In this document: positions 1-64,000 of the stretch, piece after piece
Numbering within the stretch: the stretch's first letter is position 1
How the letters are laid out: every line of letters starts with the position of its first letter
Assembly: GCA_950097015.1 (NCBI GenBank)
Contig: CATNEN010000011.1
Coordinates: 3,844,001-3,908,000 of the forward strand
From: Macrostomum hystrix
Taxonomy: Eukaryota; Animalia; Platyhelminthes
Direction: 5' to 3'
DNA length: 64,000 nucleotides
Program-made: the position numbers and the translations under genes
The notes under the pieces: model-generated
What the model saw: only the letters and a program-made list of their open reading frames with translations
What the model was told of the DNA's origin: nothing
The model's database searches: none

Positions 1-998
1 GGAAGGCTTCGAATTCTACCAACTGTTCGCGGGTGTCTCTACTTAACTCTTCGAATTCTTCGGGGTCGAGTTCGGCCCGAGCCTCCTCAAGATCGGAGAG
101 CTGATTCATCAGCCTGGAAGCAAAATAATGGGAAATATGTGTTTAGTATTGGATTATCTTGGGCGGCTGGGATTTTATGGGGATAATCCTGGCAGGTTGG
201 GATTCTAGTAGGATAATCCTGGTAGGTTGGGATTCTAGTAGGATAATCTTGGTAGGCTGGGATTCTAGTAGGATAATCCTGGTAGGTTGGGATTCTAGTA
301 GGATAATCCTGGTAGGTTGGGATTCTAGTAGGATAATCCTGGTAGGCTGGGATTCTAGTAGGATAATCTTGGTAGGCTGGGATTCTAGTAGGATAATCTT
401 GGTAGGCTGGGATTCTAGTAGGATAATCTTGGTAGGCTGGGATTCTAGTAGGATAATCTTGGTAGGCTGGCATTCTAGTAGGATAATCCTGGTAGGTTGG
501 GATTCTAGTAGGATAATCTTGGTAGGCTGGGATTATAGTAGGATAATCCTGGTAGGTTGGGATTTTAGTAGGATAATCTTGATAGGCTGGGATTTTAGTA
601 GGATAATCTTGGTAGGGATTCTAGTGGGATAATTTTGGGAGGTTGTGATTCTAATGGGATAATCCTGAAAGGTTGGGATTCTAATGGGATAATCCTGAAA
701 GGTTGGGATTTTAATGCGATAATCCTGGAAGGTTGGGATTCTAATGCGATAATCTTCGAAGGTTGGGATTCTAATGAGATAATTTTCGATGATTGTGATT
801 CTAATTTAAAAAATCTCTGATGATAAGGAATAAAATGCTAATCTAGACAAAAACTTACAAAACTACAAAGGAATAACACAAGGAAATAAAACAGTCTTCA
901 CAAATAAGCAAGTTAGCAGACATGCCTCACCTATCCATCTGATCCATTGCATTTTGAATCAAAGCAGCGTTTTCCAATTTTCCACGACTCGTTGACAT
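1..998 (-). CDS. LZIC: LZIC (leucine zipper and ICAT-homologous protein), 5' part. Exons 998-931 and 113-<1; the gene continues past the window edge
   Basis: Spliced translation MSTSRGKLENAALIQNAMDQMDR|LMNQLSDLEEARAELDPEEFEELSRDTREQLVEFEAF matches the LZIC N-terminus as I recall it (MASRGK...[21 protein letters not shown]). Canonical ag|gtgagg donor and ttccag| acceptor in a compatible phase. Confidence 0.9.
150..815. repeat. 30-bp minisatellite in the LZIC intron (GGGATTCTAGTAGGATAATCYTGGTAGGYT, changing to a diverged 30-bp variant after ~620)
   Basis: Visible tandem units; explains the 10-aa periodic ORFs 87-473 and 159-632. Confidence 0.95.
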
Positions 999-3015
999 TA
1001 TACTTTTTTGCAGCACTCTTTAAGCTTACAGAACTCTGTAATTAGTGTGCAAAAACTCTTTTAAAACAGAATTCATTGTCTTCTAATTTTATTACTATCT
1101 AAATCTTAATTGCCTGATTTAAAATATGTGCTAATTTTCATAATAAATTGAAATAAAATGGAAAAACTATTTAAAAAACTGTAATATATATTATTTTAAT
1201 TGGTAAATTGTCTGGCAACTGTGTACTTGTTTAAATAAACAATTAGCTAATGTAACACTTAAGGACTCGAAAACTCAAATAACTTAATAAGTGTAAGACG
1301 AAGAGTAAGGTTGGATTTGTGTAGCGGCAATGGTCTAACAGTCTAGATATTTATTAAGATGTCGGTCATAACCTGCGAATTAATTTAGATTGCCTTGTCT
1401 TAGTAGAAAAGTCTTAAATAAGCTCTAGCCCCCCATATATGCGTCCAACACCACTGGTAACCGGCTAGGCCAAGGCATGAAATATGCAGTGAATCAGTTT
1501 TTAAATACGGTGCGCATGGAATATAGTATGCGACAATCGAACTTTCTATACTTGCATAAATAATGAATAATTATGTACTGTTATAGATTTAATATATATA
1601 AATAGGAGACATTACACATAGACAAAATTCACTAAGAGTACAAAAATGCAATTCACACAGAAACTAAAAATTCCTAGACAAATAACGACAAACTACAATT
1701 ACAAAATAAATGACATCGTCACACTAACAACCAATGACAAAACGAATTCCGCATAAATTGTAAACATAGATTGAGACAAATTGTTTCAGAAAAACAATTG
1801 CGAAAAACTCTTTTGGAAAAAACTACATAAAATGCAAACAAAAAACAAAGACTAATAATCGACCACATCAAAGAAGTCAATAGGCAAAGGTCTAATTACT
1901 TTTTCTTATTAATTGAACCGAAATAAGAACAGATACACTTATTTGTAACTTACACTTGCTAAACCTTCATTTATTGTATATAACTAACTGAAAATAATAA
2001 TCATATTCATTCATAATATTTCTGTTCATAATTTCTTAACACAAGTTATGTTAAACTAGGTTGAAGCAGAATATTGTTTTAGGACTTGAAGAAAGTTAAA
2101 GAACTTTTTTAGTAAACAGAATTACTAGGAGTGGTAAACAAAAAAAGGATTAGAATGAAAAGAAAACATGTTAAAAGATTTGGACTAAAGCTTTATATAA
2201 GCTTTATATATTGTGCATGTCAGTGGTGACATGCACAATACTGTCACCACTGTTTAATGAGATTACAATCAGTTTTATATTGCACCAACCTCACTCCTCT
2301 CTACACCAAACTCACTCCTCTCAACACCAACTTCACTCCTCTCTGCACCAACCAGGTCCAACCTCACCACTTTCTGCACCAGCCTCAACCCTCTCTAGAC
2401 CAAACTCACTCCTCTCAACACCAACTTCACTCCTCTCTGCACCAACCTCAACCCTCTCTACAACAACCTCACTCCATACAAACCTCACTCTATACAAACC
2501 CTACTCCACTGAAAAACAGCCTCAATCCATTCAACATGAAACAAATTATACTTTCTCTTGATGTCTCCCTGGGCGGAAATGCAGCTGCACAAGATATAGA
2601 CAATGGCTAGGCCAACAGACAGTGATAGAATACTTGACAGGTTAGGTGAATATTCACACGGTGTCAGGCTATAGTTGATAAAGGAAGTTAGAAATGCAGA
2701 TGATTAGTAGACCTTTGTGAGAAGTGAAATTTATATGCAGGTAAGTCACTGGCTCCTTTAAATACCATCTTTGTGAATATATATTAGGCCCTATGTCCTA
2801 ATCTTTCTACCAGATACGTTGATGTCCACCACAAAATTGTTTGTACATACACATCAAAATTAATTAAGAAGCAAATACCAATATCTATCAGAACTTCAGA
2901 TAATACACTAGGCCTAGCTAATTTATATAAGCCCTGCAAAATAATTCAAGAAAAAGAGCATCCTGCACCTAAGATATGCCTCTATAGCAGATTAATTTGA
3001 ATCATGTCAACTTAC

Positions 3016-3360
3016 TGGGCACAATGGCAGTGTGCAGAGCATGAATAAACCAATGCAGTATGATATTATCTAATACAGCTGGATAGACCATCTCTCTATA
3101 AATGGCAAATAGAACCCAGAAAAGAGAAAAAGCCAACTGAAAAAATAGAACACTTGTAGGCATATATCGTTTTTTGACTTTTTTATTAATAATAACAGCT
3201 TTTCATTTAAGACTGGATATTTTCTGTTAGCTAATAGACTTACCAATGACATGGTAGCACTAGTACCAGCCAAAATCCCATTAATGCAGTGCAGCTGTTT
3301 TGAATTCGCCTGTGTTAGGTGGCCTAGCAGACTGAACACTAGACAAAATGTGAGAAACAC
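3016..3360 (-). CDS. AIG1/ADTRP (FAR-17a)-like integral membrane hydrolase. Two internal exons, 3360-3244 and 3136-3016; first and last exons not resolved
   Basis: Spliced translation ...SATMSL|LAFSLFWVLFAIYREMVYPAVLDNIILHWFIHALHTAIVP resembles the AIG1 FW...DREMIYP...WLNHGMHTTVLP segment. Canonical gtaagt donors and in-phase ag acceptors. Confidence 0.7.
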
Positions 3361-4807
3361 CTTTGAAAAACAAAAACAACAAAAAAATGAGAATCAAGAA
3401 AAATAAAAATGTCAAAAATGAAAAAATGTAATTATTATTAGCTTAGGCCTAGTATTGAAAACTTTTTATTTAATAATGCAAATATAAATAAATGCATTGG
3501 CCCTTGCTTGGTGCAAATCTAATTTTTATATGTATTGGAATATATGCATAGCTTGTAAAATAAAATAAATAAAAGATAGGGGCCTAGGCCTAGTTATGCT
3601 TGAAAAAAAATAAAAAGTTAAAAGCAGGAATATAATTTTTTTATCTATAAGTTATATCTAAAATTCTAATATAAATAGATTAATCAAACCCTGAAATAAA
3701 ACCCCAATTGACAGGCCCCTGGCCTAAAGCTTATTTTCTTAAATTAGTGCGGCATCTGTATTTCCGTGAAATATTACTAACAAAACAAAACCAGTAAAAC
3801 AAGATATGAAATTACTCAAAAGATAAACATATTGATAAACGAAATGCACATTCAAGAGTTATAAAACATTAAAAAGTAAATGCCAGCGAGCTGACACAAG
3901 TGAAAATGGGAGAAATTGCGTTTTGGTAACTAACGTGCAGCTGTCCAGATTGACCCCTTCACAGCATCATCCATAAGCAAACGATTTTTGTACATCTACA
4001 CCTTGCTGTAACCAAAGATGATTCGAACTAACTCTTGGATAAATGCAACACAACTTATTGTTCCTTTTTACGATTCACGGGATGAAGCTTAACGTAAGTG
4101 AATTTATTATGTAAATATATATATCTATGTCAAAAATAGAACCCGTAATTTTGACGATAAGGATGTCTGCACATATTATATCTATAAAGCACGATTTTAT
4201 AAAGTAAAGAACACGCCAGATACGACAGTACATGTACATGCATTATGATATGCACACCGCAGCAACACACTAGATGTATACGTGCCTATATAACGCCGTT
4301 GAAAATATCAGAGTGCGAAACTTATTGACATGATATTACTGGTATCAAGGACTACTAGTAGTTAGCTATTTATATCCTTTGACTGGAATATGCAGAAGCA
4401 CGTAAAAGGTTGACGAAAAAAAGTAAGCAGGTCCATGCTAAGTGCGAGGCAACAAATGTGCATCGTGTATACTGATGAGGCTACTTATGGCAGACAAAAG
4501 TCTCTAAATCAAAACCCATTTATTCTTTATTAAAGCATATAGCTTTAGCATTTTGGATCTTTAAAAAGCAGTTTCTATTTAAAACGTGACTAAGATAGGA
4601 ATCAACACCAAAATAGATCAGAAATGGATCGGAATATAAAAGAATATCTTATCGACACATAACATATGAAAGAAAAGAAATGGTAATTAATGTGCTTTGT
4701 TAAGCTTTGAATATGATAGTCACTGGTTCATGGAACAATTATAATTACAAGCTTGCGCGAGCTCGTGTGCACAAAAAGCGACAATAAAATGATTTACTAG
4801 CCTACTG

Positions 4808-7237
4808 TTAGTAGACGCTCATGGACGCCTGATAGATGCCGGCGATGTCGTCGCGCGTCTGCGGACAGGGCGCAATATTGCGCAGTCGATGCTGCGGCAG
4901 GACGCCTTCGACCAGAGAGTCGACGTGGGACGCATCGAAGCCGAGAGCGCGCAGACCGTCGGGTACGTCCAGGTCGTTCATCAGTTGGCGAACTTGATCA
5001 GCGAGAACCTGGCATTGCAGTGCGTGAGTTTGAGTGTACGGGGCGATTAGAGATTTTAATGACATCGCCAATCTCACCTTCCCAGCGTCGTCCTTTCGTT
5101 TCCTAGAAACGTCGGCTCCCAAAAGTCGCGCAGCTTCCAGATGACGCTCCGGCGAAGCTGCGCTAGTGAATTCGAACACTCGGGGGGCGGTCACAACCAC
5201 GGACAGGCCGTGCGGAATCAGCGCGTGACCTTCGGGATAGCCAGCAGAGCGATAGCCACCGCTGTTAGCCGAGACACTGGCTGCCAGACCGGAGATCGGG
5301 TAGGACAGGCCGTGGCACAGGTGGACTCCGGCATTGCCGAAGCCGACACCGGCCATACAGGCGGCTAGGTGCATTGCGGAGCGCGCCTCCGTGTCGTCCG
5401 GGTTCCTGACCGCGCGCCGGAAGTAGCGCGACACGGCGTCTAAGGCCCAGCGGCACCAGACGTCGCTAATTGGATTCGAGCCCTGACGGTCAATGATTTA
5501 AAATGTTTCCCTATACGGTTGATACCGCACCGAGCGATATGTAACAAAAAACACTAGAAGCTAACGAAGGAAAAAATCTAAAAGAAAGATTATTGAAACA
5601 AAATTACTTGAAAATGTTAGAAAATTGGTAAATTTAAGAGCCACTGAATCTAAAATTCTTCTGTTCTTTTGCGTTCTACTGACAGTAAAGTAGTATGAAA
5701 ATTGTGTTAGTTTAGTGATATGAGCTAGCAAACTTAAACCCCTCTGGCTATTTTGGGGCACAACAGAAATGAATAGATTTAGATTATGCAAAGCTAACAA
5801 CGGTCTCACCTGATAGGCCGGTCTCATTTTAGGATCCAGGGGTCGGGGCACTCTCTGGTGATAGGGCAAAGCAGTGAATGACTCGAGAGCGTGGCAGACA
5901 ACATCGAAGCCGCTGTAGGCGGCCACCCTATTGGGCATGGTAGCCGTGTGATCCGGATCGATTAGGCCCAGAGTTGGTCTCAGAGCTCGATTGGCGATGC
6001 CAGTCTTGGCGTGCATGGACTCGAGATCGAACACGGCCACGCCAGTAGTTTCACTGCCAGTACCGGCGGTTGTTGGCACAGCTATTAGCGGCTTCAGCTG
6101 ATGCGTGACAGGCAGACCGCGACCAATCGGAGCGTTGACATAGTCTAGGAAGTCGGCGGACGGATTCGTGACGTAAAGATTGGCAGCTTTGGCGGTGTCC
6201 ATAACACTGCCGCCGCCAACTGCCACAAAGGCGTCATAGTTGGCTTTGCCTGCAGCCTCAATGGCGGCTTTGAATGAGGAATCGGTCGGTTCAACGCGAA
6301 CATCCGGGTAGACATCGAAAGGAATGCGGCTGGCTGTTAGACTGTTCGCTACCTGGCGAGTAAATACAGTCACGCTTAATTTAACCATTTGCTTAGTGCT
6401 TGGCTACGAGCAATCTTCTTGAACTTTTAAGCATTCTCTAAAAGGATTAGAACAGTGTCTAACAGCATTCGAACAGTGTCTAACAAGATTAGAACAGTGT
6501 CTAACAGGATTCGAACAGTGTCTAACAGCATTCGAACAGTGTCTAACAGGATTCGAACAGTGTCTAACAGGATTCGAACAGTGTTTAACAAGATTCGAAC
6601 AGTGTCTAACAGGATTCGAACAGTGTCTAACAGGATTCGAACAGTGTCTAAAAGGATTCGAACAGTGTCTAACAGGATTCGAACAGTGTCTAACAGGATT
6701 CGAACAGTGTTTAACAGGATTCGAACAGTGTCTAACAGGATTCGAACAGTGCCTAATAGGATTCGAACAGTGTTTAACAGGATTCGAACAGTGTCTAACT
6801 GGTTAAGTGTTTATCAATCAGATAGGATTCAAAAAGTTCCTAACAGTTATGAGGCATCGTCAAGAATTCTGCTACTTTTTGTCCTATCGGACTATCGGAG
6901 ATAGGAATTCTTTCTAACAGGTAATCGTGCATAGACAAACGCTGCACACCTTCTTAAACGGCGGCAGTTTGGCCAACTGATTGTCGGTGAATACCAGAAC
7001 CCGACTGACGCCCAGGTTGACAGCATCCTGGCCAATCTCTCTGGTAACTCCAGGACCATATCGTACAGTAGAGACGGCCATCTCAAAGGCGTACTCAGTC
7101 TCCTGGAGAGCCTGATGACATTGTCTGTGATGCAGCCCTGAGCCGCAGGCGCTGTGGGCCGGACAACGGGTGCCGGAACCCAGTTCAAGAACCTCGCGCA
7201 TTGCGGCCAGTACGCGGCCTCGCAACTGTTGAGCCAT
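4808..7237 (-). CDS. ADHFE1: Hydroxyacid-oxoacid transhydrogenase, mitochondrial (iron-dependent ADH family). Exons 7237-6950, 6352-5810, 5482-5078, 5008-4808; ~478 aa
   Basis: Motifs EYAFEMAVSTVRYG, VGGGSVMD, VPTTAGTGSETT, GSNPISD, GFGNAGVHLCHG, LPQHR. All introns GT-AG and phase 0. Targeting-peptide-like N-terminus. Confidence 0.95.
6440..6800. repeat. 21-bp minisatellite (AGGATTCGAACAGTGTCTAAC) in ADHFE1 intron 1
   Basis: About 16 visible tandem units. Confidence 0.95.
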
Positions 7238-7614
7238 TTTATTTAGTAAACTAAAAAACTGTATAGCCTACTTGTCAGTGACTTAGTCAGTAGTGCAGAT
7301 GGGAATATTTCTTTTTAAAACTGGAAAACAAATTCAAACGTCACTGCTTTGGAATCGTCTACATATTTATTGGAATTTTTTCCTAAAAAGGAAAGAAAGG
7401 CATTAAGATAATTAGACGGAATGGATGAAAGCCAGACAAAGGGATAACAAATTAACTTAGCATGAGAGGACGGCTGTCAAACTGAGGCGTATAGCATTTA
7501 AAATTAGGGGACTACAATAAACTAAATGATAACTAATAAATTGAGGTGAAATCAAACATAGAGGATAATTATCAACTTGAAGAGATAACAATGAAACTTG
7601 ATCAAAGATAAAGC

Positions 7615-8545
7615 TGAGGGGATAACTGTTAAACTGAGGGAATAACTGTTTAACTGATGGGATAACTGTTAAACTGAGGGGATAACTGTTTAACTGAGGG
7701 GATAACTGTTAAACTGAGGGGATAACTGTTAAACTGATGGGATAACTGTTAAACTGATGGGATAACTGTTAAACTGATGGGATAACTGTTAAACTGATGG
7801 GATAACTGTTGCCTCAATGGTTAAGGCAACTGTTAAACTGATGGGATAACTGTTTAACTGATGGGATAACTGTTAAACTGAGGGGATAACTGTTTAACTG
7901 ATGGGATAACTGTTTAACTGAGGGGATAACTGTTAAACTGAGGGAATAACTGTTGAACTGATGGGATAGCTGTTTAACTGAGGGGATAACTGTTTAACTG
8001 ATGGGATAACTGTTTAACTGAGGGGATAACTGTTTAACTGAGGGGATAACTGTTAAACTGATGGGATAACTGTTAAACTGAGGGAATAACTGTTGAACTG
8101 AGGGGATAACTGTTTAACTGAGGGGATAACTGTTAAACTGAGGGGATAACTGTTTAACTGAGGGGATAACTGTTAAACTGAGGGGATAACTGTTAAACTG
8201 ATGGATAACTGTTAAACTGATGGATAACTGTTAAACTGATGGGATAACTGTTAAACTGATGGGATAACTGTTGCCTCAATGGTTAAGGCAACTGTTAAAC
8301 TGATGGGATAACTGTTTAACTGATGGGATAACTGTTAAACTGAGGGGATAACTGTTTAACTGATGGGATAACTGTTTAACTGAGGGGATAACTGTTAAAC
8401 TGAGGGAATAACTGTTGAACTGATGGGATAACTGTTTAACTGAGGGGATAACTGTTTAACTGATGGGATAACTGTTTAACTGAGGGAATAACTGTTTAAC
8501 TGAGGGGATAACTGTTGAACTGAGGGGATAACTGCTTAACTGATG
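7615..8545. repeat. 21-bp minisatellite (TTAAACTGAKGGGATAACTGT) upstream of ADHFE1, with an internal 462-bp higher-order duplication
   Basis: Tandem units; the interruption GCCTCAATGGTTAAGGCAAC occurs at 7811 and 8273. Confidence 0.95.
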
Positions 8546-9529
8546 GTATCTATAGCAATCAAACAGAGTGGACATATCAAGCAAAACCGTATTTCTTAAA
8601 AGGTTGACAAACTTTAAGTAAAGAATCACCCTTCAGTTAAACTTGTCTCAGTCATAGCTAACTGGAAGTGTTCATAAAATGAATCTTACGAATATAATTA
8701 GCTTCGCTACCTAGACCATTCATATATCATTGTACTCGTATAGCTTCTAAATAGTTGATCAAGAAAATCTTAAGCTCAATTCTAGCTATCTAGTTGGATA
8801 TCTAAACTGCCTTGCTCGACTAAATGATTGCGATAAGAAATCTAAAAGAAACCAGTTCATAGGGACCAGTTTAATACTGTATCTGGTCTACCTGTGCTTG
8901 CCATTTTCTATAGTCGATGAAACTCTTTAAGAAAAATTTAAACGAAAAGAAATTGAAACACCGAGAGCTATCGAATCATAGCAAAATTTTATTGTGACGA
9001 AAACTATATGAAAAAACAAACTCTAATTAATAACGTGAGCACAATTTTTCAATGCTTTATATTTTTTCCTCCGGCTAATAAAAACGCAGAGCTGAGCATA
9101 ATGCTGCTTTATAATGAGAAATCAATTGAACAAACATTATGCTCAGAATTTAATGAGCAGGTTTGTTATATATATATATATATATATAGGTTAAAAATAA
9201 GAGTCGATTACCAATAACAAACAGTCCTTCATCAAAGTGTAAAACTGTACCATATCGTATGGCGTAGAGAGAAAAAAAGCGGTGCATTGTATTGTAAATA
9301 AAACTAGAAACACGAGTGAGGCCATGGGTGTGCAAGAATGAGAACAATAAATGTATTAGGGTCACACTAATGCGGGGTTAGTAGGGATTAGAAGAAAATG
9401 TATTTCCCAGTCTACAAGGTTCTGAAGCGAAAGACAACAGCAAAAAACACGATTCAGAAAATGTGTAAATTCGTTTAAAAAGCTACAGTTTTAGAATTCT
9501 GTCTTGAATACTCACGAAAAGGCTGGTGC

Positions 9530-10200
9530 TTCATCTGGGAGACTTAGCTACTCAATCTGAGAATCTGGGAGACTTGGCTACTCAATCTGAGGATCTGGGA
9601 GACTTGGCTACTCAATCTGAGGATCTGGGAGACTTGGCTACTCAATCTGAGAATCTGGGAGACTTGGCTACTCAATCTGAGGATCTGGGAGACTTGGCTA
9701 CTCAATCTGAGGATCTGGGAGACTTGGCTACTCAATCTGAGGATTTGGGAGACTTGGCTACTCAATCTGAGGATCTGGGAGACTTGGCTACTCAATCTGA
9801 GGATCTGGGAGACTTGGCTACTCAACCTGAGGATCTGGGAGACTTGGCTACTCAATCTGAGGATCTGGGAGACTTGGCTACTCAATCTGAGGATCTGGGA
9901 GACTTGGCTACTCAATCTGAGAATCTGGGAGACTTGGCTACTCAATCTGAGGATCTGGGAGACTTGGCTACTCAATCTGAGGATTTGGGAGACTTGGCTA
10001 CTCAATCTGAGGATCTGGGAGACTTGGCTACTCAATCTGAGGATCTGGGAGACTTGGCTACTCAATCTGAGGATCTGGGAGACTTGGCTACTCAATCTGA
10101 GGATCTGGGAGACTTGGCTACTCAATCTGAGGATCTGGGAGACTTGGCTACTCAATCTGAGGATCTGGGAGACTTGGCTACTCAATCTGAGGATTTGGGA
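9530..10200. repeat. 30-bp minisatellite (GAGGATCTGGGAGACTTGGCTACTCAATCT), ~22 near-identical copies
   Basis: Tandem units; explains ORFs 9526-10281 and 9544-10185. Confidence 0.97.
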
Positions 10201-10671
10201 ACTTCGATTTTTTTAAAAGGAGGAGCTGGGAAGACAGTTTCTATATTGAAGATTTCCAAGACATTCATTAAACCTGGATAAATAAAGGCTCTAAAAAACT
10301 ATTTAGTGCTCAAACAAGTCTAGGAGTATTAAAACTAAAAAAGCTTGTACATCGATCTTTTTAACAAGATCACAAAAAAATTTTAACGATCCAAAAATGC
10401 GAGTCCACAACACGTAATTTTTTGCACACAAAACATCAAGCAATTTTAGAATTTTTCGAAGAGGACATTAAAAATCTGAATGTCGTTTCCACTGGAAAAT
10501 TTTAAGATACATCGACTCTTAGTGTGTGTGTACTCTGTACGTAGTTTCGGTATAAAAAACACGATGTGTTGGACTAGGCTAAAAATAACGCTCAGATTGA
10601 GATTCTCACTACTGAAGCAAACACACCCAGTTTGACTCTTAGAGAAAGAAGCCGTTTCTCAGCCGCAGACT

Positions 10672-13600
10672 TCAGTCGGCTGACGGCATGCAGCCCAGAC
10701 GTTCAAAGGCGGCCTTCTCTAGGTCAGCGCGATGATCCGGGTGGGCAATCTGGATCAGGTGGTAGGCCCTCTGGCGCAGGCACTTGCCCCACAGCTGGGC
10801 AATGCCGTGCTCGGTCACCACGTAGTGAACGTGAGCGCGAGTTGTCACAACACCGGCGCCTGAGCAATTGACATCAGTTTGCATTCGGTGTTTTTAGTAG
10901 GTCTTCTGTAACGGGTCCTAGTTTAGTAGCCTAGTGGTTAGAAGACTTAAAGGTCGGGGGTTCGATTCCCGACATCACTATAAAAATTTGTGTCTTCAAA
11001 TTGGGATAATTGAGAGTGAGTTTGACGTTCCCCACCCCAGTCCATGGACTGAACAGCCAGCCGTACGCAGCCATCAAATGCTGTCGGCTGCACGACTGGC
11101 TCGATTAGTATCTCACTACTTTGGCATTGTGCTTGAGAACAGCGCGACTTAGAACTCACCCTCCTTGATGAAGGGCACAATTTTACTGCCGCCCTTCTTA
11201 GTTGCAGACTGCAGCGCAATGATAGGCACGCCAAGGCCGTCAGTGGACAGGGCGGCGCCCCTAATAAAGTCCATCTGGCCGCCAACACCGGAATAGATCC
11301 GGGGTCCGATTGAGTCGCTGACAACCTGGCCGGTGAGATCGATTTCTATGCACGAGTTGATAGCCGTCACACGGGGATTTAAGCTGATGATGGACACCTG
11401 CAAAGTTTTAATTGTGATAAAAAATGCATGAAAACATTTTCAAACAGAAAACTATGAGGACACAGACTAAGGACAAAGACTCAGGATCACTCAGTGAGTC
11501 AAACTCCCACAAAGACTCGGGATCATTCAGCAAGTCATGATCGACACAATGACTCAGGATCATTGGGTGAGTCATGATCCCAACAAGACTCGGATCCTTC
11601 AGTGAGTCACAATCTTACAAAGACTCCGGATAATTCAGTGAGTCACAATCCTCACAAAGACTCTGGATCCTTCAGTGAGTCACAATCCTACAAAGACTCC
11701 GGATCATTCAGTGAGTCACAATCCTACAAAGACTCCGGATAATTCAGTGAGTCACAATCTTACAAAGACTCCGGATCATTCAGTGAGTCACAATCCTACA
11801 AAGACTCCGGATAATTCAGTGAGTCACAATCTTACAAAGACTCCGGATCATTCAGTGAGTCACAATCCTACAAAGACTCCGGATAATTCAGTGAGTCACA
11901 ATCTTACAAAGACTCCGGATCATTCAGTGAGTCACAATCCTACAAAGACTCCGGATAATTCAGTGAGTCACAATCCTACAAAGACTCCGGATCATTCAGT
12001 GAGTCACAATCCTACAAAGACTCCGGATAATTCAGTGAGTCACATACCTACAAAGACTCCGGATAATTCAGTGAGTCACATACCTACAAAGACTCCGGAT
12101 AATTAAGTGAGTCACAATCCTACAAAGACTCTGTATCCATGTCAGTGAGTCACAATCGCCACAAAGACTCTCAGACCAAGTCTCACCTGATTCACAAACT
12201 GAATATCGCACAGCTCCACCATGGCGTTGTCGTCAATGAAATTGAACACCCGATTAGTGCCGATGACAAATCCGGTGACAATCTTTCCGGGTTTAATCTT
12301 CTTCCTGGCGTTGGTGATGGCGCCAGATTCGGTCAGATCGACAACACCGTCGGAGAACATCTCGGTGTGGACGCCCAGGTCTTTGTGCTCGGTAAGGGAG
12401 GCCAGGACAGCATCCGGTATGCTCCCAATGCCAGTTTGCAGAGTGGCTCCGTTAGCCACTAGATTGTGAGCAATCAGTTTCCCAATCTCGCGCTCTTCCG
12501 GGCTAACGCCGCGCGATGTCATCTCGTGCATCGGCTGCGGCTTGTGCACCATGCAGTCAATGTGGGAGCAGTGAATCGAGGCGTCGCCGCGAGTTTTTGG
12601 AAGTTTGGGATTAACCTGCCATTGCGTGACAGTAGAGTGACATTAAAAAATAACTCTGATAAAACCTCATCATTGAAATTCTCACCTTTTAAATCTAAGG
12701 TCTCATCCTTACACACCTCACACCTCAATTTTAAACCAAGATCTCATTAGATTTTCGGATTTAAAACCTAAATCTCATGGTTTAAAACCTAAATCTCATG
12801 CTTTAAAGCCTACATCTCATGCTTTAAAGCCTACATCTCATCATTTAAAACCTACATCTCATTCTCTAAAAAACTAAATTTCATCCTTTAAAACAGGGGC
12901 CGGCAAACTCCGGCCAACGGGCCAGTTGCGGCCTCCGAAGCTGCCAAATCCAGCCCGTTGCCCCTTCCCACACCAACAATATTGTTTCATATTTTACCTG
13001 ACTCATCTCTCCTCGGTCCCTTCTCTCTAGTATCTCATCTCTCCTGTCTCGTCTCTTCCGTGTCTTATCTCTATCGTGTCTATCCTTCCCGTTTCGCATC
13101 TCTCCTCTGTCTTATCTCTGTCTCATCTTTATCTCATCTCTCCCGCGTCCTACCTCTTATATCTCTCATCTCTCCCTGCTATCTTTTATCCGTCTCATTT
13201 CTCCCCTATCTCAAATTTCTACAGTCAATACGGCCCGCTTTCGTCTTTTAGGTTCTCTCTTTGACCCGCTAGCTAATCATTTTGCCAACCCCTGCTTTAA
13301 CACCTACATCTCATCTGTTAAAAACTACATCTCACCCATCCGAACCTACATCTCACCCATCCAAACCTACATCTCACCCATCCAAACCTACATCTCACCC
13401 ATCCAAACCTACATCTCACCTATCAAAACCTACATCTCACCCATCAAAACCTACATCTCACCCATCCAAACCTACATCTCACCCATCAAAACCTACATCT
13501 CACCCATCCGAACCTACATCTTACCCATCCAAACCTACATCTCACCCATCAAAACCTACATCTCACCCATCCGAACCTACATCTTACCCATCCGAACCTA

Positions 13601-14731
13601 CATCTCACCCATCCGAACCTACATCTCACCCATCCAAACCTACATCTCACCCATCCAAACCAACATGGCACCTTACATCATTAGTCCCAAAAGCTCACCT
13701 GAGCCACAATATACCTAGCATTCTGTATAGCGGCCCTGGTGCAATCAACAGAAGGTCCCAGACTGCAGAAGCCGTGTCTGTCAGGAGCCGTAACCATGAT
13801 CAGGGCGATGTCTAGCTGGATGAATCCGCGCCTGAATAGCAGCGGAATCTCGGACAGAAATATCGGCGTGAAATCCGCCCTACCAGCTTGGACTGCCTCG
13901 CGACAATTAGACGAAGTGAAAAATGAATTGCTGCGAAAGATGCCCTCGCATTCAGGGGCATTGTAGGGCGCATCGCCCTCTGTGTGAATGTGCATCAGGC
14001 CGATGTTTTTTAGCCTACGCCGCTTTCCAATCTCAACCATGCGCTCAATAAGGTGAGTAGGCGTGGCCGCACCGCCATGGATGAAGATCTTCTGGTTGGA
14101 GTCTAGCAACCGGTCGAATACCTTGGAAAGCGGAAGAGGGGGCGGATACTGATGGGTAGAGGGGAGCGAGTACTGATGAAGAGAGGGGCGGATACTGATA
14201 AAGAGAGGGGCGGATACTGATAAAGAGAGGGGCGGATACTGATAAAGAGAGGGGCGGATACTGATAAAGAGAGGGGCGGATACTGATAAAGAGAGGGCGG
14301 ATACTGATAAAGAGAGGGGACGGATACTGATGACTAGAGGGGGCGGATACTGATAAAGAGAGGGGCGGATACTGATAAAGAGAGGGGCGGATACTGATAA
14401 AGAGAGGGGCGGATACTGATAAAGAGAGGGGCGGATACTGATAAAGAGAGGGGCGGATACTGATAAAGAGAGGGGCGGATACTGAAGCAGACTATAAAAA
14501 TTAATAAGTAACCGAGCTACTTATGTAAGAACAAGCTTCTCTAACCTGGTCAGCATTTAGCCAGACGGGACTCTTATTCGGTATGGGATGAAACGGCTCC
14601 TGCTGAGTGTGCAGTGTAGAAGCATAAGTGTGCTGCGCGCGACGAGATAGCGAAACAGCCGCCTGCTTTGAGAGGCCAACTAAACTCAGTAGTTTTTTAC
14701 TTGGCAAGCATAGCAACAAACGACTGGACAT
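10672..14731 (-). CDS. Acetyl-CoA hydrolase/transferase family protein (acetate:succinate CoA-transferase / 4-hydroxybutyrate CoA-transferase-like), probably mitochondrial. Exons 14731-14546, 14121-13699, 12615-12187, 11397-11160, 10859-10672; ~487 aa
   Basis: Motifs IFIHGGAATP, GRADFTPIFLSEIP, DRHGFCSLGPSVD, LQTGIGSIPDAV, LGVHTEMFSDG (family catalytic Glu), GVGGQMDF, VVTTRAHVHYVVTEHG. Canonical, phase-consistent introns. Basic, Ser/Leu-rich N-terminal presequence. Confidence 0.92.
10926..11150 (+). mobile_element. tRNA-headed SINE-like element in CoA-transferase intron 4
   Basis: A-box-like TAGCCTAGTGGTTAG and B-box GGTTCGATTCC; related heads at 35362 and 39050. 3' boundary uncertain. Confidence 0.55.
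11460..12165. repeat. 39-bp minisatellite (TCAGTGAGTCACAATCYTACAAAGACTCCGGATMAT), with alternating variants, in CoA-transferase intron 3
   Basis: Tandem units; explains ORF 11675-12106. Confidence 0.95.
12690..13665. repeat. 21-bp minisatellite (AAACCTACATCTCACCCATCC-like) in CoA-transferase intron 2, split by a hAT MITE
   Basis: Related AAACCTACATCTCA units at 12690-12890 and 13300-13665. Confidence 0.85.
12894..13294. mobile_element. Non-autonomous hAT (Charlie-like) MITE
   Basis: 14-bp TIRs CAGGGGCCGGCAAA / TTTGCCAACCCCTG (2 mismatches). 8-bp flanks CTTTAAAA / CTTTAACA (7/8 identical TSD). Confidence 0.75.
14135..14485. repeat. 22-bp minisatellite (GAGAGGGGCGGATACTGATAAA) in CoA-transferase intron 1
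   Basis: Visible tandem units. Confidence 0.95.
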
Positions 14732-14814
14732 TGTTCTGGCTGGAACATGGATGGTACACGGCTAATATTTACGAATTCTCTACACTCTTTAGCGTGATTT
14801 AGTGTGATTACTTA

Positions 14815-15470
14815 GTTTGATATTTGCAGGGGCGGATTCCCTACATTCTTCAGTGTGATATTTGCAGGGGCGGATTCCCTACATTCTTCAGTGTGATATT
14901 TGCAGGGGCGGATTCCCTACATTCTTCAGTGTGATATTTGCAGGGGCGGATTCCCTACATTCTTCAGTGTGATATTTGCAGGGGCGGATTCCCTACATTC
15001 TTCAGTGTGATATTTGCAGGGGCGGATTCCCTACATTCTTCAGTGTGATATTTGCAGGGGCGGATTCCCTACATTCTTCAGTGTGATATTTGCAGGGGCG
15101 GATTCCCTACATTCTTCATTGTGATATTTGCAGGGGCGGATTCCCTACATTCTTCATTGTGATATTTGCAGGGGCGGATTCCCTACATTCTTCATTGTGA
15201 TATTTGCAGGGGCGGATTCCCTACATTCTTCATTGTGATATTTGCAGGGGCCGATTCCCTACATTCTTCATTGTGATATTTGCAGGGGCGGATTCCCTAC
15301 ATTCTTCATTGTGATATTTGCAGGGGCCGATTCCCTACATTTTTCAAAGAGATATTTGCAGGGGCCGATTCCCTAAATTTTTTAAAGAGATATTTGCAGG
15401 GGCGGATTCCCTACATTTTTCAAAGTGATATTTGCAGGGGCGGATTCCCTACATTTTTCGAAGTGATATT
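14815..15470. repeat. 38-bp minisatellite (TATTTGCAGGGGCGGATTCCCTACATTCTTCAKTGTGA) between ACBP and the CoA-transferase
   Basis: About 17 visible tandem units. Confidence 0.95.
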
Positions 15471-15775
15471 TGGAGGCAAAAATAGAAAATAATATCAGGT
15501 CAATCAGTCATAGAAAAATTCCCTCAGTGACCTTCAGCCATTGATAACGTACTTATAGACGTTTTTTCTTAACTTTTAACTTTTAATTAGCAAACCTTCA
15601 TACCATTACAGGATTTAAAATAGGTGTCAATTCAATTGTCATTGGCACTACATCCAACAGTAAAGTAACAGAAGACCGGTTATAAATTATGTAGCAAAAA
15701 CTCAATGTCTCACAAAAAAGCTAGACTAAACCAGGCATTGTTCACTAACTGAGCACAACATCAGTGGACAGAGTG

Positions 15776-17059
15776 TCAGACGCCATACTGCTCAATAAGT
15801 CGCTTTGCCAGCTCAATATAAGCAGCCCTAGCCGCCTCAGTGGCTGTGCCCTTCTTCTCATTCCAACGATCCCATTTGGCTTTGCCTTTGAAGTCAAGCA
15901 TGCCAGGCCTGGCCGTATTCACATCGCCAACCGTGGTCTGCTTGAATAGGCCATAAAGTTCCAGCATTTCATCGTCAGTTGGGCGAGCCTTCAGGTTCTT
16001 GACCTTCTCGGCGTAGTCATTGAATTCGGCCTAAAAGTTAATTAAAAAAAAGTTTTTAAAGACATTTTTGCAATGAAAAGTTTGGTCTTGGCACCTCAAA
16101 TCTGAAATCTTACATTGCACATTCTCACAAACATGGTATCATGAAAACAAATAATATGTTGCTACATTGAATTCATAGTTTTAAGCATCATTTTTGTCTG
16201 AATATAGAAGAACCAACATTTTTGAAGATCTCTTATAGATCATATTCATAGTCAATATTTTTTGCTATATATATCTAGCTAGCATTGCTTATCACATTCA
16301 CAAAGTTTAATGTCAAATGTATCCACAGGTTTCAAAAAGTAGGCCTAGATTCACTATTTTGGTTTTCATTTTCAGAGTTTGGAAAAAATATGTCAAAATA
16401 TTTGCTTTTCTAATTTGAAAAAAGGGGATTTCTTCCATTTCTAGCATAGACTTTGTGTTGAATTACATAGTATTGATTTTGCTCTTGTGCTTACTTTCTA
16501 TTTTGGAGCCATAGTTGGAAAACCTGTACATACAATTTTACTATATATATAGCTATTACAAAATTATTACAAAAGAAAGCTAAAGTTAAAAAGTCAAAGC
16601 TTTAGTGTATGCTTATGTACCTCTCATAGTGACCAGACAAATAGCCATGTGTGTTAATTATCTAGTAATCATAAAAACCGGAATGCTGATAAGACATGGT
16701 TACTGCACCAATAATGCAGTTTGCTATTTGTCTGATAACCAGACAAACAGCCTAGTTTCTTAATTGCCAGGTTACCAGACAATAACCACTTCTGTTTTTT
16801 AAACTGGGCATGTCTAATTGGCATGAATGAATCATTAATACATTAGCTAGTTAAATTATAGCTAGACAAAGCCATAAGATCAGCTGGGCTAAGTAGGCTA
16901 GCCATAAAGTAAAGTTAAATTCGTAAATAAAAAGTAAAAAGAAAATTGAGATTTAGAATGCTAAGAATAGAAAATTGTATGCTGTTTTTTCAACAAACGA
17001 GCTATACATAAAACAAAATCAGATGTCAAAGAAAAATGTCCCCAAATTACCTCAGACAT
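15776..17059 (-). CDS. ACBP: Acyl-CoA-binding protein (ACBP/DBI). Exons 17059-17051 (MSE) and 16030-15776; 87 aa
   Basis: MSE|AEFNDYAEKVKNLKARPTDDEMLELYGLFKQTTVGDVNTARPGMLDFKGKAKWDRW contains the ACBP signature (LYxxxKQxTxGD, PGxxDxKGxAKWDxW). Confidence 0.95.
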
Positions 17060-17681
17060 GGCGGACTGGCGATAAGTCAAAATGTCAATAAAAAATCGAA
17101 AAATTTCAAGAACTGAGTTCTTTGGATGCCGATACTAAATTTGAACGAATTTTAGTTATCAAATCAAATATTTGTCTATCTTTTAAATTGACCAATTAAA
17201 ATCCAAATTTAAAGGGAGTGTTAAAAAATACTGCATTTTACTTTTGTTCTTAGGTATGTTTTAGAACATAATAATACAGAAGTACTATTTTTGTTATTCG
17301 TGTCCCGAAATTTCAGGACGCTCTTTTAAACTGATAACTTTGTACGTTACGCGCGTGTACGAGAGCAATATCAATAAAATTCGTTTCTCATCTCTTCCAA
17401 ACACTACTAAACAACGAATACTTCTGATTTTTAGTAGTCCTTGATTAGTTCTAAGACTGATGCTTGTTTTTTAATTTTTCAGTAATGTTTTGAGCGATTA
17501 TAAATAATCGCGATAACATATATCTTTTGATTATGGAGTCAGCCCACATAAAATGAGAAGATGAAGTCAAATTTCAAGCCGGAGTTTTTAACTGCAGAAT
17601 AGTTTATTCTCTCTAAAATATTAGAAGGCTAAAATAACAAAAGGGGATTATTCCTTGGAAAAATCGCTTCTCGTTTCATTG

Positions 17682-20600
17682 ATGGATTTGCGTACCAAGG
17701 CCTCAACGGAGAGCCGCGCACCTGCTACGGCTGCCAAGAGCGGCACACCACCCTGCAGACGAGGACAACGCAGTGTGCGTCGGCGTATTGAACGACGCCG
17801 CGAGCGAAACTGCCGTGGCCGACACCGTGCCCGCGAGCGTCGCACTGCTGGCAGAACCTCTATGCGCAGTGGTACTGTTTTCTCCGGGTGGCGCCGGGGA
17901 CCACGAGGTCCACAACCAACGGATCCAAGCTGAACCAAATTGCACGCTGCATAAACAGAAACAACAACTAAGAGTCGCGACTTGGAACTGCCGGACTCTG
18001 CGAGCAGGTTGGAGGCAACATCTACTGGCAAAAGTAGCTACCGATCTGCATCTAGACATTGTAATGCTGCAGGAGCTCTCTATTAAAACCGATCCGGGGC
18101 TCCATCAGGAGCACCCCGGTGGCGGCTGGCTCCTTCAGTTCACTTCAGCAGACGCAAAAGGCCGAGGAGGAGTTGGTGTCCTCACCAGCCCACGGCTATA
18201 GAAATGTTTTCGATGCGAAAGCTTATCGCCAAGACTACTACGAGTCGACCTTCGTCTCCGCACCCGTAATATTCACTTATTCTGTGCGTATGCACCCACA
18301 GCTGCGCACCCGATGGAGCACCGTCAATTTCTGGAGTTCCTCTCGGCGCAACTGGAGGCGGTTGCTCAGCGTGACTCAGTGCTGGTGCTTGGAGACCTCA
18401 ACGCTGTTATGCGAAAGTCTGAACGAGCTCTCTTTGTCACCCCGCGCGAAAACAACAACACCGATGCACTAATGGATTTCGCGGACCTGCACGACCTGGT
18501 CTCAGCGAACACACTCTTTAGGAAACCAGCTGTGAGGCTGGCAACGTTCACTGGATTCAAGCGCCCGACCCAGAACGCCAGTGGAAAGTTTGCCACAAAA
18601 AGACTCGCACAGCTGGACCACATTCTAATCCGCTGGCGAGAACGGCGCCGTGCAGTCAACTGCGACACGGTGGCACCTTTGGCAATTCGGTCTGACCATA
18701 GACTGCTTTACTGTGAACTGCGCCTTAGGGACCTACTATACCGACCACCGAAGCGGCAGCCAAAGCGCTTTTTCCGCGCCTTGCGCGACCCAAGCACAAG
18801 AGGCCGTTTCTGCCTGGCCTTTGCCGACGCGCTGGACAAACGATCGGAACCAGCAGCACCTGCCAAATACTCGGACGTCAGCAGCGCTGTCCAGGCGGCC
18901 GCTACTAAAACGCTGCCTCTGGTGAAACCAGTAGCAAGCGGTCAGCCTGTGTGGCAAAACGACGAGGCGCTGCGACAGGCAAACTGTGGAAAGACTGCGG
19001 AGGAGCGGACAGCCTGTGGAGGAAGCTGAGAAAGCCTTAGCAGAGGTTTTTAAGGCCCGGCAACGCGCCGCTGTTGAGGACGCAATTCAAGAAATCACTG
19101 ACGCCGGCCCCGACAAGAAGCCCCGTGCCGTTTGGTCTGTTGTAAACCAATTGACTGGCCGTAAACGGCGCAGTACGCTGAACCTGTCTGGTGACACGCC
19201 CGAAGAGAGGCGAAACGAACTGAAAGCCTATTTTTCTCTGGCATCCTTAACGCGTCTCCACCGCCGCCAAGAGACGACATGTCACTGCCCGTGGAGGTCG
19301 CACTGCCAGAAGAAAGCTCCGTCAACACCAGTCCTATCACCATTGACGAGGTGCTTCTGCTCGCTAAGAAAACACCGGGCGGCAAAGCCACCGGACCCCA
19401 CAACGTGCCTGTCGAAGTGTTGCGCCTCCCGCTGGTGGATCAAGAAGTCACGCAAGTGATGAACTGCGTGCTGGCGAGAGGTCCCGCCCCCGCTGAATGG
19501 CGGACGGCGCACATCGTCGGGATCCCGAAGAAGCCCGGAACTTTCAAGGTCGAAGAGCATTGCGGAATATCCCTAATGTCCTGCGCCGCGAAGCTGTACA
19601 ACAGGGTAGTGCTGACGCGGCTGCAACCTGTGTTGGACCCGTTCCTCCGGCGAGAGCAAAACCCGTTTCCGGCCAGGCAGGGGCACGGTGAACCAGATTC
19701 TCGCTTTGCGCCGCATTTTAGAAGAGACCCGTATCCACCAGTCGGCGGTCATCTGCATCTTCGTGGATTTTCTAAAAGCCTTCGACTCAGTGTCGAGACG
19801 GGTCATCCCGAAGATCCTGCGCGCGTACCATGTGCCTGACCAGCTGGTAACGGCTGTGATGGCCCTGTACCAGGAGACCAGGGCGGCAGTTGTGACGCCG
19901 GACGGCCTATCCGATTTCTTCGACACGACCTCAGGTGTGCTGCAAGGCGACACACTCGCCCCCTTTCTGTTCGTCTTGGTCCTGGACTGGGTGCTGCGCA
20001 CCGGCCTCCCTGACGACGCCAACGGCTTCCTGCTCTGTCGCAGGACAAGCAGCCGACACCCCGAAAGACGACTCTCTGTCCTGGCGTACGCGGACGACCT
20101 GGCGCTGCTGTCCAGCTCAATCGAAAGTGCTCAGCATCTGCTGGACAAGCTGACTGCGGCGGCGGCAGTAGTCGGGCTGTCCGTGAACACCAAGAAAACA
20201 ATGGTGCTGACCGTCCCGAATGACCTCATCGGCAAGCGGGACTGCTGCCGCTCTGCGAGACCTTCATTTATCTCGGCGGTCAAGTGCCCGACACCCTGGA
20301 CGACATGGCGCGACGCAGGGCGCTTGCCTGGGCAGCCTTTCGCACCCTGCGGACTGTCCTGCAGTGCCCCACGCTGCCGGATCGGTTGTTTCAAGCCGTC
20401 ATAGAGACCGTCTTTCTCTACAACGCTCAAACGTGGACTCTGAACGGCACGCAGGAGAAGCAGCTCGATGCCGCCCACGCCGGACTCCTGCGAGCCGCCT
20501 TCGGCGTCCACTATTCGCCGACTGCCGTCACCAACACCAGCAACGACGAGCTCTATCGCCGGGCCCAGCTCTGCCGGCCAAGTCAGCTGCTGCGCATCCG

Positions 20601-20866
20601 GCGCCTGCAGATGGCTGGCCACGCCATCCGTGCGGAGCAGCGCTGCCCCGAGCCACTGCAGGACGTGCTGCTGCTTTCCCTGCGGGGGCCCTGGCGGCGT
20701 GGTCAGGCGAGGGCGCTACGCTACCCTGAACTGCTACTGACTGACGCTAGAATCTTCGACCCCCGCGGACTGACAATTCTGCGCCACTCTGCTCTTGCAC
20801 GTGCCTTTTGACGGCAGCCCCTTTGGCTTCGGCCTTGGGTTGTCGTCCTTTGTTGTTGTTGTTGTT
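17682..20866 (+). mobile_element. Non-LTR retrotransposon (APE endonuclease + RT, RTE-like), apparently full length but disrupted
   Basis: APE motifs ATWNCRTL, IVMLQE, LGDLNA, LDHIL, SDH. RT motifs QGDTLAPFLF, YADDLAL, FIYLG. (TTG)n tail at 20850-20866. TSD GTTTCATTG(A) at 17673 and 20867. In-frame TAG at 18199 and ~4 frameshifts. Confidence 0.92.
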
Positions 20867-20988
20867 GTTTCATTGAACTAGCTCGTAATTACGATTTTAT
20901 TTTGTTAAGCTATCACTTTGATCGCAAAATATTGATTAGTTTTGTTCATGTTTTTTCTTTGCCCTGTTTGAATCGAAGTTCTAACTTT

Positions 20989-22029
20989 ATGATGTTCTAT
21001 ATAAGATCCGAAAAATCAAAGGGCTCTCTGTGCGACTCGACTGCAGCTATAGAAATTGACATTCAAGCTGCTTTTCACTTAGCTGAAAGAGTCGTGGAAT
21101 CAACCGCGGGCTGTCTGAACCTCGTCTTCATTACCTGCACATTCCGGGCCAAGATTGGCACAAGAGCCTGCGCAGCTCTATTTCGCAGCCATTATAGATC
21201 CTTGATCTATTGGTAATCGTCACCAACTTGCTTTTTCTTCAATTTCGCTTTCAAGTAGCGCCTAGGCCCAGTCAGGATGCGTCAGACATCGCCTGGGAGA
21301 TTGAGTGTCGCCTGGTGTTCAGCCAGTTTCTGTATTGGTCATTTGTCAGTATGAGTGTCTACTATACAACTTGGTTGCATTGTCAATGGTCATTTGTCAG
21401 TATGAGTGTTTACAACTTGGTTGCATTGTCAATTGAACGCTGCATTTAAATGCCTCTGCGCGCCGTGGTACAAGAAGCACGATCAGAAGCTCACCATGCG
21501 GTGCCTCGTAGCACTGGTGGCAGCTAGTCCGTTGTTCTTTGAGGCTCCCTACGCGCTGTGGTTCGCCCCCTATAGTGTCAGGGAGCAAGTGAATTCTAGG
21601 AATGTAACTTACCTGTTCAATACTGCAACTTCGAGTTTTATAATCGTCATCAGTTAATCGCATTCGGTATCAATGAGTTTACTTGTTTTGTGGATTCTAC
21701 CAATAATAGCTTTTGTAGTCACTTATACAACAATAATTGTTCACTTAATAAAGTCCAATTCTGGACAGGCTAGCGCTAACAATCGAAAATTTGGTTCCGC
21801 TGCTAAAAGACAGCGGAACCAAATCACATCGGGTGTGAGCTGCCTGTGCTTCGCCGGCCTATTCTCGTTGGATTCCGTTTTGTTTCTCATCAACTCTATT
21901 GAAGACAATCCAAAGGCTTTCATGGTGGCAATGAACGGCCTGGTGAATCCTATCATATTTTTTTTCGTGCCGGGTTTTCGACTATTCGTGCTGGCCCCCT
22001 GCCTAGCGGTCCGTCGACGTTTGAATTAA
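20989..22029 (+). pseudogene. Intronless class A (rhodopsin-like) GPCR pseudogene
   Basis: Fragments in several frames: GCLNLVF (TM1), DLLVIV (TM2), SVYNLVALSIERC (TM3/DRY-like), WILPIIAFVVTYTTI (TM5), MNGLVNPIIFFF (TM7/NPxxY-like). Stops, frameshifts and a ~50-bp internal duplication. Confidence 0.7.
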
Positions 22030-22659
22030 AACAGTGAAGTTTAAGCTAACAAATCGAAAAGTTGAAAACTTCAAATCTCAGCTGCATACTTTTGTATTAT
22101 TAATTAATAATTAAAACAATAAAAAACTTAATTTGCCTTTAAAATATGAACAAAGAATTAAAAACATTCGATAAACTTTTTCAAAAGTGCACATTTTTTT
22201 TCTTTCGACACGACACACACACAGCTATTGAACAATTGAATGTAAATTCGATCCATAATCGAAAAGTTAACGAGATTAACAAATACGAGGTAGTTCTTAA
22301 ATTAAATTTTAAAAAAAATATTTTCGTGGCTTTCCCGTCAGCCTGCTTCAGACTGGCGGTTTTTCTATTGGGTATAAAAAGCAATGAGATAAGGCAACTC
22401 AGAAACAAAAAGAGAATTAACTGCAACGGCATTCTCAAAACCCAACCTTTTGTTGCTAACTGCACATTATTAAATGCACAGGCTAAAAGTGTTAAACAGC
22501 AGCTGTTGTGTTCTCACACAATTGCTTTCTTACTCGTGATTTGATAACATGATACTTAGTTCTTATTACGAGCTAAAAGACATGTAAGAATCCAATAAAG
22601 AACCTAAACTAAAAGAAAGCTCATATTTAATTTCTAGAAAACGAATTTCCATACAAAAG

Positions 22660-25600
22660 ATGCGAATTCTAACCCTGACTTTGGTGGCGGCCTCGCTTGC
22701 TATCGCTCATTTCAGTGTCACGGCTTCAGCTGGCGATGGAAATCTGTTTCAACGAGTGGACAAAAATCTGGAACGCGAGAATGTGTCTGTAGGTACTCAT
22801 TTGGTGTACTTTTTTGATCTAAACATTTTGGAACCTAAAAGTAATTACTCTCTCTGTAGCTCTGTAGTCAGGATTTTAGGGGCGTTAATTCTACTGAATA
22901 ACTTTTAGCGACAAAAAATGTGATAAAAGTCTTTAAAAAACTGACTCGACCATTCAGAAAGGCATGCAAGCAGCCGAGCTTCTGTTGAAGCTCATTCGCA
23001 GCAACGAATTCGCTTCAGTCCTGGATTTCATTGGCACAGTTGGCGGGCCCATTGCTGGTACAGTGACCGGCGTGCTCAAACTCATCATCGGCAGCGGCAG
23101 TGGCGGCGGCGGCGGCTCGAACGACTCCGAGGATGTCAAATTTGCTCGACAGGCATTCGCTGAGATTAATAGCAAGTTAGTGCGCTACATGCATAGTGCC
23201 GCTGAAAACCTGATATTTAGAGCAAGTAAACAGGCAGACAGACAGGCCCAGAGACACTGGCAGACAGACAGACAGGTCCATAGACACTGACAGACAGACA
23301 GACAGACATGCCCATAGACACTGGAAGACAGACAGACAGACATGCCCATAGACACTGACAGACAGGCAGACAGGTCCATAGACACACTGGAAGACAGACA
23401 GACAGACATGCCCATAGACACTGACAGACAGGCAGACAGACATGCCCATAGACACTGACAGACAGGCAGACAGACATGCCCATAGACACTGACAGACAGG
23501 CACACAGGTCCATAGACACTGACAGACAGGCAGACAGGTCCATAGACACTGACAGACAGGCAGACAGGTCCATAGACACTGACAGACAGGCAGACAGGTC
23601 CATAGACACTGACAGACAGGCAGACAGGTCCATAGACACACTGACAGACAGGCAGAGAGGTCCATAGACACACTGGCAGACAGGCAGACAGGTCCATAGA
23701 CACTGACAGACAGGCAGACAGGTCCATAGACACTGACAGACAGGCAGACAGGTCCATAGACACACTGACAGACAGGCAGACAGGTCCATAGACACACTGG
23801 CAGACAGACAGACAGGCCCAGAGACACTGACAGACAGGCAGACAGGTCCATAAACACACTGACAGACAGGCAGACAGGTCCATAGACACACTGGCAGACA
23901 GACAGACAGGGCCAGAGACACACTGGCAGACAGACAGACAGGTCCATAGACACTGGCAGACAGACAGACAGGCCCATAGACACTGACAGACAGACAGACA
24001 GGGCCAGAGACACACTGGCAGACAGACAGACAGGCCCATAGACACTGACAGACAGGCAGACAGGTCCATAGACACACTGGCAGACAGACAGACAGGGCCA
24101 GAGACACACTGGCAGACAGACAGACAGGTCCATAGACACTGGCAGACAGACAGACAGGCCCATAGACACTGACAGACAGACAGACAGGGCCAGAGACACA
24201 CTGACAGACAGGCAGACAGGTCCATAGACACACTGGCAGACAGACAGACAGGCCCAGAGACACTGGCAGACAGGCAGACAGGTCCATAGACACACTGGCA
24301 GACAGACAGACACGCGTGTTACGCATTTGCTTTGCACTGAATTTTACAAAAAATTATTCAAAAACAGACTGGAATCTTTCACTAACGAGTTCCGCGAAGT
24401 CAAGGAGCTGATCGACTGGAACGCCATTCAGGTGAGCTACGGAACTTACGAGCGATCGATTCGCGCGATGAAGACCCAACTGCAACTGCTAATTGAGGCA
24501 CCGCCAGCCTCAATTGAAGACATGCGCCAACTATTTGTCATGAAATTTGAGTCGGACTTTCAAAACGCCGCCGAAAAGATCTACGACGGTATTGTGAATG
24601 CCGACATGATCTTCACTAGGAATCTGCTTGAGGCTTCGGCAAAGTACACCTCCAATCACCGCAGACAGGTAGGTGCAGGATGTCCGTGCATCAAACCCCA
24701 TTTCAGCGGTCTGGCCTGTTTGTCTCTCACACCAAGGTCCCTGGGGCTCGATTCCGCGGCGAGGCCACATTCATTTGGGTCGCAGCCGCGGAGACAAGAC
24801 TTGGGGGCTTGTCGTTAGGGCCAGAGGGCCAACCTCCTAGGTACAGTGAGATTGTGCACTGCTTGACGATGAGAAAGCGTCTGCCTGTTTATGATCTGTC
24901 TGCGTGTACATGCAAAGGAGTCAACGGAATGGTCAAAATTCTCGGTATCTCTGAGTCTTCTGTTACCAAATAATATACCAGTGCCCACAGCCGTTCTACA
25001 ATAATTATTATTGTTAGTAATCTTTGTTAAACCTGGCTTGCGCGTCGCCGATCGAATATTTAATATTTCTCCCCAAATGAGGAAAACAGGCAAACACGAG
25101 AATCTATACTCATTCCTATCTGTTTAACAGGTGCAAATGTTCGGCCTGGGTCTCACCCAACTGCTACTGCAGGCTGTTGAAATCCAGATGGCCTATTTTG
25201 ATTTGAAATACGCCAATCAGGACACCACGGACTACATCAAGACTGTGTGGAACAATCGTATGATGGCACTGAAGGCCAAGATGAGTACATTTGATGACAC
25301 TCTAGTGTCCAGGTGGGTCACCCAGATGCCACTTGACGCTGATCAGTTGGTTCAGGACAACAAGGCCATGCCAAACAATGAGCTGGCCCTGAAACTGCAC
25401 ACAAAACTAGCTGAGAAATTCTACTGGCGAGTGTTTGGCATCGCTGTGTACAAGGACGTCTCGGGAACTGACAAACATGCGTTTACCTACTGCCAGGGAT
25501 ACAGGAAGCTGGGATATTCCGGAAAGAATGTTCTGGTGTCTTCTGTTGGTATAAGTTTTAGTGTGGTATTGTTTGAATCGTTGTGCTGCTGTTTTACATT

Positions 25601-26201
25601 ATTTTAAAGCATGTAATTCAGTGGTTAAAGCACTGAGGTTCGGATTTCTAAGCAGGATGTCGGGAGCTCGAGTCCACGAGGACTTGAAACTGTTATTACG
25701 GCTCCCTTAAACGTAGCGCAATTTTATTGTTTGCCGTGTGAGAAATTCGCGCTATATGTTCATCGATCTCTACTATTAGTTATAATTTCTATTGCTTATA
25801 CATGAAGCCTTTGGATGTGTGCACAATAGATCTAGCCCAGTTTGGGTGAAGTAGTGTACTTTCTATCTGTACCATTCAAGCAATCAGGGCCTAAAATGAG
25901 ACAATCAAATATAAAAAATCACCCTCCAGACAAGGAAAAGTCTAACTTTGACAAGCTCCGAGCTGACCAGCTGTTGAAGTCGCTGAAGCCGACCGACAAG
26001 GATGCCACTCATATTCTGACGCTGCTAAACCAAGCGGATGGCGACCAGTCTGGAACCTGTCGGCACAGCCAGCTGAAGCTTGTCACCGTAGAGAACTCGG
26101 CTCTCGAGCTGGCATTGCTCAATAGCCACGGCGTCACTGAGAAGATCTGCGTGTCCTCTTTCTGGGGAACTACCTGCTATAATACCTTCATTTTCGGCTG
26201 A
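22660..26201 (+). CDS. Secreted rapunzel-like / cephalotoxin-like helical protein. Exons 22660-22788 (or -22792), 22958 (or 22962)-23175, 24368-24668, 25131-25548, 25930-26201
   Basis: Signal peptide MRILTLTLVAASLAIAHFSVTASA. In-phase GT-AG splicing gives one ORF. Segments SEDVKFARQAFAEINSKLE, NAAEKIYDGIV and NNELALKLHTKLAEKFYWRVFGIAVY recall the rapunzel family (from memory, not searched). Confidence 0.7.
23225..24312. repeat. Complex (CAGA)-rich minisatellite (CAGACAGACAGGTCCATAGACACT-like) in intron 2 of the rapunzel-like gene
   Basis: Tandem variable units; explains the Cys/Val/Ser-rich minus-strand ORFs 23177-24337. Confidence 0.95.
24705..25012 (+). mobile_element. SINE family A copy
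   Basis: GGTCCCTGRGCTCGATTCCGCGGCGAGG (B-box-like), GCAGCCGCGGAGA, GACGATGAGAAAG and a (TTA)n tail, shared with other copies in the window. Confidence 0.7.
25612..25680 (+). mobile_element. Degenerate tRNA-like (SINE head) sequence
   Basis: A-box-like TTCAGTGGTTAAAGC and B-box-like GCTCGAGTCC; no intact acceptor stem. Confidence 0.35.
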
Positions 26202-27475
26202 GTTTGCAAATAAATAAATTGCAAATATAAAAAAATTATAAACGTTCTACTATACCGTCGTACCTGGAAGTACCGCTCGTATATGTCATGCATTGACTTT
26301 TTTGACTGGACCATGTAAATATCAAGAGCACTAACTGTAGAAAAATAGATTGCAGCTGTACGAAAATGATCAAATGGAGGCCGGACGCGTTATGATAAGA
26401 ACTTGTAGCCGCAATTGTAGCGACCGACCGTGCTAGTAATCGATTGTTTTTTCTGACAGCTGCATCACGTCGATCGATTTTGTCGTCAGCTAGTTGAGGC
26501 TCTTGAACGCCTATAAGTGTAAGGCTCGGGCAATCGTCAGGGCGTTTTGAAGCAGCAATCGAAACAGGGGGCGTATATCGCCTTGTTTGTGCACTTGATT
26601 GCGGTCTGCACTTGATACCGCACAAGATCACAATAAGAGCCACATTACTTAGAACGCCTATAATTACATATTCTACAAATTAGATATGGATGTACAGTTA
26701 GAAAAAATAATCTGTCATAATTGCGTTGTCATTATTGAACCCTTGAGTACAGACATACGATCGCGTGAGACGACAGACCTCAAGTCAGTGAGCTACTATA
26801 GCTGTTCATGAATATTTTCTGTCTTTTTTAGTCATTTCTGCATTATAAATTTTACTTCAATCGACAGATTTATTCATTATTTGGATCAATTAAAATTGTT
26901 GACGCGGTCACTACTTAAGACTGTGTATACTGCATGGCAAAACTGTGTTTTTTAGTTTGTAAGGCAGAAATAAGGTAAACAAAAGACTTGGACAAATAAT
27001 AATCCAAGTAGATCCGAAGTCCCGCGCTTGTAAAACTTAGGTATTGGATCATAAAAAATCGCTTGCATAATTTTTGGGTATCGGTATTTGAGTATTGCTT
27101 TACAAGTCGATGCTTTTGAAAATCAATCGATCCCCACACAGATGAAAATGAGGACTTCCTCAAATGGATCGAGTTCTCGACTCGATTTCAAAAACCTTTT
27201 GGCAGCTGCCACAATATGTATGCAAGAACCACTAGAAATACAGTCTATAAGATTCCATAGCATTATATGTCCTAAGCATAGATTTTATTGCATGAATCGA
27301 ATCAAATATAATTGGCATCATTTACAATAAACTGCTGCACATCAATTTATTTGAAATATTTCAGAATTATTTGCGTTCTATAGACTATAGTCATAAAATA
27401 TACGCACCTGAAGTGGAGAAAATAGACAGCTTCTATTATTGCATTAAGTTTGTTAGCAATAATTATAAGCTTGTC

Positions 27476-27658
27476 AATAAATTAATAACATGAAGAAAAA
27501 ACTATGCCTTCCTTGGCATGAGGTCAACAAACAAGACAGAGTTAAACCATGTGTGTATGTGTTAAACCATACTAGACATAGTATGGGTTTAACTCTGTCT
27601 TGTTTGTTGACCTCATGCCAAGGAAGGCATAGTTTTTTCTTCATGTTATTAATTTATT
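27476..27658. repeat. Perfect 73-bp inverted repeat with a 37-bp spacer (foldback/MITE-like)
   Basis: 27476-27548 is the exact reverse complement of 27586-27658. Confidence 0.92.
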
Positions 27659-28715
27659 AATATACATTAAGTAGCCTTATTAATTTAAAAGAACATGTTC
27701 TCGGAACAAAGAACATGTTCGGAGTTGCCTATTAGGCGACCGTCGCACATGTTCGATTACTGTTTCTTAGACCCTATCTCTGTCAACACGCACAACACGG
27801 GTGAAACGGTACAATTTTAGCGGCTTTTCATGAACGAAAATTCGTGATTCGAACGAAAAACGAGAACGAACGACACTATTGAGAAAATGCAAAAAAGTAA
27901 AATTCTAAGAATTTATCCATATGGGAACCGAAAATTTAAGTTAGGTCCGATCAAAGTCATGTTAGCCTAGTCAACGCACGCACCCACTTTAAAGTTCAAC
28001 TCAACGTAGAAAATAATATTTTTCTGTAATTCCTTGAATTTGATTGTCTAGAAATAACTGAAGGGCCACTTAGGGCTTCTTGAACTTTAATCCAATAATA
28101 TACTTAAATACTTTGGTTATTCCTATCAACTTTAAACTTCACCCACTGGATTGTTGACCCATTGTCTTTTGTAGTATACCTAATACTTTGAAAAAATGTC
28201 ATGTAAAGTAATAAGTAACAGTTTACAGCTTTAAAAAATGAAAAATGTAATTTAGTGTAAAGTGTGATGGCATATTTTTTGCAAATAGGCAAATAGGCAA
28301 ATAGGCATATTTAGGCAAATAGGCAAATAGGCATATTTAGGCAAATAGGCAACATTAGCCTATTTACTGAATTCAAGTAATTTTTTCTATTTTTCAATTT
28401 TTTTTCTAATAGCCTATTCTCACATTTTTTTATTTTGCTCTTGATAATGTTATTATTCTCAATTCAACTTGGCACTCTCAAATCTTATTATTTTGGCAGC
28501 ATAGTTCTAGTTTTTTTTCGTTATATTATTTCTTAATTCTACTTTACTTTGTTATATTAATCTCATGTATTTTCTTACTCTTACCACAACCCTTTCAGCC
28601 ATTACGGCTGGTCGCCCAGCTGTGCCAAAAGTTATTTGCCTTGCAAATGAAATTGTTAATGATGCCAAGCTGTTAAACTGGGCCCCATACTAAAATAAAC
28701 TTCTGAAATCGCGAG

Positions 28716-28910
28716 ATGGTGGAAGCCAGTCGGGATGATTTCACCACCATGAAGTGGCTTGCGAAGCATCACCTGATTTCCAACCAGGCGAGATGCACTC
28801 AATGTGAAATAGACATGCATCTGCAATGTAGACATGGAAGTATGTTCATCAACGGCTATGCCTGGGCTTGCCACCAATGTCAGGCGCAGCTCTCCGTCAC
28901 ATATGGATAA
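28716..28910 (+). mobile_element. Remnant of a Merlin/ISXO2-like transposase N-terminal zinc ribbon
   Basis: WLAKHHLISNQARCTQCEIDM...GYAWACHQCQAQLSV pattern. No DDE domain or TIRs found. Confidence 0.5.
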
Positions 28911-29818
28911 AAAATGGGGTAAAATACTTTGACGAAAGGCGGAATAATATAACGAAGTAAACTTGAACTATGCCATTTTGCCTAGCCACTTAAAAACATT
29001 TTCTTAATGCAGTAAGTACTATTAAATATTATTACTAACAAATTAACTAAAATGTAAGCTTCATGGCACTAATTGTTTTGTACTGACTTTTGTCACACTT
29101 GTGATGGTTTTTGTTCATATTATTTTTGTGGTAGGCCTACCTACCCACAAAACCCTTATACTGTTATGTAATAAATATTATTGATATTATAGAGGTCCCC
29201 ATGCCTCTATTGAAGTTTAGTCCTGTAAATTATTTGTACGAATATTTTGGTTTGCTAGGCCCTACCCAAAACCCTTTATTCTATGTTTCACTTGTGTGTT
29301 AGCTATTCTTATATATTTGGGTACCCACAAAACCCATTCATTAGGCCCACACTAAAATATATAATAATAATCTTCGATAAGTCCCTATGTTAAAATAGGA
29401 TTATTTAGCATTAATCCTATTTATTATTATCCTATATCCCCACCCAATACCCCTGATTCCCCATGTCCTGCATAGTATGGTCATGCTGCAATAGGGTAGC
29501 CATTCCATATAAAGTGGTTGGAGATGGAACAAATTAAGTTGTTTTTTTTTAACTTAGCATACCAAAAAACAATATTGCCACAGATTTATGAGCCAATCAA
29601 AACTGGAACTATTTTATAGGATTTAAGTTCAAGAAGTCTGCCTCTTGCACAAAGTTTATTGAGCTTGATTTGACAACAAGGTGACATTTTTGGGGGTCCC
29701 TGAGAGAATTTTTGGGGCTTATCATATTAATGATTAATGTGCATAGTTAATCAAAAATTTTCTATTGTAAAAATGTACAGTTATTAAATAACTTATTTTT
29801 AATTCTTGCAGCTGTTCT

Positions 29819-32800
29819 ATGAATGGTGCTCAACATCAAACAGCTATGCGGCCATTGCAGACAGACTGCAGTCTATCAGATCTTCCCTACATGATTAACA
29901 GACAGATTTTGTCCTACTTGGATTTGCGTCACATGCTTAGAGTTGTTGCTCCACTGAATCGCTATTTTTACAATTTGACAAGGGATCGGTATTTTTGGCG
30001 CAGGCTTGACTTCACCAAATCTAGTTGTCGACTAACATTGGCCTATTTGAGACAATTGCTTGACTTCGCCCCAGGAGCTCACACCATCACATTAAGTAGA
30101 CAGTCATGCGAAGATGCTGAAATCACCGACGATGTTGCAGACATTATTGGCGAAGTGTTAGACAAATGTCCTAAGCTTGTCTACCTACAGATGGCTTATT
30201 TAAGGCCTAGCCTAGATGTATTGACTCGGTTTTGTAACAGGTGATTTAAGTTAATTGTGGTTGTTGAATTGCTGTTGACCAGTGAATAGAAGCCTAGCCA
30301 TATTTGATCCACTGTGGTGCAAGTGTAGACTGTAGTGTAGTGCAAAAATAATTAGGTAGGCCTTTGGCAATGGTAAATAACCCTAATTTGTTAGCTGCTG
30401 ATCCATTGTGAAGATCCCTAATTAGGTAGCTGCTGATCCATTGTAAAGATCCCTAATTAGGTAGCTGCTGACCCATTGTGAAGATCCCTAACTAGGTAGC
30501 TGCTGATCCATTGTAAAGATCCCTAATTAGGTAGCTGCTGACCCATTGTGAAGATCCCTAATTAGGTAGCTGCTGACCCATTGTGAAGATCCCTAATTAG
30601 GTAGCTGCTGACCCATTGTAAAGATCCCTAATTAGGTAGCTGCTGACCCATTGTGAAGATCCCTAATTAGGTAGCTGCTGACCCATTGTGAAGATCCCTA
30701 ATTAGGTAGCTGCTGACCCATTGTGAAGATCCCTAATTAGGTAGCTGCTGACCCATTGTAAAGATCCCTAATTAGGTAGCTGCTGACCCATTGTGAAGAT
30801 CCCTAATTAGGTAGCTGCTGACCCATTGTAAAGATCCCTAATTAGGTAGCTGCTGACCCATTGTAAAGATCCCTAATTAGGTAGCTGCTGATCCATTGTA
30901 AAGATCCCTAATTAGGTAGCTGCTGACCCATTGTGAAGATCCCTAATTAGGTAGCTGCTGACCCATTGTGAAGATCCCTAACTAGGTAGCTGCTGATCCA
31001 TTGTAAAGATCCCTAATTAGGTAGCTGCTGACCCATTGTAAAGATCCCTAATTAGGTAGCTGCTGACCCATTGTGAAGATCCCTAATTAGGTAGCTGCTG
31101 ATCCATTGTAAAGATCCCTAATTAGGTAGCTGCTGACCCATTGTGAAGATCCCTAATTAGGTAGCTGCTGACCCATTGTGAAGATCCCTAACTAGGTAGC
31201 TGCTGATCCATTGTAAAGATCCCTAATTAGGTAGCTGCTGACCCATTGTGAAGATCCCTAATTAGGTAGCTGCTGATCCATTGTAAAGATCCCTAACTAG
31301 GTAGCTGCTGATCCATTGTAAAGATCCCTAACTAGGTAGCTGCTGATCCATTGTAAAGATCCCTAACTAGGTAGCTGCTGACCCATTGTGAAGATCCCTA
31401 ATTAGGTAGCTGCTGATCCATTGTGAAGATCCCTAATTAGGTAGCTGCTGACCCATTGTGAAGATCCCTAATTAGGTAGCTGCTGACCCATTGTAAAGAT
31501 CCCTAATTAGGTAGCTGCTGATCCATTGTGAAGATCCCTAACTAGGTAGCTGCTGACCCATTGTGAAGATCCCTAACTAGGTAGCTGCTGATCCATTGTA
31601 AAGATCCCTAACTAGGTAGCTGCTGACCCATTGTGAAGATCCCTAACTAGGTAGCTGCTGATCCATTGTGAAGATCCCTAATTAGGTAGCTGCTGACCCA
31701 TTGTGAAGATCCCTAACTAGGTAGCTGCTGATCCATTGTGAAGATCCCTAATTAGGTAGCTGCTGACCCATTGTGAAGATCCCTAATTAGGTAGCTGCTG
31801 ACCCATTGTGAAGATCCCTAACTAGGTAGCTGCTGATCCATTGTAAAGATCCCTAATTAGGTAGCTGCTGACCCATTGTGAAGATCCCTAACTAGGTAGC
31901 TGCTGATCCATTGTGAAGATCCCTAACTAGGTAGCTGCTGATCCATTGTAAAGATCCCTAATTAGGTAGCTGCTGACCCATTGTGAAGATCCCTAACTAG
32001 GTAGCTGCTGATCCATTGTAAAGATCCCTAATTAGGTAGCTGCTGACCCATTGTGAAGATCCCTAATTAGGTAGCTGCTGACCCATTGTGAAGATCCCTA
32101 ACTAGGTAGCTGCTGATCCATTGTAAAGATCCCTAATTAGGTAGCTGCTGACCCATTGTGAAGATCCCTAACTAGGTAGCTGCTGACCCATTGTAAAGAT
32201 CCCTAACTAGGTAGCTGCTGATCCATTGTAAAGATCCCTAACTAGGTAGCTGCTGATCCATTGTAAAGATCCCTAACTAGGTAGCTGCTGACCCATTGTG
32301 AAGATCCCTAATTAGGTAGCTGCTGATCCATTGTGAAGATCCCTAATTAGGTAGCTGCTGACCCATTGTGAAGATCCCTAATTAGGTAGCTGCTGACCCA
32401 TTGTGAAGATCCCTAACTAGGTAGCTGCTGATCCATTGTGAAGATCCCTAATTAGGTAGCTGCTGACCCATTGTGAAGATCCCTAATTAGGTAGCTGCTG
32501 ACCCATTGTGAAGATCCCTAACTAGGTAGCTGCTGATCCATTGTAAAGATCCCTAATTAGGTAGCTGCTGACCCATTGTGAAGATCCCTAACTAGGTAGC
32601 TGCTGATCCATTGTGAAGATCCCTAACTAGGTAGCTGCTGATCCATTGTAAAGATCCCTAATTAGGTAGCTGCTGACCCATTGTGAAGATCCCTAACTAG
32701 GTAGCTGCTGATCCATTGTAAAGATCCCTAATTAGGTAGCTGCTGACCCATTGTGAAGATCCCTAATTAGGTAGCTGCTGACCCATTGTGAAGATCCCTA

Positions 32801-35007
32801 ACTAGGTAGCTGCTGATCCATTGTAAAGATCCCTAATTAGGTAGCTGCTGACCCATTGTGAAGATCCCTAACTAGGTAGCTGCTGACCCATTGTGAAGAT
32901 CCCTAACTAGGTAGCTGCTGACCCATTGTGAAGATCCCTAATTAGGTAGCTGCTGACCCATTGTGAAGATCCCTAACTAGGTAGCCGTTGATCGATTGTT
33001 GGGAAACCTAATAAATAATCCTTGATTTTTCACCTGCCAGGCGAACCAGCTCGTCATCCCCAGCTGTCCATCCTCACCTGCGTCACCTGGACCTCAGCGG
33101 CAGTGATCAGCTCACACCGCAGCTAGTTGAATCGTTGGCTATTTCGTTTCCAAATTTAGAATCGTTGTGCATCGCTCATTGTCGAAGGGCTTGCAATGCG
33201 ACTACTGGCAGACTGGGCAATCTCCTGCCCCGTTTGGCCTATATCAATCTGGATGAGAATACAATGCCGCCAGCGGCACTGACTGAGCTGCTTTTATCTC
33301 GCTCTGACACACTGGAGAGGCTGGTTCTGGACGCTAGCGGCTGCGAGGACAATCACTTGGCGATGGCTCTAGCGAAGTGTACCAGGCTAAAGATGGTGAG
33401 CTTGTTCTTGGCGATTCGAGCTTTAGATAAAACTGAATTATATTTTTTGGAACTTAGAGATCTTGAATAAGAAGTCAGGGATCTTGAGTCACAAGTTGGA
33501 AATCTCGGATCAGAAGTTGGGATCTTAAATCTGAAGTTTGGGATATTAAATCTGAAGTTAGGGATATTCAGTCCGAAGTTGGGGATATTCAGTCAGAAGT
33601 AAGGGATCTTCAGTCAGAAGTTAGGGATATTCAGTCAGAAGTTAGGGATATTCAGTCAGAAGTTAGTGGATATTCAGTCAGAAGTTGGGGATATTCAGTC
33701 AGAAGTTAGGGATCTTTAGTCAGAAGTTAGGGATATTCAGTCAGAAGTTAGGGATATTCAGTCAGAAGTTGGGGATATTCAGTCAGAAGTTAGGGATCTT
33801 CAGTCAGAAGTTGGGGATATTCAGTCAGAAGTTGGGGATATTCAGTCAGAAGTTAGGGATCTTCAGTCAGAAGTTAGGGATATTCAGTCAGAAGTTAGGG
33901 ATATTCAGTCAGAAGTTAGTGGATATTCAGTCAGAAGTTGGGGATATTCAGTCAGAAGTTAGGGATCTTTAGTCAGAAGTTAGGGATATTCAGTCAGAAG
34001 TTAGGGATATTCAGTCAGAAGTTGGGGATATTCAGTCAGAAGTTAGGGATATTCAGTCAGAAGTTGGGGATATTCAGTCAGAAGTTGTGGATATTCAGTC
34101 AGAAGTTAGGGATCTTCAGTCAGAAGTTAGGGATATTCAGTCCGAAGTTGGGGATATTCAGTCAGAAGTAAGGGATCTTCAGTCAGAAGTTAGGGATATT
34201 CAGTCAGAAGTTAGGGATATTCAGTCAGAAGTTGGGGATATTCAGTCAGAAGTTAGGGATATTCAGTCAGAAGTTAGGTATATTCAGTCAGAAGTTGGGG
34301 ATATTCAGTCAGAAGTTGGGGATCTTTAGTCAGAGTTGGGGACCTTCAATCAGAATTTGGGGATCCTAAATCGAGGAGTTTTGAACTATTTCCAGCTAAA
34401 TTGCGACTTCGCTGAGGATGTCGGCAACGATCTGCTAGTCGTAGGTGTTAGCCGACTCGTTAACCTCGAATCCTTAACCTTGCGCAAAGCCTACCGCATT
34501 GATGACGAAACAATTCAACAAGTTGGCGGCGCCGTTCATTTTGCTCACCTGAGTCACCTGGACCTAACCGAGTGTCGCTCACTAACAGACATCGGTTTTG
34601 AAGCTTTTATTTCCAAATCCGGTCACAATCTTGAAATCATGGTGCTCAACTGGTGCTGGAAGCTAACAGACGACTCAATGGATGTCCTGTTAAATACTTG
34701 TCGACAGCTGCGCTCTCTGAGTCTAGTGGGTCTGCATCAGCTGACTGGCAGGCAGTTACCCAGTGTGCCAAGCTGCCTGCCTGGCTTACTGTTCATGGAC
34801 CTGCGAACCTGCAATGCGGTCCAGGACCAGCTGTGCCACCAGCTGGTTGTTGCCATGCCGCAACTGTGCATCGTAGATTTCTTCGGCTTCATTGTCGACG
34901 GTTCGGGCTGCGACAGCGGCAAAGCTTCTTTATCGCCCGAGTCTGCAGCCGCCGGATTTGCCTTCACTGAGAGATGGACCAGGCCGCTGCGGATGCTGCG
35001 GATGTGA
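29819..35007 (+). CDS. F-box/leucine-rich-repeat protein (FBXL family). Exons 29819-30240, 33041-33395, 34396-35007
   Basis: F-box LSDLPYMINRQILSYLD...YFWRRLDF. AMN1-type LRRs LRHLDLSG, LSHLDLTECRSLTDIG, LNWCWKLTDDS, MDLRTCNAV. Phase-consistent GT-AG introns. Confidence 0.88.
30385..32990. repeat. 35-bp minisatellite (GTAGCTGCTGAYCCATTGTRAAGATCCCTAAYTAG), ~74 copies, in FBXL intron 1
   Basis: Head-to-tail units with three biallelic positions and no spacers. Confidence 0.97.
33500..34340. repeat. 21-bp minisatellite (GTTAGGGATATTCAGTCAGAA) in FBXL intron 2
   Basis: Tandem units; explains the LGIFSQK and DIQSEVR ORFs. Confidence 0.95.
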
Positions 35008-35067
35008 CCTCTAAGATTGAGACTTTTACAATTAAAATCTTGTAAATCTATGGAATTAAAGTTTTCT

Positions 35068-35278
35068 GGGGTGCGTGGCAGTGCGGTTAACGCGTTTGCC
35101 TCTCGCATCGGAGTGTACACAGCCTGACGATGAGAAAGTCATGGCAGATGTACGCACCTGTGTGAGTGTGTGCTCAGGAGTCAGTGAAATTGGCAGAATT
35201 GCCTCCTCGCTGGCTGCGAGTCTAGTGTCACTAAACGATGTGCCATTGCCCGCAGCCCTCCTGCACTTATTATTATGC
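35068..35278 (+). mobile_element. SINE family A copy, internally deleted
   Basis: A-box-like GTGGCAGTGCGGTTAA head, CAGCCTGACGATGAGAAAGTC body, TTATTATTAT tail. Confidence 0.7.
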
Positions 35279-35361
35279 TGGTACCCATTTAATAGCTGGG
35301 TGAACTGAAGCAATGCAGAGGTAAATGTCTTGCTAAAGGACAAAAATTGTCTCAGTTGAGT

Positions 35362-35432
35362 AGGGAATCAAACCCCCGAGCTTCAATTCGTGAGTCCGAC
35401 GCTCTAACCACTGGGCTACAACCTCCTAAGGT
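35362..35432 (-). mobile_element. tRNA-derived SINE head (family B)
   Basis: GTAGCCCAGTGGTTAGAGCGTCGGACTCACGAATTGAAGCTCGGGGGTTTGATTCC; acceptor stem does not pair. Confidence 0.55.
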
Positions 35433-35837
35433 AATAAAAAGTTGGGGAAATCCCCTACCGTAAGAGTAGTGACTGAAGTATTTAAAATGTTCCATCATGA
35501 TGAAAGGATTTCTAAGCTAGGATAGGAATAAAATGTGATCATTGGTCATTCCGTTATGTCGATATAGAAATTTGCCTATGTATAAAAATATTTTTAGCTT
35601 GAGCTTCTCCGTATCGGCATTGTAATTCCACGGAACACGTATAAATATTTTATTTGTGATATCATGAAAATCTCATCAAAGAATACACGGGCTTTGAATT
35701 AAAATTATTTTCTGACACATCTTTTGAAATTGTTTTCCTCAACGTACCTTCTCTATTATTTATTTGCCTGCCTTTGCCAAGTGCTTATTATGCATGCGTG
35801 TGATCAGCTTGACTCTACAATCGTGCGTAAACTGAAG

Positions 35838-36045
35838 TTTGGCCAACCTCTACCCCTGAATGTACATTGACGTTTGGTCAGCCCCTACCCATGAATGTAC
35901 ATTAAAGTTTGGTCAAACTCTACCCCTAAATGTACATTGACGTTTGGTCAACCTCTACGCCTGAATGTACATTGACGTTTGATCAACCTCTACCCTGAAT
36001 GTACATTGACGTTTGGTCAACCTCTACCCCTAATTGTACATTGAC
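35838..36045. repeat. ~35-bp minisatellite (GTTTGGTCAACCTCTACCCCTGAATGTACATTGAC), ~6 copies
   Basis: Visible tandem units. Confidence 0.9.
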
Positions 36046-36255
36046 TAAGTGGCTATATTTGCACCATTATTTACTTTAATCGTTAAATTTAAGCCTGTAT
36101 AAGTATAGAAAAGTTAAGCAGAAATTGTTTCAAGCAGTCTTTTAACTTTATAAATCGAAAAAATCTACAGAAGTGTTGTCAAATATTACCTAAGCTAATT
36201 TCATCTCGTTTTTTTCTCATTTCCAGTAAAAAATCTACTGATTGACTAAACAAAA

Positions 36256-36635
36256 ATGTCGATGCGAGTAGCTTTGCTAACTCGCTTGCTTGTGTCTCAC
36301 AAATTTCGAACTGCACTTTCTTCGAACCGATTGACTTCAACTTCAAGATTGTCGAGTCAAACTTTTTCGCTGTTGCTAAGTCTTTGTCAATGTCAATCTT
36401 TGTCAATGCAGACAACTAGCGGTGCGGCTTTTCGGAGTGTCAGATTTCTGTCAACCTCGAAGCCGCCTTCGAAGTCTTCAACGAACTCCTCAAGTTCGTC
36501 TTCTTCCGATAGTGACTCGGATAGTGACTCGGATTCGGATTCAGATTCAGATTCGGACAATGAATCCGATGCCACTTTGGCTGCGACAAAGACAGAAATA
36601 AAGAAAGGTTTTAATGCTGCTACTGTGGCTTCTGC

Positions 36636-36668
<33 letters not shown>

Positions 36669-37335
36669 TTCTGCGGGTGAACCAAAGACTTCGAAGTCAA
36701 CAAAGACAGTTGGTAAAACTAGTAATAGTAGCTCGAAGACATTATCTGCTGGAAGTCCTGCTGGCTCGAAGCTAAAATCTGCTGGAAGTCCTGCTAGCCC
36801 GAAGCTAGAATCTGCTGGAAGTCCTGCTAGCCCGAAGCTAGAATCTGCTGGAAGTCCTGCTAGCCCGAAGCTAGAATCTGCTGGAAGTCCTGCTAGCCCG
36901 AAGCTAGAATCTGCTGGAAGTCCTGCTAGCTCGAAGCTAGAATCTGCTGGAAGTCCTGCTAGCTCGAAGCTAGAATCTGCTGGAAGTCCAGCTAGCTCGA
37001 AGCTAGAATCTGCTGGAAGTCCAGCTAGCTCGAAGCTAGAATCTGCTGGAAGTCCAGCTAGCTCGAAGCTAGAATCTGCTGGAAGTCCAGCTAGTTTAAA
37101 GTCAGCATCAGCTGAGGGATCTGTTGGCGCTGCGACAAAGTCGACAGCAGGAGTTTCGGCTTCTAGCCGACGTCATCTAACGGAATTCTCCGACAAATTA
37201 GTGTCTGCAGACAAGTCTCTTGAGTACAAGAACACTGAATACTTTGTGTTTGATTCGCTATCCTACTACGACTACGAAATGATAATGGAGGACAAACGAT
37301 TGCCTCAGCCCAAGAGCAAGTTGACGGCCTTCTAA
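36256..37335 (+). CDS. NDUFV3: NADH dehydrogenase (ubiquinone) flavoprotein 3-like complex I accessory subunit, long low-complexity form; single coding exon, 359 aa
   Basis: Arg/Ser/Leu-rich mitochondrial presequence, Ser/Asp and Ala tracts, and C-terminal YKNTEYF...SYYDYEMIMEDKRLPQPKS matching the NDUFV3 'RLPQPS' motif. Confidence 0.75.
36748..37095 (+). repeat. Coding 33-bp tandem repeat (SAGSPAS[P/S]KLE), 10 copies plus a partial one, inside the NDUFV3-like ORF
   Basis: Visible at both DNA and protein level. Confidence 0.95.
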
Positions 37336-37869
37336 AGCTAACCATTAACCGAATAACAATATAGCAAGCATACTCGTCTATTATAGTTATAGCTGTGTGC
37401 TTACAAAACGAACCATATCACCATTGTGATGCATATCTCAAAATCATAACTTTCGAAAAATATTAGCTTATTTACTCGTAATATACGAACAAGGTTTTTT
37501 GTTTTATTTTCATTTTGCGAGAATCTCTGACGAACACTAGTTTACGAGATTTTCCAGTTTCACTTCTACAGAGTTTTCGATCTATATTATTCATCGTTGA
37601 TTTAAAGACGGTGGTTTCGTAGAAAGTCGTTGTTGAAACAAGCCTTTTGGTGTTTTTCGCATAGTTACTAAACTCATGACACTATCGACCTTTGTTTAAT
37701 ATCCTTCTTTGTAGATTTTGTGGTAGCTCCAGACAGCTAAAACTAAAAAAACAAATATGTATATATGTTTCTAAGAACAATTTCTAAGGACAATTTCTAA
37801 GAAACTCATTCTTTCCTACTTAAAGTCATTTTTCATCATTGATATGATCATTGATGCGACAATCCGCAA

Positions 37870-37985
37870 CATTTATTTGGGGCGCAGCCGCGGAGAGAAG
37901 GCTTTGGGGGCTTGTCGTGCAATTTAACGCCCTTGATGACTAAACTCCGAGGCACAGTGAGAGTGTACACTGTCTGACCTGCGCA
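37870..37985 (+). mobile_element. SINE family A fragment
   Basis: ATTTATTTGGGGCGCAGCCGCGGAGAGAAGGCTTTGGGGGCTTGTCG is shared with the other copies. Confidence 0.65.
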
Positions 37986-38082
37986 TTAATAAATGCTAGT
38001 TTAAAAGCGAAGTTTAAAATTAACAAATAGAACACACATTAAACTCAGTTACAAATATTGTATATTTTTTCAAACGCTTCAG

Positions 38083-38757
38083 CAGCATCAGCAGCAGCAG
38101 CAGCCGGATGTCAGGTTGGCGTCAGTTCGCGCCACGGTGCCCGCCTACCGCAAAGCGCCACCGGGTCATCCTGCCGTGTCCCGTCTGAAGGCGCCACCGA
38201 CACTGTACAAGGTCTGCGTCAGTCGCTCGGGTCATCCAGACTTCACGCTAGAGAAACTATTTGCCGACTTTGAAGCTCTTCACAGACAAATCCGGCGACT
38301 TTCGTTGACATCGTCGACGGTGTTTAACCAGCCCAAACTGCCTAGTAGGCTGGCTGGCCCGGATGCTAAGCGTCTGGAGTTCGAATCCTATCTAGTTGCC
38401 ATGCTGCAATTAGCCCAGCTACCGGGGCATTCTGCCTGTGCTCACGCGTTGGCTAATTTCCTATCATTGACCCCAAACCCTGCTTTGTCTGATTCTGATG
38501 CACTTATCGATCTGAGCACTTCCGATTCGGCCGTGAACTCGTCGGTATCATTCTATTCCACTAATACTAGTAGTAATATTAGTAGTAACAATAATAATAG
38601 TAATAGTGGTTGGCAACAGACTCAAAGCCAGCACGCTTCTGTTGTACTTCTACAAGAAGTTGAAGCTCTGCCACGGTCGGAATTGGACGCGCTGACCAGC
38701 ATTGTTATTGACACCATCTATTCCAGCACTTCTCTGTCGTCTCTTGATTTTGACTAG
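38083..38757 (+). CDS. PX (Phox homology)-domain-like ORF without an in-frame ATG, preceded by a splice acceptor
   Basis: TLYKVCVSR...FTLEKLFADFEALHRQI...PKLPSR...KRLEFESYLVAML...ALANFLSL fits the PX pattern (Y-x-I, R-x-S/D-F-x-x-L-H, PxLP, R..LE.YL). Acceptor ttttttcaaacgcttcag at 38066-38082. No ATG between the upstream stop at 38002 and the domain. Confidence 0.6.
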   Translation, partial: QHQQQQQPDVRLASVRATVPAYRKAPPGHPAVSRLKAPPTLYKVCVSRSGHPDFTLEKLFADFEALHRQIRRLSLTSSTVFNQPKLPSRLAGPDAKRLEFESYLVAMLQLAQLPGHSACAHALANFLSLTPNPALSDSDALIDLSTSDSAVNSSVSFYSTNTSSNISSNNNNSNSGWQQTQSQHASVVLLQEVEALPRSELDALTSIVIDTIYSSTSLSSLDFD

Positions 38758-38871
38758 CTGATAAGCTACGTTTAACAATCGATTAATTACTATCGCTGTT
38801 TTTGCGCTTACACGGAAGTAGAAACATTTCATTTTGAAAATTTTTGCTTTGAAGTCATTTTCTTCAATATC

Positions 38872-38925
38872 CCGGTGGCTGGAGCTTTGGACTCTTAACT
38901 GAGAGGTCGAGGGTTCGACTTTTGA
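38872..38925 (+). other. Degenerate tRNA-Lys(CTT)-like fragment
   Basis: GACTCTTAA anticodon-loop-like motif and GGTTCGA; arms incomplete. Confidence 0.3.
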
Positions 38926-39049
38926 GACAAGACACTATATAAGCTCAAATTGTATAAAATGGGCACCTCTAGCGTCCTTGGACACTTTCTGTGTCGAATT
39001 GACATATTAGACACATTTTTAAGTTATCAAATATAAATGGTTCGATTGG

Positions 39050-39118
39050 AGAGTTGGATCGAACCTCCGACCTTCAAGTGGTGATTCCGACGCTATATTC
39101 ACTAGGCTACCACCCCCA
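39050..39118 (-). mobile_element. tRNA-derived SINE head (family B)
   Basis: GTAGCCTAGTGAATATAGCGTCGGAATCACCACTTGAAGGTCGGAGGTTCGATCC is similar to the copies at 35362 and 10926. Confidence 0.55.
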
Positions 39119-39679
39119 GATATCATTGTACTATAACTCAATTGGAACATGATTAAGGCCAATATCAGTGTTCGCCTTTTAGTGCTTGAATTTTCACTTG
39201 TGTCAAGTATTATTTAGGTTTCTCTTTGTTTACTTTTGTTAAACTCCTCTTCGTGCCTATTTAAATTTCCATAAAACGTCTTCCCATTTTTTTCTTCATC
39301 ATTTCCTTGTCATTCCTTTACTTTATTTTCAACCAATTTTCATACGGATGTCTTCGCTTTGTTTATAAAAATGCTAACAATAGCTCGATTTCTTTACTAA
39401 CAGTAGAGTAATGCGGAGCATAGATTGTTAGATTTGAGTTGAGAAAATATTTACATCTTTTCGGCATAATTTCTTTTTTTGACAATATACTTGTTTCGTT
39501 TAGTCTCATTTGTGGATCAATTTGAAGTAAAATAGTATTTGAAATTCACTGAGATATACGAAGCAAAGCAAAAAATGATTTGATAAAGTCTGAGTATTTT
39601 AATTTATAGCTTCAAATGTTTATAGTTTTTTTCTGCAAAGAAATATCCTTTGTTTTCTACTGAATTAATTATAAAAAAG

Positions 39680-40030
39680 TACGCTTTATCGTTCGACCCA
39701 ATAAACTTCTCCCCCCAATGTACACTTTATCGATCGACCCAATAAACTTCTCAATCCCAAAGTGCACTTTATCGATCGACGCGATAAACTCCTTACCCCC
39801 AATGTACACTTAATAGATCGACCCGATAAACTCCTTACCCCCAATGTACACTTAATCGATCGACCCGATAAACTCCTTACCCCCAATGTACACTTAATCG
39901 ATCGACGCGATAAACTCCTTACCCCCAATGTACACTTAATCGATCGACGCGATAAACTCCTCACCCCAATGTACACTTAATCGATCTATCCGATAAATTT
40001 CTCATCCAGTGTACACTTTATCGATCGACG
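39680..40030. repeat. 42-bp minisatellite (TACACTTAATCGATCGACSCGATAAACTCCTTACCCCCAATG)
   Basis: About 8 visible units. Confidence 0.9.
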
Positions 40031-40468
40031 CGTCAAACCACTTAGCCCCCCCAAAATCTTAACCTATTCGATCGCCCACACATACTACTCATCAGTTAAA
40101 TTTATCTTCTGGTTTTTAACGAGATTGCCATAATTTATTTTTCTCAGTTGCGCATTAAGACATAACTTCGAAACCTATATACCATGTAAAATGGTAATGC
40201 TTTATAGTCAACCATCCTATAATGCTTTTTCCTGAATATAAACACATTAAATTTCAACGAAACAAAATTGTAAACGAAATGCGCATTGAAGCGAGTTTTT
40301 TATTTGTACAAAAAGTCAATCGTATTTTAACTGTTTACTTAACTTTTTCGTTGGTTTACATTATTTTAGAAAGCAAATTTTATTTATACTCGTAGTTTAA
40401 AGAAGATAACAAAGATATAAGTCGTTAATTTTCTAATTCGTTAACGTTACTTATTTACTTCAGTTCGC

Positions 40469-43121
40469 ATGCGTCGCCGCCAAACCGCTTCGTTATCCTG
40501 GCAGACTTGGCGCAGCCTCTGCGCCTCATCGGTGACCCTCGCACCCTGCTGTCTAATGCGAGTGAAGTTCAGCTTGGCAACAGCTGTCAAACTGGCGCTC
40601 ATTGTCCTGTTAACGTTAATCTGCCTAATCTGCTACTCGCACATCCGTGCTAATCTGAGTTTGAGCAGTTTCTTTGAGCAGGACCAGAGTCAAAATCCGT
40701 TACTAAATCCCAGTTTGACAATCTATCCGAAAACTGCCGAAGAGAGAGCTGAATATAATCAGGGATTCTATGCGCATTCGTTTAACGCATTTCTTAGTGA
40801 TAGGCTGAGTTTGCAGCGACTGGTGCCGGACACGCGAGATTCCAGGTGTCAGTCCAAGCCTTACTATGCCAACTCTAGAGACTACGACAATCTCACAGCC
40901 TCCGTCATTGTCTGCTTCTACAACGAAGCCAAATCTGCACTGAGGCGCTCACTGTACAGCATTGTCAACCGGTCGCCTCCGCATTTGCTGCACGAAGTTA
41001 TTGTGCTCAATGATGAGAGCACCAATGGTGAGCTGCCTGGCCTGAGCAGGTTAGGGTAGACAGTAGGCTGAGTAGGTTAGGGTAGACAGTAGCCTGAGTA
41101 GGTTAGGGTAGACAGTAGCCTGAGTAGGTTAGGGTAGACAGTAGGCTGAGCAGGTTAGGATAGACAGTAGGCTGAGTAGGTTAGGGTAGACAGTAGCCTG
41201 AGTAGGTTAGGGTAGACAGTAGCCTGAGTAGGTTAGGGTAGACAGTAGCCTGAGTAGGTTAGGGTAGACAGTAGCCTGAGTAGGTTAGGGTAGACAGTAG
41301 CCTAAGTAGGTTAGGGTAGACAGTAGGCTGAGCAGGTTAGGGTAGACAGTAGGCTGAGTAGGTTAGGGTAGACAGTAAGCTGAGCAGGTTAGGGTAGACA
41401 GTAAGCTGAGCAGGTTAGGTTAGACAGTAAGCTGAGCAGGTTAGGGTAGACAGTAAGCTGAGCAGGTTAGGGTAGACAGTAAGCTGAGCAGGTTAGGTTA
41501 GACAGTAAGCTGAGCAGGTTAGGGTAGACAGTAAGCTGAGCAGGTTAGGGTAGACAGTAAGCTGAGTAGGTTAGGGTAGACAGTAAGCTGAGCAGGTTAG
41601 GGTAGACAGTAAGCTGAGCAGGTTAGGGTAGACAGTAAGCTGAGTAGGTTAGGGTAGACAGTAAGCTGAGTAGGTTAGGGTAGACAGTAGGCTTAGAAGG
41701 TTAAGGTAGAGAGTAGACTGAGTAGTTTTGGGTAGGCAGTAGCCTAAGTAGGTGTGGGTAGTAGCCTGAGTAGGTATGGGTAGTAGCCTGAGTAGGTATG
41801 GGTAGTAGCCTGAGTAGGTATGGGTAGTAGCCTGAGTAGGTGTGGGTAGTAGCCTGAGTAGGTGTGAGTAGATGAGGGTAGTAGCCTGAGTAGGTGTGGG
41901 TAGTAGCCTGAGTAGGTGTGGGTAGTAGGCTGAGTAGGTGTGAGTAGATGAGGGTAGTAGCCTGAGTAGGTGTGGGTAGTAGCCTGAGTAGGTGTGGGTA
42001 GTAGCCTGAGTAGGTGTGGGTAGTAGCCTGAGTAGGTGTGGGTAGTAGCCTGAGTAGGTGTGGGTAGTAGCCTGAGCAGGTTTACTCATACCGAGAACTT
42101 ACTTTCTAGGCGAATGAGTCAACTTAAAATTTTCGCAAATATATTAAAAAAATATGAACTTTTTTACCTTTTTCAGGTATCAACAGTTTCGATGTGAATT
42201 TTATATCGTCAAAAATTCGCTACGAAATAGCTCCAATGAAGCTCGGACTCATTAGAGCCAGAAATTATGCAGCCAGGCTGGCTACTGGACGGGTGAGACT
42301 TGAGCAATTTCTGTTCTTGCAGTTCTATTTATTTAATTCAATCTTTAAGTTTTAACTTTAGGATGAGTCAAGCTTGGGATAATTTGTACAATTCACGACT
42401 TGGGATATCTATTGCTTGGGATCTTGATTCTATTGAAATGCAGGTTCTAATCTTTCTGGACAGCCACATCGAGGTGAACACCGGCTGGCTGGAGCCGCTG
42501 CTTCATCGCATCAGTCAGCGTCCGAAATCAGTCGCCATCCCAATGATTGACGTCATCAACGACAAGACATTGGCGTACGCGGCAACACCGGCTGTTGTCG
42601 GCGGTTTCAGCTGGACAATGCGGTTCACCTGGGACAGGCTGCCGTCGAGTGTGCCGCTAGACGAGCCGTTCCACTCGCCAGTGATGTCCGGCGGTCTGCT
42701 GGCTGTCCGGGCTGACACATTTCGCGCTTTCGGCGAATATGACGACGCTATGGAGACTTGGGGCGGCGAAAATCTCGAAATGTCGTTTCGCTACTGGCAG
42801 TGCGGCGGGTCCATCTACGTCTGTCCCTGCTCCCGGGTCGGCCACGTGTTCCGTGCCCGGCGACCCTACGGCGAGTTCACGGGGCGCGACGGTTGGCTGT
42901 TCAATTCCGTCAGACTCGCCAACGTCTGGCTGGGTCCGTTTCGCGAGGTCTTCTTCTACATGGAGCCGAGAGCCACCTCTGTCCAGCCCGGAGACCTGAC
43001 CGCCAGACAGCAGCTGCAGAAGCGACTTGGCTGCGTGTCATTCAAATGGTACCTGCAGAATGTGGCGTCTAAGGACATGATTCGCAGCCTACCCGGCAGA
43101 TTCAGACATCTGCTGGCTTGA
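40469..43121 (+). CDS. Polypeptide N-acetylgalactosaminyltransferase, GALNT11/pgant35A-like, ending before the ricin lectin domain. Exons 40469-41027, 42177-42292, 42444-43121
   Basis: N-terminal TM anchor. Motifs SVIVCFYNEA, GLIRAR, FLDSHIE (DxH), WGGENLEMSFRYWQCGG, CSRVGHVFRARRPYG, SFKWYL. Phase-consistent GT-AG introns. Confidence 0.9.
41035..42080. repeat. Compound minisatellite in GALNT intron 1: 26-27-bp unit (CTGAGYAGGTTAGGGTAGACAGTAGC) grading into a 22-bp unit (TAGCCTGAGTAGGTGTGGGTAG)
   Basis: Visible tandem units with a unit switch near 41700-41750. Confidence 0.95.
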
Positions 43122-44144
43122 ACTGATCGCTGAGTTATGGTGCAGACTTGATGTGACCTCTGTGTATGGATTAACTAATCTGAGATCATCAATTAGAGAT
43201 CTCACCAGATTCTCATAATCACATTGGCACTTCTGTAATGTGATTATGAATGTACTCTGGAATCCTCATTTTGGAGTTTAATCTTCCCATTCCTATATTT
43301 GGGGATGAAATATTCTGGGGAAAAAATATTCCCAGATCCCCAATAACTAGAGTTTTTCTTATCCCCAATTGACAGGATCTTCCAGAAATCGTGTTTATTT
43401 GCATTTTTATCACGACTATTAACAGCATGTTTCTATCATATGTTTGTTAACCTTTGCAGTCGTGTTGTAACTGTAATTGAATAGAGACTTCTATGCAATG
43501 CGTTTCAATATGTCTGTATCTGTAAGTAGTATATGTTGTTTATATGTTTACGCAAATACGTTTCACTAAATACCATGAAGTTTAAAAAAAGTTAGCTACT
43601 TATAGTAGCAAGTTTACTGTTCGAATGAAATCGAAATGCCCAAAGAAATCTCTAAATTAGTCTTATTAGATTTTTTTAACAAATGTGCTCAAAATATATG
43701 AATTTATTTCAAGAAATTATCACTTAAAAAAGCAATCGCCTCATCCTACTGACCAAACTGCAGTCATTAGTAGTGTATATAGTGCAAATCTGGTTTTCGT
43801 TTAAACACGGAATGTTTTAAAAAAAAGTCGCTTAATTTTTTTAGGCTGAAGCAACACGCAGTAGAATAAAATAAAGGTGCATGTGAAGGACATTTGAGAT
43901 TGTAAGATTCAGAAAAATATACCATAGTTAATTTTAAGGATTGCAGTAATAAAACAAATATAATGTTTGAATTTACTCAGTTACTGTGATGCCACATGAA
44001 ATAGGTGTATCACGCACTTTTTTGAACGGCCGAGCTAAAAAGGGTAATTAGGTTTTAGGAAATAATGTATACTGTTTATGATTTACTTAGGATTCATATG
44101 CAGTCTGAAAGGATTATCAAACTGATGGTTTAATGTTAAACAGG

Positions 44145-44425
44145 ATTATCTAACAGGATTATCTAACCAATGACTCACTGTCTAACAGGATTATCTAACC
44201 AATGACTCACTGTCTAACAGGATTATCCAACCAATGACTCACTGTCTAACAGGATTATCTAATCAATGACTCACTGTCTAACAGGATTATCTAATCAATG
44301 ACTCACTGTCTAACAGGATTATCTAATCAATGACTCACTGTCTAACAGGATTATCTAATCAATGACTCACTGTCTAACAGGATTATCTAATCAATGACTC
44401 ATTGTCTAATAGGATTATTGTCTAA
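44145..44425. repeat. 32-bp minisatellite (AACAGGATTATCTAATCAATGACTCACTGTCT)
   Basis: About 8 visible units. Confidence 0.92.
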
Positions 44426-44483
44426 CAACGAACTCACCGTTGTCGTTGTTGCTATGCTGAGTCAGTTGATGAATCAGCCTTTC

Positions 44484-47400
44484 TCATGAAGATCCGTTGC
44501 CACCGGCACCACCACCGTCGGTCGCCTCGTCGCTGCCCTCGTCGCCGGCATCGACCGAGTTGGCGGCGACCTCCAGGGCGGCCAGCCTCCGCCTGAGTTT
44601 GCTCTGAGTGGCGCCGAACTCGGCCAGCATGCGAGCGAATCGAGTCTGCAGCACTCCCAGCTCTCCGCTGAGTCGTTCAACTCTGTGCTCGGAGGACTCC
44701 CTGGCCTGCATGGCCTTGGCCAGGGCCTCCTCGTCGATCAGGTTGTCCTTGCGAAGCACCTGTTGGCCTTTCTCCAACAGCTTGACCTTGGCGTCGGGAT
44801 ATTCAGTCAGCGCCTCCCACAGGTCGTTTTTACTCAGGCAGAACAGGTCCGAGTAGCCGTCGCTTCTCACATTCGCCGTCCTTCGGTTGCCAGTTTTATT
44901 GCCGGGAATGTTCAGAATCGATACCTCGCCGAAAACGCTGCCTTCGCCGAGGGTCACGAAGACGGTTTTACCGTCAGGCGATACCACGCTGAGCTTGCCG
45001 CGCTTCACTATGTACATCTCCTTGCCGATGTCGCCCTTTCGGCAAATGTAGTCACCGGGAGAGTAAACCTGTGCGGTTGACGCGTGTAAATTAGGTTCTT
45101 GCAGGTACTCTCAGGGACTCAAGTAATTGAGTCTGACTGTCGCACAAAGGTCCCTGAGCTCGATTCCGCGGCGAGGCAATATTTAGGGCGCAGCCGCGGA
45201 GAGAAGGCTTGAGGGCTTGTCGTCCAAATTACGCCGACAGAAAGTCAGAGCAGTGTGCGGGTGTGTTTAGGAGTCAGAGAAATGGGCAGAATTGCCTTCT
45301 TGCTGGCAGTGGGTCCATTATTTTTATGCATTATCTTTCAAAATATTGTATTTACTTTTTCTTCCAATCTCGAACAGCTCAATCCGCAAATTACGCCTAG
45401 TAACTACTCACCTGCAGTTTCAATTTGAGCACAAGCTCAACCAGCAGCCCTGGCTCGCAGTCCTGAAAGATTGCCACCCGTTTCAGCGTGTCAAAGTGCA
45501 CGTGAATAGCGATCTCAGCTTTGAGCTTGTCCGGCAGTGTGCCGAGAATTCTTTCTTCGTCCAGCGACTGCTTGTTAGTCCACAGATAGTCGAACCAGCG
45601 AATCACCCGGTGTTCGAGCTCGCGACCTACTTTGCGAAACTCCATGTACCGCTTCACCTGTTAATTCGGTATTAAAAAATGCTTGAGAATGAATATTGGA
45701 TTATCATAGCTTGTGCATCTGCTTCTAGACGGTTTGGAAAACCTGTCTAGCCCTGGTCAAGGAGACTGTATAGTCTAGTTTCGCACTTCTCAATGGGAGG
45801 TCCATTTGAGTTTCGTCAGGAAATTTGGGTGGGCGGGGCATTTCCCCAGTCCATAGACTGTACAAATACTCACCCCATCCATTCGCATCTGAAACTCAGT
45901 CCTGGCCGCGTTCATGTTGGTGATCATGGAGCCGACATTGCCGACTACAACGGCGAAGATCAACACGCCGACTAAAAAGTCGACAGTCATGAAAGCGTAC
46001 TCAAAGTCTGTCACTGGTCTTGGCACATCTCCAATAGTTGTCAGAATCATTGTCGACCAGAAGAACGAATAGATGTACTTTCTAGACAGATTATCCCAAG
46101 ACGAAGAATAATTGTACCGTTCCGTTGTCGGCAAAGAGATAAGATTGTCGGGTCTTGGAGGATAAGTCCACGAGTCCCTACCCAGGCCAAGAACCAGACA
46201 GATGGAGAAATAGATGCAGCCATTCCAATGCACCACCACTAGCAGAATTAGAATTAGATTGCCGATGCGAAACAGATTCGGGTAGTTGGTTCTAGTCTCT
46301 GTTCGATCGATGAACTCTTGCAGTCGAAGGCATTTGATCAGACGATTGATGCGAATGTAGGTGCCTTTGATACCGATTTGCGGCACGCAGTACAGCAGAT
46401 CAGTGGGAAATAGACAGGCTAAATCCAGTTTGAAGCTCAAAGATTGCATATAGACTTTGCGAAGGCGGGGCAGCTCCTTGACCAATAGGCCCTGCTCGAG
46501 AAAGCCTGCATGCGGTATATTATGGGGTTCAAAATTTTAATCGTTAGCTAAATAGTATGGGGGACGCCATTTTGACTGATTCATGGGGCAGGTGTTAAAG
46601 CGATTAATAATAGACAGGCAAGCTAGCTAGGGGTGGGGTGGCGTTGGGGTTGGGTCTTAGAGGATTGAAATTGCAAACTAAGGCGGTGGGGTGTGTGTGG
46701 AAACGATCGATACCTAGTCAGCGGGGTGGGGTTAGGGCTTAGATGGACGAGATTTTAAACTGAGGCGGTGGGTGGGTGTTAAAACACGATAAGCAGTTAG
46801 CGGGATGGGGTTGGGGCTTGGTAGGACGAGATTTTAAACTGAGGCGGTGGGGTGCGGTGTTAAATCGATCGATGAGTAGTTAGCGGGGTGGGTTTGGGGC
46901 TCGAAGAGACGAGATTTTAAACTGAGGCGGTGGGGTGGGGTGTTGAAACGATCGATAAGCAGTTACCGGGGTGGGGTTGGGGCTCGGAGAGACGAGATTT
47001 TAAACTGAGGCGGTGGGGTGGGGTGTTGAAACAATCGATATGCAGTTAGCGGGGTGGGGTTGGGGCTTAGTGGGACGAGATTTGAAACTAAGGCGGTGGG
47101 GTGGGGTATTAAAACGATCACTAAGCAGTTACCGGGGTGGGGTTGGGCTCGGAGAGACGAGATTTTAAACTGAGGCGATGGGATGGTGAATTTGTTTGCG
47201 TAACCAAAGCTGCTTTAAAAAACTATCCTTTTTTACTGTACATCATTGATTCTGTTCGGCAAACCTTTTCTTGAACTGATGAATATGTCAATAACGTAGA
47301 CGACATCAGCAATGTAGTCAAGCACTAGCCAAGGCCAAATAGCGTACTCTTCTTGTATTTGGGTGAATGCTGATCGCATCACAATGAAGACTAGATTGTA

Positions 47401-50070
47401 GCTGATGGCCACTGATAAAACCGCTAGCCAACGGTAGTAGAACGGCTGCGACACGTCCACAACGAAATCTTTAGCGATGCTGAAAAGTAAAAGGGAATAT
47501 TATTAGGTGCCTATCTGATTTTCTAGCTAATTAGAGCATCGAATCTCAGACTGAGTGATTTCAAACAGGTTAAGACAGGTTTTTCCTAGAGAAATATTTT
47601 TAGAAAAAGAATACAGGAGATTTGCCCGATCCTCTCTCCTTGGAGGGTGATAAACCTCTCGCACCATGGTCCCTGAGCTCGATTCCGCAGCGAGGCCACA
47701 TTTATTTGGGGCGCAGCCGCAGAGAGAAGGCTTGGGGGCTTCTCATGCGATTTACGCCATCGAGGGCCAACCTCCAAGACACAGAGTGTAAACAGCCTGA
47801 CGATGAGAAAGTCAGGGCAGATGTACACACTGTGAAACTGTCGTATGTCTGCGAACAGTTTCTGTGTGAGTGCTCAGGAATCATCGAAATGAGCAAAATG
47901 GATACCTCGCTGGCTGCGGGTCAACTGCCAACAAATGATGTGCCTTTGCCCGCAGCCTTCCTGCAGCAAATATTATAATAATATCCCCTCTCCATGCTCA
48001 CTATCGCATCCTGAGTCGCATTCGCTCAACCAATCGCGGTTTCTCGCCAGCTTCGCCGGCAGTTTCGGCTCCGGGATCTGGCATCGCTCCTGCGCCGATG
48101 CCCAGCTTCACCAGGAACGAGTCGCGACGCTTGTCGTGCTGTCGCTGACGCTGTCGCTCCTGCTCCTCTTCGGCTAACTGCTGCTGACGCCTCTGCTGCT
48201 GCTGCTGCTGCTGTTGCTGCTGTAGATCCTGAGTTCGATTGCTGAGTCGACGCGAGCCGAGCTCTTCAGCGCTGACGCCAGCCCGATGAATCCAACGGTG
48301 AAGGGACTGGAGATTGGTTTAGTTGGGTGCGGGAGTTCTGTCTCTGTTCTGTCTCTTAAGTAATCGTCGTTCACATCTGGTCGGCTTCGTTAGTTCGCTG
48401 ATCCAGGAAGGCAATTAGAAGTAAGATGAATGTGTCTCGCTTTGCGATCAAGAAAGTTGCGTTGTCGTGGTTACTGGTCCGGGTTTGTTAATTAGCTAGG
48501 CTATATAGGCTGGATGACGGAGGCATCCAATTTTAGTTGCGTTTCTTGGTTTTCATCGAAATGGTATAGTCTAGACAATTGTAAACGAATAAGCTCAATC
48601 TTTGCTATACGAACTAGCTGTGAAACGTCATTTAAAATTAGTTAAAAAATTGACATATTTCAGTGAAATTGATGCTAGTGAAGCTTGTGATAGGTAGCAC
48701 GAAAATTTAAATTATTGACCTTGAAATGAGCAGGAGAATCGCCTCCAGTGACTTTGAGGTAGGCAGGAAGAAAACTCGAGTCACCATGAGAAGGAGGAGG
48801 AAAATCTCCCTTGGCCTTAAAGCTGGCACGAAGGAAATTGTCTGTGACCTTGAGATGGCAAGGCCAAGGAAAACCTCCTGTGACCTTGAAGCTGGCAAGA
48901 AGGAAAATTTCTGTGACCTTGAGATGCAAAGGAAAGGAATGTGAGGGAAACCCCCAATGACCTTGAGGTTAGCAAAAGGAAACCTTTGGGTTTTATCTTA
49001 TAAGCAACGTAGTAACTCATTTCTGAATGCCACTATTGTCGCTCTAGTTGGCATAGATACAAAATTCAGTTGAAAGTCTTTGCTACACTAGCTAACAAAG
49101 TTTGTTAAGAATAGAAAACTCGTTATCTTGTCCCATACTCTAGAGAGGATCGGGTTTAGTTTTGGGATTAAAAAAAACATCACAGGAAAAATGGCGCACC
49201 GAAGATACAAAAGAGAACTTCGCCCTGGCGTGGGAAAACCAACCAGTGTGCAGCTTCGATCTCCTCATGTGTCAATGCAGTTTGGGGGCTTGACAATATC
49301 AGGCACTGTGTCGGCTGAGGTGATTTGCTCGATTTTTGGAGTCTCTACAGTTTGTTTCCCTGTCCCTTGGCGCCTGCAGGACCTTGAACCCGCGATGAAC
49401 AAAGGCGCACAATGTCCCGATTTCGTCTAGGAAACCATGCACAAACTGGCCTGTGAGACATTGCGCACTGTAAGACCGCAAATCGCTTATGAAAACAGAA
49501 CATGTCCAAAATGTAGAGTCGAGGAAGAGAACGAAATTCATATTCTCTTTTAGATGCGATTGGTCCGTTTATGTTCCAATTAGAAATAAATTCATAGAGA
49601 AAGTGGCAGGTTCGAAATTTTGAAAGCCTAACAGCTGATGACAAAATTGTGTATTTAATGACACAGGAAAGCACAGAATTAACAGAAAGTTTTGTGGAAT
49701 TCGTAGAAAGCATACCAAAAGCAAGATAAAAAGCCACTGCCCTGAGGCCCATAGCTCGTAGAATGCTGGATTATAGTTTGAGTTTTAGTTTTCTTATATT
49801 TGATCGTAACTCGCAAAAACACAATATTTAGTTGTTCTCCTTTCGTGAGCGAAGTGATTTCAGCCACATTTTACATTTTCCCTTTCAATTTCAATATTTC
49901 ATCTTTTTGTTTTAATGCCTTTGTTTACAAATTTAAAATATTTTATTCACCTAACATTAATCTTATGCATGCTACTGTTTTTCTATCGCCGTTTTTTTAA
50001 TCGAATCGTTCAGCCTTGTTACCAACATCAAATAACCAAAAAATCATCACCTAATCGGGGTGCGCATTTC

Positions 50071-50115
<45 letters not shown>

Positions 50116-53100
50116 TGTTAGAGTGTGTACACTCACTGACAATGAGAAAGTCAGAGTAGATGTACACACGTGTGTAAGTGTGCGCCTGTGTACGCATCTT
50201 GCCGCCAAAGTTGCCAAACGAAGGAAATTTCCTGTGACCTTGAGAAAGAAAGGAGAGAAATGAGTGGAATGCCTCCGGCGACCTTGAGGGTACCGAAAAA
50301 AGAATCTTCAAACGTGTATAATAGGAAAAATTATAAAGAAAAAAAATTAAGAAAAATTACTAAGAAAAAAAGCCCGATGAATTTTTTTTTTGACCTTGAC
50401 TTTTGACATGTTTAGAGTTTCGATTTCTAAAAACGGATCGAAACAATTATAACAAATTTAATTTCCTTCCTGCACCGAGAATCCAATACGGTGATGACAT
50501 CCCACTCTGGCAATTTTCCCATCAAAGCAAAGCCTCAAAACTGTTTTCGCAACTTCATAATCTTCTAAGAATCTTCGAACGACCGGTCATTTGCTTGCTT
50601 ACCAATACGGTATTTCAGGTAATTTTCACTTTCGCGGATGTGGGGTGAATACAAGTTCAAAAGAAAGAGACAGTTTCTATAAGTTGCCATGGAAACGGGT
50701 TAGAAAGATAGATGACTAAATATAGGAAGCGGCTTATAGAAAAGACACGGCGTGAAGGTAGGGAGAGAAAGGCAGAGAGGGCTGCACTAATGAAGCGAGC
50801 GGGCATTCGGATGAGAATTCGAAGACGCTCCTTACCTGCCTCGTTACTCGTTAAGAAACGAAAAAAATCTCGGCGAGGGGTGGTTGGTAACAGAGGTTCT
50901 CGAGGCGGGAAAGACAGAGACGGAGAGAGAAGGAAAAGTGAGAACGAACCGAAGACGAGCAAGCTCAGAATTAAGGATGGCCGGGAAGAGCTTCGCGTGT
51001 GTAGTCCTGCAGGTGCCGCTGCTTGGGCCCAGGGCTAGGCGAGACAGCAAGGATAGAAAATGAGATTGCTTGGCTATAGTCTCCCATTTTGAGGATTGAA
51101 AAAGGTAAGAGGAGAAAATGAAATGAAACACACAGCGAGGTGAGCGGGCAGAGAGACAGCCCCGTAGCTGCTTCGAGGCCCCAGTGACTGCTTGAGTGTC
51201 CGTTGCTCTTGCCCAGATTAAGATGAGGAAGTATATGCTCAAGCGTCCTTCCCGAATTTGCGTGTATTTTCCTTCTTCGGGCCTTGAATTTATTAATACA
51301 AAATCAAATAACCAATTAAGAGAGTGATTTCATTCCATTTTAGACTAGCATCGAATGGTTTCTTATCTTCTTTTCATATTGCAATGAAAGAATCAACATC
51401 TAGGGTACACTGCCAGCCTTGCTATGTACTCGTAATTAGCCGGGTAAATCAGCCGAAAACTGATTCCACCTTGTCAGCAATATGCCTTTAGTTGCTAACT
51501 ATTTAGCTATAGAAGCGAAATTGCGGCTTTGAAGAATAACTTAGTAATATGAGCGATCATGCAGGAACAAAGAGATGTACAAAAGCATGAAATATCCTAA
51601 TGAGAATGCAGGCAGAGTTCTTACAATAAGCTGCATATCTAGCAGTGCTTCTCTGTACTACCTTGAGAGGGAAAATAACGATAACTTTGTGTGAGGCGTT
51701 GTAAGTGTATGAATCACCATTAGCAAAGTTTTCTTGAATCGCGTTTTATATACTGAATATCTTCGTATTCTACGCGCGATGATAGAATTTATCAAAATTC
51801 TAAAAAAATACAATCTCGCTAAACAATGATTATCGACAAGAACAGGAGTTTTTATACACCTGTTCTCAAATAAAATCACTGAATCTATTCTCAAAGAATC
51901 TCATATCTCACTGAATCTATTCTCAAAGAATCTCAGCTCTCACTGAATCTGTTCTCAAAGAATCTCAGCTCTCACTGAATCTATTCTCAAAGAATCTCAT
52001 ATCTCACTGAATCTATTCTCAAAGAATCTCATATCTCACGGAATCGATTCTCAAAGAATCTCAGCTCTCACTGAATCTATTCCCAAAGAATCTCAGCTCT
52101 CACTGAATCTATTCTCAAATAATCTCAGCTCTCACTGAATCTATTCTCAAAGAATCTCAGCTCTCACTGAATCTATTCTCAAATAATCTCACATCTCACT
52201 GAATCTATTCTTAAAGAATCTCATATCTCACTGAATCTATTCTCAAAGAATCTCAGCTCTCACTGAATCTATTCTCAAATAATCTCACATCTCACTGAAT
52301 ATATTCTTAAAGAATCTCATATCTCACTGAATCTATTCTCAAAGAATCTCAGCTCTCACTGAATCTATTCTCAATGGAATCTCATATCTCACTGAATATA
52401 TTCTCAATGGAATCTCACATCTCACTGAATCTATTCTCAAATAATCTCATATCTCACTGAATCTATTCTCAATGGAATCTCACATCTCACTGAATCTATT
52501 CTCAATGGAATCTCACATCTCACTGAATCTATTCTCAAAGAATCTCATATCTCACTGAATCTATTCTCAAAGAATCTCAGCTCTCACTGAATCTGTTCTC
52601 AAAGAATCTCAGCTCTCACTGAATCTATTCTCAAAGAATCTCATATCTCACCGAATCTATTCTCAATGGAATCTCATATCTCACTGAATCTATTCTCAAA
52701 GAATCTCAGCTCTCACTGAATCTATTCTCAAATAATCTCACATCTCACTGAATCTATTCTTAAAGAATCTCATATCTCACTGAATCTATTCTCAAAGAAT
52801 CTCAGCTCTCACTGAATCTATTCTCAATGGAATCTCATATCTCACTGAATCTATTCTCAAATAATCTCACATCTCACTGAATCTATTCTTAAAGAATCTC
52901 ATATCTCACTGAATCTATTCTCAAAGAATCACAGCTCTCACTGAATCTATTCTCAATGGAATCTCATATCTCACTGAATATATTCTCAATGGAATCTCAC
53001 ATCTCACTGAATCTATTCTCAAATAATCTCATATCTCACTGAATCTATTCTCAATGGAATGTCACATCTCACTGAATCTATTCTCAATGGAATCTCACAT

Positions 53101-53830
53101 CTCACTGAATCTATTCTCAAAGAATCTCATATCTCACTGAATCTATTCTCAAAGAATCTCAGCTCTCACTGAATCTGTTCTCAAAGAATCTCAGCTCTCA
53201 CTGAATCTATTCTCAAAGAATCTCATATCTCACCGAATCTATTCTCAATGGAATCTCATATCTCACTGAATCTATTCTCAAAGAATCTCAGCTCTCACTG
53301 AATCTATTCTCAAAGAATCTCATATCTCACTGAATCTATTCTCAAAGAATCTCATATCTCACTGAATCTATTCTCAAAGAATCTCAGCTCTCACTGAATC
53401 TATTCTTAAAGAATCTCACGGAAACTATTCATCGGTAGAGGATCGAATTCCCAAGAAGGGCATTGTTTCTCACTCGAATTGTCTGAACAAGCCTGCCAAT
53501 GGTTCCCGTGTGCCTGACTGCAGGCTGCAGTGGAAGTTGCCGCTGATTCTGATCTCCTTCAGCATTTCGAATGACCGCGTTTGAAGTTGCTACCTCGTCC
53601 GCTCGATCATCGTCAAGGATGTCGCTCTCTCCGCTAGTCTCGTCGCCTTCTTCGTCAATGTCCTCTTCGATGACGATTCGATCCTCAGATGGTCCTGGGG
53701 TTGCTCGACGCCTGACCTGCTGCTGGTGCTGTTGCTGAGGCGAATCGCGGGTCTCAACCGTGTCCGCATCGCGCCGAATGGGTAATCCACCGTTACGCTG
53801 CTGTGCAGTTGAACTGCTCATAGTGCTCAT
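44484..53830 (-). CDS. Cyclic nucleotide-gated channel alpha subunit (CNGA/TAX-4-like). Exons 53830-53474, 48306-48002, 47479-47265, 46505-45874, 45657-45412, 45068-44484; ~779 aa
   Basis: GRLVQTIR|SLHRW and RRDSFL N-terminal motifs. Core motifs [39 protein letters not shown], pore [11 protein letters not shown]-linker [32 protein letters not shown] and FGEVS...[17 protein letters not shown]. All junctions GT-AG and in phase. Confidence 0.93.
45135..45330 (+). mobile_element. SINE family A copy, internally deleted, in a CNG intron
   Basis: GGTCCCTGAGCTCGATTCCGCGGCGAGG and GCAGCCGCGGAGAGAAGGCTTG, with a TTA-like tail. Confidence 0.7.
46620..47190. repeat. ~80-83-bp G-tract-rich tandem repeat in a CNG intron
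   Basis: GAGATTTTAAACTGAGGCGG recurs at 46749, 46828, 46911, 46994, ~47077 and 47159, with GGGGTGGGG tracts. Confidence 0.85.
47640..47985 (+). mobile_element. SINE family A, longest copy in the window
   Basis: B-box-like GCTCGATTCC, hairpin CCTGAC-GATGAGAAA-GTCAGG, ATTATAATAAT tail. Confidence 0.75.
49380..49760 (+). mobile_element. 3' fragment of a LINE ORF2 (C-terminal CCHC-like region)
   Basis: Across a frameshift: [12 protein letters not shown]...LACETLR...[23 protein letters not shown], typical of invertebrate CR1/L2-like C-termini. Confidence 0.5.
50071..50200 (+). repeat. (AAT)n microsatellite followed by a SINE family A fragment
   Basis: ~14 AAT units, then GAGTGTGTACACTCACTGACAATGAGAAAGTCAGAGTAGATGTACAC. 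Confidence 0.75.
50683..50696. promoter_or_regulatory. Canonical RFX X-box motif
   Basis: GTTGCCATGGAAAC matches the GTHNYY-AT-RRNAAC consensus; lies in intron 1 of the CNG channel gene. Confidence 0.5.
51890..53418. repeat. 32/33-bp minisatellite (CTCACTGAATCTATTCTCAAAGAATCTCATAT), ~47 copies, in CNG intron 1
   Basis: Visible tandem units. Confidence 0.97.
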
Positions 53831-55368
53831 CAGGATGTTCAGGAAAACTCGATATGACTTGACAGTCAAACAGTTACTCGCAGTTTTTATGCCTCGAAAA
53901 ATTTACCTTCTTCCCAAAAATTCTGTTCTCTTCTCCTCTCCTGCACCTGCAAGCAATGTCTATTTTTCCGTCAGCCAATCCGGAGTAGCAGCTGCTAATA
54001 TAATTTGCTGTTGAGAAAGAGATGGGAAGTGTGCGGCTCGTCCAGGTTTTTCGCGAGCCGGGAATGTGTTTCTATGGGAATTCGTACGACCTGCATCCTG
54101 CTGTCCTGCCTCTCTATGTCTGTATATAATCGACATCTCTATAATTTACTACCTAGTATAAATCACCATACAGTATACAATAACATGGGCATCATCACAG
54201 CCATAGAAGGTATCGCATTTAGTATATTATCCAATCATGTCAATTTTGCTAATTGCCTGGTTTTCGAATTGTATGTGATGTACATTGCGCAAGCACTGAT
54301 TCTGTGTCGTATTTGATTGATTGTGTACATGTACAGCTTCCTTCTAATCGTCTCTATTACTTTATTCCCAGTCAGTCAGCCGCTCATATCGTGCGGTTGC
54401 CCCTAAAATTGTTGAATTTAATATCACGCTCTCGGCGCGTGGCCTAGCTTGGCCTTGGCATGTTTAGGTTTGAACGGCATGACCTTGAATATCCGGATAA
54501 AATTCGTTTGTTGAATATCACGCTTCGAGTTCGTGGCTTGGCTGGACCGTAGATTGATGTTAAATCGGCAAAAGTCGATAGTTACTTTATCACGCTTTCA
54601 ATGCGTGCAATTTATACATAGGAAGATGATTGGATGCTAAATCACACAATATGTACATTTTCTATTTAATTCGATTAAGCACTAAATGCTATACAGATCT
54701 CTACAGCGTTTTTAACGACTTTGATCTCAATCGCGAACATACCACTGCTGCGTGGCCAAATAACGTGGAAACAATAGTTTTCTAAATAAATATATTCTTT
54801 TGCTTTCGCAACATTCAATCAAGGAAGAATTTAAACGCTCAAATTTGAGACTAATTATACCTACTGAAAGTAGATACTGTCGAATTCTAAAGATAAATAA
54901 GTAATCAGAATTTAAAAAGAAAGCTTTTTTTCAATTTGTGAAAATGAATAAGAAGTATAAAATAGAATTTGCCCAACTAATTGAGTTTGTACCACAAAAC
55001 AACAATTCAAATTCAAATTTACTTAAGCAGCTAAAAAGGAATAACGGCTTTTGCATTGGAATCAATCAATTATTAGATTTACTTATTGTGCGGCAATACA
55101 TGATAAAACTGTTTAAATATATTAGTAAGTACATGAGAGTACAGTTATACATTTACAGATGGGTGAGCGATACACAAAAGACAATTAATTAGCTTTTAGT
55201 AGAAAAACACAAATTATTATCAAAATTGATAACCTCACCGGATTTAAAACTAATGTATAGCCATTTTTTATTTGTAATTTATAAGCTGTAGAAAATTATA
55301 AAAAACAATTTAACAACAACAATAAAGCGTTGATAAATAATAAGATTACGTATATAATAGCTGATTAA

Positions 55369-55795
55369 CAGTAGAACTACCAAGGGGGGATATTTCCCCA
55401 CCCCTGACAAATTTTTCTGCTGCACCCGAACGGAACAATGCAAGCACACGAAACTCAAGAACACGGGCCAACTTTTTGTTGCGCATCTTCTGAAACAAGA
55501 AACAAGTCGCCAGCTCTTCAGACCGTCGAGATATTCAATGTTTCTGGCCGAAGGTCCTATTTTTCCCATAAGAGCTAGTGTATTTCATACACCCCTATAC
55601 ACGAATTTGCACTGCGCCTCAGTGCGGCCTTTCCAGACCTTCAAAATTTATATAGCATGTCACCCGAATGTGCCTGCATCATCTCCGACGGTTAGCTTTC
55701 AGGCGCTGCCAAAAAATGTTCTCTGGGGGGGGGGGGGGGGGAAATCCCCCCCTTGGTAAAAAAACGGGCGGCAAAATGGCTTGGTAGTCCTACTG
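55369..55795. mobile_element. Non-autonomous DNA transposon (MITE) with CAGTAG-ended TIRs
   Basis: TIR CAGTAGAACTACCAAG / CTTGGTAGTCCTACTG (1 mismatch), TTAA on both sides, inner IR CCAAGGGGGGA...TCCCCCCCTTGG, second copy at ~57545. Confidence 0.75.
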
Positions 55796-56203
55796 TTAAA
55801 CAAATCTATGACTGGCTATAATCTTGAGATTCATTAAACAAAACAAAGTTCAACGTGGACTCAATTACAAAAAATCCCAAATACGTTATTTTCTAAACAC
55901 ATCCCTTTTAATAATATCAATAAACCGTAGATACAAATACTGGGTAAACAGATTAACTGTGGGATGCAAACTTTTACTGGGAAAAATTTATATTTACTGA
56001 CCAAAAAATTCTGTTTCGTCTTATTTTTGGTTACTTAATTAATATAAATTTATTGATAATCTCTTAGTAAATAAAATTTCGCAATCTTTGGTAACACTCA
56101 ATGCTATGAGCATGCACAAAATAAATAGTAGACTGCTTTCATACATACTGTGTCTTAACGACTCTAAACCGAATGGAGGGGAAAAACTGGAGTTAGCCAA
56201 GAA

Positions 56204-58299
56204 TTATAAAATGATGCACTTCGATTTCTCTCTGCCGCCGCCGCCTTTTCCTTTATCGTGGCGAGACTTGCCACCGTCGGCTGTTTTGCGATCAATTTGA
56301 CGCACTAAATCGAAGAATATCTGTCAATGCAAAGTGGCAGGGGGTCTCTTCTAAGGATCTGGGATAATGGAATCCCAACCTAAGAATTTGGGATGATGAA
56401 ATCCCAACCTGAAGATCTTGGACGAAAAAATCATAAACTAAGGATTTGGGATGATGAAATCCCAATCTGAGGATCTAGGATAATGGAATCCCAACTTGAG
56501 GATCTGGGATGATGGAATCCCGACCTGAGGATCTGGGATAATGAAATCCCAAACTGAGGATTTGGGATGATGAAATCCCAACCTGAGGATCTTGGATGAT
56601 GAAATCCCAAACTGAGTATCTGGGATGATGGAATTCGTAACCTGAGGATCTGGGATGAAGGAATCCCAACCTGAGGATCTGGGATGAAGGAATCCCAACC
56701 TGAGGATCTGGGATGATGGAATTCCCAACCCGAGGAACTGGGATGATGAAATTCCTAATCTGAGGATCTGGGATGAAGGAATTCGCAACCTGAGGATCTG
56801 GGATGATGGAATTTCCAACCTGAGGATCTGGGATGATGAAATTCCTAATCTGAGGATCTGGGATGATGAAATTCCTAATCTGAGGATCTGGGATGATGAA
56901 ATTCCTAATCTGAGGATCTGGGATGATGAAATTCCTAATCTGAGGATCTGGTATGAAGGAATCCCAACCTGAGGATCTGGTATGAAGGAATCCCAACCTG
57001 AGGATCTGGTATGAAGGAATCCCAACCTGAGGATCTGGGATGAAGGAATCCCAACCTGAGGATCTGGGATGATGGAATTCCCAACCCGAGGAACTGGGAT
57101 CATGAAATTCCTAATCTGAGGATCTGGGATGAAGGAATTCGCAACCTGAGGATCTGGGATGATGGAATTTCCAACCTGAGGATCTGGGATGATGAAATTC
57201 CTAATCTGAGGATCTGGGATGATGAAATTCCTAATCTGAGGATCTGGGATGGTGAAATCCCAACCTGAGGATCTGGGGATGTAGTATCTCCTAATCAAAG
57301 GATATAAAATACTTTTAAATGTATGTTTCATTGTTGCATGCAACTAAGCAAACTTACCTCCTGCACATTCAGCTTGGCCTTGGCTGAGGTCTCTAGGAAG
57401 GCGCAATTCCACTGTCTGGCCAAACTATGGCCCTGCTCTTTGCCGACAGTTCTCTCACCCTCGAGATCGCACTTGTTGCCAACAACTATTATGGGCACCT
57501 GCGAGACGATGGGGGGTGGGCAAAGTGCGCTGTGTTGATGGGTGACGAACTTCCAAGTGGGGGGAATTTCCCCCCGGACAAGTTTTTGCTGCACCCGAAC
57601 TGAACAACACAAGCATACGAAACTCAAGAACACGTGCCAACTTTTTGTTTTACATCTTCTGAAACAAGAATCAAGTCGCCAGCTCTTCAGACCGTCGAGA
57701 TATTCATAGGTTTGATTTCTCCCATAAGCGCTAGTGTATTTTATAAATCACTATACACGAATTAGCCTTGTCAGGCCTTAAAAATTGTCAGCAAGTCACT
57801 CGAATGCGCCTGCATCATCTCCGTCTTCGATGGTCACCTACCTTTATCTAGACGGACCGCTCGACCTTCAAGGGCTACAACATGTGCAAATAGGTCCCAG
57901 AAATGCCTTGGTAGTCATAATGTTATAGAGTAGTTTTACTAGGTGAGCAGCTAATTAAACTGTTAATCAACTCACCTCATCTGTATCCTTAACTCGCAGA
58001 ATCTGCTCTCTTAGCTCATTTAAATCTTTGAAGCTGGATTGAGAAGTGATTGAATAGACTAACAGAAATCCCTGGCCATTCTTCATGTAGAGATCTCGCA
58101 TTGCAGTGAATTGTTCAGTGCCAGCCGTGTCTAGAATCTCCAGCATACACTGGCTGCTATCAATCTCCACCTGTTTGCGATAGCTGTCTTCAATGGTTGG
58201 ATCGTACTTTTCAACAAATATTCCCTGTACAAACTGTACAGTTAGGGCCGATTTGCCCACTCCGCCAGAGCCAAGAACAACTAGCTTGTATTCGCGCAT
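56204..58299 (-). CDS. RAP1: Ras-related GTPase Rap1. Exons 58299-57976, 57498-57358, 56320-56204; 193 aa
   Basis: [51 protein letters not shown] (Rap-specific T61), NKCD, ETSAK, C-terminal CIIL CAAX box. Confidence 0.97.
56350..57280. repeat. 29/30-bp minisatellite (GAGGATCTGGGATGATGAAATTCCTAATCT) in Rap1 intron 2
   Basis: Tandem units; explains ORFs 56438-57343 and 56475-56996. Confidence 0.95.
57545..57920. mobile_element. Second, diverged copy of the CAGTAG MITE, in Rap1 intron 1
   Basis: Shares TTTTTGCTGCACCCGAAC...GAAACTCAAGAACACG...CAAGTCGCCAGCTCTTCAGACCGTCGAGATATTCA and the CTTGGTAGTC end with 55369-55795. Confidence 0.75.
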
Positions 58300-58502
58300 A
58301 GCTTGCTTTTAGTGTGTCTTAGCTGTGTGTGTTAAACTAATGCTTAGTTTGCAGTCTGCTGAAAATAAATTGAATTTTTTTATTCACTGTGAATGAATAG
58401 TTTTATTAGTCGTTCCAACTCTAGAAATAAAAAAATAATGGCCTTTGCATGACTATATGTCATAAAATAGTTAAATAACATAATTTAATAAGTTGTACTA
58501 TA

Positions 58503-59165
58503 CGAGCCATCTCGCCTTAAACCTAAGCCCTTGAAAATCTTCACAAGTATTATTTAATATATCCACAGCCTAAATCAAAATTTTCAGCAAAATTGACTGA
58601 AATGGCCGCGAGAAATCTGCGATCAAACTCTGAACCCCCACTGCATTTCCTGCATTCTCCAAGGAGCAGTCAAGAGCCATAATGCTATTCTTCTTTCGCC
58701 GAAGCTCTAGCGCCAGTTGAAGCTGCTGCTGAGATGAAGACCATACTGTATGATAAAGCTCCATCCCTCAGCACTGTGCACAAGTGGTTTGGCCGCTTCA
58801 GAGCCGGCCATTTAGATTTGGTGGACGAGCCAAGAGAAGGTCGTCCAAGAAAATCAACGGACTCCTTGAATGTGGCTGCTGTGCAGTCTGCTCTGAACGA
58901 GGATGCAAGACTGACCGTCGAGATGATGGAGGAGAGTCTGGGCATTGATGCCACATCGATCTAGAGGATTCTGCACGAAGATCTTGGTGTCACCCAGAAA
59001 GCTGCCAAATTGGTGCCACGTTGAAAACGTGCCTTCCATTGAAAAGCTGATTTCAGGGGTTGCCTTGATAGCTGGCTGCAGCGCATGCGGAAGTGCATCG
59101 AAATCGGTGGCAATTATGTTGACAGATCAGATTGAGATGCTGATTAATGTGACGCAACCGGCTTT
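58503..59165 (+). mobile_element. Internally deleted mariner remnant
   Basis: HTH segment APSLSTVHKWFGRFRAG...LVDEPREGRP...LNEDARLTV...ILHEDLG...KLVP joined to C-terminal WLQRMRKCIEIGGNYV. Begins TACGAG; right TIR not found. Confidence 0.75.
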
Positions 59166-59672
59166 TTAATATCTGCTTGCTTCCCATCATTTTCTACATA
59201 CTTTAAAAAACATTTTATTTAAAAAAATATAAACTAATGTCTAAGAATAGTGCATGGCAAAGTTACAAGCCAGGATATTTTTCTCTGTACTTAGTCAACA
59301 CTATAGCAGTCTTATTCATGCAACTTGATGACAGCTAGCTACTAAAGTAATTAACAAGTAAATGTGCATATGATAGGTCTGTTTCCAGCATGAACAAAAT
59401 CTGATTAAGTGCTGGACTAGGTGCTGCAACTTAACCTACACTAATTTACTGTCTTAATTGAATGACCATTAGCACAATAATAGCATACATTCAATTGATT
59501 TTTTAACAACACACATTACTGACTTTCAGTGACCTCTAGAGAAAGTACACACTAAGGTATTTCATTTAAGAAGCTCAATGTTGTCAAAGAAATTGAGATT
59601 TCCATGCAGAAGATAAGATTTCAAACTGAGATACATTTGTTGCTTATGTGACTGAGAAGCTATAATCTACTA

Positions 59673-60634
59673 CGAGGTGCATTCAAAAAGTTCTTTTCGG
59701 TCTTTTGGCATTGTTTTGTAAATGACAGAACAAATATTTTTTCGAATGCTGCAAGTTAAGTTTATGGCCTAAGCCTTCCTGAGTTTTTAAGCCTTAGCTG
59801 GTGACTGTGTCTGAGCTACAAACAATTTTTTAAGCTACCCTTCTATTTTTTGGCCATGGCAGAATCTTTTTCAAAGCAAGACGTTCGGAGCTTGATGAAG
59901 TTCCATTTCCTGCAAGGAAAGAAACCTCCGGAGATGTTTAGAGAGCTTCAGCAAGTGTTTGGTGACAGTGCACCAACTGAACAGACTGTTCGAAAGTAGT
60001 TCCGGTTGTTCGCTGAAGGCAGAGAGAGCGTCGAGGACAACGACCGCTCTGGAAGACCGATGACTGCCACCAACGAGACCATGGTGAAGAAAGTGCATGA
60101 GCTCCTGGATGATGATCGGCAACTGACTTGCAAAGAGCTGTCAGAAGATGTCGGAGTGGCAGTGTGCACACCATTCTGACAGAGCGTCTCAACCTGCAGA
60201 AGAAATTCAGCAAGTGGGTGCCACACCTGCTGACAGATGAGCAGAAGATGCAACGTGCTCTGGCCGCCACCAACCACCTGCGCCATTTCCAGCGAGAAGG
60301 AGAGAATTTTCTTTCGTCCGCCCTACTCCCCCGATTTGTCACCCTGTGACTTCTTCCTATTCCCATCTGTGAAGAAGCACCTTCGGAGCATTCGATGCGA
60401 CAGCGTCGAGCACACCAAAGCTGCTTGCCAAGGTGCGGTGCGTGAAACGGACGCGAGAGGCATGGGTACTGGAATCAGAGGTCTGGTGCATTGCTGGCAG
60501 AAGTGCAAGGACATTGGCGGTGAATATGTTGAGTGACCGAATGACATTGAATGACCTAACAATGCTTTCATTGTTCCATACGTTCTTTGTTAATTTTTGC
60601 TGAACACGGAAAGGAACTTTTTGAATGCACCTCG
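59673..60634 (+). mobile_element. Mariner element with intact TIRs and a deleted DD34D core (transposase remnant 59856-60536)
   Basis: Perfect 21-bp TIRs CGAGGTGCATTCAAAAAGTTC with TA on both sides. WVPHLL and YSPDLSPCDF motifs. Stop and frameshifts. Confidence 0.92.
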
Positions 60635-60929
60635 TATATATGGTTAGATGATGTAGCATGAGAAAATGGCATCAGTGCATTGTTGAGTACCCTGTCCCAG
60701 TTCAAAATTGTTTTACAATACCTGCCTTTAAAAGGAACACACCAGGAAAAAATGTATGAACTTCATGGTTTGGTTTTCAACCTGGCTTAGAGCATTGAGC
60801 AATATAGTTACCAAATATCAATAAGTGAGACAAAATGGCTTGTCAAACAATGATTTTAAGCACAATTCTAAGAATTTCAATCTGCTTTTAATGATTATTT
60901 GTCAGTTCTCCTTTAAAGCTTTTGCAATT

Positions 60930-61540
60930 GAGCATATTTAGTTTATTGCATTGTTACTTTTATGATGATATCCCAACTAGTCTATTTTGGTGGAAGAGCT
61001 GGCTATATAGTAATTTGCAAGGCTCAAGTGCTACTACTACCTTCAACTTCTAAGGACAAGGCATTGGAAGTGACACAGACAGACAAAAAACCATAGTTGA
61101 AAAGTCCATTGCAGACCAATCATCTGCCATTCTGGAGGAAGATAAGTTGTCAGTGCAGAATGATGGCAATTGTCTAGAGAAGGGCACCTGGGCTGTCATG
61201 CCTCAGGCTTTAAAAGAGCCTGCTCAACCTAACCCACTTTGGACACCTTGACACCAGTCAAAAGAAGCAGCACTGCAGAGGCAAGAAGCAGTCTAGTGGC
61301 CAAATTTTGATAGCAATATTGATAACTTCCTGAAAAATTTCCAGCCACACACTATGAGCAAGAAGTCCTTTAAACCACTATGAATGCTGCTCACTGTTCT
61401 GCCATTTAATTCTGGTGGTTCACAACCTGCATTTGAAAATGGCCAGAATTTACATACTTGCCATCTGTGACCTCTACACAAGTGATTAACATGCTTAAGT
61501 CATTGTTTGCCAGATGGGGACTCACAAAGGTCATCAACAT
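60930..61540 (+). mobile_element. Degenerate Ty3/gypsy integrase remnant
   Basis: DKLSVQNDGNCLEKGTWAVMPQALK, RQEAV*WPNFDSNIDNFLKN and KWPEFTYLPSVTSTQVINMLKSLFARWGLTKVI in broken frames. Confidence 0.65.
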
Positions 61541-61649
61541 GTATGATAGGCCAGAGTTAGGGTTAGGGCACTTGATGAGAACTGGCACTCGATTAGAACT
61601 GGCACTCGATTAAAACTGGCACTCATACTTTTTTGTCTAAACCTACACA

Positions 61650-62520
61650 GGACTGTAATTTTCCTCGCCATTGGAATGGCCATCTGCTTCGGTGATGGCA
61701 ATGCGGCGTTGCTTCGTTCTGCAAAATATCGGATGCACGCCGCTGGTTGAAGAACCCGAACGAGCCACTTAAAGTCAAGTCGCACAAGAGCTCAGGAAAG
61801 TACGGACAAGCCTGGGCCAGTGTGACATGCTGCACCGACCTGCTCATGCAGGTATTTGCCCAGCGCTTTGCTGACAGACCCGCTGACGAAAATTTGGCGC
61901 TCAAATTTCCCTATGGGTCATTCGATCGGCTTTTTTATCAATATCGCCAGCGCTACTAGCCGTTGCTCGCCAATGTTACGGTCTCTAAGTTCAGAAAGTG
62001 GCTGGAGACCATGGGCTTCGAAAACGTCACAGCCGAGGAGCAGCGACTGATGGCAGACGATCAAGGCCACACTGAAGGTGTTCAAAGGCAATTTTACCAG
62101 GTAATTTATTCTTTACTACTGCAACCGTGGTCTGTAGCAGCACACGCCTGGGCTGACCGGCTGGCTGCGTCGAAAATTCCTCCACCTAGAATCGGGTCAC
62201 GCGAGGAACGAGTGGCTAAAGCGCAGCACAAGCTGACGCAGTATTTGCTCAAGATCGTTTTCCTGCGCCATGACCAGGCACTGCCGCAGAGGGCTCACAT
62301 ATGGCCGTCGATTCGGTCCCTACGCAGTGCGATGGATACGGCCAGGGCCATCACGGCCATGGAAACGGTTGCTGACAGACTATGGCGGGCTCTGAGTACC
62401 GGCGACAAGCAAGCCTTCAGGACTCTGCTAAACATTGAGGTTTGCTGGATCCTCATCCAGCTAGGCTGGATACATTACGAGGAGCCACCACCACAGTTTG
62501 AATTTAGAAAAAAGGACTGA
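61650..62520 (+). pseudogene. Unidentified GC-rich coding-like segment, possibly a disrupted gene for a secreted protein
   Basis: Acceptor at 61650. Hydrophobic stretch VIFLAIGMAICFG. ORFs 61747-61959 and 61963-62520 share a frame and are separated by one TAG. No family recognised. Confidence 0.35.
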
Positions 62521-64000
62521 CTAAATGCTTTTATAAATTCTTTGTGTGTATGCTTTATGGACATTTATTTTTGTGTGTTTCTACTTATCTTCACCATACT
62601 TTGTATCTGCGAGTGTTAATTGTTTTTGTTAACATGTTTTTGAAGAACTTTTTGCTATGTGTTTTGCTAATAATCCTTCGCTTATTATTCAGCATTATTA
62701 GTAAGAGGAGGCAGCTATAGTAGGCTAATTTGAATTTGTGCTAAAATATGTTACGTATAGGGTAATGTATCATCAACCAAACAAGAATGTGTATTTTTTT
62801 AACTTCAAACCTAAGCTACAGATTTTCTATTTAAGATATGATGATAAATCAAAAGCCAAGTTATAGAAAACAGTTACATCTTTCTAAAAAGTATCTGCTT
62901 TTGCTATTTTGACAAATAGAAAAAATGTTATTCCTGCTTTTTATCTAAAACAGAACAATGATTTTCATGTATCTTCAAACCAAACAGCGAATTTGATGTT
63001 TGGTTTTACTATTTGAGTGAGTGGTTTAATCTTATTTTTAAGGAGTGATCTATCATGAATTATGTCATTTGAAAGCATTTTTTCATGCTCTATAAATAAC
63101 TACATTTATGGTCATTTAATTGGCAAGCAACCGCATACAATCTTCGTCTAAAGTACATACTGAAAAAATGTTGTTAAAAAGTATGCTTTTGCAATAAAAA
63201 TTTCTACTGAAACATCAATATCTTTTTTTCCTCTTAATACTTCATTGCACATCATGCCTCAGCTTGTAGATAATTTCTTCAACTTTCAAATTAGTTGTTC
63301 TGTGAAACACAATAGCTTGTTTCTGTCTTGCGCGAGACCAAGGAAGGAGTCAAAATTCTTGTTTGGTTTTGAAGATACACTGTTCGGTTGATGATACATT
63401 ACCCTATGCTTATAATATTTGACCTATTCAATTTGTTTAAAATGTAAAAATATACTGTGTATACATTCAGCGAATTTGGGAAAATTACTATAAATAGAGA
63501 CAGAAGGGACTGGAAATAGCTAACCGTTTCGTGCCCATTATTAGATATTAGGCCTAGGCCTACGATAGGTTGCTAATAAATTGCAGTTTACTATAGTTTT
63601 TATGATCTATATATCTAAAATAGTTGTTTAGTTGAAGTTTGTTTATGACTAGATTTTATGAAAAAGATTAAATCAAGTCTAATTTTAACTATTTTTAGCA
63701 CAAATGAAAAATAATTAGGCCCTAGGCCTACCAACAAACAAATTAATAAAACATAAGCTTAGGCCTATTCACAAAGCTAAGCTGAAAAATTAGCCTAGTC
63801 ATTGAAATTAGGCATAACTGAAAATATATAGGCCTAGCTCTGATATTCAATAAAAACGTTTGACAGCTTGGAGTTAGCATAAGCAAGCCTAGCCCTAGAT
63901 GATTGATGTAGGCCCCTATGTGCTGTGGGAGTGTGACGTGTTGGATTGGCTAATTAGGCATACACAATCATTGAAATGCAAGTAGTATAGCACATTGCCT

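What the first reader, a model, noticed from the sequence alone, without database searches (positions are those of the whole stretch)
3016..17059. Co-oriented acyl-CoA / hydroxy-acid metabolic gene cluster in an animal genome (ACBP - CoA-transferase - ADHFE1 - AIG1-like)
Seen: four consecutive minus-strand genes, separated only by repeats and AT-rich spacers. Known: ADHFE1 couples 4-hydroxybutyrate <-> succinate semialdehyde to 2-oxoglutarate <-> D-2-hydroxyglutarate, and its C. elegans orthologue hphd-1 oxidises 3-hydroxypropionate in the propionate shunt. This CoA-transferase family includes clostridial 4-hydroxybutyrate CoA-transferases and the Fasciola acetate:succinate CoA-transferase. 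Clostridia pair an iron-ADH 4-HB dehydrogenase with such a transferase. ACBP carries acyl-CoA; AIG1/ADTRP hydrolyse fatty-acid esters of hydroxy fatty acids. Inference: a co-regulated mitochondrial module converting short acyl-CoA <-> hydroxy acid <-> semialdehyde (4-HB or 3-HP, possibly for hypoxic metabolism). Functional clusters like this are unusual in animals.
Basis: partly seen in the sequence, partly recalled or inferred. Interest (0 to 1): 0.8.

Follow-up and report, generated by a model that had tools for sequence, protein, structure and literature searches.

The report
Flatworm gene neighbours, one likely operon
Four real same-strand genes (ACBP, an acetate/propionate:succinate CoA-transferase, ADHFE1 and an AIG1-like hydrolase) sit together in a Macrostomum flatworm genome. 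Only ACBP and the CoA-transferase look co-transcribed, as an ordinary spliced-leader operon, and the neighbourhood is not kept outside the genus, so a dedicated metabolic module is not supported.

Summary
Four minus-strand genes lie at 3.0-17.1 kb, with a different minisatellite in nearly every intron and spacer. The genome is a Macrostomum: ADHFE1 is 88% identical to M. lignano's, and the exact 35-nt M. lignano spliced leader (SL) is present. RNA contigs give a five-exon CoA-transferase mRNA that carries the SL 8 nt before its ATG. ACBP ends about 780 nt upstream of that acceptor, and 663 of those nt are a minisatellite unique to this locus and weakly transcribed. A paralogous ACBP-CoA-transferase pair lies on another contig, so the pair was duplicated as a unit. 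ACBP-to-transferase is therefore probably an SL-resolved operon, a known kind (about 15% of M. lignano genes). The transferase is a co-orthologue of the characterised Fasciola acetate:succinate CoA-transferase (ASCT). The order transferase-ADHFE1-AIG1 recurs in M. lignano. In Lineus, Saccostrea, Penaeus, Ruditapes, Hyalella and Petrolisthes the two enzymes lie on different contigs. Their neighbours in Dimorphilus, Capitella, Echinococcus, Schistosoma and Hymenolepis include none of the other cluster genes. No 4-hydroxybutyryl-CoA dehydratase was found in the genome. The proposed 4-HB/3-HP module is not supported. Other first readers flagged candidate SL operons elsewhere in this genome. Interest is low to moderate.

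The parts
17051..17059 (-). ACBP exon 1, coding part (ATG TCT GAG) followed by a GTAAT donor. The 5' UTR extends further upstream.
   Evidence: Sequence. The loose ends of RNA contigs at 16032 read into this exon.
15522..16030 (-). ACBP exon 2. Coding sequence runs to the stop at 15776-15778. The 3' UTR ends at about 15522-15596.
   Evidence: PF00887, 82.5 bits. RNA contigs of X5, X6, X7 and X1 are 100% identical and end in adapter sequence at 15522-15596.
14814..15476 (.). 38-bp minisatellite (17 copies) that fills most of the ACBP-to-transferase spacer.
   Evidence: TRF. All matches in the 220-Mb genome lie at this locus. 68-nt RNA contigs at 15046-15113 and 15176-15243 match it exactly.
14740..14741 (-). 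SL trans-splice acceptor AG of the CoA-transferase, 8 nt upstream of the ATG at 14731.
   Evidence: The loose end at 14740 in X5 and X7 reads, as reverse complement, CTGCGAAGACTCAATTTATTGCAT. That is SL positions 11-34, and the last SL G is shared with genome base 14740.
14544..14739 (-). CoA-transferase (ASCT-type) exon 1, with a basic, acid-free N-terminus (MSSRLLLCLPSKKLLSLVGLSKQAAVSLSRRAQH).
   Evidence: RNA joints and the ORF.
13697..14119 (-). CoA-transferase exon 2 (N-terminal domain).
   Evidence: PF02550, 72.8 bits. PDB 4-HB CoA-transferases, E = 5.5e-33. RNA joints with GT..AG ends.
12184..12613 (-). CoA-transferase exon 3, holding the conserved LGVHTEM motif.
   Evidence: Alignment to PDB 9vag and 2oas. 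RNA joints.
11159..11394 (-). CoA-transferase exon 4, holding SGVGGQ.
   Evidence: PF13336, 92.4 bits. PDB alignment. RNA joints.
10171..10858 (-). CoA-transferase exon 5, with the stop at 10672-10674.
   Evidence: PF13336. Contig records of 1998-2003 nt extend about 230 nt past 10401.
7252..10170 (.). Spacer between the transferase and ADHFE1, about 2.9 kb. It holds minisatellites at 9533-10204 and 7609-8543 and no recognisable gene.
   Evidence: TRF, ORF list, sequence.
6950..7237 (-). ADHFE1 exon 1 (ATG at 7237). Candidate acceptors TATACAG and TTTTTTAG lie 13-24 nt upstream.
   Evidence: tblastn with M. lignano P0001 and splice-site reading. Upstream comparison with L001. Trans-splicing here was not tested.
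5810..6352 (-). ADHFE1 exon 2.
   Evidence: PF00465, 118 bits. 87% identical to P0001.
5078..5482 (-). ADHFE1 exon 3.
   Evidence: PF25137. tblastn and splice sites.
4808..5008 (-). ADHFE1 exon 4 with the stop. It is preceded by a 69-nt in-frame, stop-free intron (5009-5077).
   Evidence: The gap in the alignment to P0001 and P0003 and the GT..AG ends.
3244..3360 (-). AIG1-like exon (VFLTFCLVFS...).
   Evidence: tblastn to the M. lignano AIG1-like gene in L001. Splice sites read.
3016..3136 (-). AIG1-like exon (LAFSLFWVLFAIYREMVYPAVLDNIILHWFIHALHTAIVP).
   Evidence: PF04750, 35.7 bits. 60% identical to the L001 gene. Splice sites read.

Best explanation
This is a stretch of a compact Macrostomum flatworm genome with four ordinary, intact-looking housekeeping or metabolic genes on one strand. 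ACBP and the CoA-transferase most likely form a two-gene operon. ACBP is transcribed from a promoter upstream of 17.1 kb. Transcription continues through a spacer of about 780 nt, of which 663 nt are a minisatellite. The transferase mRNA is released by addition of the 35-nt spliced leader at the AG 8 nt before its ATG. The transferase is one of three Macrostomum co-orthologues of the Fasciola acetate:succinate / propionyl-CoA:succinate CoA-transferase (ASCT subfamily 1B). Its expected role is acetate and propionate formation, with succinyl-CoA, in hypoxic mitochondria. The adjacency of this pair to ADHFE1 and the AIG1-like gene is synteny confined to Macrostomum and needs no functional reason. 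Shown here: the gene identities and models, the SL on the transferase mRNA, expression of ACBP and the transferase, duplication of the pair as a unit, and loss of the adjacency outside the genus. Inferred: co-transcription itself, the enzyme's substrates, and its mitochondrial location.
For: The genome is a Macrostomum: the best ADHFE1 hit is M. lignano at 88%, and more than 20 exact copies of the M. lignano SL are present (SL sequence from PMC8629364). RNA contigs 100% identical to the window give the five transferase exons with GT..AG introns and an SL loose end at 14740 in two runs. ACBP transcripts end at 15522-15596. The spacer minisatellite is unique to this locus and has exact RNA contigs at low depth, like the transferase's own introns. 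After subtracting the repeat the intercistronic distance is about 120-190 nt, well under the 1000-bp criterion used for M. lignano operons. A second ACBP exon lies 0.85 kb upstream of the paralogous transferase on contig C25. In the tree A and B are sisters (99/96) within a Macrostomum clade (100/99) that is sister to the clade with the Fasciola ASCT. Outside Macrostomum, ADHFE1 and the transferase are on different contigs in six species (contig lengths). No cluster partner lies within 10 kb in Dimorphilus, Echinococcus, Schistosoma, Hymenolepis, Capitella or Lineus.
Against: No single RNA molecule spanning ACBP and the transferase was seen, and contigs cannot give strand or ends. ACBP contig depth is about 15-25 times that of the transferase, although the tool warns that depth is a poor measure. 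An SL is also added to many monocistronic genes in M. lignano, so a promoter inside the spacer is not excluded. The third paralogue (C38, and M. lignano L012) has no ACBP within 8-10 kb. Whether M. lignano keeps ACBP upstream of its A copy could not be read, because the locus starts too close. The order transferase-ADHFE1-AIG1 is kept between two Macrostomum species, which neutral synteny or selection would both explain.
Confidence: 0.55

Rival explanations
1. There is no co-transcription at all. The four genes have independent promoters. The transferase is a monocistronic gene whose outron is replaced by the SL, and the adjacency, including the duplicated ACBP-transferase pair, reflects segmental duplication and chance.
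For: About 30% of M. lignano genes are SL trans-spliced but only about 15% are placed in operons. ACBP and transferase contigs differ strongly in depth. No bridging RNA was seen.
Against: The spacer is short once the repeat is removed. It is transcribed at intron-like level, and its minisatellite is locus-unique. The pair has stayed together in both copies since a duplication that predates the split from M. lignano.
Confidence: 0.25
2. All four genes (ACBP, transferase, ADHFE1, AIG1-like) form one long SL-resolved polycistron without a shared pathway, as in most nematode and flatworm operons.
For: All four are on the same strand. Pyrimidine-rich AG acceptors lie 13-33 nt before the ATGs of ADHFE1 and of the candidate AIG1 start. 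The AAGTAGGCT..CAG motif upstream of ADHFE1 is shared with M. lignano. The order is kept in M. lignano. The operon paper notes that repeat-rich intergenic regions split Macrostomum operons in RNA-seq assemblies.
Against: The transferase-ADHFE1 spacer is about 2.9 kb, and about 1.3 kb after subtracting the TRF arrays, which is above the published 1-kb criterion.
Confidence: 0.12
3. One reading: a selected, co-regulated metabolic gene cluster in which the transferase activates or releases 4-hydroxybutyrate or 3-hydroxypropionate/propionate, ADHFE1 oxidises the hydroxy acid, and ACBP and AIG1 play supporting roles.
For: The nearest solved structures to the transferase are 4-hydroxybutyrate CoA-transferases. 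The Fasciola orthologue also handles propionyl-CoA, going by its UniProt/NCBI name. hphd-1/ADHFE1 oxidises 3-HP in the C. elegans propionate shunt (PMC4951191). The adjacency is kept in two Macrostomum species.
Against: The adjacency is absent in every non-Macrostomum animal examined. The paralogous ACBP-transferase pair has no ADHFE1 within 10 kb downstream, and ADHFE1 is single-copy. ACBP has no presequence, and from general knowledge it binds long-chain acyl-CoA. No AbfD-type dehydratase is present. The theme 'acyl-CoA / hydroxy acid' is broad. By my own rough estimate, if 2% of genes fit the theme, about one such 3-of-4 run per genome is expected by chance.
Confidence: 0.08

Closest known systems
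SL trans-spliced operons of Macrostomum lignano (Ustyantsev & Berezikov 2021, PMC8629364)
   Same: Same 35-nt SL. Same-strand neighbours. The downstream gene is SL trans-spliced close to its ATG. The intergenic region is repeat-rich and falls under 1 kb after repeat subtraction. Two-gene size is the commonest class.
   Different: This ACBP-transferase pair is not described in the text I read. The precursor was not observed directly. The pair exists in two paralogous copies.
Fasciola hepatica acetate:succinate CoA-transferase (ASCT subfamily 1B; van Grinsven et al. 2009, cited in PMC3785491 and PMC9220675)
   Same: Same Pfam architecture. About 65% identity over exons 2-3. Same flatworm clade in the tree (99/99). 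N-terminus looks like a targeting peptide.
   Different: Macrostomum has three lineage-specific paralogues. Activity and substrates were not measured. The organism is free-living.
Clostridial 4-hydroxybutyrate genes (Fe-ADH 4-HB dehydrogenase, AbfT/Cat2 4-HB CoA-transferase, AbfD dehydratase)
   Same: An Fe-ADH family dehydrogenase sits next to a CoA-transferase of the same family as AbfT. The best PDB hits are 4-HB CoA-transferases.
   Different: No AbfD homologue in the genome. The animal enzymes belong to the metazoan HOT and ASCT1B clades. The two genes lie about 2.9 kb apart, and the adjacency is restricted to one genus.
ADHFE1 / hydroxyacid-oxoacid transhydrogenase (C. elegans hphd-1)
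   Same: 65-75% identity to annotated animal HOTs. 478 aa. Single copy.
   Different: Nothing unusual in the protein. Only its neighbours differ from those in other animals.

Membership tests
ASCT subfamily 1B / 4-HB-type family I CoA-transferase | AcetylCoA_hydro N-terminal domain plus AcetylCoA_hyd_C C-terminal domain | tested here: met
   PF02550 at 72.8 bits. PF13336 at 92.4 and 71 bits on separate exons.
ASCT subfamily 1B / 4-HB-type family I CoA-transferase | Conserved active-site motifs: the glutamate-bearing (S/T)EM motif and GXGG | tested here: met
   LGVHTEM aligns identically to 9vag and 2oas. SGVGGQ aligns to the same motif in 3gk7 and 2oas. Which residue is catalytic is from my memory of the AbfT literature and was not tested.
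ASCT subfamily 1B / 4-HB-type family I CoA-transferase | Orthology to the characterised Fasciola enzyme | tested here: met
   The M. lignano orthologues of the three paralogues form a clade (100/99) sister to the neodermatan clade that includes Fasciola P0398. The flatworm clade has 99/99 support. The window copy is 88% identical to P0415.
ASCT subfamily 1B / 4-HB-type family I CoA-transferase | Acetyl-/propionyl-CoA:succinate transferase activity; mitochondrial location | not testable with these tools
   Only a basic, acid-free N-terminal 34 residues can be read from the sequence.
SL-resolved operon (Macrostomum criterion) | Adjacent genes on the same strand with no opposite-strand gene between them | tested here: met
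SL-resolved operon (Macrostomum criterion) | Downstream gene carries the SL | tested here: met
   SL loose end at 14740 in X5 and X7. Not tested for ADHFE1 or AIG1.
SL-resolved operon (Macrostomum criterion) | Intergenic distance under 1000 bp after subtracting repeats | tested here: met
   ACBP 3' end at about 15522-15596 to the acceptor at 14740, minus the 663-bp array, gives about 120-190 bp. For transferase to ADHFE1 the figure is about 1.3 kb, so the criterion is not met for that pair.
SL-resolved operon (Macrostomum criterion) | Polycistronic precursor RNA | tested here: inconclusive
   Exact 68-nt RNA contigs lie in the locus-unique spacer minisatellite at low depth. No bridging record and no strand information.
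Functional metabolic gene cluster | Adjacency conserved beyond close relatives | tested here: not met
   Different contigs in Lineus, Saccostrea, Penaeus, Ruditapes, Hyalella and Petrolisthes. Unrelated neighbours in Dimorphilus, Echinococcus, Schistosoma, Hymenolepis, Capitella and Lineus. In Solemya the two genes share a 185-Mb chromosome and their locus tags are 36 apart.
Functional metabolic gene cluster | Members catalyse consecutive steps; co-expression | not testable with these tools
   No enzymology or condition-resolved expression was available. The AbfD-type next step is absent.
ADHFE1 / hydroxyacid-oxoacid transhydrogenase | Fe-ADH N- and C-terminal domains and closest similarity to animal HOTs | tested here: met
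   PF00465 at 118 bits and PF25137 at 81.5 bits. The top 120 hits are animal HOTs at 65-88% identity.
ACBP | ACBP domain as a small stand-alone protein | tested here: met
   PF00887 at 82.5 bits. Two-exon, 87-codon model confirmed by RNA contigs.
AIG1/ADTRP (FAR-17a) hydrolases | Far-17a_AIG1 domain over a full-length multi-pass protein, with the Thr/His pair | tested here: inconclusive
   One exon passes PF04750 (35.7 bits). Two exons match the M. lignano gene. FLTF and HALHT motifs are visible, but their assignment to Thr43/His134 is from memory. The N- and C-terminal exons are not modelled.

The most novel reading that the evidence does not exclude
The Macrostomum lineage assembled and keeps a polycistronic unit that co-expresses an ASCT-type CoA-transferase with ADHFE1, and with ACBP and AIG1. 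This would tie CoA transfer on propionate, 3-HP or 4-HB to hydroxy-acid oxidation during hypoxia. It would be a true functional operon in an animal, built independently of the clostridial 4-HB genes.
Probability: 0.07. Interest if true: 0.6.

Novelty: new member of a known kind. Interest (0 to 1): 0.27.

Why it matters
If the ACBP-ASCT operon is real, it is a documented, RNA-supported example of a flatworm operon that survived duplication as a unit. That illustrates how operons freeze gene order. The three ASCT paralogues in a free-living flatworm bear on how widespread anaerobic acetate/propionate metabolism is outside parasites. The main value of this check is negative: an attractive 'animal metabolic gene cluster' reduces to lineage-specific synteny plus an ordinary operon.

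Tried and rejected
1. ACBP-transferase fusion protein: rejected. ACBP has its own stop and transcript 3' ends, and the transferase mRNA starts with the SL.
2. Deep microsynteny: sought from both sides and not found.
3. ACBP upstream of the M. lignano A copy: could not be read. L001 starts about 1.6 kb before the transferase ATG, that stretch holds only minisatellites, and no reference was available for the first 6 kb of the contig.
4. Clostridial-type pathway completion: no HpaB_N/AbfD match in the genome. This is an exon-wise search, so absence is not proven.
5. Full AIG1-like model: low-stringency tblastn gave only two firm exons, one candidate exon (2685-2593) and a candidate start (3974).
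6. SL on ACBP itself: the 85-90-nt loose ends would fit an acceptor at 17113-17114 plus 25-30 nt of SL, or a plain genomic 5' UTR. Only 30 letters were shown, so this is unresolved.
7. Protopolystoma fragments from the large protein search lay on contigs too short for synteny.
8. All searches were exon by exon or used database orthologues.
Full report
WHAT IS THERE

Pfam scans of the minus-strand ORF pieces confirm four genes:
- ACBP: PF00887, 82.5 bits.
- A family-I CoA-transferase: PF02550 plus PF13336.
- An iron-type alcohol dehydrogenase: PF00465 and PF25137.
- A FAR-17a/AIG1-like protein: PF04750, 35.7 bits.

Tandem Repeats Finder shows a different 20-38-bp minisatellite in almost every intron and spacer. 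The rest of the window holds a LINE-like element (endonuclease plus RT, 17.8-20.8 kb, plus strand). It also holds an NDUFV3-like ORF, a glycosyltransferase and an ion-channel gene. Genes here are a few kb apart, so this is a compact genome.

WHOSE GENOME

The best ADHFE1 hit is Macrostomum lignano at 88% identity. All other top hits are animal hydroxyacid-oxoacid transhydrogenases at 65-75%. The assembly is 220 Mb in 42 contigs. It contains more than 20 exact copies of the 35-nt M. lignano spliced leader (SL sequence from PMC8629364). The window therefore comes from a Macrostomum species close to, but not identical with, the M. lignano assembly GCA_002269645.1.

GENE MODELS

ADHFE1:
- Exons 7237-6950, 6352-5810, 5482-5078 and 5008-4808, all with GT..AG introns.
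- 478 codons, against 479 aa in M. lignano.
- The last intron (5077-5009) is 69 nt, in frame and stop-free, which is why the ORF list shows one long ORF.

ACBP:
- ATG at 17059, a 3-codon first exon, then 16030-15776.
- 87 aa, ending ...IEQYGV, with no presequence.

CoA-transferase (taken directly from RNA):
- In three runs of one study, contigs 100% identical to the window give exons 14740-14544, 14119-13697, 12613-12184, 11394-11159 and 10858 to below 10401, with GT..AG introns.
- The coding part is 1464 nt, or 487 codons.

AIG1-like gene:
- Two firm exons, 3360-3244 and 3136-3016.
- A candidate start at 3974 and a candidate further exon at 2685-2593.
- The model is incomplete.

THE SPLICED LEADER

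In runs X5 and X7 the transferase contig continues beyond 14740 with 23-24 letters. Their reverse complement is CTGCGAAGACTCAATTTATTGCAT, which is SL positions 11-34. The final SL G coincides with genome base 14740. The genome upstream reads ...CCATGTTCCAG, so the leader is added in trans at that AG, 8 nt before the ATG at 14731.

IS ACBP-TRANSFERASE AN OPERON?

- ACBP transcripts end at 15522-15596, where the contigs run into adapter sequence.
- From there to the acceptor is about 780-860 nt, of which 663 nt are the 38-bp minisatellite.
- The published M. lignano criterion is a same-strand pair, a downstream gene with SL, and under 1000 bp after subtracting repeats. The authors note that repeat-rich intergenic regions are typical of operons there. 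The pair meets this criterion.
- The minisatellite occurs nowhere else in the 220-Mb assembly. The exact 68-nt RNA contigs at 15046-15113 and 15176-15243 therefore show low-level transcription of the spacer, at a level similar to the transferase's own introns.
- The strongest indirect argument comes from paralogy. The genome has three transferase paralogues, on C11, C25 and C38. The C25 copy again has an ACBP exon, 68% identical, 0.85 kb upstream on the same strand.
- M. lignano has orthologues of all three. In the tree A and B are sisters (99/96), with C outside them (100/99). The pair was therefore duplicated as a unit before the two species split, and it has stayed together in both copies.
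- The C copy has no ACBP within 8-10 kb in either species.

Against the operon: no bridging RNA was seen, contig depth differs 15-25-fold, and SL addition also occurs on monocistronic genes. I put co-transcription of this pair at about 0.6-0.65.

WHAT THE TRANSFERASE IS

- The nearest solved structures are 4-hydroxybutyrate CoA-transferases, with LGVHTEM and SGVGGQ conserved.
- Full-length relatives are found across invertebrates. NCBI names them either '4-hydroxybutyrate CoA transferase-like' or 'succinyl-CoA:acetate/propanoyl-CoA:succinate CoA transferase'.
- The Fasciola hepatica protein of that name (P0398) is the characterised ASCT of subfamily 1B (PMC3785491, PMC9220675).
- In the tree the Macrostomum paralogues are sister to the neodermatan clade containing it, and the flatworm clade has 99/99 support.
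- The expected function is acetate and propionate formation coupled to succinyl-CoA in hypoxic mitochondria. That is inference from orthology.

IS THE LARGER NEIGHBOURHOOD MEANINGFUL?

Within the genus:
- In M. lignano contig NIVC01005060.1 the order transferase-ADHFE1-AIG1-like is kept on one strand with similar spacing.

Outside the genus, contig lengths:
- ADHFE1 and the transferase lie on different contigs in Lineus, Saccostrea, Penaeus monodon, Ruditapes, Hyalella and Petrolisthes.
- In Solemya they share a 185-Mb chromosome, with locus tags 36 apart.

Outside the genus, 10-kb flanks:
- The transferase gene in Dimorphilus, Echinococcus, Schistosoma and Hymenolepis shows no ACBP, Fe-ADH or AIG1, either by annotation or by tblastn.
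- ADHFE1 in Capitella and Lineus likewise shows none of the cluster.

Other points:
- ADHFE1 is single-copy in this genome and is absent from the paralogous C25 locus.
- No AbfD-type 4-hydroxybutyryl-CoA dehydratase was detected.
- The transferase-ADHFE1 spacer is about 2.9 kb, and about 1.3 kb without the TRF arrays.

Expression correlation could not be tested.

WHAT REMAINS OPEN

- Acceptor-like sites lie just upstream of the ADHFE1 ATG and of the candidate AIG1 ATG. A short motif upstream of ADHFE1 is shared with M. lignano. An ADHFE1-AIG1 operon, or even a four-gene polycistron, is therefore not excluded.
- This also prevented a look-up of transcript contigs for ADHFE1.

VERDICT

The locus is best described as a probable two-gene SL operon (ACBP to an ASCT-type CoA-transferase) lying next to ADHFE1 and an AIG1-like gene through Macrostomum-specific synteny. 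It is a new member of a known kind, of low to moderate interest. Other first readers of this scan have flagged candidate SL operons elsewhere in the same genome. Those notes are unchecked leads, not support.

Noticed in passing
window 14731-14775 plus the SL: The SL ends in ATG. On the transferase mRNA it is followed by 8 nt before the gene's own ATG, so the leader AUG is out of frame. It would open an 18-codon upstream ORF (ATG CCA GAA ... TGA) that overlaps the real start.
   Followed up: partly
window 4-16 kb; L001 (M. lignano) 0.2-21 kb; L009: Nearly every intron and spacer of these genes holds its own 15-38-bp minisatellite in both Macrostomum species. The array in ADHFE1 intron 1 shares short cores (CACTG, CTGTTAGA) between the species. 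The 38-bp ACBP-transferase array is unique in the genome.
   Followed up: partly
G000 C15, C17, C42 (about 11.6-kb period); C39:12667884-12685526 (about 927-bp period): Exact SL copies lie in long-period tandem arrays on small contigs. A second tandem array on C39 carries an SL-like variant with three mismatches (…GACTCTCTTTTTTGCATG).
   Followed up: no
G000 C25:7068500-7072800 and C38:25252000-25254700: There are two further ASCT-type CoA-transferase paralogues. Macrostomum has three where most animals in the hit lists show one or two.
   Followed up: partly
window 17650-20810 (+): A non-LTR retrotransposon remnant or copy (Exo_endo_phos plus RVT_1 ORFs, GC about 55%) lies directly upstream of the ACBP promoter region.
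   Followed up: partly
window 5009-5077 (-): A 69-nt ADHFE1 intron is in frame and free of stops. If retained it would insert 23 residues. The M. lignano orthologue has a longer intron at the same place.
   Followed up: partly
window 36256-37335 (+), 40469-43121 (+), 45790-46485 (-): An ORF with a C-terminal NDUFV3 motif, glycosyltransferase family 2/7C exons (GalNAc-transferase-like), and an ion-transport-domain exon.
   Followed up: no
window 87-820: A 30-bp minisatellite (21 copies) is open in several frames (PAYQDYPTRI repeats). A weak match to the third gene of the M. lignano locus L001 (19284-20288) suggests that synteny continues past the AIG1-like gene.
   Followed up: no
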